Shown here: positions 1 through 46,405 of the stretch, piece by piece | Layout: the number at the start of each line of letters is the position of its first letter | Position numbering within the stretch: position 1 is the first letter of the stretch | Origin: Candidatus Bathyarchaeales archaeon | GTDB taxonomy: Archaea; Thermoproteota; Bathyarchaeia; Bathyarchaeales; Bathycorpusculaceae | Length of the DNA stretch: 46,405 nt | Assembly (NCBI GenBank): GCA_049718365.1 | Contig: JBNARN010000001.1 | Span: 1 to 46,405, forward strand | Direction: 5' to 3' | Translations under genes and position numbers: made by a program | The notes under the pieces: model-generated | What the model was told of the DNA's origin: nothing | Database searches by the model: none | What the model saw: only the letters and a program-made list of their open reading frames with translations

Positions 1-754
1 TTTCTATTTCAAGCTTAGTATTAAGCAAGGCTATTTTCGCGTTTTCAACGAGCTTTGGCATCTGAGAGCTGGCAACTTCTTTATCAATAACCATGCCTTT
101 AACGAGTTCTGTCTCATCCAAGCCTTTACCATGTTTCTTAATGACTTTTATGAGGTCGATGTCTGCTTTTAGCTTACCGTCAACTTCTTCAGTAACTTGC
201 TTTACAGCTTCAACCGCCAACTTCGCAAAGTGCTCTTTCGCCGCTGTTATACCCTTACTGCTCATAGAAGTCAATGCGACATTAAGCAGTAGTTTGTCAT
301 CCTTTATGTTCACTGGAATGGCAATGCTGTTGATTATTTCCTGAGCTTTATCGGCAGCTTTCTTGTAGCCATCAATAATGACTGTTGGATGCACATTTTG
401 GTCAAGCAGGTTCTCAGCTTTTGCCAGCAGTTCACCTGCTAAAACGGCAGCAGTTGTCGTGCCGTCGCCAACTTCATTATCTTGAGTTTTTGCAACTTCG
501 ACAAGCATTTTCGCCGCTGGATGCTGCACATCAAGCTCCTTCAGAATCGTAGCGCCGTCATTAGTTATAGTCACGTCTCCAAGACTGCTTACAAGCATTT
601 TATCCATTCCACGTGGTCCGAGACTGGTTTTCACAGTCTCCGCAATTATTTTAGCTGCCATAATATTGTTTCTTTGGGCATCACGCCCGGTGGTTCTACC
701 TGTGCCCTCTTTTAATACTAAAACGGGAACTGTTCCTGAAGGTACAGCTGCCAT
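1..754 (-). CDS. ths: Thermosome (group II chaperonin) subunit, N-terminal ~251 codons; the gene continues past the left window edge
   Basis: Absent from the ORF track because it runs off the window. Reverse-strand translation from the ATG at 754-752 gives [55 protein letters not shown]...[48 protein letters not shown]. This is a canonical group II chaperonin N-terminus with the GDGTTT motif. A GGGGGTGAT Shine-Dalgarno-like element lies 5 nt upstream of the ATG. Confidence 0.93.
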
Positions 755-888
755 GTCAAATCACCCCCAAATTATTTTTAGTGAGAGCGAAGCTTAACAC
801 AGCATTCCTAAAAAGGATTAGCACTTAAATATAAACTTTTTTAATGCTCGCAGATTTTCTCAACGATTCGCTCAGCCCTCGCCTTGCT

Positions 889-1542
889 TTAAACTGATAG
901 TCTCTTTTTTGAAGCAATCTTATGAGCCAGCAACAGCGGCTCAGGAATTCGGCTGCACTTTACACAGTGTTTAACAATTCTTATTGCTGTTTTCAGGGAT
1001 ATAAGATGGCCAACGCTGACATAAACAGGTTTTGAACCACTTTTTGTTACAACAACTGAACCAATAATTTGGCCCTTATCAACTAAAAAAACATCATCCC
1101 CGAGCCATGCAAGTTTACCGATCAGTAGACTTTTCGCCACTCCAACGGTAGGTTTTCCTATTGCCAAACCCAGATGACTTGCAAAGCCACATCGATACGG
1201 ATGTGCTAAGCCTTGACCATCGACAAGAATAACATCAGGTTGCAACTTCAGCTTTTTAATGCATGCAACCGCGGCAGGAATCTCGCGAAAAGAAAGCAAG
1301 GTTGGAATATAAGGCACCCTCACTTTACATATGGCGGTTTGGGACTCCAAAAGCTCAAGCGAAGCATAATCTAAAACTGCAACCGCGCCCACAGCTGATT
1401 CGCCGGCATAAGCGACATCAATACCTGCAACAAGATTTATTTTGTCGGGCAAGTTGTCTTCGCAAATGACTTTCTTGGCTAGGTTTAATTGTGCATGGTG
1501 TGCTCGAGAAACTGAGAAATTACGTATCACGATGGCACTCAC
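889..1542 (-). CDS. nfi: Endonuclease V (deoxyinosine 3' endonuclease)
   Basis: 217-aa ORF with GIDVAY, VPYIPTLLSFREIP and LVDGQGLAHPYRCGFASHLG segments characteristic of the endonuclease V family. Confidence 0.85.
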   Translation of the reverse strand: MSAIVIRNFSVSRAHHAQLNLAKKVICEDNLPDKINLVAGIDVAYAGESAVGAVAVLDYASLELLESQTAICKVRVPYIPTLLSFREIPAAVACIKKLKLQPDVILVDGQGLAHPYRCGFASHLGLAIGKPTVGVAKSLLIGKLAWLGDDVFLVDKGQIIGSVVVTKSGSKPVYVSVGHLISLKTAIRIVKHCVKCSRIPEPLLLAHKIASKKRLSV

Positions 1543-1576
1543 TACTCCGCAGCTCTACGGAAGCGTATTTTCTCGC

Positions 1577-2200
1577 TCAGGCTTTCTCGAAACGTCTAAG
1601 ATAATCTTCAAGCGACTTTCTTCGCACTTCCTGAGTGACATCGCCTCGCGTACTTTCGATAATCTTTCTGGCAACATCACATTTTCTTCTAAGCCCAGGT
1701 ACAAGCATGTAAGCTTCATCCATAGCCATCAACTCGACATATATTTCATCCATAATTCTCAAGCATTCTTCACTTCTTTCGACGTTGCCTTCGCGCAATA
1801 CATCCAAAGTCAACCGCCTATACTCGCCTATGACATCAGCTAACCCCAGCACGTAATCAGCTGATGGCACATTAAGCTCTTTGGGCGTAACAAAGCGCGA
1901 GTTTTGAATTAACTCTAAAAATATGTTAGCTTCAGCATACTCTTGAAGCGCAGCGCTAAACATGCCGCCATAGACGATGCCAGGATACTCTTTAGCTAAA
2001 TCATAAAGTTTGAAAATCAGGTCTTTGGCGTCTGCAATTAGTTTTTCTGCATCTTTGAACTTTTTTTGGTGAATAAAAAGTATAGCTTGCTTTGAAAAAC
2101 TGCCGGCTTTCCGCATGCTTTGCTGTGCCTTCTCGCGAACCTCCTCTTTTTGGAGAAGCTCTTGCTCCACCTCTTTTAAGATAAATCTTAACTGTTCCAA
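1577..2200 (-). CDS. Translin-family protein
   Basis: 207-aa helical protein. The segment ALQEYAEANIFLELI...PSADYVLGLADVIGEYRRLTLDVL resembles the conserved translin/TRAX core. Confidence 0.6.
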   Translation of the reverse strand: MEQLRFILKEVEQELLQKEEVREKAQQSMRKAGSFSKQAILFIHQKKFKDAEKLIADAKDLIFKLYDLAKEYPGIVYGGMFSAALQEYAEANIFLELIQNSRFVTPKELNVPSADYVLGLADVIGEYRRLTLDVLREGNVERSEECLRIMDEIYVELMAMDEAYMLVPGLRRKCDVARKIIESTRGDVTQEVRRKSLEDYLRRFEKA

Positions 2201-2290
2201 GTCTTCACCACCTTGAAAACAACTATGCTGACTATTTAAGTTATGGATTTCCCTAAAAAAGAAGAAAAAAAGGGCAGATTTTACGAGCCT

Positions 2291-2488
2291 TTAGGTTTGC
2301 GGCTGTTCAGGAGCTTCCCATTTTTGGATAAGCAGTTTATCGTCACCAAGCTTGAAGCTTACTTTAACAAATATGGAGTCTGAGCCTTTAAAGGGGAACA
2401 TGCTGTCTTCAGCGAGGTCTTTCGGCAAGTAAATTAAGTATTTACCGTCCTTTCTCCTGAAAAGTCTTCCTCTTCCCGAACTAACCAT
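2291..2488 (-). CDS. Small hypothetical protein, possibly AbrB/SpoVT-like
   Basis: 65-aa ORF. The GKYLIYLPKDLAED...IFVKVSF pattern resembles swapped-hairpin AbrB-type domains. It has its own intergenic spacing. Confidence 0.35.
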   Translation of the reverse strand: MVSSGRGRLFRRKDGKYLIYLPKDLAEDSMFPFKGSDSIFVKVSFKLGDDKLLIQKWEAPEQPQT

Positions 2489-2603
2489 TGGTCACCACCA
2501 TTTAAATGCTTTTTAATTCAAAAATATGGGCAACGAAGTACCTATTTAAGCCTATCCTCATGTTGCTTCCGTGGTAACATTATTAATCTTACCAGATATA
2601 ACT

Positions 2604-2629
2604 AAAAAATTGAATCACTTGATATTCAA
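2604..2629 (-). terminator. Hairpin plus oligo-T downstream of taw1
   Basis: Read on the minus strand just after the taw1 stop: TTGAAT-atcaagtg-ATTCAA (6-bp arms) followed by TTTTTT. Archaeal termination typically uses oligo-T tracts. Confidence 0.35.
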
Positions 2630-2641
2630 TTTTGGATTCTG

Positions 2642-3604
2642 TTAGGGAAATCCAAAACGTATAGGTTTTTCTAGTTTGCTTAACAGCACTACTCGACTTT
2701 CGACCGATTCATCTATAATTTTATATCCTGTTTTCTCTGCTAAAAGGGCTGCAAAATTGTAGATATCCTTGTGTTCAGGCATATGTGAGTAACTTAAACG
2801 TAAATTTGAAAAGCCTATGTGCATATACGCTTTAGCTTCAACGTATGTTGGATTAGCCTTTTTTATAAGCGCCGCATACTCCTCAACTGCTGTCATGTTA
2901 AGTCCCTTAACTAGTGTCATTCGGATCACGGTGGGGCAGCTAAAACTTGATAGTAGACTTAGAGTTTCATTCAATTTCTCCCAAGCGTTGGATGAGTGGG
3001 GGCGGCAAACCTGCTTAAACGTCTTTTCATTTGGAGCACAAACTGATATGTAGAGTTGCGTTGGTTCTTGACTTAGGTCTGCGAGTTTAGATGGCACTGT
3101 GCCGTTAGATACCAAGAAAGTGGTGAACCTTCTATCATGAAAAATGCGGATAAGCTCATCTAAGGGCTCATAAAGGGTTGGTTCACCTGTCAAGCTTATG
3201 GCAACATGCCGAGGGGATAAGGCTTCCGCAAGTTTCTTCCAGTCTGTGTTTGGGTTGCCTTTGTATCCGCTCAAAATTTTAGCCTGAGCTTTCAAACTTC
3301 CTTGCATAATTTCTTCTGGAGAATCCCACGTTGGGAGTTTCATCTCATCCCATTTAATTTTTAGGTCGCCACTCTGTGCTCTCCAGCAGAATAGGCACTG
3401 TTGTGTACAGTAAAAAAGAGACGGCGTCATTTGAATACATTGATGTGACTTTATTCCATAGAACTTCTGCTTGTAACAAGCTCTATCATGAACCAGTGCC
3501 TCGTAAAGCCATTTGCATCTTTTAACTGCAGAATGCTTACCTATCAGATGGTATTTTTGTTTCTTCAACGCTTGAAGCAATGTAGGCGGAACCAAATTCT
3601 CCAT
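2642..3604 (-). CDS. taw1: tRNA 4-demethylwyosine synthase Taw1/TYW1 (radical SAM)
   Basis: 320 aa. The N-terminal KKQKYHLIGKHSAVKRCKWL...YGIKSHQCIQMTPSLFYCTQQCLFCWR is typical of TYW1/Taw1, including the radical-SAM Cys cluster. Confidence 0.85.
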   Translation of the reverse strand: MENLVPPTLLQALKKQKYHLIGKHSAVKRCKWLYEALVHDRACYKQKFYGIKSHQCIQMTPSLFYCTQQCLFCWRAQSGDLKIKWDEMKLPTWDSPEEIMQGSLKAQAKILSGYKGNPNTDWKKLAEALSPRHVAISLTGEPTLYEPLDELIRIFHDRRFTTFLVSNGTVPSKLADLSQEPTQLYISVCAPNEKTFKQVCRPHSSNAWEKLNETLSLLSSFSCPTVIRMTLVKGLNMTAVEEYAALIKKANPTYVEAKAYMHIGFSNLRLSYSHMPEHKDIYNFAALLAEKTGYKIIDESVESRVVLLSKLEKPIRFGFP

Positions 3605-3859
3605 TTTTCACTATCCCATATTTGATTGCCTATAAACATAGAAATGTAGAGAGCAATTTTATAAAGTAGCCTCAAACAGAGAGCAGTTTTCAAACATGTT
3701 AATAGCAAGGTAATTAGCGCCAGTTCAACATTTACTTAAATAACAAAAACATTGTGGAAGAGGTTATTTAACTTGAAAGGCAAAGTTTAAAACGCTCTCC
3801 TAATAGTAAATTTTCAACCGCTATAAGAAAACACATCAAATGCAGAGGAGCAGTTTGAC

Positions 3860-5935
3860 TTGAAGAAAAGAGCTGTCATGTTCTTAATCCTAATCGTTAC
3901 AGGCCTTCTATCATTACCGCTTTCGCCAGTTCAAGGTCAAGGCGGCGTAAATATTTACTTAATAACACCCCAAGGGCAAGGTGCTGTAGCTCAAAACGTT
4001 AACCTACAAGGCACCATTGGCACAAGCGACGGAAAATATGAAGTTTGGTTTGGCGACAAGCTTGTTGTAAGCGATAATTCGAAAGGATATAACGTAAATA
4101 CAAATTTCACAATTCCAGAACTTCCAGGAGGCACTTACACAATAACATTAAGGGATGCTGCTAAAAACGTGAATGCCACACAGAACTTTAACATAATTCC
4201 CTCATATTACATTAAGGCAGTTGAGCCGCCATCTCCTGTGCTTCTTCAACAAGGAAACTTCGTTGTACTTAATATTACGCTTACAGGCGGCCAGCCGAGC
4301 ACGCAGTATTATGCTAACATAACGGTGGCGCTTCCAGCGCCTCTAAACATTTCTTATTCAAAGTTAATTATGCTAACAAGTACGAAACAGGGAACCGCAC
4401 AGGCACAGCTTACTTATCCAACCAGTGATTTCCAGCCTTCAGGCGCACACACCAATTACACAGGAGCATATCAAGTGTATTTCAACGAGACGCAAAAATT
4501 GGCAACCGACCAATTTTTCGTGGGTTTTATTAGCTCAAGCGAATATCACAGAGAGCAACCCGTGCTTATTCGCGCTATAGGGTATCAACCCAATGAAACT
4601 GCAACGATAAAGATTACATACACAAAAACTGGTACGGATATGCACACCACCAACGCTGTTGCCTCAAGCGAAGGCATAATCAGCGCTACATGGACAGTTC
4701 CATCCGATGCGCCAATAGGCGAATACAATATAACCATAACAGCGGAGAGCACAGCTAAACTTGTACCTGACTCGCAACTTTTCACTGTACCAGGTTATCC
4801 GGTCATGTTCAAAACTTTAAACTTGGCTGGCGAGTCTGTGCCGCAAATAATGGTTGAGGCAACAGATCAAGTGCTGAACGAGAAAATTAATGGTACGAGC
4901 GGGAATGATGGAATAGCCGTTTTGAACTTGGAGAAGGGCAATCATATTGTAAGCGCATTCTGGAATGGGGTGCAAGTTGGCAAGATAAATATTACTGTGG
5001 CGGGTGAAGGCTCCTTCAATTTGCCTTGTGAGTTAACAAATCTTAAGATAACGGTTAAAGACAAAAACGGGAATTTACTGCCTTTCGTTAACATAGCCAT
5101 CACATACCAGTATACTACAACGAAAGAAAGCCTATCAAAAACCGGCAGCGTTTCTGGGCAAACAGGTCTTTCTGGCTCTTTCACTTTAAACTCCACTCTT
5201 ACAGGGATAAGTTACACTGTTAACGCTTCACTTTACGGCATAGTTTTTAACAGCGGTAACAACACCGTTAGCACTCTCACACCACAACCAATTTCGCACG
5301 TGATAATAATATGTCCAAGCCAAACAATCAGCGTGACAGTACTCGACTACGGCAAAGCAGCAATTTCTAATGCGCGTATAGAAATGTTTGAAACGACAAC
5401 GGGTCTATTCTATGGAATCACCACTGATAATGCGGGAACCGCAACTCTGGAGGTCACATTCGGCAGGTATAAAGCTCGAATTTACACAGACAATATTTTG
5501 TTGTATGAAACCATTATTGACGCATTCAGCGATACACAACGCGAGATTTGCTGTAATCTCTGCAATATCCAAGTAAAAATTACAGTTGTTGACTATTTCG
5601 GACAACCAGTTCCAAACGTAAACGTCATACTTAAAGGGGTAGGCACAGAATCATGGTCCGCAACTACACAAGCAGATGGAACCGCAACGTTTAACAATGT
5701 AATAGGCGGCAACATGCAAATAATCGCCTTTCCAGCCGGCTTAGAGAATGTTTATGAAGCATTGACTGTTCAAATTAATGAGCCAGCAACAATACAGATA
5801 AAAATGGCGAAATACGCTCTCATAGGACCCTTTCTACTTGAAATCAGTGTACTGGCAACTTTCATCATAATTTTTGCGGCGATAGCCTTGTTTCTGATTG
5901 TAGAAGTTTATAGAAAAAAGCAGCGGCAGCCGTGA
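3860..5935 (+). CDS. Secreted, membrane-anchored cell-surface protein with tandem beta-sandwich (carboxypeptidase-regulatory-like) modules
   Basis: 691 aa. It has an N-terminal signal peptide (MKKRAVMFLILIVTGLLSLPLSPVQG) and a C-terminal TM helix plus basic tail (FIIIFAAIALFLIVEVYRKKQRQP). It also has repeated V-x-V-x-D-x-x-G-x-P ... T-D-x-x-G-x-A modules and many N-x-S/T sequons. The start is TTG at 3860; ATG at 3878 is an alternative. Confidence 0.7.
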   Translation: MKKRAVMFLILIVTGLLSLPLSPVQGQGGVNIYLITPQGQGAVAQNVNLQGTIGTSDGKYEVWFGDKLVVSDNSKGYNVNTNFTIPELPGGTYTITLRDAAKNVNATQNFNIIPSYYIKAVEPPSPVLLQQGNFVVLNITLTGGQPSTQYYANITVALPAPLNISYSKLIMLTSTKQGTAQAQLTYPTSDFQPSGAHTNYTGAYQVYFNETQKLATDQFFVGFISSSEYHREQPVLIRAIGYQPNETATIKITYTKTGTDMHTTNAVASSEGIISATWTVPSDAPIGEYNITITAESTAKLVPDSQLFTVPGYPVMFKTLNLAGESVPQIMVEATDQVLNEKINGTSGNDGIAVLNLEKGNHIVSAFWNGVQVGKINITVAGEGSFNLPCELTNLKITVKDKNGNLLPFVNIAITYQYTTTKESLSKTGSVSGQTGLSGSFTLNSTLTGISYTVNASLYGIVFNSGNNTVSTLTPQPISHVIIICPSQTISVTVLDYGKAAISNARIEMFETTTGLFYGITTDNAGTATLEVTFGRYKARIYTDNILLYETIIDAFSDTQREICCNLCNIQVKITVVDYFGQPVPNVNVILKGVGTESWSATTQADGTATFNNVIGGNMQIIAFPAGLENVYEALTVQINEPATIQIKMAKYALIGPFLLEISVLATFIIIFAAIALFLIVEVYRKKQRQP

Positions 5936-6000
5936 AAGGTAAATGTGCAATCATGAGTTTTGAATAAAAAAGTTTATATGGCTTTCAAAAGAGATAAAGC

Positions 6001-6345
6001 GTGTGGAAATGTACAGCAACATCGGATTTTTATGAAAAAAAGATAGAGGTGTATCTTTTGGCTCAGACAAAAGCTTGTTCTCCTCTATGCCCAAACTTTA
6101 AATGCGCTAAAAACGCTGCCTTCTACCGCCGCGACTCTGTATGGTGCAGATGGACTGACGATGTGTGCAACGTGGCAAATTGCACCTATGCACTCTGCGT
6201 TAAAAGGCGATTGTTACCGAGGGGAATATGCGGAGAAACCGTAAAGCGCAAAACTGTTGAAAAAGCTCCTGAAGAGATAATAGGGCATTCAATAAAACTA
6301 CGCGGGAAAGCGCTACGCAAGATCGGAGACAGAGAACTCTTCTAA
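6001..6345 (+). CDS. Cys-rich small protein, putative zinc-binding
   Basis: The ORF has 8 Cys in CSPLCPNFKC...CRWTDDVCNVANCTYALC...C and a basic C-terminus. A shorter version from TTG 6058, preceded by GAGGTG, is plausible. No family was recognised. Confidence 0.45.
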   Translation: MWKCTATSDFYEKKIEVYLLAQTKACSPLCPNFKCAKNAAFYRRDSVWCRWTDDVCNVANCTYALCVKRRLLPRGICGETVKRKTVEKAPEEIIGHSIKLRGKALRKIGDRELF

Positions 6346-6378
6346 AGAGACATTAAGGCAAAATTACGCCGCTTTTCT

Positions 6379-6540
6379 TTATCTTGCTTGTACGCGCTTA
6401 ACCACTGGCGGCTTTACTTTTTTTAGTATTCTATAGCCGCAGACGGTGCATTTTGTCTCGCCGCCGCGAAGCTCCAGTTCTTCAGAAGGCACTTTTGAAC
6501 CGCACTTCAAACATTCGTAGACAATACTTGCTTTTTCCAT
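6379..6540 (-). CDS. rpoP: DNA-directed RNA polymerase subunit P (Rpo12)
   Basis: 53-aa ORF, below the ORF-track cutoff: MEKASIVYECLKCGSKVPSEELELRGGETKCTVCGYRILKKVKPPVVKRVQAR. It has a CxxC...CxxC zinc ribbon plus the R-I-L-x-K-x-x-P-P-x-V-K tail typical of RpoP/Rpb12. Confidence 0.85.
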   Translation of the reverse strand: MEKASIVYECLKCGSKVPSEELELRGGETKCTVCGYRILKKVKPPVVKRVQAR

Positions 6541-6621
6541 CTAAACAACCTCTTCTACAAAGGAAAGCCGTTTTGCTTTTAAACATTTCCCGATATTCTG
6601 TAAGTTAACAAAGGGAGAAAA

Positions 6622-7470
6622 ATGAGAAAAAGATTACGAAGAACTCTTGCCGAGGTTCTTCCAGCTGAAGAGGCACATAAAGTTTACAATTCCTTTGACA
6701 TAATAGGCGACATAGCCATAATCAAGCTGCCTGTTAACGCGTCGGAAAAAGCGCAGCTAGTTGCAAAAACAATAATGAGCATTCATAGGAATGTGAAAAC
6801 GGTATTACTTCAAACAAGCCCTGTGGCGGGAGATTTTAGGCTTCGCGATTTAAAACATGTTGCCGGCGAAAACAAAACAAGCACGATTCACAGAGAATTC
6901 GGTTGCTTGTTTGCTGTTGATGTCGCGAAAGCATATTTTTCGCCAAGACTTGCCTACGAAAGAATGCGCATAGCACAGTTAGTCGAACCAAACGAGATGG
7001 TGGTTAATATGTTCGCCGGCGTCGGCTGTTTTTCCATAATAATCGCTAAATATTCAAAAGTATCGAAGGTGTTTTCAATAGATGTTAACGTCGCCGCGTT
7101 TGAGTTCATGCAGGAAAATATTAGGCTTAACCGAGTTTACGATAAAGTAATTCCATTACTGGGCGACTCAAAAGAAATCGTCACCAGCCAATTGCAGCAC
7201 ACTGCTGATAGGGTGCTGATGCCCCTGCCCGAAAAAGCGCTTGAGTATTTGCCTTGCGCTGTTTCTGCGCTTAAAGATACAGGAGGCTGGATACACTACT
7301 ATGGTCTTGAGCATGCAACCAAAACCGAGAAGCCTGCTGAAAAGGTAAAGTTCAAAATAACAGAAAAACTTGAGACTTTAGGCATAAATTTTGAAGTGCC
7401 ATTTGTTCGAGTTGTAAGAAGCACGGGCCCAAACTGGTTCCAATTAGCAGCAGATATACATATAACTTAA
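6622..7470 (+). CDS. Met-10+ family tRNA methyltransferase/transferase (Trm5 or Taw2 paralog)
   Basis: 282 aa. FDIIGDIAIIK, YFSPRLAYER and the SAM-binding VVNMFAGVGCFSI motif are typical of Trm5/TYW2. The short length (no D1 domain) leaves Trm5 versus Taw2 open. Confidence 0.75.
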   Translation: MRKRLRRTLAEVLPAEEAHKVYNSFDIIGDIAIIKLPVNASEKAQLVAKTIMSIHRNVKTVLLQTSPVAGDFRLRDLKHVAGENKTSTIHREFGCLFAVDVAKAYFSPRLAYERMRIAQLVEPNEMVVNMFAGVGCFSIIIAKYSKVSKVFSIDVNVAAFEFMQENIRLNRVYDKVIPLLGDSKEIVTSQLQHTADRVLMPLPEKALEYLPCAVSALKDTGGWIHYYGLEHATKTEKPAEKVKFKITEKLETLGINFEVPFVRVVRSTGPNWFQLAADIHIT

Positions 7471-7535
7471 CTACAAGGAGAATAAATTCTGTATCCAAAA
7501 ATAAGCGTTTTTATTCTTTTATTGCCATAAAAAGT

Positions 7536-8150
7536 TCAAAAACACGCCTCTAAAAGAAAAAGAGTTTCAAAAAAGGGCAAATCATATTTCGCTAAAACCC
7601 GCGTGCGCATATGATAATCGGCAAATCTGTGCACGGTTTCATCAACATTCGCCAGTGAAGACTGCATTAAGAGAACACGCCCAGACTGCATTAAATACTT
7701 CGGAACGCCGGAAATAAAGCGGTCAATTATTTGCCGTCCCGTCGCGCCCCCTGCCCACGCGCGATTAATCCAAGAGTCACCTGTGCTGCCATCGTCAGGC
7801 AAGTAAGGTGCATTGAATAGTATCACATCAAACTTTGCCTTTTCGCTTAACCACGTGAACAAGTCACTTTGCACCGTGGCAATTTTACTACGTACATCGT
7901 TAACTTTTGAGTTGTACTTTGCACAGCGAACAGCATAAGGATTTACGTCAACAGCGATAACTTCATGTGCTCTCTTGGAAGCAACTATTCCAAGGATACC
8001 ACAGCCAGTGCCCATATCCAACACGCATTCACCCTCGTGCACCTCGAGGTTTTCAGCGAAAAGAAACGAATCCTCCGCGGGCTCGTATACATTTTCATCA
8101 ACAAAAAACACGTAATCGCCGAAATAAACTCGCTTAGTGGAGGAGGGCAT
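7536..8150 (-). CDS. HemK-related archaeal methyltransferase (Mtq2-like, candidate release-factor glutamine N5-methyltransferase)
   Basis: 204 aa. It has the SAM motif VLDMGTGCGILGI and the catalytic NPPY-type motif as NAPYLP. Its start overlaps the ksgA stop by 17 nt. Confidence 0.75.
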   Translation of the reverse strand: MPSSTKRVYFGDYVFFVDENVYEPAEDSFLFAENLEVHEGECVLDMGTGCGILGIVASKRAHEVIAVDVNPYAVRCAKYNSKVNDVRSKIATVQSDLFTWLSEKAKFDVILFNAPYLPDDGSTGDSWINRAWAGGATGRQIIDRFISGVPKYLMQSGRVLLMQSSLANVDETVHRFADYHMRTRVLAKYDLPFFETLFLLEACF

Positions 8151-8952
8151 TAGCTAAAGCTCCAAAAACTTCAGGTGGCAATTGCCGCACACGCTGATCA
8201 CTAAAAGAGAAGGCGTTAGCTAGCTTTTCAGCTTCATCCTTGGGCATTCTGAAAGCCTGCGCGATAAAAGGCACAAGTGCATTGCGAAGCTTCTTATTAC
8301 GTTGCGTGAAGAGCGACTTCACCATCTGTCTAAAAAACGCGGTATTTTTTACTTCGAAAGGCACAGTTTTCCAAGGAGACAAACGCACTATTACTGAATC
8401 GACTTCTGGCTGAGGATAAAACAGCGATTTAGGCACAGCGTCCAAAAGCTCAACTTCCATGCAGTGGTTGGTGACAACGGTTAACCATCCGTAATCTTCA
8501 CTTCCTACAGCGGCCACAAGGCGATCAGCGAATTCTTTCTGCAAAATCAACACTGCACACTTTATTTTCTGCTCAAACAACCAGGTCACCAATCGTGACG
8601 ACAGATAATATGGCGGAATTGAAACTACTTTATTAAAGCCAGGCATAGCTACCCGTAGCACATCACCTTCAACTATGATCACGTTATCAACATTTCTGAG
8701 TTGTTCACGCAACACTTCGGCGACGCGCGGGTCTTTTTCAACCGCTATTACTACTTTACATTTGTTAGCTAAGAAGCGCGTTAGAAAACCGAATCCGGCA
8801 CCAGCGTCCAGCACTACATCCATTTTGTCAAGCGAAGCATAATCGCTTAACAATGGGAAAAGTGAAGCATCAACCATAAAGTTCTGCCCCAAAAGCTTCT
8901 TCGGAACAATTCGATGTTCTCGAAGCAGCCGCTTCGTTTCCGAAATGCTCAT
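8134..8952 (-). CDS. rsmA: 16S/18S rRNA dimethyladenosine transferase KsgA/Dim1
   Basis: 272 aa. It has the LGQNFMVD motif, the SAM motif VLDAGAGFGFLT and IPPYYLSS, all typical of KsgA/Dim1. Confidence 0.9.
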   Translation of the reverse strand: MSISETKRLLREHRIVPKKLLGQNFMVDASLFPLLSDYASLDKMDVVLDAGAGFGFLTRFLANKCKVVIAVEKDPRVAEVLREQLRNVDNVIIVEGDVLRVAMPGFNKVVSIPPYYLSSRLVTWLFEQKIKCAVLILQKEFADRLVAAVGSEDYGWLTVVTNHCMEVELLDAVPKSLFYPQPEVDSVIVRLSPWKTVPFEVKNTAFFRQMVKSLFTQRNKKLRNALVPFIAQAFRMPKDEAEKLANAFSFSDQRVRQLPPEVFGALANALLH

Positions 8953-8962
8953 CGTTTACGCC

Positions 8963-9529
8963 TTACTGCGCTCGCGTGAACAAGCGATACTTACTTTGGC
9001 CTTCAAGCTCCTCCATAACCCGCTTCGCTATCAACTTCACAGGGTTAGGCAATTCGGTTCGCTTCTGCAAATCCTCAAAACTTTCAAAGGGTCGCTTCTC
9101 ACGTTCATTGATAACTTGCCACATGTACTTTTTGCCTATGCCTGGAACTAATTCTAGCGCATGCATGCGCGGCGTAATTGCACGAGCAGTATTGAAGAAG
9201 TTCACAAACCACTTTTCACGGTTCAACACTATTCGGGTTATAACGCTTGGTAGCTCTGCTTTCGCAGCAGCTGTCAACTCCTCAAAGCCAATACGGCCAA
9301 TAATGTACGTGACTTCCTCACGTGCCTCTTTCCCTACGTATACACGGTCATTAGGTCTGAGCACTAAGCCCTCCTTCACCAAAGCCTCTAGCAAAGTGAA
9401 AAACTCCTCGCCTACGCATTGAATTAACGCTCCCGCTCGATACCCTGCCCTGCCTGCTGGCCGGAACCCTGGACGCCCATGCGGCAAGAAATCTAACACG
9501 TAAGCGTACTCTTCGTATCGCTTCTCCAT
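8963..9529 (-). CDS. DUF655-family RNA-binding protein (conserved archaeal, OB plus HhH)
   Basis: MEKRYEEYAYVLDFLPHGRP... at the N-terminus and LELVPGIGKKYMWQVINER (HhH) are typical of the family. It sits in the conserved position between rpoF and ksgA. The ATG at 9529 is preferred over the TTG at 9547. Confidence 0.7.
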   Translation of the reverse strand: MEKRYEEYAYVLDFLPHGRPGFRPAGRAGYRAGALIQCVGEEFFTLLEALVKEGLVLRPNDRVYVGKEAREEVTYIIGRIGFEELTAAAKAELPSVITRIVLNREKWFVNFFNTARAITPRMHALELVPGIGKKYMWQVINEREKRPFESFEDLQKRTELPNPVKLIAKRVMEELEGQSKYRLFTRAQ

Positions 9530-9586
9530 ACCAGTCACTAAGCCCAATTCTCTATTGGCAGTTACTGCTTAAAAATTCTTAGTCGA

Positions 9587-9937
9587 TTAAGAAGCTTTAA
9601 CAGTTCTGCTTTCATTTAAAAGAGCGACGATTGCTTCTAACTTGGCTGTTTCTATTATTTTGCGGCCACCAGCCAAGAAAATTCGCAGTTCATCTACAGT
9701 CTCAGGCATACAATTCACAATTTGAACAGCTTCATCCACCTCTAGACCAAATTCTGACACAAGCTTTCTCAGAAGCTGCTCTGCTGTCTCAGCGTCTACT
9801 TTAGAAAACTTGCTTACATAATCCAAAGTGCGTCTTTGGAACTGATCCAAGTTTTCCTCTCCGATTGTCTCCAAAAGTTTCTTAACCTGCGGTAAGGTGA
9901 GTTTATTTTCGCTTAATTCATTTTTTCCCATGTTCAA
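9587..9937 (-). CDS. rpoF: DNA-directed RNA polymerase subunit F (Rpo4)
   Basis: 116-aa acidic helical protein located in the conserved eL21-RpoF-DUF655-KsgA neighbourhood. It has the pattern LTLPQVKKLLE...VNCMPETVDELRIFL. Confidence 0.75.
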   Translation of the reverse strand: MNMGKNELSENKLTLPQVKKLLETIGEENLDQFQRRTLDYVSKFSKVDAETAEQLLRKLVSEFGLEVDEAVQIVNCMPETVDELRIFLAGGRKIIETAKLEAIVALLNESRTVKAS

Positions 9938-10230
9938 CTACCTGCATATGGCTCTAAATGTTCAGAGCGAACAATTATCTCTTTCATGGCGTCACCATTA
10001 GGTACGCTCACTACGTATCCACGCCCACGGCGCTCTATTACAGTGCCAATTTTGCCGTGAAAACGCCTATGAGGCATACCTTTCTGAACACTTGAATCCA
10101 TCTTAATAATAACCTTCGATCCAGGCTCGTATTTAGTCAGTAGCTTACTAAGCTTCGGCTTACCCTTTTCACGTGGCTTCTTTTTTAGAAGACCACGCGC
10201 GCCTGTGTGATAACCTTTTGAACCACGCAT
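9934..10230 (-). CDS. rpl21e: Ribosomal protein eL21
   Basis: MRGSKGYHTGARGLLKKKPREKGK...GMPHRRFHGKIGTV matches the L21e pattern. The ATG at 10230 is preferred over the GTG at 10242. Confidence 0.85.
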   Translation of the reverse strand: MRGSKGYHTGARGLLKKKPREKGKPKLSKLLTKYEPGSKVIIKMDSSVQKGMPHRRFHGKIGTVIERRGRGYVVSVPNGDAMKEIIVRSEHLEPYAGS

Positions 10231-10238
10231 ACCACATT

Positions 10239-11582
10239 TCACCTTCCATAATCATTTATGATAACGTTCAAAACGTCAAGCTTGAGAGTCTTCGCTCTGT
10301 TTCCAAGCAAGTCTGAAACATTAGGCATTGTCCTTCCCTCATCGCCCGATACCAACTCTTTAACATAAAGGCCGCCTTGGCAGCGAATTTCCATTATAGC
10401 CCTCTTAGGCGACACCTTCTTAACTTTAACCTTATATATGTACTTTTCTCGGGTTAAGTCCGCCCTTCTATGCAAAACCCGCAGTGGAGTCTGCTGCTTA
10501 ATCAAAGCACCACTAAGCTTTTCTTCTAAAAGGCGCAAGGCATCCTCGGAAACCTCATTCTCAAACTCCATGAGCACACGATATTCTTTCTGCGCGGACT
10601 CAGCCTTTTTTAATCGCCTAACGACTTCTTTGCTGGTAAAACGTAAATTGGAAACCTCAACCTTCCCGGCGGCATGCATGTTAACAGCGGCTTCAAGTGC
10701 TTTCAGGTCTAGAAATCGTTTTTTAGGTTTTAAAATTTCAATTACGAATGGTCGCCCCTTACCCAGCATCCGAGCGTCAACATCCTCTCTTCCTGATGCG
10801 TGAAACGCTGTTTTCTCACCTTCTGCCGCTTCCAAAAAGGGCTTAGAAACAAGTTCCTCCACCGATTCAGGATACATTTTGCCTGTTCCGCCACATTTTT
10901 TGCAGCCTTTCCCGTGGCAACTTGAGCAGAACCATTTTGACTGGGGAATATCCCTGACAAGTTTCCTGTATCGACCAGCAACGAAGAGAGGGTTAACTTG
11001 AACTCTAACTTGCTCGATGAATGGATTAATTATTACAACTATGTCTGGCCGTTTGTGATCTACCGCTTTGCCCGTTAACTCAGCTATACCCTTCCCTAAC
11101 AAGCGCCCAAACTCGTGCTTGATACTTTCGCCATAGCTTACGTTGAATGCGGCTTTAAACTCGTCTTCACGCTCTTCAATAGCAATCGGCAATTCTATTC
11201 CAACTAGAAAAGTGGCATACTCGTAATCTGCAATGGCTTGAAGAACTTTTTGAAGCAAACCCTCCAGAAGCTGGAACTTGCCTTCGCATAAGAAGCAGGG
11301 TTTTGATTGAGTTTTCTTGGAGCTTCTTTTTTTAAGGTGGTGCAAGGTTTCTTGTGCCTCTCGAGAAAAGCCGTTGCTCGCGAGAATTTTTAGCATTTTA
11401 ATGCCGTCAGGGTTTTTCTCCATGACGAGGGCACTTCCTTGCAAGGTTAATCCGAGTTTTAACGCTTTACCTCTATCTTTATTTTCTATGTTGTAGCCGA
11501 GTAACGCGAACTGGCGACCCAGGCAGTTATCGCACAGGGGATGCTTGCTAAGCATTAGTAGCGCTTTGTTTAAAACATCCAT
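10239..11582 (-). CDS. pus10: tRNA pseudouridine(54/55) synthase Pus10
   Basis: 447 aa. It has an N-terminal CDNCLGRQF zinc motif, a second Cys cluster (CSSCHGKGCKKCGGTG) and a C-terminal catalytic region (GREDVDARMLGKGRPF), which is the Pus10 architecture. Confidence 0.8.
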   Translation of the reverse strand: MDVLNKALLMLSKHPLCDNCLGRQFALLGYNIENKDRGKALKLGLTLQGSALVMEKNPDGIKMLKILASNGFSREAQETLHHLKKRSSKKTQSKPCFLCEGKFQLLEGLLQKVLQAIADYEYATFLVGIELPIAIEEREDEFKAAFNVSYGESIKHEFGRLLGKGIAELTGKAVDHKRPDIVVIINPFIEQVRVQVNPLFVAGRYRKLVRDIPQSKWFCSSCHGKGCKKCGGTGKMYPESVEELVSKPFLEAAEGEKTAFHASGREDVDARMLGKGRPFVIEILKPKKRFLDLKALEAAVNMHAAGKVEVSNLRFTSKEVVRRLKKAESAQKEYRVLMEFENEVSEDALRLLEEKLSGALIKQQTPLRVLHRRADLTREKYIYKVKVKKVSPKRAIMEIRCQGGLYVKELVSGDEGRTMPNVSDLLGNRAKTLKLDVLNVIINDYGR

Positions 11583-11593
11583 TTATAACGAGC

Positions 11594-12928
11594 CTACCTG
11601 AATTCTGCGGGAAAGCCTTTGCCCATGAAAGGTAGCTTCTTTTTACGTTTGAACATTTTTAGCATTTTCCGCATCATAACATACTGCTTTAAAAGTTCTT
11701 TAACATCTTTTTCGCTGGTTCCTGAACCACGCGCTATACGCTTTACCCGTGACGCATTTAAAATTTTGGGATTTTCTTTTTCTTCAGGCCGCATAGACTG
11801 AATTATGACCCGCCACTTTTCAAGCCTATCTTCAGCCGTATTCAGCATTTCATCGGGTAGATTATAAGACATTCCCGGTAACATGCTAAGAATTTTCTTG
11901 AAGGGACCCATGCCTTTGACGGCTTCAAACTGCTCGTACATATCGGTTAAAGTGAACTTACCACTGAGTATCGCCTTTGCTTTCTTTTCAGGAACCTTAA
12001 TTTCTGCTTCGCGAACTTTCTCAAGAAGAGTTTCCAAGTCACCCATGCCTAAGAGGCGCCCCACGAAGCGGGAAGGGATGAAGAGTTCAATATCTTCGGT
12101 TTTCTCGCCCGTGCCGACGAATTTTATAGGCGCACCTGTGGCTGCGACTGCAGAAAGAGCCCCGCCGCCTCTGGCAGACCCATCTAATTTTGTGACTATA
12201 ATCGCGCCTATGGGTGTTGCCTCATGGAAAGCTTTAGCCTGCATAAGCGCTTGCTGCCCAATCGTGCCATCGATAACCAACATAACTTCGTCAGGTTTGA
12301 TTTTTTCCTCAAGAGTCTTCATTTCTTTGATTAACTCTTGCTCCTCTTTATGTCGGCCTGCAGTGTCAACAATTATTAGATCCTTGTCGCTGAACTGCTT
12401 TAGCCCTTCGTTAACCACTTTAACTGGATCTTTCGCCTTCAAGTCTCCATATACTGGAACGTTTATTCGATTTGCCAGCTGCTGAAGCTGCGCGTATGCT
12501 CCAGGCCGATAAGTGTCCGCGCATATCAACGCAGGTTTAAGTCCCCTTTTCTGGAAGTAGCGGGCAAGTTTGGCTGCCGCAGTGGTTTTTCCAGAGCCTT
12601 GAATCCCCACGAGCATTATTATTTTCTTTTTTCCAGGTTCCATTTTGATTGGAACAGGCTTGTCGCCCACGAAGCGGGTTAATTCTTCGTAGACAACCTT
12701 TATCACATGTTCGCGCCTGGAGATGCCTGGAGGAACCTTTTCTTTTAGGGCTCTTTCTTCTATCCGCTGCGATATGCCGAGAACAAGTTGAACGTTAACG
12801 TCGGCTTGCAGAAGTGATCTTTGGATATCACGAACAAGTTGCTTGACCGTAGCCTCATCTACCACTGAAGCCTTGAAAACTTTCTTCAAAGCCTCGTAAA
12901 GAGAAGAGCCCAAGCGATCTAAAGCCAT
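11594..12928 (-). CDS. srp54: Signal recognition particle protein SRP54
   Basis: It has the GTPase motifs GIQGSGKTT, DTAGR and TKLDG and a Met-rich M domain at the C-terminus. The ATG at 12928 (MALDRLGSSL) is preferred over the upstream TTG. Confidence 0.95.
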   Translation of the reverse strand: MALDRLGSSLYEALKKVFKASVVDEATVKQLVRDIQRSLLQADVNVQLVLGISQRIEERALKEKVPPGISRREHVIKVVYEELTRFVGDKPVPIKMEPGKKKIIMLVGIQGSGKTTAAAKLARYFQKRGLKPALICADTYRPGAYAQLQQLANRINVPVYGDLKAKDPVKVVNEGLKQFSDKDLIIVDTAGRHKEEQELIKEMKTLEEKIKPDEVMLVIDGTIGQQALMQAKAFHEATPIGAIIVTKLDGSARGGGALSAVAATGAPIKFVGTGEKTEDIELFIPSRFVGRLLGMGDLETLLEKVREAEIKVPEKKAKAILSGKFTLTDMYEQFEAVKGMGPFKKILSMLPGMSYNLPDEMLNTAEDRLEKWRVIIQSMRPEEKENPKILNASRVKRIARGSGTSEKDVKELLKQYVMMRKMLKMFKRKKKLPFMGKGFPAEFR

Positions 12929-13096
12929 TATTTTTCCAGCCTTAAGAAACAACTTAAGGCGGCTTTAAATAAATATATTGTAGTTGAAAGTGAAGCCTCA
13001 GCTATTCTATCTCTTCACAATTCAGACGGCTCTTCACGCATCATTGGCTTCATGATCTATATGCTGACGCAGAGAAATAAACTTTGCAAGCAAAAG

Positions 13097-13489
13097 TTAT
13101 TTTGTTCTGACGATTTTGACGCGGCCCATTATTTTCCAATACTCAACCTCTGTGCCTACGGCAAGCTTGTCTTTCAGATCTTCCTCTTCTGGAATGGGGG
13201 CATCAACATACTCGTATGTCTCTAAATCCATGATTTGGATGCTGTTCGGGTTAATAGCGAACACTTGTCCTGGTCTTTTGTCGATGATTGGAATCTCCGC
13301 GTTGCTGTCTACGGGCTTAACGAATTGGCGCTTCTGGCCGTCAAAGATGCCGATGGCCACTATTCTTGCCTTGGCTGAACCGTGTTTTCCAGGTTTTGAC
13401 TTGGTTATGTCCACTATGCGGCATGGTTCATTATCGATGATCATGTAGCCTCCAACACGTAAACTTCCAACGTCAACTGGTTTGCTCAT
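13097..13489 (-). CDS. eif5a: Translation initiation factor 5A (aIF5A)
   Basis: 130 aa with the hypusine loop TKSKPGKHGSAKARIV. Confidence 0.93.
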   Translation of the reverse strand: MSKPVDVGSLRVGGYMIIDNEPCRIVDITKSKPGKHGSAKARIVAIGIFDGQKRQFVKPVDSNAEIPIIDKRPGQVFAINPNSIQIMDLETYEYVDAPIPEEEDLKDKLAVGTEVEYWKIMGRVKIVRTK

Positions 13490-13567
13490 GCACTCACCAA
13501 ATGTTTCATTTACTCAAAGCAATTTTAAACAACATCCATATATAGATTAAGGTTTTACTGTTAGGCA

Positions 13568-14230
13568 TTATGTATCTAGTTTGGGTCGTTTTCGGAAGTA
13601 CTGTATGCTGATTATCAATGCAATTGTCGATAGTAGAATCAGAACTCCGATGTTGAAGCCTTCTGGAATTGGGATAGGTGGTGGTGTAGTGGCATAAGTG
13701 ACGCGCATGTGTTGTGTAAAAGGTCTTGTGCCGGCAGGGGTGCCGAACGGATTTGGAAATGAACCGAAAGTCTGCGCAACGTATACATGAGTCCCATTTG
13801 GGTCGCGATAAGTGTCGAGGTTGTTGTCGTCGTTATTGAAGGCTAGCCAATAGGTGGTTCCAGCGGTAACGTTTACTGGCGTGTTAAGCGTGAGATCGTT
13901 CCATCCTGAGACAGCGGCGGTTGAGTTGCTGTAAGCTAAGAGGGCGCCTGGGCTTCCAGATGAGTCCGCGTAGATGGCAGTCATTATGTTTCCTGCAGGT
14001 GTAGCAACATTCACACCAACTTTAGTTATTGTGCCCCAATAACCTGCTACAATGCTAGAGGCCCTCGCATAATTACCTACGACACCGTTACCGATGGATG
14101 CCATGCCGGTAGTGGCTGCGTTTCCAATTTCCTGAGTTACTTCTGTTTGGGCGAGGCCTAGCGAAAGGCACATGAAACCTATTACCAGAGTAGCCAAAAC
14201 AAAAGCAATTAACATTTTCATATTAACCAT
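13568..14230 (-). CDS. Secreted protein with C-terminal Pro-rich linker, TM helix and basic tail
   Basis: It has a signal peptide (MVNMKMLIAFVLATLVIGFMCLSLGLAQ) and the C-terminus TTPPPIPIPEGFNIGVLILLSTIALIISIQYFRKRPK. The start is uncertain (ATG 14230/14221/14215 or GTG 14278). Confidence 0.55.
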   Translation of the reverse strand: MVNMKMLIAFVLATLVIGFMCLSLGLAQTEVTQEIGNAATTGMASIGNGVVGNYARASSIVAGYWGTITKVGVNVATPAGNIMTAIYADSSGSPGALLAYSNSTAAVSGWNDLTLNTPVNVTAGTTYWLAFNNDDNNLDTYRDPNGTHVYVAQTFGSFPNPFGTPAGTRPFTQHMRVTYATTPPPIPIPEGFNIGVLILLSTIALIISIQYFRKRPKLDT

Positions 14231-14737
14231 CTCATTTTGAGTAATGGATTTTGTTGACAAATCCAAATTTACCCTCACTTTGAATATATAAATTTTTTCG
14301 TTATCTCTTAATTCCGTATGATTTAGTTATAAATGCTAATTCTTAAGAGGTTTTTTGTCTTGATTTGAACATCAAACTAACAATTTTCTAACCCGTCAAA
14401 GCATTTAGAGGAAGTGCACCATATTGATTTTGGCAAGCTTTTGAGCAGCGCGTTGTGCCACACTATGAATGTCTCTAGACATGTCTTTATGCTTTGGATT
14501 GTCGAGTTATTAGAGATGTAGCACGCCAATACTTCTTTGAATACCAACGGTTCTAGAACGATGTTCCCTGCACAGCCACAGTCGAATCAGCAGCTCGCTT
14601 CTACTGCCTTTTGATTGCACTTCTCAAAGAAAGCTAACTTGGCGCCTTGAAGCGAAAAACGGGGAAAGATACGGAAAATGGAGAAGCCGTCATTGAAAGG
14701 GTTAATATAGATTAAGGTAGCGCTATTTACTTCAGCG

Positions 14738-15586
14738 GTGAAAACAGTGTTTAAGAGCGCGGGATTAGTTGCCCGTTACGACAAGAGAAGCGCGATAAAG
14801 CTTGCAGAAGAATTATCAGAGTACCTCGCAAATAAGGGTTTGGACGTTTACGTTGAAGAAACGTTAAAGGGGAAAATTATCACTCAAGGAAAGTTTATCT
14901 CGCTTGAAACTATGAAAACGGATTTTATAATAACCATAGGCGGCGACGGCACCATACTAAGAACGTGCATTGCAGCGCCCAAACCTGAACCGCCCATATT
15001 AGCCATCAACATGGGCGTGCGGGGATTTCTAACCGAGGTGGAACCAAAAGATGCATATGTTGCTGTGGAAAAATGCCTACGAGGCGAGTATAAAATTGAA
15101 AAATGCTTCAAACTTGCGGTCTCCACAGGAGAGACCCCTACACCTGACGCTTTGAATGATGTTGTTATTTCTACTGGAGAACCCGCAAAAATACTTTACA
15201 TGAAAATATTCAAAGATGACAAGCCTATTCTAAAATGCCAAGCAGACGGGCTGATATTATCTACGCAGACAGGATCCACTGGTTATTCGCTTTCTGCTGG
15301 CGGGCCGGTTTTAGATAAAGCAGTAGACGCCTTCGTTTTAACGCCTATTTGTTCCTTAACAGTATTCCGTTCAATTGTATTCCCAGCAGAGGCAAAAGTA
15401 ACTGTTAAAGTCATTAGGCCGCAAAAGGTACTGATTCTAATTGATGGAAACTACCGCCGGCTTGTAGCGGAAGAAGAGCCCACCTTGACTGTTACCCGCT
15501 CCGAGAATATGAGTTCTTTCATTAGGTTTAAAGAGGATTTCTATAGTCGCCTGCGAGACCGCTTGCTATTTAAGGGAATGGGATGA
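14738..15586 (+). CDS. nadK: NAD kinase
   Basis: 282 aa with the GGDGTILR motif and the STQTGSTGYSLSAGGP region typical of NAD kinases. The start is GTG. Confidence 0.85.
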   Translation: MKTVFKSAGLVARYDKRSAIKLAEELSEYLANKGLDVYVEETLKGKIITQGKFISLETMKTDFIITIGGDGTILRTCIAAPKPEPPILAINMGVRGFLTEVEPKDAYVAVEKCLRGEYKIEKCFKLAVSTGETPTPDALNDVVISTGEPAKILYMKIFKDDKPILKCQADGLILSTQTGSTGYSLSAGGPVLDKAVDAFVLTPICSLTVFRSIVFPAEAKVTVKVIRPQKVLILIDGNYRRLVAEEEPTLTVTRSENMSSFIRFKEDFYSRLRDRLLFKGMG

Positions 15587-15619
15587 AAAATCCAGCAACA
15601 TGGGCAATGTAAACGCCTC

Positions 15620-16141
15620 ATGATAATTGATACTTCCGCCTTTTTAGCGGGCTTTGATCCTTTTTCAATAGGTGAAAAGCAGGCTACAGTGCCCAAAGTA
15701 AAAGAGGAGATAAAAAGTAGCGGCATGTCATGGGTGCGATTTGAAACAGCAGTGGAAAACGGAAAATTAGAGATTAAGGTGCCTTCCGAAGAATACTTAA
15801 ATAAAGTAAGAGTTTCAGCCAACAAAGTTGGTGATTCTTTTTTCTTGTCCGAAACAGATGTGCAGATTTTAGCGCTAGCTTTAGAGTTTAAGACTGCAGG
15901 TTATGCACCCCAAATCCTGACGGATGACTACGCAATACAGAATGTGGCAACGCAGATGGGGATAGGGTTTGCATCTCTTGCAACTTTCGGCATTCGACGT
16001 CTCCTAGAGTGGGTGAGATACTGCCCCGCATGCCGCCGAGAATATGCCGCGGATTACAAGTCCACAAAATGCACAGTCTGCGGAACAGTACTTAAAAGAA
16101 AACCTCGAAAAATATCTAAGAAACTGAATAGAGTAACATAA
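15620..16141 (+). CDS. nob1: Nob1-type endonuclease (PIN domain plus zinc ribbon), 16S rRNA 3'-end maturation
   Basis: It has an N-terminal PIN domain (MIIDTSAFLAG...LSETDVQILALALE...ILTDDYAIQNVA) and a C-terminal CPACRREY...CTVCGTVLKRK ribbon. Confidence 0.75.
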   Translation: MIIDTSAFLAGFDPFSIGEKQATVPKVKEEIKSSGMSWVRFETAVENGKLEIKVPSEEYLNKVRVSANKVGDSFFLSETDVQILALALEFKTAGYAPQILTDDYAIQNVATQMGIGFASLATFGIRRLLEWVRYCPACRREYAADYKSTKCTVCGTVLKRKPRKISKKLNRVT

Positions 16142-16160
16142 TTTTGGGGGGTAACGCTAT

Positions 16161-16736
16161 ATGAATTTGCATGAAAGAAAGGTAACCTATTTCAACAGGG
16201 CTGGGCCGCAAAATACGGAAGTGCTCTTAGAAATAGTCAAAGAATACGTTAACAAAGAAAACATTGAAAATATCCTTATTGCCACAACAAGTGGCAAAAC
16301 GGGTGCTGAGGCCGCTAAAGCCTTCAAAGGCAGAAACGTTATAGTGATAACACACTGCTATGGATTCTCATCGCCAGGAAAATTTGAGTTAAACGAAGAG
16401 TATAAGAAAGAAATTCTGGCTAATGGCGCAAAAATTCACACCGCAACCCATGCACTGAGCAGCGCGGAGAGAGCAATCTACAAAAAATTTGGTACACTTG
16501 GACCTCTGGAGCTAATTTCTAACACACTTAGACTTATGGGAGAGGGCACAAAAGTTTGTGTGGAAATAACTCTTATGGCGGCAGATGCAGGGTTAATCCC
16601 CGTTGGTAAGGATGTTGTTGCAGTTGCAGGAACTGGGAATGGCGCAGATACTGCGTTACGAATTAAACCCGCTAACGCTGCAAGATTCTTTGATCTGAAA
16701 ATAAGAGAGGTAATAGCTAAACCTTTTGAATTCTAA
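16161..16736 (+). CDS. Pyruvate kinase C-terminal (alpha/beta) domain-like protein
   Basis: 191 aa. It resembles the archaeal stand-alone PK C-terminal-like family by eye (ILIATTSGKTGAEAAKAF...VVAVAGTGNGADTAL). Function is unknown. Confidence 0.45.
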   Translation: MNLHERKVTYFNRAGPQNTEVLLEIVKEYVNKENIENILIATTSGKTGAEAAKAFKGRNVIVITHCYGFSSPGKFELNEEYKKEILANGAKIHTATHALSSAERAIYKKFGTLGPLELISNTLRLMGEGTKVCVEITLMAADAGLIPVGKDVVAVAGTGNGADTALRIKPANAARFFDLKIREVIAKPFEF

Positions 16737-16821
16737 TGCCCCTTTTTAAGGGCTCCCAGCATTAGGGGTATTAGTACGAATGCCCGTTATTTTCTAATTA
16801 AATAAGCCAATAAAAATAGGT

Positions 16822-18651
16822 TTACAAAAAGGTTAGAAGCAAGATTAAAATTAGCCCTTCAGAAACGAAGATTGGAGCAACTATCCGCTTTGCCCTTTGA
16901 AGAGCGCTATCAACAAGCATCGACAACGTTTCCAGCCTAGCCTTTCCGATAACTCGTACCTTGGGCACAACCAAGCGCATATAGCCCGCTTTACAGTGTT
17001 CTAGCCGTTTTGCCGCTGCGTTTGCCGCTTCCTTGATGTAATTGATCAATGTTTTATGGTTCATGATTTCTCCCACTGGATGGTAGCCGCGACGCCCGAG
17101 CACTACTGCGCTTACTGCATGTGTGTCTGTCGTAAAAACTTCGCTGGCATGAAAACCTGAAGCCTTAAGCGCTGAAAGGATTTCTTCGCGTAACCCGGAA
17201 ACCATGTTGTTGCCATCAATGACTATATAGGCGGTTTTCTGCTCAGCGACTTTTACTACGATTGCTGTGATTCCGCCTGGGCCCATACCATCTTTCAAAC
17301 CATATTCTGTAGGGAAAACTGTGGCAGCACCGACTTCAAATGGGTAAGATGGCAAAGCAACAGCTTTTTGAAGGCAGCTGGAAGCCGCTGCATGCAACGT
17401 TTCTAAAGACACCTCTTCGTAGGCTGACTCGGTGATGCTGTTATGAGCGTTTACAATTATGCTGCATTCAAGCCCATATTTTTCTGCTTCTTCGCTAACT
17501 ATGCGTCCTAATTGCTGCGGCAAATCTTCTGTGGTTTTTGGGGCAAGCGTAAAAGAAAGAAGAACGGCTTTTCCGAAAATTTGGCAGGAGGCAGTTGCAA
17601 CGCCATTGGCGACTTTAACGAAGGGTGTTGCCCTATCGGCGATAGGAGAAGCCTGTTTTGCACTGTTAATAACGTGGTTTATTATCTTCTGATTCTGGAC
17701 TTGTGAAGCTAAGTCAAGTTCATGGCCAAGTATCCCCAAAGGCACGCAAGTGTCACAACCAAACTCTTTCTCGAAATCACGTTTAAGCATGGAAGGCAGA
17801 AGACTGCTACCAATATTCTTAAAGGGACCTGGATGAACAAGAGGCACAATAATCGCTGCCTTAGGCTTATGAGAGTCAAATTTTAAAAGGGTAACTTCAA
17901 TGTCTTCATCTTCGCCCAATTTTTCGAGAAATTCTTCGAAGGGAAGATTGAGTCCAGCCACCCAATTAAGCATGAAAGCTCTGAAAAGAGGCATAGCAGG
18001 TAATCCATATACGCGCCGCCCCAAGCGGTCAATGAAGAAGACAAAGAGGAAAGCAGACGCAAAACCTGTTACTGGTGAAATAGCCAAAAAAGGCAGGATC
18101 CTAAAGGTAAAAGCACTATCGAGGTTGTTCCAAAAAACCACAAAGAGGGCAATGCAAGCGAAAGGCTGAAGGAAGGAAGCTAACAATCGCTGTAAAATTC
18201 CCGCTGAAGAAGTTGAAATGAAAACAACAGCGCGTAAAGTCAGCACGGCAGCGAAGCCTAAAAGGCAGAGTTGAATCCACAACCACGGATTGAACATAAC
18301 ACCGAATATAACTCCAAGTAGAATGAAAAGCAACCAGAGAACCCAGCAGTAAAGGGAAAGGGCGACTGTTCTTCTCAGAACATAGATTGGATCATTTCTG
18401 AGAATTGTTCTGCTTGTTACATAGTCAAATAGGAGGGTTACGGTGAAAAGTGAAGCGCCGAAAAGGATGTTACGAAACAGCATTTCAAGTGAAGGGAAGA
18501 GAGCGTAAGTAGAAAGGGGAATCACGCCTACGCAAAGCGCCGCTACGAGGCTGATTGATTTTCTGAACGAGGGAAGGAAAAACATGGAAGAGTAATGCTT
18601 CAGCGCCTTATTCATAGAGTGATTAAGCGATTCCTCAGTTTCCATACCCAT
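16822..18651 (-). CDS. Polytopic membrane protein with large soluble C-terminal domain (DUF2070-like)
   Basis: 609 aa. The N-terminal ~240 aa contain multiple TM helices, followed by a ~350-aa soluble domain. The architecture recalls archaeal DUF2070 proteins; the family assignment is unverified. Confidence 0.5.
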   Translation of the reverse strand: MGMETEESLNHSMNKALKHYSSMFFLPSFRKSISLVAALCVGVIPLSTYALFPSLEMLFRNILFGASLFTVTLLFDYVTSRTILRNDPIYVLRRTVALSLYCWVLWLLFILLGVIFGVMFNPWLWIQLCLLGFAAVLTLRAVVFISTSSAGILQRLLASFLQPFACIALFVVFWNNLDSAFTFRILPFLAISPVTGFASAFLFVFFIDRLGRRVYGLPAMPLFRAFMLNWVAGLNLPFEEFLEKLGEDEDIEVTLLKFDSHKPKAAIIVPLVHPGPFKNIGSSLLPSMLKRDFEKEFGCDTCVPLGILGHELDLASQVQNQKIINHVINSAKQASPIADRATPFVKVANGVATASCQIFGKAVLLSFTLAPKTTEDLPQQLGRIVSEEAEKYGLECSIIVNAHNSITESAYEEVSLETLHAAASSCLQKAVALPSYPFEVGAATVFPTEYGLKDGMGPGGITAIVVKVAEQKTAYIVIDGNNMVSGLREEILSALKASGFHASEVFTTDTHAVSAVVLGRRGYHPVGEIMNHKTLINYIKEAANAAAKRLEHCKAGYMRLVVPKVRVIGKARLETLSMLVDSALQRAKRIVAPIFVSEGLILILLLTFL

Positions 18652-18916
18652 AATGCATCATCTAATTGGTCGTAATGAAGTTAAAATATGCCTATTAAAA
18701 TTTAGCTGAGTTACGGGGTTAATCTTTGCGACAGTTGATACACATTCTTCTATAACACGGCAGAAGCTACTTTAATTTTTTAACACAAAATGCTCAAAAA
18801 GCAAGGCAACATTTAGTGCTGAACTGCCGCGCGAGCCATGGATTTAATCAATAATCACAAGGGCAAGTGCTTTATCTTTAAATTGCTAATTATAATGTTT
18901 CTGCGAAGTTAAGGCT

Positions 18917-19201
18917 ATGCCAGAACAAGAATTGCCACCTTCAATATTCTTAATGCTTGAAAAAAACCTGGGCAAAAAAATCAGGGTAATTTTGGATCCA
19001 GCCTACGGTTTTGAAGGGACATTGGCAGCCGTAACTCGTGAGCCGCCAACAATATGGCTGTCAGACGCTGAAGCTATTGTTCTAAGATCGACAATTGCTC
19101 AGCCTATACCCCAAGTTACAAGCCGCGAAGAAAGAAGCGAGCTATTCTTAAATCTTAATTCAATTCAAAGGATAGAAGTCTTACATCCGCCTCGTCGATA
19201 A
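18917..19201 (+). CDS. Hypothetical protein, possibly Sm-like fold
   Basis: 94 aa. KIRVILDPAYGFEGTLAAVTREPPTIWLSDAEAIV loosely fits the Sm1 pattern. This is a weak call. Confidence 0.3.
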   Translation: MPEQELPPSIFLMLEKNLGKKIRVILDPAYGFEGTLAAVTREPPTIWLSDAEAIVLRSTIAQPIPQVTSREERSELFLNLNSIQRIEVLHPPRR

Positions 19202-19221
19202 AAAGCGGCTAAGGCAGCATT

Positions 19222-19392
19222 TTAAACTGGGAAAAACACTTGCGCAAGCACAGACACTATTATTAGGGCAACAGCGAATATCACAAGAAGCTCTGGTCTT
19301 ATTTTGATGCCTTCGGTTTCTTCTTCAAAAAAGCGCAGTAGACCAGCACTTGCAGCAGGCATTGGCGCTGCATCTTTCTTTTTCTTACCCAT
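19222..19392 (-). CDS. secG: Preprotein translocase subunit Sec61beta/SecG
   Basis: 56-aa ORF, below the track cutoff: MGKKKKDAAPMPAASAGLLRFFEEETEGIKIRPELLVIFAVALIIVSVLAQVFFPV. It has the SAGLxRFF-EE...IKIxPE motif plus a single C-terminal TM helix, as in archaeal Sec61beta. Confidence 0.8.
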   Translation of the reverse strand: MGKKKKDAAPMPAASAGLLRFFEEETEGIKIRPELLVIFAVALIIVSVLAQVFFPV

Positions 19393-19563
19393 CTTTGTTT
19401 ACCTTGCTTGTTAATTAGAATGCAATTGTTTTTCTTTATTATTAATGTTACGCATTCCTTACCAAGTAAATAGCAACAAGCCAGCCAAAACTGCTTCTTA
19501 GAGCAGCATAAGGAAATTTTAAACTACGACACTAAGAATATAGTTGGAACAGGTGTTAGCTTA

Positions 19564-19854
19564 ATGCATATACGTGAGTTTCAAGAGTTAATGCGCAGTT
19601 TATATTTTCACAGAGATTTTGAGCGCGGCGTAAAGGGTACGTATAAGTGGCTTACAGATGAACTTAATGAATTGGGCGAAGCTATTGGAGAAGGAAACAG
19701 CATTGAAGCAATTGAAGAAGAGTTCGCAGATGTCATTGCATGGCTTGCCTCGCTTGCCAACATAATAGGGATCGATCTTGAAAGAGCAGCAATTAAAAAG
19801 TACAATTATAAATGTCCAAAATGTCAGCAAGCGCCATGCAAGTGCAACGTCTAA
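19564..19854 (+). CDS. MazG-like nucleotide pyrophosphohydrolase domain protein
   Basis: 96 aa. It has the EELGEAI-type and EEFADVIAWLASLANIIGIDLE helices of the all-alpha NTP-PPase fold, plus a C-terminal CPKCQQAPCKC. Confidence 0.75.
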   Translation: MHIREFQELMRSLYFHRDFERGVKGTYKWLTDELNELGEAIGEGNSIEAIEEEFADVIAWLASLANIIGIDLERAAIKKYNYKCPKCQQAPCKCNV

Positions 19855-20119
19855 TCGACTAAGCGTTTTTGACCCCGGCCTGTCAGCATCCAAAGAGTTG
19901 GTCGCTTGCCTTTTCGATTCACTATTCCTTCTTTTTCAAGAAGTCGCAAGTGATGCATCACAGCCCCGTATGACAAGCGAAGGCCTTTTGCTATAGATGA
20001 CGTGTCGGATGTCTGATGCTCTAGCGCGCTCAGAATTTTTGTTCTAGCGATAAGCCCGCTCTTTACGTTTTTTACAAGTTGAAGATAAGCGTTTGGATGA
20101 AAAGCTTCTTTGATGGCAT
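19851..20119 (-). CDS. ArsR-type winged-helix regulator, apparently frameshifted near its 5' end
   Basis: The open minus-strand frame 20120-19854 encodes ...LIARTKILSALEHQTSDTSSIAKGLRLSYGAVMHHLRLLEKEGIVNRKGKRPTLWMLTGRGQKRLVD, but its first 55 codons contain no ATG/GTG/TTG. The ATG at 20119-20117 lies in another frame and stops after 15 codons. One extra T in the T4 run (plus-strand A4 at 20100-20103) would fuse the two frames into a continuous coding sequence. Confidence 0.55.
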
Positions 20120-20160
20120 TTCACCAAGAATAAATGTGCAGTTGATGTTGAAAAGCTTTC

Positions 20161-23100
20161 TTAAGCGAAATCTACAAGACGGAATTGCTTGGGTTTTTTA
20201 TTATCGAACATCAATGTGATTTCGTCTTTTATTAAGGCGATTCGCTGAGCGTAATATTTTGGTAATCCATATTTATCAATCAATTGTTGCGCTGCTGTAA
20301 GATATTTTTCTATGCCGCCGCGATAAACCGTAAGTGTTAAGAGACCACCGCAGAAAGGGCACTTGCCTGACAAAGGCAAACGGCGAAAACGCTTGTTACA
20401 TGATTTGCACCTAAATCCTTGGGTTGAAAAAGCACGCAAATTGCCAGAGATGTCTCGAAGGAAATGAGTGGTCAACACTTTTAAGGCGACACGCTTCACG
20501 TCCACAGCGGCGATTTTTTCACCTAACGCTAGTTGCATGTTTAATTTTTCAATCATCGACTTAAACTGCTTGTAAGAGCTAACTGCGTTGCCGAGGTTTA
20601 TGTTTGAAAGAGGCGTGGTAAATCTGAACCCCTCAAATTGTCCTTCGGTTCCAAGTCTATGACTGACAAGGTCTATAATAGAGCTAACTTGCTTAGCGTC
20701 AACTCGCTCCAAAGTCTTTTCATAAAATTCAAGCGGGTATGCCCCCTCAACATCAAAATCATGGGCTTGCCGCTGCACTTCCCGAGTATTCACAAAAGGA
20801 ATCAACAATAAAGGCGCATCCATAATTCCACCTATCTGCGCAGGCAAGTAACTGCGAGAAAAGTTGAGCAACGCATCTAAAGCCAGCAAGACAGCATCCT
20901 CATCACCGTCGCAGTCTCTACGTTTAGCCGAGTGCCAAATAGGATGAGCGTAACAAACATTGAGGTCAGTAAACCCGACAATGCGACCCAAGATGCCGAC
21001 ACAAGTGTGTGGCGCCAGACCCATAATCAGATGACCCACAAGGTCATCAGTTCCTTTGACGTTATAGTACCTTGGAAGCTTGTAGACTTTTTCTAGGAGT
21101 TCATCTATGAAGGCTGCGACCCGCACAAAGTATTCCGCTGCTTTCCGCGGAATTACAACATCTTGAATTTTAAGTTCACACACTTGGTTAGAATCAGTCA
21201 ATGGAGAACCACATATATCAAAGGAATACCCAAGTTGTCTAAGCTTTTCAACGGGCACACCGACCTCAACGGGCTTAAAATGCGTTAAAGGCGCGTTAGT
21301 GGCGTCAAATCTAATTGTTCCATCTTTGTAAACTGATAATTCATGCTTTGCCCGCAAAACACCCTTTTCAACAATTTCAGGAATCTTGTCTTCATTAGTT
21401 AAGCCCTTAACACCTTTCAAAAATTTCGGTGTAGAAACGCCAAGCAAGCGACAGGCATCTTCAAGCAGATCCTTAAAGTTAACTGCTTGCCGCTGGTATG
21501 CTACAGCAACAGTTTTACAGGTGGGGCAGGTGTTATCCTTTAAAATTTTACCGCAACGCGGGCAACTTTTCTCAACAACAGTTTCGCATCCACAGTCAGC
21601 GCACTTTACTTTGAAAGTAAAAGTCTTACAGTTGGGGCACTTACGTTTGATAACCTCAACAAAAACAGGCCCTTTTTTTGCCGCTTCCAAAAGGTCCCTA
21701 TGGGAGCCGCCAGCTAAGCTTACTGGAAAAAGAGCGTGAACTAGAGGTTTCATCTCCCGCCTTTTTGCCTTCTCAGGCCGTCCCATACGGGCACCCACAA
21801 AGGTAGGCGCCTTATCCTTGATTTCAACGCCAGAAAGTAAACTAATTGCCTTCAGCACAGACATGTCTTGGTTGGCTTCAACTTTTCGGGAAGTGCCATA
21901 GCCAAGACAGAAAGCTAGGGCGCACGCATCGTTCCCTTCAATTACAATTTTGCTTTCGAGAATCCTGTGAGGTGCAAAGATTTTTCGTAAAGCCTGAACT
22001 ATGTTTGGCTCAATGGCTCCTACAATTTTGCAAGCAAGACCATCCTCGAGGATTACTGAGGAATTGTCCAGCCATTTTCTTAGCAATGTGATTTCTTGAA
22101 GCGACTCCAAGTTTGACCAGAAAAACGTAAACTCTGGATGCAAAGGCACATTAAAAGTTACAGCCAACATTATTGCTTCTTTGGCAGAAGGCTTGGTAGA
22201 AAAAGGCGATTCAAATAAGGCGGTTAATCTTTCCTCTGAAATTTGGACTGCCTCAGCGGCTTTTTTCAAGTCTCCGCCAAATCTTTCGGTAAGAACCTTC
22301 TTTAGATCTTGAGCCCACCATTCCTCAACATACCCTGATGGAGAAAGACTCTTGCTGGTATAAAGGAAATCGCCGAAGCTGATTAGAATGTCTCCTAAAA
22401 ACAGAATTTTCTCAATCTTATCCTTTATTGAGTCAAAATTTTCAAGGGAAACACGGACAACTGAGCCATCATTCAACAAGACAATGGGAGGTTCAAGAGT
22501 ATCTACAGGAACAGTAACTCCGCCTTTACCTGGAAGCTCAAGACGCATTTGAGTGCCAGCGGCAAGAAAGCGCTCAACCACAAGCATAGTAGCAGGGTGA
22601 ATCCCCACAGCTGAAAGTCCCGTGTTTCGGGCACGACCATATCTAAGCCTGAAGCCTCCGCGTCTGGATGGAAAAGAGAAAATGGGGCGGCCAGCAATCA
22701 CGTCATCCATGAATCCGGCAGATTTCTTCTCTGATTTTTTTCGAAACTCCCGAAGCCAGTCCCAACCTTGAAAGCCAAGTTTTTCGATGATAACTAAAAC
22801 TTTTGGAGCTCGCCCAACTACGCCGTCATTGACAACTCGTAGGGCACCGCCTCTTACACGGTTAGTCTCGATTCTTTCAAGATTTCGGAAAGATGAAACC
22901 TCTATTGGATCAGATTCTGTGCCCGTCACCTCTACGGGAAGCCATTCAAGGGCTTTTTTTAATTCTTCGTCAGAAACATGATATTGAAAACGGCCTACTG
23001 AGCGTTCATATAATCTTAGCTCCTCAAGAAAGCGAGAAATTTCTTCTGCCGTCGGCTTATAACGATCAAGGCCTAACAAGCGGCGTACAAAATCTCCAAC

Positions 23101-23565
23101 AACAAGCGTTAATGCTTGGTCTGTCCCTCCTGCGGATCTTATTGGTCCCGCAAAGTATATGGCAAGATATCTGGATCGATCTGCATTAGTCTTTATTTTT
23201 ACTTGAGCTACACCTTGTATTGGCGCTGCCGTGAGACCCTCAGTAAATATTGCAAGTGCAGTGCGTATAGCTTGCTCTGCCGCAGCTTCAGATTCCATAC
23301 GGCCAAATTTGCCATAGACGATTTCTTCAGCAATTTTAAAAGCTATTTCTTCCCGCTGGAGCTTGGCGCTTAATTCGCGAATGCTGACGGCCACACCTTT
23401 TGGGCCAACGAGCCCTTCGACAAGTTCAGCTATATCTTGAGCAATGAGGCATTCAGTCTTTAATGACGGGTCAAGCCCTCTTGACCTAGCGAGATCGCTT
23501 ATTTCATACAACTGCTTAAGCTGGCTATCCAGCATTTCGACGTACTTCTTGTGACACAGGCTCAT
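20161..23565 (-). CDS. polC: DNA polymerase II (PolD) large subunit DP2
   Basis: Taking the start at M57 (ATG 23565) gives 1134 aa. The N-terminus YVEMLDSQLKQLYEISDLARSRGLDPS...AQDIAELVEGLVGP and IYFAGPIRSAGGT are typical of DP2. So are the internal Cys clusters, the C-terminal CKSCNKRFRRLPLSGKCPFCGG and HPIWHSAKRRDCDGDEDA. The length gives no sign of an intein. Confidence 0.95.
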   Translation of the reverse strand: MSLCHKKYVEMLDSQLKQLYEISDLARSRGLDPSLKTECLIAQDIAELVEGLVGPKGVAVSIRELSAKLQREEIAFKIAEEIVYGKFGRMESEAAAEQAIRTALAIFTEGLTAAPIQGVAQVKIKTNADRSRYLAIYFAGPIRSAGGTDQALTLVVGDFVRRLLGLDRYKPTAEEISRFLEELRLYERSVGRFQYHVSDEELKKALEWLPVEVTGTESDPIEVSSFRNLERIETNRVRGGALRVVNDGVVGRAPKVLVIIEKLGFQGWDWLREFRKKSEKKSAGFMDDVIAGRPIFSFPSRRGGFRLRYGRARNTGLSAVGIHPATMLVVERFLAAGTQMRLELPGKGGVTVPVDTLEPPIVLLNDGSVVRVSLENFDSIKDKIEKILFLGDILISFGDFLYTSKSLSPSGYVEEWWAQDLKKVLTERFGGDLKKAAEAVQISEERLTALFESPFSTKPSAKEAIMLAVTFNVPLHPEFTFFWSNLESLQEITLLRKWLDNSSVILEDGLACKIVGAIEPNIVQALRKIFAPHRILESKIVIEGNDACALAFCLGYGTSRKVEANQDMSVLKAISLLSGVEIKDKAPTFVGARMGRPEKAKRREMKPLVHALFPVSLAGGSHRDLLEAAKKGPVFVEVIKRKCPNCKTFTFKVKCADCGCETVVEKSCPRCGKILKDNTCPTCKTVAVAYQRQAVNFKDLLEDACRLLGVSTPKFLKGVKGLTNEDKIPEIVEKGVLRAKHELSVYKDGTIRFDATNAPLTHFKPVEVGVPVEKLRQLGYSFDICGSPLTDSNQVCELKIQDVVIPRKAAEYFVRVAAFIDELLEKVYKLPRYYNVKGTDDLVGHLIMGLAPHTCVGILGRIVGFTDLNVCYAHPIWHSAKRRDCDGDEDAVLLALDALLNFSRSYLPAQIGGIMDAPLLLIPFVNTREVQRQAHDFDVEGAYPLEFYEKTLERVDAKQVSSIIDLVSHRLGTEGQFEGFRFTTPLSNINLGNAVSSYKQFKSMIEKLNMQLALGEKIAAVDVKRVALKVLTTHFLRDISGNLRAFSTQGFRCKSCNKRFRRLPLSGKCPFCGGLLTLTVYRGGIEKYLTAAQQLIDKYGLPKYYAQRIALIKDEITLMFDNKKPKQFRLVDFA

Positions 23566-23704
23566 TTTACTGCTCAAGCGTTGCGTCCCGCCAAACAGGT
23601 TTAATAAAAGGGAGATTATTTTTGGCTTTCTAGCATAAAAACTAAAAAAAGGCTCAAGAGAAAAGGCGAATTCAGAGGTTTTTAACTCAAAAAGAATATA
23701 GCCT

Positions 23705-24454
23705 TCAAGACTTAGGCCTTTTAACACCTTCAATTATCTCAGATAGTTTCTGTCTATCCACAGCGTTTTCAACGACGTTACCGGTGACGATTATGTCGGC
23801 GCCCGCTGAAACTGCAGCTAAAGCTTGCTCCTTAGTTCTTACTCCTCCGCCAACAATAAGAGGGATATCTATGAAGTGCTTAATTGTCCTGATCATTTCA
23901 GGCGGCACAGGAGTCTTCGCTCCGGAACCGCCCTCGAGATATATGAAATGCATGCCAAGGTACTGTCCAGCGAGGGCATGAGCCGCTGCGAGTTCAGGTT
24001 TATCGTATGGCACTGGAATAGCCTTGCCAACTATCCCCGCAGTTCCTCCTTCACCAACGATTATGTACCCCATAGAAATCGGTTCTAAACCATATTTCTT
24101 TACTAAAGGTGCACCTAGGATTTGGGCGCCTATAAGGAAATAAGGATCCACAGAGTTCAAAAGCGACATAAACCATATGGCATCTGCGTAACGGCTTATT
24201 CCCGTTATATTATTAGGGAAGAGAATTATGGGAACCTTCACCACGCGTTTAATAGCTTTAACCATAGAATCAAGGTGCGCTTGCGAAACAAAAGTGGAGC
24301 CACCGATCATGATGGCGGAAGTTCCACTGATTTCAGAGGATTCAGCAACTCGTGCGGCTTGCGGCGGAGTCATTTTTTCAGGATCTATAAGAGTTATGTG
24401 AATTGAGCCTTCTTTGATTTTTTCGAGAAGATACTGTTCGACCCGTCCAACCAT
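23705..24454 (-). CDS. Geranylgeranylglyceryl phosphate synthase (PcrB/GGGPS family)
   Basis: 249-aa TIM-barrel pattern: ITLIDPEK..., IMIGGS, ILFPNN and YLEGGSGA...PLIVGGGVRT are typical of GGGPS. Confidence 0.85.
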   Translation of the reverse strand: MVGRVEQYLLEKIKEGSIHITLIDPEKMTPPQAARVAESSEISGTSAIMIGGSTFVSQAHLDSMVKAIKRVVKVPIILFPNNITGISRYADAIWFMSLLNSVDPYFLIGAQILGAPLVKKYGLEPISMGYIIVGEGGTAGIVGKAIPVPYDKPELAAAHALAGQYLGMHFIYLEGGSGAKTPVPPEMIRTIKHFIDIPLIVGGGVRTKEQALAAVSAGADIIVTGNVVENAVDRQKLSEIIEGVKRPKS

Positions 24455-24474
24455 GCTTAAACCTCTTATTCTGT

Positions 24475-24744
24475 CTAAGCAGTCTGCCCGTTCGTTACAG
24501 AAGATCTTTTCGAGGCGCTATAAACTCTGTCAGTTAGCATGCAGTAAACGTCAACTTCGCCCTGAGCAGGTTTAACTTGAAATTCCTCCTGAAAACCACA
24601 GCTGCTACAACCTGCAACAGCACGCTCTTGCTCTCTGAAAATTTCAACTCTAACAGTTTCTTTCCCACATTTAGGACAAGAGAAGAACTTAGGCAAACGC
24701 TTCTTGGGAATACGAACAACCTTTTTCCTTCTTCGCCCCATCAC
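24475..24744 (-). CDS. elf1: Transcription elongation factor Elf1 homolog (zinc ribbon)
   Basis: MMGRRRKKVVRIPKKRLPKFFSCPKCGKETVRVEI...GCSSCGFQEEFQV...EVDVYCMLTD matches the Elf1 pattern: a basic N-terminus, a C4 ribbon and the DVY motif. Confidence 0.8.
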   Translation of the reverse strand: MMGRRRKKVVRIPKKRLPKFFSCPKCGKETVRVEIFREQERAVAGCSSCGFQEEFQVKPAQGEVDVYCMLTDRVYSASKRSSVTNGQTA

Positions 24745-24842
24745 ACATCTCTTCTATAGGATACGTTTACGTTTTCTTTAATATTTATGCTTGCTCTTAA
24801 ATACTTGCTCGCAACAATAGAAAAATTTGGAGAAATGCGCAA

Positions 24843-25685
24843 ATGAAATTAACACCTACTACGCTGGAACTGAATTTACCGGAAGTTACGAAGAAAATTT
24901 GCCGCTTCATAAAAGAATACATTGAGAACGCGGGGGCCAACGGCATAGTTCTTGGTTTGTCAGGTGGAATTGACAGCAATACAGTAGCGGCGCTTTCCAG
25001 TTTGGCAATAGGCGGAGACAAAGTGATTGGGCTTATACTTCCAGAAAAAGAAACATATAACGCCAAAGACATCGATGACGCAAAATTCGTTGCCGAAAAA
25101 TTCGGTTTAACAACGCAAATTTGTGACATCACAAGCGCTTTAGAAAGTTTCTACAAGACAATACCAATATTTGACCCAGAAGATAGACTCTGTAAAGGCA
25201 ATATAAAAGCAAGAGTTAGAATGATTTACCTATATTACTATGCAAATAAGCGCAATATGATAGTCTGTGGAAGCTCAGATAAGTCAGAGACAATGATGGG
25301 ATACTTCACCAAATGGGGCGATGCCGCGGCGGACATAGCGCCAATTATGGATTTATATAAAACGCAAGTTCGCAAACTAGCTGAGCATGTAGGGATACCG
25401 GCCAGACTCGCGGCCAAGCCATCCACACCTGCTCTTTGGCCCAATCAACTCGCAGAAACAGAACTTGGCATCAAATATGAAACCCTTGATTTGATTCTTT
25501 ATGGACTTGAGCATTTTATGGCAACAGAGGAAATCGCAGAGCAACTAGGCGTTAGAAAGGAGATTATTGAAAAAGTAAAGAACAGATGGCTCGCAGTAGA
25601 ACATAAAAGGCGCTTGCCCCTAGCACCAAAAATTGAATACAGAACAGTGGGCGCTGATTTTAGAATCCCGAGGCACAGATATTGA
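24843..25685 (+). CDS. nadE: NAD+ synthetase (synthetase-domain-only NadE)
   Basis: 280 aa with the PP-loop GLSGGIDS and YFTKWGD motifs. It has no fused glutaminase domain. Confidence 0.9.
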   Translation: MKLTPTTLELNLPEVTKKICRFIKEYIENAGANGIVLGLSGGIDSNTVAALSSLAIGGDKVIGLILPEKETYNAKDIDDAKFVAEKFGLTTQICDITSALESFYKTIPIFDPEDRLCKGNIKARVRMIYLYYYANKRNMIVCGSSDKSETMMGYFTKWGDAAADIAPIMDLYKTQVRKLAEHVGIPARLAAKPSTPALWPNQLAETELGIKYETLDLILYGLEHFMATEEIAEQLGVRKEIIEKVKNRWLAVEHKRRLPLAPKIEYRTVGADFRIPRHRY

Positions 25686-25691
25686 GAAATA

Positions 25692-26540
25692 ATGGGCTGG
25701 GAAATAATGAAAGAGAAAATTAAAGTTGCTCTCGCGCAAATATGCAGCAACCGTGAAAACAAAGAAGCAAACCTGCGGAAAATAGAGGCTTTTACCGTAA
25801 GAGCAAAAGACCAAGCCGCTGACCTTGTGATTTTTCCAGAGCTTTCATTAACTGGATACGTCTTACATGATCAACTTTACGAGTTAGCTGAAGCAATACC
25901 AGGTCCATCAACCAAAAGAATAGAGGAAATAGCAAAGAAAACAGGGCGGCACATAATTTTCGGCATGCCTGAACTAAGCGGGCAAACAAAGGCCACATTA
26001 TTCAACACGGCAGTCCTAGTTGGACCAAAAGGGTTCATTGGAAAATACCGCAAGATGTATCTACCCACTCACAGTGTCTTCGAAGAAAAAAGATACTTCC
26101 GCCCAGGCTACCAAGCAACCGCATTTAATACGCCCATAGGGAATATAGGGTTGATCATATGCTACGATATTTTCTTTCCAGAAATATGCCGCCTTACAAG
26201 ACTGAAAGGAGCAAACTTGATAGTATGCATATCAGCGTCTCCTGCTATTCGCAAAAGCTACTTCGAGCTTCTAACTGCAGCAAGAGCCTTGGAAAACACA
26301 GTTTTCCTCGCATATGTTAACCTTGCAGGGTTTGAGGACGGGCTGCAATTTTGGGGTGGTAGCAGACTATTAAGTCCAACAGGAGATTTGCTGGCAAAAG
26401 CAAAAGAAGATGAAGAAGACATTGTTGTCTGCGAAGTTGATTACAGAGACATAAAGCCTGCTGAAATCTTTATTCCTATCCTCAAAGATTTGCGTCCAGA
26501 ACTTTTTGACGAACTGAAAAAGCAAGCAGAAATGCTATAG
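25692..26540 (+). CDS. Carbon-nitrogen hydrolase (nitrilase superfamily), candidate glutaminase partner of NadE
   Basis: It has Glu-Lys-Cys triad contexts: VIFPELSLTGY, KYRKMYLP and GLIICYDIFFPE. It starts 6 nt after the nadE stop; the ATG at 25707 (MKEKIKVALAQ) is an alternative start. Confidence 0.8.
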   Translation: MGWEIMKEKIKVALAQICSNRENKEANLRKIEAFTVRAKDQAADLVIFPELSLTGYVLHDQLYELAEAIPGPSTKRIEEIAKKTGRHIIFGMPELSGQTKATLFNTAVLVGPKGFIGKYRKMYLPTHSVFEEKRYFRPGYQATAFNTPIGNIGLIICYDIFFPEICRLTRLKGANLIVCISASPAIRKSYFELLTAARALENTVFLAYVNLAGFEDGLQFWGGSRLLSPTGDLLAKAKEDEEDIVVCEVDYRDIKPAEIFIPILKDLRPELFDELKKQAEML

Positions 26541-26575
26541 CTTAAAATCTATTTATTTCAAATTTTAATTCTGCA

Positions 26576-26777
26576 GTGATAGATCACAAATCACGGTTAC
26601 ATCACAGTGTGCTGTGACATCAAGGGGTCAGTACATAATCACGCGTGATTTCCTTGTGATAAGTGACGTCACATTACAAGGGAGATTGTTTACTGCTAGA
26701 CCTATATCACGCGGAAAATTTTAAGTGACTAGTGATAAAGTGAGAGTCACTATGTCTTGCCCAGCTATTGAGGTGAC
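26576..26777. promoter_or_regulatory. Array 1 of WATCACR/YGTGATW half-sites and palindromes (putative protein-binding sites)
   Basis: About 15 RTCAC/GTGAY cores lie within ~200 bp. They include GTGAT-AG-ATCAC (26576-26587) and TCACAG-TGTG-CTGTGA (26602-26617). There are two perfect palindromes, the 14-bp AATCACGCGTGATT (26637-26650) and the 10-bp GTGACGTCAC (26663-26672). AGTGACT...AGTCACT (26724-26751) is a further inverted repeat. Confidence 0.6.
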
Positions 26778-27084
26778 TTGAATAGCAGAAATTAAGAAAA
26801 TCCTTAGTAGATAGAGTGAGTGAAGCAAAATTTGATGACTGGCTGCTTGCACAAACGCTTCATCCACACTCTTTTTGCAATTTTAAGACGCAATTTTGAC
26901 TTTAAATGAGTAATAGCAAATTTTAGTGAGCTAATTTTGGTTTTAATGTTTAAAATAGGCTTTTTTTAAAGGGTAAGAACAAGTTTTTATTAAAGGAGAC
27001 AGCTAAAAGCAACAGTCAATAAGTTTAAAAGCGGTGCCAGTATACAAAAGTGTATCCATTTGAAAGGTCTCAGGAGATAAGGCT

Positions 27085-27564
27085 TTGAAGCTGAAAGAAG
27101 GCGTTCAAGCATGGCTAAACGGGGCATTAAATGATCCCATTACCAAAATTCTTTATAAAAATAGCCAATTAACAAGAACACAGCTTGAAACATTGCTTAT
27201 AGATATTTTAGCTGAAAATTTATCAGGGAAACACTTAAAATACGATGAAAAAGCCAGCTTAAGGCTAACTAAGGCTAAAATAAGTCGAGGAGCCTTTAAT
27301 AGGACTTTAAAACAGGCCAGGGAAAACGTAATAAAATCAATATACACAGTGCTGCTTTTGGGTTATCTAGGGATTTTTGAAAGCACAACTCTTGACCCAT
27401 ATCTCGAAATAGCCAACAAACTAAAAGATTACGTCGAAGCATACAAAGACATGCCAGAAACGGATAAAGAGCGAAATGACCATCTAAAAGTCATAGAAAT
27501 CATACGAGAAGAGCTTGAAACAAGCCTAAAACGGCTTTCTTCACCCTCAGCGGAGGAAGTGTGA
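27085..27564 (+). CDS. Hypothetical 159-aa protein with a possible sigma-70 region 4/Tfx-like HTH
   Basis: TTG start preceded by CAGGAGAT. The segment LTKAKISRGAFNRTLKQARENVIKSIYTV resembles LuxR/sigma r4-type HTH helices, and the C-terminal half is acidic and helical. The gene is flanked on both sides by the WATCACR arrays. Confidence 0.5.
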   Translation: MKLKEGVQAWLNGALNDPITKILYKNSQLTRTQLETLLIDILAENLSGKHLKYDEKASLRLTKAKISRGAFNRTLKQARENVIKSIYTVLLLGYLGIFESTTLDPYLEIANKLKDYVEAYKDMPETDKERNDHLKVIEIIREELETSLKRLSSPSAEEV

Positions 27565-27860
27565 CATCACAAATCACAGCAAATAAATAGCAAAGGAACA
27601 CCAAAAGTGCACAAAAAGGCAGATGCTTTTAAAAAGGCAAAAATCAGAAAATAAGCCATAAAATCAGAGATTTATAACGAATAGCAGATCGGAGGAACAT
27701 AAGTAGAAGTGTGATGTGTGATATCATAAGATGATGTTGCGTCAGATCACCGCAAGACTTAAATTTTCCATGGAAAACTGTGATGTGTGATGCAACGTGT
27801 TAAATCACGCGTAAATCACGGAAGTGCCGCACGTGATTGAGGTTTCACTAATAATCACGA
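27556..27860. promoter_or_regulatory. Array 2 of WATCACR half-sites and direct repeats (putative protein-binding sites)
   Basis: GAAGTGTGA occurs at 27556 and 27706. The 13-bp direct repeat TGTGATGTGTGAT occurs at 27710-27722 and 27779-27791. Tandem TAAATCACG sites start at 27801 and 27812, 11 bp apart. There is an inverted CACGTGATT (27831-27839) and a TAATCACG (27852-27859). The array overlaps the stop of the 159-aa ORF and the start of the 240-aa ORF. Confidence 0.6.
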
Positions 27861-28546
27861 TAATTCTACTTATGGTAACAGTCGGCGCTTCTATCGAGTA
27901 CTACAAACAGATTCGCAAAGCTCAAAAGGAATATGAAAAGGCTAGAGAAATAATAGAAGACATCGTGCTTAGTTTTAGCCGCGAACTAAAGCGAGAAGCG
28001 GAAAGCATAGAGGGAATAGCGTTTAAGTTAGAAGGGAATGCAGCAAAGGCAGAGACGAGCCTTAAAAAAACAGAAAGACTCGAAAGGCAATTGGCACTTA
28101 TAGAAAACGCGCTGAAAATGCTTTCTGAAAACTATACAGGAATCTTATCAAAAACTGTAGAGATTGAGGCAAAAACCAACAATATTGAGGCAACATGCCA
28201 AACGCTGAAAGCAAAAATCACAGAAGTGGAAGAGCAGGCGCAGAAAGCAGCTGCAATACCGGAAATAAAGAGTGAGCCAGTTATACCAATAAGAAGAGAC
28301 AAGGCGATGTCGGCATTAACGGACACCGAGATAGCGGTTTTAGAACTGCTTGTGACAGAGGGCCCGAAAACGGCGCCTGAGATTAGGGATAAAATTGGGC
28401 TTAGCAGAGAACACACTGCGCGACTTATGAAGAAACTTTATGAAGAAGGCTACCTTGAAAGAGAGACAGGCAAAATTCCATTTAGGTATAGCGTCAAAAA
28501 AGAAATGGAAAAATTCTTAAAGAAAGCAGAAAGCGAGCAAATGTAA
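27824..28546 (+). CDS. Membrane-anchored coiled-coil protein with C-terminal MarR/TrmB-type winged helix
   Basis: 240 aa. It has an N-terminal TM helix (VSLIITIILLMVTVGASI) and a ~130-aa heptad-rich helical region. The C-terminus is LTDTEIAVLELLVTEGPKTAPEIRDKIGLSREHTARLMKKLYEEGYLERE (wHTH). The GTG start lies inside array 2. Confidence 0.6.
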   Translation: MPHVIEVSLIITIILLMVTVGASIEYYKQIRKAQKEYEKAREIIEDIVLSFSRELKREAESIEGIAFKLEGNAAKAETSLKKTERLERQLALIENALKMLSENYTGILSKTVEIEAKTNNIEATCQTLKAKITEVEEQAQKAAAIPEIKSEPVIPIRRDKAMSALTDTEIAVLELLVTEGPKTAPEIRDKIGLSREHTARLMKKLYEEGYLERETGKIPFRYSVKKEMEKFLKKAESEQM

Positions 28547-28547
28547 A

Positions 28548-30077
28548 TTATACCAAAGCCTTTTCTTGACCATTCAACTGTTTAAGCCGCGCGTTCATGT
28601 TCGAAAGGGATGAAGAATCTGGGAGACCATAGTCAGCGTTACCGCGTTTCGCCAAATAATCAGGGTAATGGATGACTTTTATCGGAACAGCAAATTTGAT
28701 CTTTGGCTCAGAAATAAGCAGGGCTTCACCTACATCAAGCATCTTTATTTCGGTTTCACTGTACTCCATGTAAGGCGTGTTCTCAGTTAAGTATTGTCTA
28801 TCTTTCTTCAGCTCGGTTTTCATTATAACCTTAGTCCATAATTCAGCAAAAACATCAAAAGTAATTCTAGAAGGTCTCGGCGTCACAGCGTTAAGACCAA
28901 CACGGTACTTGCGGTAGGTGAGGGCAATATCCGAAAAAATTGTCCTCGAGCCGTTTGGGTCAAGAAATTCGTGTGCTTCTTCAAGAGTTATAAGCAAAGT
29001 AGGAAGCTTCTGCCACTCCTCGTAATTCTCTTCCCACATGCGCTTGTAATGTTCGGCAACTGCTGATGCGGATAGGCAAACAATGCGTTTTTGGTCTTCA
29101 GAACGAAGACCCGAAATGTCAATTAAACAAGTTACACCTTTGCAAATATTTTGCAAAACGCTGTCAACGAAAGAATAATTGGTGACGGGAAAAAGCTCAT
29201 TAGACAAAGAAGAAAGTTTCTGCATGAGGGCCTCAATAACAACTTTATTCGCTTGCACAGGAAGCTTCTCGCCCTTTGCATAGGTTTCTCGGCTTATTTC
29301 AATCCAAGCGGATCCAAAATGCTGGTAAAGAGCTCGCGCTAGTCTTTTTTGAGGAGGTTGAATATCTGGGAAAAGCGTGTCTAGCTTGGCAGGAGTTATC
29401 GTTCGTAAACCAACCGCCATTTTCCCGTCTCTAGCTGAGTAATATTGTACCTTACTGTGAAAAAGAGGGTGATCTCTTAAGCCTCTTTGCGGTTCAATTT
29501 CTTTCCCTTCTAATAGTTGACCTGCAAAATCGTAGATTAACGCTACCGTTCTAGGGCTATTATCGATTATTTGAGCGTTTAGAATTAATTCAGTATTTGT
29601 CTTTCCTGAACCAGTCATGCCGAACATGCCCATCATTCGAGGGATTGCAGAGATATTTATGCCCACTGAACCGAGCAATTGGTCAGCTGAGCGTAAGCGT
29701 CCTATTTCAAGGTCTCCGGAAAGTTTTAGAATGGCGCAGTCTTCCTCGTTTGTTGCATAGACCTTATCTCGGTAATTTGGGTTAAAAGTAGGCGAGCGTA
29801 CTCGGTTATTTCTTTTTTCCAAGAAGAGTATTGCGTCTACACGTCTATACGCTGAGTATGGTCCAAAAGCTTCTTTGCCTTCAGCCTCTCGTAGCTGCTC
29901 AATGGTTTCAAGGGTAGAGCTGCTTTCCGAGTTAACTACTCGTGCATAGAAGCACCTGTCGCTTGAGTCTATGCGTACTATTTGACCGAAGGACAAGTGA
30001 ATGTTCTTATTAACTAAGAAAGAGACAGAGTCTCCTTTAGTTCCACATACGAATCCTATTGGTTCAAGGTTGTCCAT
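28548..30077 (-). CDS. herA: HerA-like (DUF87/FtsK-HerA superfamily) ATPase
   Basis: It has an N-terminal HAS-barrel-like region (EPIGFVCGTKGDSVSFLV...GQIVRIDS...FYARVV), Walker A (GMTGSGKTN) and Walker B (LLITLEEAHEFL). The preferred start is ATG 30077, preceded by GGAGTGGTGGG, and it overlaps the nurA-like stop by 14 nt. Confidence 0.8.
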   Translation of the reverse strand: MDNLEPIGFVCGTKGDSVSFLVNKNIHLSFGQIVRIDSSDRCFYARVVNSESSSTLETIEQLREAEGKEAFGPYSAYRRVDAILFLEKRNNRVRSPTFNPNYRDKVYATNEEDCAILKLSGDLEIGRLRSADQLLGSVGINISAIPRMMGMFGMTGSGKTNTELILNAQIIDNSPRTVALIYDFAGQLLEGKEIEPQRGLRDHPLFHSKVQYYSARDGKMAVGLRTITPAKLDTLFPDIQPPQKRLARALYQHFGSAWIEISRETYAKGEKLPVQANKVVIEALMQKLSSLSNELFPVTNYSFVDSVLQNICKGVTCLIDISGLRSEDQKRIVCLSASAVAEHYKRMWEENYEEWQKLPTLLITLEEAHEFLDPNGSRTIFSDIALTYRKYRVGLNAVTPRPSRITFDVFAELWTKVIMKTELKKDRQYLTENTPYMEYSETEIKMLDVGEALLISEPKIKFAVPIKVIHYPDYLAKRGNADYGLPDSSSLSNMNARLKQLNGQEKALV

Positions 30078-31083
30078 CCCACCACTCCCATTGGAAAGCA
30101 TATTTTACACCATGAATTTCGTCAGCAAAGCGGCATGAAAGTTCTTCTCTTCGCAGGATTTCAAGTAATCCCGCCTCTTTCAATTTTTCTTCAATTTGTT
30201 CATGGTAAAAAAGCAGCATGGAATCTGAAGGGGCGGAAAACTCGTGGGCCAAATAAAGGCTTATTGGATAGCCGAGGCACCGCGGGTCAGTAGATACTGC
30301 AGTTAATGGCGAAAGCAGCTCGCAGATGTCATTTTTGGTCAAGTAATCCATTATATCACAACGGAAAACATGAGGACTGTCAGCGCATAGCTTCACAAGT
30401 GCTATGTCTCCATACAAGCTTTTGTCCTTGTCAGCCTTTTGCACAGGATGATAAACCCAAATGTCATAAGGAGCCATTGTGTACGTAGTAGAAATCAGAT
30501 CCCGGCCTTTATCATCATGTAAAGCAGGCGAATTTTTACTGATTGCCAAGAGATTAACGCCGCTTTTTTCGCATTCATCGTAAAGCATCACGCGAAATTT
30601 TCTTTCTCCACCGAAATATCCGCCGCCGTCAAGGAGAAGGTATATACTACGTGCATTGTTATGTGCGTGGTAAAAATTGGAAGTCGCGGCTTTAAGAGCG
30701 TTCAGAGCAACTTGGCTTTCTAATTCAATTCTAAAGTCTTGTAGGAAACTTCTCCTTGTGCGTGCATCCCCGATAACTGTGCAAACTCTTTCGAAATAGC
30801 TCCAATCTACCATGCGCTCTTTAACAACAACATAGGCGACCCGCATCAGATAAACGCCCCAGTTATTAGCTCTTTTCAGTGTCCGCGTAGAGCAATCGAC
30901 AGCTATGAAACTTCCAGAGAAATGGGTGAAAGGTTGTAAAGGCTTTATTAAAGCGGCGTCTGGCTTAACAGAGAATAATGGTTCCTCGTGTAATTCGGCG
31001 CTGCCGGTGACCCTGCCTTTGTCAACGTAGCATTTAAGTTTCTTTTCCATTTCTGCCAAATCTGGCTCAAGAGTTTGATTCAT
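30064..31083 (-). CDS. nurA: NurA-like nuclease
   Basis: Its motif series matches NurA: FIAVDCS, RIELES, LLLDGGG, AISKNS and GYPISLYLAHEFS. The ATG at 31083 is preferred over the TTG at 31095. Confidence 0.7.
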   Translation of the reverse strand: MNQTLEPDLAEMEKKLKCYVDKGRVTGSAELHEEPLFSVKPDAALIKPLQPFTHFSGSFIAVDCSTRTLKRANNWGVYLMRVAYVVVKERMVDWSYFERVCTVIGDARTRRSFLQDFRIELESQVALNALKAATSNFYHAHNNARSIYLLLDGGGYFGGERKFRVMLYDECEKSGVNLLAISKNSPALHDDKGRDLISTTYTMAPYDIWVYHPVQKADKDKSLYGDIALVKLCADSPHVFRCDIMDYLTKNDICELLSPLTAVSTDPRCLGYPISLYLAHEFSAPSDSMLLFYHEQIEEKLKEAGLLEILRREELSCRFADEIHGVKYAFQWEWWDGQP

Positions 31084-31181
31084 CGACTCGCCCAAATGTT
31101 GCAGCGGAACAATATTTAGAGGCCTAAAACGTAGTTTTTATGTTTTGTGCACACAGAAAAATGGAAAAGTCTTTTCTGAGA

Positions 31182-31625
31182 TTATTTAAACTGTTGTTTT
31201 ATTGTAGCATGCGGAACGTTCGGTGCAACTTTATACTTTAGGCTATTTGCTCCACCAGTTCTCAAGAGCAAACCTTTATTCGCCATTCTTGCAAGGTATG
31301 TTGAAACAGTACTAAGGCCTATTGGCTCCTTAAATTCCTGCTCGTAAACGGCTTGGACGTCCTTTGAAGAAAACCAGATGATTGGAAAATGTTTCTTAAT
31401 AACATAATGAACTTTTTCAAAACGTGAAAGGCTATTGCTTGTCAAGTTGCTACCAGCGACAGAAGTTGTTTCTTCGTTCGGCATGCCGCCTAATAACTCT
31501 ACGAGATCCAGCAAGTGTAGAGCTTTTTCTCGAGTGATTTGGCCCTCGAAAGCTATAGTGTAACGATTGCCTTCGCTATCGAATAGCTCTACACGCATTT
31601 TCCGCGCTGGCATTACAGAGTACAC
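31182..31625 (-). CDS. Hypothetical protein with C-terminal winged helix-turn-helix
   Basis: 147 aa. The C-terminal FSSKDVQAVYEQEFKEPIGLSTVSTYLARMANKGLLLRTGGANSLKYKV looks like a wHTH; the N-terminal ~45-aa domain was not recognised. The start is ambiguous (GTG 31625, ATG 31613 or ATG 31598). It is the first gene of the nurA/herA-like operon. Confidence 0.5.
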   Translation of the reverse strand: MYSVMPARKMRVELFDSEGNRYTIAFEGQITREKALHLLDLVELLGGMPNEETTSVAGSNLTSNSLSRFEKVHYVIKKHFPIIWFSSKDVQAVYEQEFKEPIGLSTVSTYLARMANKGLLLRTGGANSLKYKVAPNVPHATIKQQFK

Positions 31626-31795
31626 CTAGGTGCTGTTCACAATTTTTACACTTCACAACTTATAGCTGTTATGGTTAAAAAACAAAAAGTTAAAAGCTCA
31701 AATATCAGCTTATTTGCTTAAAAAGCCAAAATTTGCAGCTTACTTAGCTTAACAAGTTTCACAACATCTTTAAAAAATAAAAAAATTCAAGCATT

Positions 31796-31834
31796 ACCCC
31801 TATTTTTTATTTCCAATAGAAACTTAGGGGTGTC
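31796..31834 (+). promoter_or_regulatory. ORB-like origin recognition box 1
   Basis: The sequence is ACCCCTA-ttttttATTTCCAATAGAAACT-TAGGGGTGTC. A TTTC..GAAA dyad is followed by a GGGGT G-string, as in archaeal ORBs. A mirrored ACCCCTA copy lies upstream. Confidence 0.6.
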
Positions 31835-32062
31835 TCTTTCACAAGAAATAAGCATAGAAAATGGTAATTTCACAGAAAAGGAGGCAAATAAACAACAAAT
31901 AAAGTATAATTTCACATGTCTTTCACAAAATTGTGAAAATAAAAACCCAAAAGTCTGGAAAAGCAGCTAAACAGTATTGGTATACAAGGTACTTTTTCAA
32001 TAACAAGTGAGAGAACCAATGGCTTTTCCTGTTTGTACATAACGAAATTTCATTAAAACACA

Positions 32063-32098
32063 GACACCCCTCCATTTCCTCTCGAAAACTAAGTGGAA
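32063..32098 (-). promoter_or_regulatory. ORB-like origin recognition box (inverted orientation)
   Basis: The plus strand reads GACACCCCTCCATTTCCTCTCGAAAACTAAGTGGAA. This aligns with the reverse complement of ORB1 (GACACCCCTAAGTTTCTATTGGAAAT), with an identical GACACCCCT and a similar dyad. Confidence 0.55.
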
Positions 32099-32241
32099 TA
32101 AATCGAGTTGTGAAGACAGAAAAAATTTGTGTTAAAGTTTATCTAAAAAGTTTAATCATAATTATTAATATAGTTTTATTCGTATTACCTCGCAGAGTAT
32201 ATTTCTTTATGAAAAGAAATCAAATACACTTTGACCTATAT

Positions 32242-32274
32242 AGAGTATATTTCCAGTAGAAATTTTGGGGTGTG
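32242..32274 (+). promoter_or_regulatory. ORB-like origin recognition box 2
   Basis: AGAGTATATTTCCAGTAGAAATTTTGGGGTGTG has a TTCCAGTAGAAA dyad plus a GGGGTGTG G-string. It resembles classical ORB/mini-ORB sequences (TTCCAGTGGAAA...GGGGT). Confidence 0.65.
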
Positions 32275-32416
32275 TGGCTAACATGTTTAGGCAAATATGC
32301 CCTAAAAGTTTCGTTAGTTTTTAGGATTATTGAACATTAGAACTATTTTTTTATACTGCATGCTTTATCTGCTCCACTTGAAATAACGGTAGTGCCGCTG
32401 AAAAGGAGGGGGTAAC

Positions 32417-33649
32417 ATGGGTAATCAAAAAATACTTGATGATGTCTTCGAAAATTTCGTAAATGGTGCTCAGATCTTTAAGGATCGTGAGGTCTTAAGG
32501 CATGACTATCTACCTGAGAAACTACCCCATAGAGAAGAACAAATAAGACTTCTGGGAACAATAGTCGCGCCTGTTTTAAAAGTTGCACGATGCTCTAACA
32601 TTTTCATTTATGGTAACACTGGAACTGGTAAAACTGCTGTAACTAAATACGTTTTAAGCCATTTAGAAACTAAAGCAAAGATGTATGGTGTTCCTGTGAA
32701 ATTTTCTTACGTGAACTGCCGGATGACTGGTTCTGAATACCGGGTTTTTGCAAGTCTGAGTCAAAGTGTTGGTATAAGCGTGCCTTTTACTGGTTTGTCG
32801 GTTGACGAAGTTTTTGATAGGTTTAGAGTAGGTTTAGATACAGCAAAAACGATTTTTATCGTGGTATTGGACGAAATAGACGCTTTAATTAAAAATCGCG
32901 GTGATAAACTTCTTTATGAATTAACCAGAATAAATGAAACATTGAACAAAAGCAAAGTTTCAATAATTGGTATATCTAATGACTTGCGCTTGAAGGAATT
33001 TCTTGATCCTCGAGTTTTCAGTTCTCTTAGCGAAGAGGAGTTAGTTTTTAGGCCTTATGATGCAGGTGAATTGCGGAATATTCTTCTTGAACGTTCAAAA
33101 TTATCTTTCTATGAAGGTGTTCTTTCTGAAGCTGCCTTGAACGTTTGCTCTGCGTTAGCTGCTGCTGAGCATGGTGATGCTAGGCGTGCTTTAGATTTAT
33201 TGCGCGTTGCCGGGGAAGTTGCTGAACGCCAAGGGGCAAAGATGATTTTAGAGGAGCATGTTAGAGAAGCTGAGAGGCATATAGAACACAATCGTGTTAT
33301 GGAAGCTTTGAAGAACTTAACTTTGCACTCAAAGCTGGTTCTTTTAAGCGTGTATAGTTTGAATAAAGCAAGCGCGACTACTGGCGAGATCTATGACCTC
33401 TATAATACATTCTGTGGAGAGTTAGGAATAGGGCTTCTTACCCAACGGCGCCTAAGCACCTTAATTAATGAACTTGATGCAATGGGTATTCTAAATGCAA
33501 AAGTTGTTAGCATGGGCCGTTATGGCCGTACAAAAAAGATCAGATTAGAAATATCCCGAGTGTTGATCAGAGATGTCTTTGAAAGCGACAACCGAATAGG
33601 ACGCTTACTTGATTATAAATCTAAGAGCCCTCAAAAGTGCAATCAATAA
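32417..33649 (+). CDS. cdc6: Orc1/Cdc6 replication initiator
   Basis: 410 aa. It has Walker A (GNTGTGKTA), Walker B (VVLDEID), the sensor region GDARRALDLLR and a C-terminal winged helix. A strong GGAGGGGGT element lies 5 nt upstream of the ATG. Confidence 0.93.
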   Translation: MGNQKILDDVFENFVNGAQIFKDREVLRHDYLPEKLPHREEQIRLLGTIVAPVLKVARCSNIFIYGNTGTGKTAVTKYVLSHLETKAKMYGVPVKFSYVNCRMTGSEYRVFASLSQSVGISVPFTGLSVDEVFDRFRVGLDTAKTIFIVVLDEIDALIKNRGDKLLYELTRINETLNKSKVSIIGISNDLRLKEFLDPRVFSSLSEEELVFRPYDAGELRNILLERSKLSFYEGVLSEAALNVCSALAAAEHGDARRALDLLRVAGEVAERQGAKMILEEHVREAERHIEHNRVMEALKNLTLHSKLVLLSVYSLNKASATTGEIYDLYNTFCGELGIGLLTQRRLSTLINELDAMGILNAKVVSMGRYGRTKKIRLEISRVLIRDVFESDNRIGRLLDYKSKSPQKCNQ

Positions 33650-33817
33650 GGTTCTGCGCAGATCCGTAAGCTTAGCTGTTTAGCCCTCCGCTTTACGTTT
33701 GGGTTATCACGAAATTCAGTTGTGCTATTATTGTAACTTTAGTTTTAAGTGCTTGTTCCTTTCCTATACGATCTTGGTAAATTTTTGCTGATAGCGCTAC
33801 TGTGAGTTTAGCCTTGT

Positions 33818-35374
33818 CTAAATGAATGAGAGAATCATTGTTTCCAATGTTTGTAAATTCACTACCGGCACTTTTCCCGGTGTTGGGTTTAATCCAAGTT
33901 TTTGCATGTACTCTGTCTGTTCTTGCCAACAACCAGAATTCACAATTAATACTCCACGGTGATTGCAATGGCCAATGACATGGACGTGGCCAGCGTGGAA
34001 AATGTCTGGAACGCGCTCTATTACAAGAAAATCTTTGTTTTCTGGTGATAAGAGTGTTTTTCCGCCGTACACGGGTGCTAAATGGCGACTTTGAAGAAGC
34101 AGTTTCATCGCTTTCTCAGGACGTTCATGGCTTAACCCTGGCGCTGTGGCTATTATATCGTCTAAACTGCGGCCGTGGTACATTAAAACTTCCACGTTAT
34201 GAATGCTAACCCAACAAGGGCTACCAAGAGAATGTACTCTCCTGGATTTTTGTAGAATTTCCAAAAATTCTCCTGATATCGCTGGTTGGGGCAGCGCTTT
34301 TCGTGGTGTGTCGTGGTTTCCGGGGGAAATGATGACTTCTATGTAGTCTGGGATGCGTTCAATTAGTTTTGAGGCAAATTTGTATTGGTTATATACGTCT
34401 CTTATTACCAGTTCCTTCATTTGATTGGGGTATATTCCGATTCCGTCAATTATGTCGCCTGCAATTAGCAGGTATTTTACATGACCCGCTATCTCTTTCA
34501 TCTTGTCATTTCCGTATTTGCCGTTGAGCCATAGAATGAAGCGCTTGAAGGCTTCGCGATTAAACTTTGCGCTGCCCACATGGATGTCTGAAGTAAGCAC
34601 TGCGTAGATGGGTTCTGATGCCTTACGCCTAGGCTTCTGGTCTACCTCTGGAAAAATTATGTCCTCGACCAAGAAAAACTTGCTTCGTGTTTTTACCACA
34701 GCTAAACATACAACTTGATCTGGGAGAAGCTGCTGTGCTTTTTTATGGAGTTCTTCTGATGCTTGCCGAGGAACTAAAACATTCGCAAACGCCTCTAGAT
34801 CTTCGACAGTTAAAATTATGTTCTGTTTTGCTTCTCTTTTTTCTGTCACCATGCCAATTATTTTAAGTTTGGTTTTAGCAGGTGACTTTAGAGCTTCCAG
34901 TATAGGCGTTGCGGCTTTAACATCAAGTCTTTGCCTTAATAAGCGTTCAATTCGTTTAAACCTGTCCTGAAAATATTTAAGGTAATCCTCAACTGTTCCA
35001 TTAGCGCTAAGCTTGCTTGTAGGGTCCTCTATAACTTTAATGGCTGCTTCTACATCCTTTGCGTAAGGCTGGAAAGTGCTTCCGCCCTCGGTTATATACT
35101 GCTGCTGTGGAGGCTCAATTTTTTCGCTCTGAATTTCGATTTGTTCGCTTTTTGTAGCCTCTGGTTGTTTAAGCAGCGTTTCTAAAAAGCTGCGGTCGAT
35201 GAATAGTGGCTTTTCAGGCAATTCTTCTAATCTTTGCAACGCTCTGCTTATTATGGTGGCTGGGTCATCCATGGCGGCGGCGTGGTGTAAATAATCAAAC
35301 GCGTCGCTACTTAACTGATACCCTGCTGCAATTGTTGCTTCAACTGCTCTTTGCAGTTTTTCTTGTTCACTCAT
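33818..35374 (-). CDS. polB: DNA polymerase II (PolD) small subunit DP1 (Mre11-like phosphoesterase/exonuclease)
   Basis: It has the C-terminal calcineurin-like motifs VLTSDIHVGS, LLIAGDIIDG, ISPGNHD, YHGRS and HAGHVH, plus an OB region upstream. The ATG at 35374 is preferred and overlaps the upstream gene's stop as ATGA. Confidence 0.9.
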   Translation of the reverse strand: MSEQEKLQRAVEATIAAGYQLSSDAFDYLHHAAAMDDPATIISRALQRLEELPEKPLFIDRSFLETLLKQPEATKSEQIEIQSEKIEPPQQQYITEGGSTFQPYAKDVEAAIKVIEDPTSKLSANGTVEDYLKYFQDRFKRIERLLRQRLDVKAATPILEALKSPAKTKLKIIGMVTEKREAKQNIILTVEDLEAFANVLVPRQASEELHKKAQQLLPDQVVCLAVVKTRSKFFLVEDIIFPEVDQKPRRKASEPIYAVLTSDIHVGSAKFNREAFKRFILWLNGKYGNDKMKEIAGHVKYLLIAGDIIDGIGIYPNQMKELVIRDVYNQYKFASKLIERIPDYIEVIISPGNHDTPRKALPQPAISGEFLEILQKSRRVHSLGSPCWVSIHNVEVLMYHGRSLDDIIATAPGLSHERPEKAMKLLLQSRHLAPVYGGKTLLSPENKDFLVIERVPDIFHAGHVHVIGHCNHRGVLIVNSGCWQEQTEYMQKLGLNPTPGKVPVVNLQTLETMILSFI

Positions 35375-35967
35375 ACTAGTTCTCTCCAATTTCGCTTGTT
35401 AGGCACGATTATGTATCCTTCCTCGTGGTCGCCTAATTGTTCCGTTTGCTTCTCCAAATGGAGCACTGCTGTTAAGGCTGCGGTGGCAGCGTCTATCTCA
35501 TGGGAAGTTAAGGTACATGCCTCCAATGCACCTTTCAAGCCAAGCGTTTTCAGTATTTCTTGTATTGCTTTCCAATCTTTTGATGGCATTTCTAAGGCTT
35601 TTCGAGTTGATGTTGGGTGTACTTCGATTACTTTATACTTTTTTTCACCTATTATCCTATTCAACTTTATTGCCCTTAAAGTGAGTTTCTGCATGGCTGG
35701 AAAATTCGGAGAAAATACTTTGTAGCCTCTTCTTATCATTTCTCTATCCGCATTTCTAAAGAAATCCCCTTGCTTTGGAAGGTTTAATGGGGCGTCGATT
35801 GCTATAAGTGCTGGTTGGTTCCTTACTGTTCTTTCTAAAATTTCCTTGTCCGTATAGATTAACGCTGTTTGTAGTGCTTTCCCTCTTAGCATTGCCCAGC
35901 CAGTAGGGTTTTTGCTTGATGCCGCTAAATCTATTCCGATTACACATTTATCTTTGAATTCCAACAT
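35371..35967 (-). CDS. RNase H-fold predicted nuclease (DUF429-like)
   Basis: 198 aa. VIGIDLAASSKNPTGWA, LIAIDAPLNLP and SHEIDAATAALTAVLH form a RuvC/RNase H-like D...D...D pattern typical of DUF429-type proteins. The family assignment is unverified. Confidence 0.55.
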   Translation of the reverse strand: MLEFKDKCVIGIDLAASSKNPTGWAMLRGKALQTALIYTDKEILERTVRNQPALIAIDAPLNLPKQGDFFRNADREMIRRGYKVFSPNFPAMQKLTLRAIKLNRIIGEKKYKVIEVHPTSTRKALEMPSKDWKAIQEILKTLGLKGALEACTLTSHEIDAATAALTAVLHLEKQTEQLGDHEEGYIIVPNKRNWRELV

Positions 35968-36044
35968 TCCCTTTCAAGTTTATATATGCGTTTTCTTATT
36001 TAGATGTGTTATCTTCACAACATGGTTTATGAAGGAGATCTTTA

Positions 36045-37016
36045 ATGGGTGAATTACGTAAAGTGCAGTGCACGCGTACCGGCACGTTTTTTGTTTGTTT
36101 ACCCCGATCTTGGGCTGAGCAGCATGGTTTGCAAAAAGGAACGCTTGTTGCTTTGAATGAGACAAGCGAGGGTAAACTGCTTGTTGATGCACAATATAAT
36201 GCTGAACCGTTGCCGAAAGTTGCGAATTTAACTGTTGGACCATATTTACGCCGTGAAATCATCAGCCGTTACCTTCTGGGTTTCGACGTAATTACTATCC
36301 AAGCAAAGACTGGTATTGACTTTGAAGTTAGAAATGTGGTTAAGGCAGCTGCAAGCTCGTTGATTGGCTTGGAGATAATTGAAGAAAGTTACTCTCAAAT
36401 AGTCCTTCAATGTTTACTGGAGCCTTCTGGGTTTCCTCCTGAAAAAATTTTGAGGCGAAATTATGCTATAGTTGCGGGAATGAGCCGTGATGCTGCTAAC
36501 TCGTTTATCAACGGAGATTTACAGCTGGCTAAGAGCGTTATCGCTCGTGATGATGAAAGCAATAGACTCTATTTTCTGCTGGTTAGAATTTTACGTACAA
36601 TCCTGCAAGCGCCAAGCTTGAGTGAAAAACTGGGGATATCTCCTATTGATTGTTTAGACTACCGTTTAGCTGCAAGCTTAATAGAGTCGATAGGTGATGC
36701 GTGCGTGCAGATAGCAACGAAGACCATAGAACTAAACGGCACCAGATTCCCTGAAGAACTGCAAAAATTGTTTGCTGATTTCCAAACGCTTTGTTATACT
36801 GCACAAGAGCATGCTGTAAAAGCTTTCATAAATAGAGACATCGCCTTGGCTGAAAACGTGCGGGCCATGGATGAAAAAATTCAAAAAGTTTCTGCTGATG
36901 TGGAAAAAATCGCTAAATCTCAGCCTGTAGAGGTTATGCCGCAAATCTTAGCTGCAGCTTCCCTTTTACGGCAGATTTATGAGCATAGCGTGGACTTGGC
37001 AGATCTTGTCGTTTAA
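36045..37016 (+). CDS. PhoU-domain phosphate-uptake-type regulator with N-terminal AbrB/SpoVT domain
   Basis: 323 aa. It has an N-terminal swapped-hairpin motif (GTFFVCLPRSWAEQHGLQKGTLVAL) followed by two PhoU-like helical repeats (RDDESNRLYFLLVRIL..., NRDIALAENVRAMDEKI...). Confidence 0.7.
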   Translation: MGELRKVQCTRTGTFFVCLPRSWAEQHGLQKGTLVALNETSEGKLLVDAQYNAEPLPKVANLTVGPYLRREIISRYLLGFDVITIQAKTGIDFEVRNVVKAAASSLIGLEIIEESYSQIVLQCLLEPSGFPPEKILRRNYAIVAGMSRDAANSFINGDLQLAKSVIARDDESNRLYFLLVRILRTILQAPSLSEKLGISPIDCLDYRLAASLIESIGDACVQIATKTIELNGTRFPEELQKLFADFQTLCYTAQEHAVKAFINRDIALAENVRAMDEKIQKVSADVEKIAKSQPVEVMPQILAAASLLRQIYEHSVDLADLVV

Positions 37017-37133
37017 ATTTAGGTGCGAAAAGGGGTACTTGTGGCAAATTATTAATGTTCTATAGCGATAAAATGGCATAGTGCAAAGGTGTTAAAAGGA
37101 AATAAGTGCCATGTTTAATAGTTATCACCGGAG

Positions 37134-38693
37134 ATGTGTAGCCTTTTGACTGATGTAGTATTGGTATTTGAGGTTCATCAGCCGCATCGGTTGCGGCGGG
37201 GGCTTTTTTGGGAGAATAACGTTTTCAGGCGTTTAAAGAAAGAAGAGTTGTTTGCTTATTATTTTGACGATGCTGTGAATCGGGAAATTTTCAAGCGTGC
37301 TGCCAAAAAATGTTACTTTCCGTCGAACCAGATTTTACTAGAGCTAATTGACAAGTATAAGAAGCAAAGGCGGAAGGTTAAGGTTTCTTTCAGTTTGTCT
37401 GGTGTTTTTCTGGAGCAATGTGAAATGTTTGATCAGGATCTTTTGGAAACTTTTCGGCAGCTTGCCGAGACGGGGTGTGTCGAATTTTTAAATCAGACTT
37501 ACTATCATTCTGTTTCCAGCCTTTATCCCGACAAAAGCGAGTTTATTGAGCAGGTTAAGTTGCATCAGCAAGCAATGAAGAGTTTGCTTGGGTGTGTGCC
37601 TACCTTTTTTGAAAACACCGAACTGCTTTACAATAACGCAGTTGCCCAAGTTATAGATGACTTGGGTTATAAGGGAATTTTCATGGAGGGTGTGGAGAAA
37701 GTGCTTGGCGATAAATCGCCGAATTACGTTTATGCTGCAAAAGGCTGCAAAAAGCTTCGGGTGCTGATGCGCAACTACAAGTTGACCGATGACATAGGCT
37801 TCCGGTTTTCGGCGAGATGGTGGAGCGAATGGCCGCTAACAGCGGATAAATACGCTCTGTGGCTGGCTAACATTCAAGGGCATTGTGTCAACATTTTCCC
37901 TGATTATGAAACTTTCGGAGAACATCACTGGCCCGAGACTGGCATACATGGTTTTCTACGCCACTTACCTGAAGAAATTCTGCGGTGGGAGCATCTGAAT
38001 ATGGCAACTCCCACGGAAGTTGTCAGTAAGTATGCGCCAGTAGGCGAAATTGATGTTCCAGAAGCAGGAGGCACTGTTTCCTGGGCTGATCTTGAACGAG
38101 ATTCAAGTGGATGGCTTGGTAATGCTATGCAGTGGGCTTACTACACGAGTTTGCGGAGGCTTGAACCTATTGTCAAGGAAGCTGAAGATAAGGAGCTTCT
38201 AAGGTTGTGGCGGTATTTTCAAACGAGCGATCATCTTTACTACATGTATACTGCAGGTGGCGCTCCTGGCGAGGTTCATTCTTATTTTAGCCCGTTTCAG
38301 TCACCTATGGACGCTTTTGTGGCCGCTCAAGCTTTACTGTTTGATTTTGAGAATAGACTTAGGCTTGCGACTTTAACGGCGAATGAGCCTTTCTTGTTTT
38401 ATACAAATGTGGGTAAGGAGAATTATACGGGTGTTATGGTGTGGACTCTAAAGGGATTAATCAAAGCGCTTGCGACTATCTCTCTTGAAGCGGTGGAGTT
38501 TCATAGCGTCCGAGGCGATTTTAGCGGTTGGGCAGAGCATTCATTGCGGGATAAGGTTTTGGCTGATCAACTAAAGGCAATTAGTGCTTCAAAGCTGAGG
38601 GGAGAAAAGCTTCGAAAGGCAATTATTAGTGTGGCGAAGAAGCGCTTCCAAAAGTTGAGTCGGCAAGTGCAGGAAGCCGCTAAGCTTTTTTAA
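37134..38693 (+). CDS. Glycoside hydrolase family 57 enzyme (alpha-amylase type) with a ~110-aa C-terminal extension
   Basis: It has the GH57 hallmarks FEVHQPHR, FENTELLYN and PDYETFGEHHW. The extra C-terminal domain (EPFLFYTNVGKENYTGVMVWTLKGL...EFHSVRGDFSGWAEHSL) was not recognised. Confidence 0.8.
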   Translation: MCSLLTDVVLVFEVHQPHRLRRGLFWENNVFRRLKKEELFAYYFDDAVNREIFKRAAKKCYFPSNQILLELIDKYKKQRRKVKVSFSLSGVFLEQCEMFDQDLLETFRQLAETGCVEFLNQTYYHSVSSLYPDKSEFIEQVKLHQQAMKSLLGCVPTFFENTELLYNNAVAQVIDDLGYKGIFMEGVEKVLGDKSPNYVYAAKGCKKLRVLMRNYKLTDDIGFRFSARWWSEWPLTADKYALWLANIQGHCVNIFPDYETFGEHHWPETGIHGFLRHLPEEILRWEHLNMATPTEVVSKYAPVGEIDVPEAGGTVSWADLERDSSGWLGNAMQWAYYTSLRRLEPIVKEAEDKELLRLWRYFQTSDHLYYMYTAGGAPGEVHSYFSPFQSPMDAFVAAQALLFDFENRLRLATLTANEPFLFYTNVGKENYTGVMVWTLKGLIKALATISLEAVEFHSVRGDFSGWAEHSLRDKVLADQLKAISASKLRGEKLRKAIISVAKKRFQKLSRQVQEAAKLF

Positions 38694-38759
38694 ACGTAGT
38701 TCGCGCATGTGTTTATAAGTGAAGTTTCCATTAATTGATAGTTAAGGTGTATGTGACGC

Positions 38760-39011
38760 ATGAGGGAGGAGCTTCCGTTTCCAGAAAAGGTTTTGCAAAC
38801 ATTGCATAACTTGTGCGCTACTGCGGCGGATTTGGCTCGAAGAGGTGAGGAAATAGCGTGGGTTCTGCAACGGGATCAATTAGAAATTGAGGGTATCCTT
38901 GATCAGTATAAGTCTGAAGGTTTTGCTGAATGTTTCGTTGATAATGAGGGTAAAAAGCGCTATTATCTTAATGCCAGGGGAATAATTAAAGTCTGTTCAC
39001 TTTTTACATAG
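38760..39011 (+). CDS. Small hypothetical protein, possibly winged-helix-like
   Basis: 83-aa ORF between the GH57 and glycosyltransferase genes, ending 9 nt before the next start. No family was recognised. Confidence 0.4.
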   Translation: MREELPFPEKVLQTLHNLCATAADLARRGEEIAWVLQRDQLEIEGILDQYKSEGFAECFVDNEGKKRYYLNARGIIKVCSLFT

Positions 39012-39020
39012 TGGACCCTA

Positions 39021-39644
39021 ATGCGTGTTATAATTTTCTCGTGGGAGTATCCGCCTAGAGTCGTGGGGCAACTCGCAGAGTATGTGCGGTTATTGGCTGC
39101 TCAGTTGATTAAGAACAAGGTTGATGTGCATGTGGTTACTTACCATGATTTTTTGACTGGCGCGGTGGAAGAAGCAGATGGTGTTAAAGTTTTTAGAGTG
39201 GCAAATCCTGTTCGCACGCATATTGGCATTTTAACTTGGGATTTAACTTTAAATCAGGAAGTAGCGCGTGCAGCGGCCAGCATCTATTACCAAGTGAACA
39301 AGCAAGTTGACCTTATTGATGTTCATGATTGGCATTTTATACCTGCGGCGGTCACTTTGAAAAACGCGTTTGGTGTGCCGTTTATTTATTCTGTTGAAAG
39401 CTTGGAGGATCATCGTGCTCCGCCAGCTAATACACCTTATAGTATGTCAATAAAGAGTATTGAGTGGCTGGGTTTCTATGAGGCAAAGCACGTGTGCGTT
39501 AAGTCAGAGTGGATGCAGGATGAGGTTATTCGGATACATGCTGTTCCGAAGGAAAAAATAACTGTTGTTAAGCCCAATGCGAATTCTTGGATGCGTGATG
39601 TTTTGGCTGTGTACAAGTCGGTGGTTGGAGGCTTGGATGACTAG
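39021..39644 (+). CDS. Glycosyltransferase N-terminal-domain-only paralog (half GT-B fold)
   Basis: 207 aa. It aligns by eye with the first ~200 aa of the downstream GT: IIFSWEYPPRVVG vs MMFSWEFPPRVIGG, DGVKVFRV vs DGVEVYRV, VHDWHF vs AHDWLV, and VVKPNA vs MVPNGV. It ends before the nucleotide-sugar-binding C-domain. Confidence 0.65.
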   Translation: MRVIIFSWEYPPRVVGQLAEYVRLLAAQLIKNKVDVHVVTYHDFLTGAVEEADGVKVFRVANPVRTHIGILTWDLTLNQEVARAAASIYYQVNKQVDLIDVHDWHFIPAAVTLKNAFGVPFIYSVESLEDHRAPPANTPYSMSIKSIEWLGFYEAKHVCVKSEWMQDEVIRIHAVPKEKITVVKPNANSWMRDVLAVYKSVVGGLDD

Positions 39645-39664
39645 TGCGGCATGAGCTTAGCGTT

Positions 39665-40852
39665 ATGATGTTTAGTTGGGAGTTTCCGCCACGGGTTATA
39701 GGCGGCATTTCGCCTCATGTATACTTCTTGTCTAAAAGTTTAGCTAAAAATGGCGTAAAAGTGTACGTGGTAACTTGCGATTTTCCTGATACGCCTACAC
39801 ATGAGGTTATTGATGGCGTGGAAGTTTACAGGGTGGATTCTTACAAGAATCCTGCACCTGATTTTGCTACTTGGGTTTACTTGATGAATTTGAATATGCA
39901 GCGGGAAGCGGCGGCTATTGTGAATAAAGTCGCGGATAAGATTGATGTTTTTCATGCGCATGACTGGCTGGTTGCTACTGCATGCATCGGGCTGAAGCAT
40001 GTTTTTAGGAAGCCGCTTTTGGTTACAATGCATTCTACTGAGATTGGGCGTAGAGATGGGCTTCACACCGACATGGAACGTATGATTCATGAGACAGAGG
40101 CATGGCTTACGTACGAGGCTTGGCGGGTAATTTGCTGCAGTAATTATATGGTTTCGCATGTTAAGTGGGCTTTCGGGCTTCCCGAAGACAAGCTGGCCAT
40201 GGTTCCTAACGGGGTGAACACCAGCGTTTACGAGGGCCTTGAAAAGGAAAATCTGCGGGAATTTCGGGCTAGGTACGCGTTGCCTGAGGAGAAAATTGTG
40301 CTTTATGTTGGCAGGCTTGTTTACGAGAAGGGCATTCACATACTCGTTAACGCTGTACCCAAGATTCTGGAGAAAGTTAACGCAAAATTCTTGATTGTTG
40401 GCAGCGGCTACATGAAAGAGCAGCTTCTTAACATAGTTAGGAGTATGCGGCTAGAGCATAAAGTGCTCTTTTTGGGGTTTATGGACGAAGCTACTTTGGT
40501 TAAGCTGCAGAAATGCGCTGACGTTTCCGTTGTGCCCTCGCTATTTGAGCCGTTTGGCATTGTGGCGTTGGAGGCGATGGCGGCGAAAAGCCCTGTTGTG
40601 GTATCTGACACAGGCGGTTTATCTGAGATTGTTGACCACGACGTTACAGGGGTTAAGGTTTACCCAAATAATCCTGAGTCTTTGGCTTGGGGCATAACCA
40701 AGGTTCTGCTGGATGAAGGCTTCAGTAACTATATACGCGAAAATGCCTACAGGAAGATTAAAGAGAAATATGATTGGGACAAGATTGCACAGCAGACCAA
40801 GCAGATATACAAAGCCGTGCTGGGCGAATACTCTAAGAGTTTTTGGGCTTAA
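39665..40852 (+). CDS. GT-B glycosyltransferase (GT4/GT5, glycogen-synthase-like)
   Basis: It has an FSWEFPPRVIGGIS N-terminus and, in the C-domain, GRLVYEKGI...VGSG...VVPSLFEPFGIVALEAMAAKSPVVVSDTGGLSEIV (E-x7-E type). The ORF opens at GTG 39644, overlapping the upstream stop, but the ATG at 39665 is preferred by homology with the paralog. Confidence 0.8.
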   Translation: MMFSWEFPPRVIGGISPHVYFLSKSLAKNGVKVYVVTCDFPDTPTHEVIDGVEVYRVDSYKNPAPDFATWVYLMNLNMQREAAAIVNKVADKIDVFHAHDWLVATACIGLKHVFRKPLLVTMHSTEIGRRDGLHTDMERMIHETEAWLTYEAWRVICCSNYMVSHVKWAFGLPEDKLAMVPNGVNTSVYEGLEKENLREFRARYALPEEKIVLYVGRLVYEKGIHILVNAVPKILEKVNAKFLIVGSGYMKEQLLNIVRSMRLEHKVLFLGFMDEATLVKLQKCADVSVVPSLFEPFGIVALEAMAAKSPVVVSDTGGLSEIVDHDVTGVKVYPNNPESLAWGITKVLLDEGFSNYIRENAYRKIKEKYDWDKIAQQTKQIYKAVLGEYSKSFWA

Positions 40853-40931
40853 GCATACATTGAACGCTAACACACGAGAAAGTTATACCCATCCATATAT
40901 AGGGCGAGCTTCCAGTTTTTGCAATGTGTTT

Positions 40932-42272
40932 TCATTTCCCGATGACTCTGACGTTTTCCACCAGTAGCCACGGCGCGATTAGCTGTCCTATTTTCCGCTC
41001 GTTGCCCGCCACGGCGCTTACGTTCTTTAGCACCTCGAAGATGTTGCCTGCGAGCATTACGCCTCGGCTGCAATGTGCGATTTCGCCTTTCTTGATTTTC
41101 CATGCGGGCGTGGCGACTACAGAGAATTCGCCGCTGACGGGGTTACTGCTGTGGGCTCCCTGCAAGTAGTAGATGATTAAGCCGTCATCCACTTCCTCTA
41201 TGAGCTCTTCTGCTGTGGCGTCGCCGGGTATTATGTGAAAGTTTGTGGCTTCAATGCTGGGCGTTGAAAGATATCCTGCGCGAGCAGCGTTTCCCGTGCT
41301 TTCCCTGTCTTCCTTCTTAGCCGCATAACTATCATATAGGAAGTTGCGCAAGACCCCTTTTTCCACAAGAAGCGTCTTCTGGCGCGGAACTCCTTCCGCA
41401 TCAAAGGTTGCCGTGCGTAATCCGCCGGGGAATAGGCCGTTATCGTAGATTGTGACGTTTTCCGATGCAACTTTCTCGCCGATTTTCCCTTTGAACGCGG
41501 ATTGCCCCCGCTGGACATTATCTGCTTTGACAGCGTTGATTAATGTGAAGTAGAGGAGTTCCTGCAACGCGAACTGTGTTAGGATTAGTTTAGTGTTTTT
41601 GGTTTCTATCCGCTTGGTTTTCAAGGCGGAAACCGCTAAGCGTGCAGCTTCCTTGCCTACCCATTCAGCGTCAATGGCATAGCTTCTTTCAGCGTTAAAT
41701 TCAAAGCACACTGGCGTCACCTTGTTTCCTTCTTTGGCTACTGCTGCCAAACTGCATTCTATTATTGTTCCCTTGTCAAAACCTGCGACATCATTCGAAT
41801 TTGCGACGGCAGTCGCCAAGTATGCGGCGCCGACACCGCCCTCAATCGGAAAAGCACGCTTATCCACGCTTACAGCAGCATCCAGCATGCAAGAAGCGAT
41901 GTTCACCAAGTCTTCAGCGTGAAGTTCAAGAATTTTAGGGTCATACGTTTTTTCCGTGGCGGTATACGCCTTTTTTTCAGGAAGCCCCTTCCAGTCTTGG
42001 TCAGGCTTGCTTGCTTTCGCCGCGCTTAAAGCGCTGAGAACCGCCTCTTCAATGGCGTTCTGCCCTTCTATGATGTTTGTGTAGGCAAAACCCACTGCCT
42101 TGTTAACCACAACGCGTATGCCTACGCCGCGGTCTATTATCTTATTGCTCTTGGTAATTTGCCCACGTTCTATGCCCACGCTCGTAGTTTGCCCCTCATA
42201 AACATAGGCTTCAGCTTCCGCAGCGCCTTTCCTCAGCGCTGTGCTCACAGCTTTTTCTGCTACGCTTAGCAT
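40932..42272 (-). CDS. pmbA: PmbA/TldE-family protein (TldD partner)
   Basis: It has the TldD/PmbA fold pattern without the HExxxH motif and sits adjacent to tldD. The ATG at 42272 is preferred over the TTG at 42302. Confidence 0.75.
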
Positions 42273-42282
42273 TTGGTCTTTT

Positions 42283-43668
42283 TCAAGCGTTGCCACCGAC
42301 AATCACCTCTTTAACTCTGATGTGTGGGCCGCCGTCGCATACAAAGGCTGTTTGCCCTTTGCCACATCGGCCAGGCCATAGTTCAAAGTCCTTTCCAACA
42401 GCGTCGACTTTAAAGAGCGTCTCAAGCGTGTTGCCGCTTATGGATGCGTTACGGACAGGCTCGCTTATCTCGCCGTTAACTATCTCGTAGGCCTCTTGTA
42501 TGCCTACTTGGAAAGTGCCGTCTAAATTCGCTTGGCCGCCTCTAAAACTTTTGAAGTAATAGCCAAAACGCACGTCTTCCACAAGTTCTTCAAGGGAATG
42601 GTCTCGCGGCGCCATGTAAGTGTTACGCATGCGGATAATGGGTTCCACACGAAAATCCTCTGCCCTTGCGTTGCCAGTTGGCTCAGCATTAAATTTCTGG
42701 GCGGTTTCACGGTTATGCATTAAACCTGTGACTACGCCGTCTTTTATGAGAAGCGTTTTCTGCGCTGGAACACCTTCATCATCGTATCTGAAGGAACCGA
42801 AGGCGCCGGCTATTGTGCCGTCATCGTAGAAAGTTACAAAGTCTGAACCTATTTTCTTTCCAAGGTTGTCTGCCAGCACACCGCCTGACAATGCCAAATC
42901 CGCCTCGGCAAGGTGCCCGAAGGCTTCATGGACAAAAACGCCTACAACGTTTGGTCCTAAAACCACGGGGAATTTGCCGCCTTTCGGCGGTTTAGCCGCT
43001 AACTGCTCTATTGCGCGCTTTGCAACTTTCTCGCCTAAAGTTTCCGGCGCGTTGCCATCAAATATTTCGTAGCCGGCTGTTGAGCCTATTTCTTCTCTGC
43101 TAAAAGTGAAAACGCCGTTGAGCATGGCTGTGGCGGTTATTCTTGACCAAACATAGAGTCTATCTTGGTTTATGCGTGTGCCGTCGCTGTTTACGAAATA
43201 GCTTGTGCCTGTTAAATCCAAATAATCTATGGTGCAGCTTTTGACTCGGTTGTCATAACCTAACGTGGCCTTATTCACTGCTAACGCAGTTTTTATTTTT
43301 TCTTCCATTTGAACTTCCGCAGGGTTCTTCTTTGATTTCACTTGGACATGGTCTTCCACAGTTTTGGTTTTTGCAAGCTTTATCCGAGTTTTCAACCGTG
43401 CGCTGGCCATTTTTGCCATTTTGCAAGCGTCCGAAACAGCGCTCATTAACGCTTCAGCTTTTAGGGAGCCGACTGAAGCGAAGCCCCAGGCGCCATCAAC
43501 GAGCACACGTAACGCCGCGCCGCTTTCGATGCCTTGCTTAGCTGCTTCAACACGGCCTTCTTTTAGGGTTAGCATTGTTTTGTTAAGTTTTTGCGCTCGG
43601 ACTTCCGCGTATTCAGCGCCGAATTTTTGGACAGCTAGACCATTTATTTTGGAGAGAACTTCTTCCAT
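42283..43668 (-). CDS. tldD: TldD-family metalloprotease
   Basis: 461 aa with the HEAFGH zinc motif ([15 protein letters not shown]) and the conserved GxC C-terminal region (PGRCGKGQ). Confidence 0.85.
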
Positions 43669-43786
43669 AGGCGGCTTAACCTTCTGTAGCGAGGTTTTAG
43701 GCTGAGTAATTGCTTAAGGGAATAAAACAGTTTTGTTTCGCATATAGCGAACTTAATTTAAAATAGGCTTTACTTAAGTAGGTAGC

Positions 43787-44104
43787 TTAGGCTTTTTGTA
43801 GGAAGAGTCTCATTTGGTTGGCAAAATCGTATTCTTTTTCAAACTTTGCTTTTTTGGAGGTGCCGTAGGCGGCTGCAAGGTCTGATAGTATTTTGTTTTC
43901 AACTACGAATGCGCCTGAGCTTAGGCATTCTTCGAGTCCTTTTGCGAAAATGTCGATTTTCTTTGAGAACTCGTTTTTGCGTAGTTGGTGGTTTTGTTCT
44001 ATGTATTTGTATATGAAAGTGGTTGCTTCTTCGCCGAAGACTTGTTTTAGGACGCTGTCGATTATTTTGAAGATTTGGTCTTCTTTTTTGGTGGTTGATT
44101 CCAA
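43787..44104 (-). CDS. Hypothetical helical protein
   Basis: 105-aa ORF with its own intergenic spacing. No family was recognised. Confidence 0.4.
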   Translation of the reverse strand: MESTTKKEDQIFKIIDSVLKQVFGEEATTFIYKYIEQNHQLRKNEFSKKIDIFAKGLEECLSSGAFVVENKILSDLAAAYGTSKKAKFEKEYDFANQMRLFLQKA

Positions 44105-44202
44105 GGTGACCCCGACGGTCTATCACAAATATTACGACTTAATAAGTGTTGCCGTTGCAATGTTAAACACAAAAACACAAAAAACAACAGCAAACTCCAT
44201 AC

Positions 44203-45489
44203 TCACCAGAAATCCGCAAGATTCAACTGTTGAACTCTTCCACGACGCACTTTCTCTGCTGAAACCTCCGCCCCCAAAACAAGCTTCCCATAAACACCAT
44301 CATACCCAGGAGTAACGCTAACCGCGCCACTTCTAACTTGAAGAATAGCCTTTGCAATCGCCGCATCCGCAACCTCCGCCAAAGCCTCAGCAGACGCATC
44401 GATAAGCACAGTATACTCATCACCAAAGCGACTGATAAGCGCGTTATATATCTTCCAAACCGCCTGCGTCGACGGAGAATCCACATTCAACACAGTTGCA
44501 ATTATCTCCGAAAGCGGCAGCAACCGCATAAAACCCGGCACATTCTCAGGCTTAAAGCCAACAGGCCGATCGGCGAGCTCTTCAACACGCTGCTCCACAC
44601 CCTTAGTTAGTTTTCTGCGACAAACTGGGCAAATATTGCCCAGCTTCTGCGCTTCCTGCGGTGAAAGAGACACCTTACAGGCGCGGTGGCCAGTCCAATG
44701 ATACTTGCCATACGCGGGATCAGTTTCAATAGTGAACCTGAGCCGTGCTGGGTCTTTGCAGCGAATGGCATCAACCACTTCCCGGTAACTTGTCTCTTCA
44801 AGCTCAAAGACGTTTGCTTCCCTGCCCAGCCGCCAAGGCCAAAAACTGTGGCTGTCACTATTTGAAAGCAGCGTGAACTTGTCAAGCTTGCTTAGGCGCC
44901 AATTCATCGGCGGATCCGAGGAAAGCCCTGTTTCCAATGCATGTATGTGCTTTGTCATGTCTTGGTAACATTCTTCGACGCTGTTAAAGCCGCTGAACGC
45001 GCCGAAAATGCTAAACCACGGCGTCCACGCATGCGCCGGAAAAACCATGTTAGCGCTTGATGTTGCCATAACCTCCTCAACCAACTGCGCAGCCGTCATA
45101 TCCAGCAGCGGTCTGCCATCTGCGCTCAAGTCGCCGTAACGCCCGAGCACATCGTTTATCTGCACGGCGGTCTCCAAGCTCGGCGTCAAAATGACATGAT
45201 GCACCTTCTTGGCTTCTTCCTCCGCATTGAAGACTGTGCAGACCTCCGTTGTCAACATAAAATACACTTGCGGCGCCGCATCATCGGCGACTCTATAAAG
45301 GCCTATGCCTTCCTCTGGAACCAATGTTTCCCTTATTTCGCTGAGCCATTTAGGATGCGTGAAGTCACCTGTACCAACAAGATTCAGCCCCTTAATTTTT
45401 GCGAAGCGAGCAATCTCTTTGAGGCTCATCTGCTGGCTTGTTGCCCGGCTGTAGCGGCCGTGAATATGCAGATCCGCAATAACTTTCAC
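44203..45489 (-). CDS. endoQ: Endonuclease Q (PHP-domain endonuclease for deaminated/damaged bases)
   Basis: 428 aa. It has ADLHIHGRYSRATS...KGLNLVGTGDFTHPKW, VHHVIL, AHAWTPWFS and SNSDSHS, plus a zinc finger (CPVCRRKLTKGV) and a C-terminal PGYDGVYGK. This matches the EndoQ architecture known from Thermococcales. Confidence 0.8.
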   Translation of the reverse strand: MKVIADLHIHGRYSRATSQQMSLKEIARFAKIKGLNLVGTGDFTHPKWLSEIRETLVPEEGIGLYRVADDAAPQVYFMLTTEVCTVFNAEEEAKKVHHVILTPSLETAVQINDVLGRYGDLSADGRPLLDMTAAQLVEEVMATSSANMVFPAHAWTPWFSIFGAFSGFNSVEECYQDMTKHIHALETGLSSDPPMNWRLSKLDKFTLLSNSDSHSFWPWRLGREANVFELEETSYREVVDAIRCKDPARLRFTIETDPAYGKYHWTGHRACKVSLSPQEAQKLGNICPVCRRKLTKGVEQRVEELADRPVGFKPENVPGFMRLLPLSEIIATVLNVDSPSTQAVWKIYNALISRFGDEYTVLIDASAEALAEVADAAIAKAILQVRSGAVSVTPGYDGVYGKLVLGAEVSAEKVRRGRVQQLNLADFW

Positions 45490-45578
45490 TTATTTCGCCT
45501 ACTCTAAAGTGGCGCATGCTAATTTTAAATTTAATGTTAAAATTGCACCAAACACTAAAGGATGCGCTGTTTAGGCTT

Positions 45579-46136
45579 TTATGGCTTCTTCAGCTTCCGT
45601 GTCCATGCCACTAGCGCCTCGAGCAGTTCACATATTAGCCGTCTCGTCTTTTCATTAGCAAGATTGCCTTCTGCATCCACACTTTCACCGGCAAAGGGCA
45701 GCATAACCTCTGGACGATTAAGCGGATACATATCCAGCGCAAGCAATATCTGCCGCAGCTGATACTGGGCCCGCGCGCCGCCGAAGCTGCCAACCGACGC
45801 GCTCATGATGGCTACAGGTTTTCCAGCGAACGCGTTATCGCCGTATGGCCTGGAAGCCCAATCGATTGCGTTCTTTAAAACGCCCGGGACGGAATAGTTG
45901 TATTCCGGAGTTGCTATCAGCAGAGCATCCGCCGCCTTAATGGCTGCTTTAAACTTTTTCACGATCTCAGGCGGCTGGTCTTCAAAATCCTGATTGAAAT
46001 GCGGGATTCCTTCAAGATCAAAAACCTCTATCACCGCCTCCTTAGGCTTCAGCTCCATAGCCGCTCGCATCAAAGCCTTGTTATATGAGCCTTTACGTAA
46101 ACTGCCCACAATACCCAAAATCTTAATAGGCTTCAT
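45579..46136 (-). CDS. NAD(P)H-dependent FMN reductase family oxidoreductase
   Basis: 185-aa flavodoxin-like protein with ILGIVGSLRKGSYN and ATPEYNYSVPGVLKNAIDWASRP motifs. Confidence 0.8.
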   Translation of the reverse strand: MKPIKILGIVGSLRKGSYNKALMRAAMELKPKEAVIEVFDLEGIPHFNQDFEDQPPEIVKKFKAAIKAADALLIATPEYNYSVPGVLKNAIDWASRPYGDNAFAGKPVAIMSASVGSFGGARAQYQLRQILLALDMYPLNRPEVMLPFAGESVDAEGNLANEKTRRLICELLEALVAWTRKLKKP

Positions 46137-46197
46137 GCTCTGTGCATCCTGCTCTAAAAGCTGATAAGTTATTTAGATGCCGTGGTAAGATTTAATT

Positions 46198-46405
46198 TTA
46201 TTCTTGCTTTGCGGCGGCGCCTTCAGACGGTTGACGATTGGGCTTTTCCTCTACATATTTTGCGAATCGCTTTTCCCAATCTACTTTAAACATTATGACA
46301 AATACAATGATCAGCAGTGCTATCCCGATAGCTGTGCCTATCAGCAACGAGGCTCCTTCGCCTTCTAATCCGAAGATGATTTTAACAATTCCAAGAGATA
46401 AGCGG
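46198..46405 (-). CDS. C-terminal fragment of a membrane protein (5' part beyond the right window edge)
   Basis: The open minus-strand frame to the window edge encodes ...GASLLIGTAIGIALLIIVFVIMFKVDWEKRFAKYVEEKPNRQPSEGAAAKQE followed by a stop. It contains one clear TM helix. Identity is unknown. Confidence 0.4.
   Translation of the reverse strand, partial: RLSLGIVKIIFGLEGEGASLLIGTAIGIALLIIVFVIMFKVDWEKRFAKYVEEKPNRQPSEGAAAKQE

Follow-up and report, generated by a model that had tools for sequence, protein, structure and literature searches.

A divergent HerA–NurA pair and neighbouring putative regulatory genes beside the replication origin of Bathyarchaeia

The window analysed here is a 46,405-nt stretch of a Bathyarchaeia chromosome in which a block of five genes (g1 to g5) adjoins the replication origin; the remaining content consists of core genes. 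All five open reading frames of the preliminary description are present, with small start-codon changes after coordinates were corrected by orthologue lengths:

27085-27564, plus strand: g1, 159 aa, TTG start
27824-28546, plus strand: g2, 240 aa, GTG start
28548-30077, minus strand: g3, HerA-clade ATPase, 509 aa (the longest ORF extends to 30101)
30064-31083, minus strand: g4, predicted divergent NurA-family nuclease, 339 aa
31182-31613, minus strand: g5, 143 aa

The gene order is DP1–cdc6–oriC (three ORBs)–g5–NurA–HerA–g2–g1–NAD genes, and practically all of the roughly 80 Bathyarchaeia species loci whose flanks are long enough share it. These derive from 97 relatives in species-representative genomes, from which 80 loci were retained, all of them from Bathyarchaeia except one mislabelled MAG. 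The origin-linked cluster is single-copy, class-wide and colinear, and its conservation equals that of Cdc6 (identity to the window across species loci of 65-97% for HerA versus 62-99% for Cdc6). As previously described, no tRNA, integrase, Mre11 or Rad50 gene is found in the window; furthermore, neither Mre11 nor Rad50 occurs within 8-10 kb of any locus with annotated genes, there is no compositional break at the cluster, and no relatives of the cluster were found on viral contigs.

The earlier assignment of g3 as HerA-like is upheld: it scores above gathering against Pfam DUF87/HerA (DUF87 36.6 bits, cut-off 23.2) and matches Sulfolobus HerA (PDB 4d2i, E 5.5e-16) over an alignment that covers TGSGKTNT, EEAH, PRP/QRP and LDVGEA, with the ATPase motifs kept in 75-76 of 76 orthologues. 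The NurA-like assignment of g4 also stands, despite failure against Pfam NurA (E 0.22, 11 bits against a cut-off of 21). A transitive search with the profile of the g4 family leads to proteins above the Pfam NurA cut-off that carry the name NurA in Thermoprotei and DPANN; the extended profile matches Sulfolobus NurA 2ygk (E 9.6e-8) over a stretch that takes in the D, E, D and GYPxxLxxAH motifs. In Foldseek, g4, whose structure was modelled with low to moderate confidence (pLDDT 58), is matched best by 2ygk and by the HerA-NurA complex of T. kodakarensis, and the D-E-D-H set is intact. g4 and g3 share a 14-nt overlap, consistent with the translational coupling already proposed for them. Judged by sequence, g3 and g4 are a divergent HerA–NurA pair with intact catalytic motifs.

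Adjacent, overlapping ATPase and nuclease genes recall the HerA–NurA resection complexes of Sulfolobus (4d2i/2ygk), Thermococcus kodakarensis (9x1l) and Deinococcus (7f6d), as do the Walker A, EEAH, arginine-finger region and LDVGEA of g3 and the D-E-D-H motifs and RNase H-like fold of g4. Unlike canonical HerA–NurA, the pair is very divergent, failing both the NCBIfam HerA equivalogs (66 bits against HerA_Thermprot, cut-off 800; the best NCBIfam score, 71 bits, is to CedD) and the Pfam NurA gathering threshold. It also lacks mre11/rad50 linkage, has a dedicated wHTH gene in front of it and keeps its place beside oriC across the whole class. Since the pair lies so far from canonical models, a new function is conceivable.

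A HerA-type ATPase and a nuclease under HTH control might instead act against foreign DNA, as a defence system or a domesticated mobile element. g3 shares a HerA-clade ATPase domain with Sir2–HerA, DUF4297–HerA and CedB/CedD and weakly matches the PADLOC HerA and mad8 models (41-42 bits). Furthermore, one lineage (L056) carries a NurA/HerA pair paralogous to that of the window (58% and 72% identity) between an integrase gene, genes for a type I R-M methylase and S subunit, and a HEPN AbiV gene; this island is a single case, and the pair there is without g1, g2 and g5. The origin-linked copy, in contrast, is distributed class-wide and vertically rather than patchily as in anti-phage HerA systems and CedB/CedD, there is no Sir2 or DUF4297 effector, and g3 has neither the TM helix nor the VirB4-like N-terminal domain of CedD (PMC11868833). 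Nor do g1, g4 and g5 have matches in PADLOC or PHROGs. Together with the absence of integrase, tRNA, compositional break and viral relatives, these features make a role in defence very improbable, and the defence and domesticated virus or plasmid readings entertained in the preliminary description are disfavoured.

Archaeal origins of the Pyrococcus/Sulfolobus type have ORB boxes beside the orc1/cdc6 and PolD genes. The region between g5 and cdc6 contains the following features:

31637-31665, minus strand: g5 promoter, with TATA box CTATAAG (minus strand, 31659-31665), conserved in 23 lineages
31653-31659 and 31637-31643: TTGTGAA boxes of the g5 promoter, abutting the TATA box and lying between it and the start codon
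31810-32274, no strand assigned: oriC core, with three conserved ORBs and an AT-rich stretch
31810-31833, plus strand: ORB1
31838-31843 and 31911-31916: TTCACA boxes in oriC
31922-31937: dyad TTCACAAAATTGTGAA in oriC, between ORB1 and ORB2
32065-32087, minus strand: ORB2
about 32100-32240: AT-rich unwinding stretch in oriC
32250-32274, plus strand: ORB3

The origin proposed earlier for this position is thus borne out, and with its three ORBs with G-strings, AT-rich stretch and adjacent cdc6 and DP1 genes it resembles the Pyrococcus/Sulfolobus type. It differs in that a second conserved box family (TTCACA) is interleaved with the ORBs, and this family is also present in the promoter of the neighbouring wHTH gene, g5. 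The g5 product is a wHTH protein as described, although its length is corrected from 147 to 143 aa. It comprises an N-terminal beta-beta-alpha domain, a disordered linker and a C-terminal Fur/BlaI/RosR-type winged helix, the last modelled at pLDDT 85-93 within a whole model of low to moderate confidence (pLDDT 69). Immediately upstream of g4-g3, and encoded on the same strand, is g5, with a spacer of low conservation between it and g4. In two lineages g5 alone is gone; g4-g3 persist there and two ORBs are retained, but the TTCACA boxes at oriC number 1 and 0, versus 1-8 (typically 5-8) elsewhere. This co-loss could be one deletion instead of co-dependence.

On the other side of the pair, g1, g2 and the non-coding DNA around them hold two further classes of conserved motif:

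26575-26675, no strand assigned: Block A, in which WATCACR 7-bp units form an ordered array that follows immediately on the CN-hydrolase stop codon, containing ATCACAAATCAC (26583), a CATCACA-N6-TGTGAC dyad, the palindrome AATCACGCGTGATT (26637-26650) and GTGATAAGTGACGTCACA
27033-27078, plus strand: g1 promoter, with the BRE/TATA-like element AATAAGTTTAAAAG and, after it, the conserved inverted repeat GTATACAAAAGTGTAT (27040-27055)
27560-27579, plus strand: heptad pair TGTGACATCACAAATCACAG, which shares bases with the g1 stop codon and hardly varies among 19 lineages
27710-27822, plus strand: g2 promoter with flanking heptads, in invariant or near-invariant alignment columns
27710-27727, plus strand: heptads TGTGATGTGTGATATCAT of the g2 promoter
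about 27758-27764, plus strand: TATA box CTTAAAT of the g2 promoter
27779-27792, plus strand: heptads TGTGATGTGTGATG of the g2 promoter
27802-27821, plus strand: heptads AAATCACGCGTAAATCACGG of the g2 promoter

The WATCACR arrays prove genuine and, as had been claimed, are confined to this region. WATCACR occurs 31 times in the window versus 17 expected, with 11 of the 31 within 26589-27859, and the contiguous pair ATCACNNATCAC has 4 copies, all in the array region, versus 0.05 expected. ATCAC reaches 9 copies in 200 bp (maximum of 5 in 300 simulations) and 20 in 1300 bp (simulation maximum 11). The arrays recur at equivalent positions in other Bathyarchaeia loci. Heptads are contiguous, in direct and inverted order, in runs of just 2-3 units, and most lie exactly at the g2 TATA/TSS. 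Block A is conserved in lineages with a short (~550 bp) intergenic region, missing in L013-type lineages and retained beside CN hydrolase in two others (L035, L077). It lies ~400 bp upstream of the g1 promoter, and its distance from any promoter and dispensability in some lineages make it a poor fit to a simple operator role.

The build reported for g2 is supported by its TM score and Pfam: an N-terminal TM helix (residues 4-22, KD19 2.54; kept in 70 of 73 orthologues), a coiled coil of ~130 aa and a C-terminal TrmB/MarR-type winged helix (165-224) that matches both Pfam families above gathering, TrmB best (34 bits, cut-off 25.6). g1, found in 77 of 86 loci with a conserved non-ATG start (TTG/GTG), encodes a helical protein with a possible HTH segment, ISRGAFNRTLKQARENV. 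It has no match in Pfam, NCBIfam, PADLOC, PHROGs or PDB and belongs to no detectable family, leaving the suggested sigma r4/Tfx-like HTH as a resemblance of pattern. Its promoter repeat, GTATAC-N4-GTGTAT, is conserved (16-lineage alignment), unique within the window and retained even in lineages without Block A.

TrmBL1, of the TrmB family, recognises TATCAC-N5-GTGATA, and the WATCAC half-site equals the TATCAC half-site of this TGM motif of TrmBL1/Tgr in Thermococcales (PMC4706686). As with TGM operators, sites lie both upstream and downstream of the TATA box; in contrast to the N5 palindrome, half-sites here are 7 bp apart, direct or inverted, and g2 has a TM helix and coiled coil in place of the sugar-binding C-terminal domain of TrmB regulators. 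The 7-bp unit is also equal in sequence to the WATCACW heptads of omega, the RHH ParB of pSM19035, which are likewise contiguous, direct and inverted, and overlap promoters of the regulator's own locus (PMC9499535). g2 on heptads 4-5 kb from oriC could accordingly be imagined as centromere-binding-like, with the HerA-type translocase handling the chromosome and g5 marking the origin. The match to omega parS in sequence and spacing, the conserved membrane-anchored build of g2, the location of Block A away from promoters and the adjoining oriC would all suit such tethering or segregation. However, omega belongs to a bacterial plasmid system with arrays of 7-10 units, and at least 4 contiguous heptads are needed to activate ParA (PMC9499535), more than the runs seen here. 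The RHH protein and ParA required there were not detected: no ParA/SegA-type ATPase lies within the window, and an RHH fold was looked for in g1 without success. Moreover, the concentration of heptads at the g2 TATA/TSS and the absence of Block A from several lineages speak against segregation, for which a NurA with intact catalytic residues, that is, a nuclease, would be superfluous. It is considered improbable.

The motif classes number three, matching the three predicted DNA-binding proteins: WATCACR heptads at the g2 promoter, GTATAC-N4-GTGTAT at that of g1, and TTGTGAA boxes at the g5 TATA and oriC. Boxes occupy TATA/TSS positions of all three genes and are conserved across lineages. Three classes on three promoters are more what ordinary operators would give than a single shared targeting array. 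No class cross-links g1/g2 with g5/g4/g3.

Synteny must be weighed with care. Among the findings that the preliminary description would have taken against its proposal was a lack of co-conservation of the other genes and arrays with the NurA/HerA pair; they are co-conserved across the class, so the proposal is not overturned on that count. CN hydrolase, NAD synthase, GGGPS, DP1 and DP2 keep their positions nearly as well as the five genes do, and synteny by itself therefore proves little. The genes may stay adjacent only because the origin-proximal region is very rarely rearranged, with HerA–NurA acting in ordinary repair and g5, g2 and g1 being unrelated local regulators (e.g. of membrane or metabolic genes). 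Deep Bathyarchaeia lineages in which the pair occurs away from the origin, without g1, g2 and g5, favour this account, as do the island paralogue in L056, the separate loss of g5 and the lack of motif cross-links; the first three of these also leave the single self-contained five-gene module first envisaged unsupported. Against it, g5 sits directly upstream of the pair and its box recurs in oriC, the block is intact in four lineages where the NAD genes are lost or moved (L037, L084, L035, L072), and the stop codons of the convergent g2 and g3 are 1 nt apart. Mere neighbourhood is rated an unlikely explanation, though less so than defence or segregation.

The block is best explained, with somewhat more confidence than doubt, as a housekeeping pair for end processing, vertically inherited beside the origin and controlled by local repressors. 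If HerA–NurA works like the complexes of known structure, a ring translocase would pass DNA ends on to a nuclease dimer, and its task is probably end resection and recombinational repair, not a novel one; origin-linked end processing, among the roles originally listed, is conceivable. g1 and g2 would form a second, separate regulatory unit convergent to the pair, in which g2 may bind the WATCACR units around its own promoter and g1 may be governed from its own GTATAC-N4-GTGTAT operator; the one line of evidence that might link them functionally to HerA–NurA is synteny. g5 would act as an autorepressor, bound to the two TTGTGAA boxes that abut the TATA box of its promoter, and may also occupy the oriC boxes, both beside ORB1 and at the dyad between ORB1 and ORB2. 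Binding at both sites would make the supply of the end-processing machinery, and perhaps the activity of the origin itself, dependent on the origin's state.

All five reading frames claimed beside oriC in the preliminary description are real, and they are laid out as follows:

27085-27564, plus strand: g1
27824-28546, plus strand: g2
28548-30077, minus strand: g3, HerA-like ATPase
30064-31083, minus strand: g4, NurA-like nuclease
31182-31613, minus strand: g5
31810-32274: core of oriC

Three starts were refined from the lengths of orthologues, placing that of g5 at 31613 (143 aa), g4 at 31083 (339 aa) and g3 at 30077 (509 aa); with this g3 start the reported 14-nt overlap between g4 and g3 was recovered. 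The genes g2 and g3 converge, and a single nucleotide lies between their stop codons (28546-28548); as this leaves no room for a terminator, the two transcripts must either overlap or run into one another. Elsewhere, the window consists of core chromosome genes, i.e. those for endonuclease V, translin, wyosine enzymes, KsgA, Pus10, SRP54, NAD kinase, the PolD large subunit, GGGP synthase, NAD synthase, PhoU, GH57 and PmbA/TldD, and an Rfam scan of 25500-33000 returned no RNA family. Both PolD subunit genes, large (DP2) and small (DP1), and cdc6 are found in a 15-kb interval around oriC (20161-35389), with the five-gene block between them. This interval is a replication island, in which the HerA–NurA pair is embedded.

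Named homologues of the region's proteins come only from Candidatus Bathyarchaeota/Bathyarchaeia. A scan of species-representative genomes yielded 80 retained loci, all from Bathyarchaeia except one in a MAG labelled Sulfotelmatobacter, where gene order is identical. This locus, L044 (DATGZD010000115.1, Candidatus Sulfotelmatobacter sp., Acidobacteriota), carries a complete Bathyarchaeia origin block with protein identities of 63-81%, and the MAG is probably contaminated or mislabelled. When the window's proteins were compared with 86 loci by tblastn, the order DP1, cdc6, g5, g4, g3, g2, g1, CN hydrolase, NAD synthase, GGGPS was found in essentially every sufficiently flanked locus, and identity to the window covered about equal ranges for HerA (65-97%) and Cdc6 (62-99%). 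This colinearity and the HerA identities indicate vertical inheritance under strong constraint, and not a mobile element or defence island. Among 2.9 million viral contigs there was no relative of g4, g1 or g5, and PADLOC gave no match for the same three proteins. Anti-phage HerA systems combine a partner effector (Sir2, DUF4297 and the like) with a patchy, island-borne distribution, neither of which is seen here. The defence or mobile-element roles first proposed are thus unlikely, given class-wide colinear synteny and the lack of viral relatives.

Synteny is nevertheless weak evidence of function here, since neighbouring metabolic genes with no relation to the block keep their places almost as firmly. 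Variation is slightly greater in the flanks than in the five-gene block: NAD synthase, CN hydrolase or GGGPS is missing or moved in four relatives' loci (L037, L084, L035 and L072), and a class I/II aminotransferase gene (~390 aa), absent from the window, lies between g1 and CN hydrolase in ~25 loci (e.g. L013:12027-13386). A degraded 128-aa remnant of the aminotransferase is present at L005:13951-14845. In five more divergent lineages (L040, L062, L064, L074 and L077) the CN-hydrolase stop is directly followed by a conserved ~110-aa ORF (MNKIHVIRNEDLEKVLIG..HKHLRVC..IFQEATIANI..); the window has no counterpart, and that position is taken by Block A, an array of WATCACR heptads.

Assignment of g4 to a family required profiles, as it scores below the Pfam NurA cut-off (E 0.22; 11.4 bits against 21) and has no direct match among PDB sequences. 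When 1.84 billion cluster representatives were searched with a profile built from 24 orthologues, the g4 family itself came first, followed by full-length proteins of 320-380 aa at E 1e-12 to 1e-5, which pass Pfam NurA and whose source names are NurA of Thermoprotei and DPANN archaea. Extended to 28 sequences, the profile matched Sulfolobus NurA (2ygk) at E 9.6e-8, pairing aiDgs with AIDGG, lEs with LEL, LDG with MDG and GYPxxLxxAH with GYPFPLLKAH. D63, E122, D152 and GYP are invariant among these 28 sequences, bona fide NurA included, and the motifs are retained in 72-73 of 77 g4 orthologues. The AlphaFold model of g4 is of low confidence (pLDDT 58); its best Foldseek matches were NurA 2ygk and 9x1l_G, the latter from the T. 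kodakarensis HerA-NurA complex, at E about 2e-4 and TM about 0.4. EndoV and PIWI came next, the RNase H-like neighbourhood to be expected. The transitive profile, the 2ygk profile match, the fold search and the retained motifs together place g4 in the NurA family. A canonical NurA was also sought in Bathyarchaeia, but the nearest outside relatives were the DPANN and Thermoprotei proteins. One further locus, L091, shares with the window just an aIF5A that is 48% identical and is therefore uninformative on Bathyarchaeia.

Its partner g3 passes the Pfam DUF87/HerA central domain (36.6 against a cut-off of 23.2) and aligns over ~380 residues with Sulfolobus HerA 4d2i (E 5.5e-16), starting from residue 89. 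The alignment takes in TGSGKTNT (Walker A), the EEAH Walker B, the arginine-finger region PRP/QRP and LDVGEA, and the ATPase motifs are retained in 75-76 of 76 orthologues. Every NCBIfam equivalog cut-off lies far above the score of g3 (HerA_Thermprot 66 against 800; helicase_HerA 48 against 970; CedD 71 against 600). The best of these scores is to CedD, which is defined by a TM helix and a VirB4-like N-domain (PMC11868833), both of which g3 lacks. Judged by its P-loop ATPase motifs, g3 is a member of the HerA clade of the FtsK–HerA superfamily. The catalytic motifs of both g3 and g4 are all intact and under selection, and by analogy the pair most likely has the same activity as HerA–NurA of other organisms, with g3 predicted to drive DNA ends, at the expense of ATP, into a 5'-3' nuclease.

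In archaea the motor of end resection is HerA–NurA, normally read with Mre11–Rad50. Consistent with the preliminary description, the 46-kb window contains no Mre11/Rad50, integrase or tRNA, and no mre11/rad50 linkage was found within about 10 kb of the block in four relatives' loci (L001, L004, L005 and L006); across these, the pair differs from the canonical herA–mre11–rad50–nurA operon. Literature searches on Bathyarchaeia with HerA, NurA, Mre11 or Rad50 gave nothing relevant, and the cluster is undescribed in the literature searched.

The proposal of a single self-contained module is only partly supported, as g3/g4 occurs apart from g1, g2 and g5 in some lineages. Two deep lineages, which their sources name Bathyarchaeota or Hecatellales, have a NurA-like and DUF87 pair with no cdc6 nearby and no g5, g2 or g1 (L087:4181-9204 and L089:4488-7873); its neighbours are genes for a 210-aa metallophosphoesterase, a metallo-beta-lactamase-fold protein and a tRNA synthetase, the first two being divergent from the pair. 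In L087 the pair is followed by a putative tRNA gene and a 219-aa protein resembling ESCRT-III/Snf7, both recognised by eye, and further on by a 164-aa protein with HTH and coiled coil and by a KaiC-like ATPase; neither the 219-aa nor the 164-aa gene, both downstream of HerA, is a homologue of g2 or g1. In L040 and L069, g5 is absent and g4-g3 still lies beside a shortened origin. The sole paralogue of the pair in an island setting is at L056:1505-14803, in a MAG that also has an origin copy (L016), where the order is tyrosine integrase, N6 methylase with HsdR-N domain, type I S subunit, the pair, HEPN AbiV, RadB-like gene and family B polymerase. This second pair is 72% (HerA) and 58% (NurA) identical to that of the window; its identities to the origin-linked copies do not exceed 74% and 62%.

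Alignment of three intergenic regions from 16-25 lineages revealed three motif classes. The first, TTGTGAA, occurs twice between the TATA box and start codon of g5, the first copy abutting the TATA box, and this arrangement is conserved in 23 lineages. The box reaches 8 copies in 320 bp, where simulations gave no more than 4, and it recurs in oriC as follows:

TTGTGAA boxes within oriC
5 nt after ORB1: TTGTGAA box
31911: TTGTGAA box
31922-37: TTGTGAA dyad TTCACAAAATTGTGAA, between ORB1 and ORB2

Conservation of three ORBs with G-string extends over 19 lineages. Positions 32100-32249 are AT-rich (GC 0.23-0.24), and cdc6, with a conserved promoter, is adjacent at 32417; by sequence the region thus has the ORBs, AT-rich unwinding element and neighbouring orc1/cdc6 of an archaeal oriC. 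Besides the ORBs, the cdc6 upstream region (32280-32416) contains the near-invariant blocks TTTTAGGATTATTG, TTTTTTRTACTG, CTTTATCTGCTCCAC and GAAATAACGGT, which may be promoter and regulatory elements of cdc6. The g5-less loci L040 and L069 keep two ORBs, and their boxes, counted by the reverse-complement core TTCACA, number 1 and 0 against 1-8 (typically 5-8) elsewhere.

The second class is the WATCACR heptad, whose claimed enrichment was upheld: the window has 31 copies against 17 expected, with 11 of the 31 in 26589-27859. The density of ATCAC reaches 9 per 200 bp and 20 per 1300 bp, against maxima of 5 and 11 in 300 Markov simulations, and the contiguous pair ATCACNNATCAC occurs four times (0.05 expected), always within this region. 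Together with the reading frames, these counts confirm the overall observation of the preliminary description. Most loci that have the contiguous pair have it within the g1-g2 region.

Heptad arrays around g1 and upstream of g2
26575-26675: Block A, ordered heptad array that includes a perfect palindrome of 14 bp; distance to the g1 promoter ~400 bp
27560-27579: heptad pair overlapping the g1 stop codon, invariant or near-invariant
27710-27727: heptad pair upstream of the g2 TATA box, invariant or near-invariant
27779-27792: heptad pair directly downstream of the g2 TATA box, invariant or near-invariant
27802-27821: two heptads 11 bp apart, just 5' of the g2 start, invariant or near-invariant

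Block A is absent in L013-type lineages and remains beside CN hydrolase in L035 and L077. A universal Block A was rejected, as ATCAC counts in long regions upstream of g1 were inflated by matches inside the inserted aminotransferase gene, where they are conserved. Beyond the conserved part of Block A, extra GTGA/TCAC sites at 26705-26751 (TATCACGCGG, AGTGACTAGTGATAAAGTGAGAGTCACTA) are common to the window and its closest relative (L007) only, which indicates a recent local expansion of the array. The third motif, GTATACAAAAGTGTAT, is unique in the window, lies directly 3' of the g1 TATA box and is conserved even in lineages without Block A.

The three small proteins are of different build. A strong N-terminal TM helix (KD19 2.54; found in 70 of 73 orthologues) opens g2; a long coiled coil follows, and at the C-terminus is a winged helix whose best-scoring families are TrmB and MarR and which passes Pfam TrmB. 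TrmB proteins themselves have an N-terminal winged helix and a C-terminal sugar-binding effector domain, whereas in g2 the winged helix is C-terminal, preceded by the TM helix and coiled coil, and the effector domain is missing. In g5, an N-terminal beta-beta-alpha unit and a disordered linker precede a winged helix that was modelled confidently, although on a shallow alignment, and resembles Fur, RosR and BlaI/MecI. Paralogy of g2 and g5 as the source of their related TCACA cores was ruled out, there being no detectable similarity between them. For g1, scans of Pfam, NCBIfam, PADLOC and PHROG gave no match, and when PDB sequences were searched with profiles of the full-length protein or of its N-terminal 56 residues, only chance matches came up (e.g. 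KCNE1 and SKP2), which lends no support to an RHH domain at its N-terminus. The 'sigma r4-like' HTH of g1 is putative, being a likeness in pattern only, and the hydrophobic helix at residues 82-100 is under the usual TM threshold. The start of g1 (27085 in the window) is TTG or GTG in 16 of 16 aligned lineages and never ATG, i.e. a conserved weak start codon, with a GGAG-like Shine-Dalgarno upstream.

Three DNA-binding proteins and three box classes, each class at the TATA box or transcription start of one of their promoters, point to g1, g2 and g5 as three putative autoregulated units. Boxes at such positions are the usual geometry of archaeal repressors. The heptads are assigned to g2, their candidate binder, on the precedent of the TrmB-family protein TrmBL1, which recognises TATCAC-N5-GTGATA (PMC4706686). 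A role in tethering is the rival explanation for the heptads, as both the WATCACR unit and its 7-bp direct or inverted packing are like those of the omega/ParB system of plasmid pSM19035, which requires an RHH protein, ParA and runs of at least four units (PMC9499535). Here, no RHH was detected, the window has no ParA, and runs reach only 2-3 units, so by analogy the resemblance may serve as a lead for tethering and not as membership of that system.

The natural candidate to bind the TTGTGAA boxes is g5, and the most interesting point that we infer from these motifs is that g5 would then also be located inside oriC. It is possible, though rather improbable, that in g5 Bathyarchaeia possess a second protein that binds the origin sequence-specifically and that forms, with a HerA–NurA pair under its control, an origin-associated DNA-processing unit. 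Such a unit might process ends or stalled intermediates at oriC or gate initiation; alternatively, with membrane-anchored g2 and the heptad arrays, it might position the origin region. If true, this would give HerA–NurA a role outside classical Mre11–Rad50-linked break resection.

A whole class of archaea retains a strongly diverged HerA–NurA pair fixed beside its replication origin, downstream of a private winged-helix gene whose putative operator motif recurs within oriC, placed between ORB boxes. The main interest lies in these origin-embedded boxes, common to the g5 promoter, and in a membrane-anchored TrmB-type protein with candidate heptad operators of omega-like form, an unusual architecture for an archaeal regulator. 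At minimum, the data provide names and cis-elements for five 'hypothetical' genes found in thousands of metagenomic contigs. Furthermore, if g5 does bind as proposed, the ORB/Orc1 scheme would gain a second family of origin boxes, and the state of the origin would be tied, in a concrete and testable way, to the recombination machinery of a widespread and mostly uncultured group of archaea.
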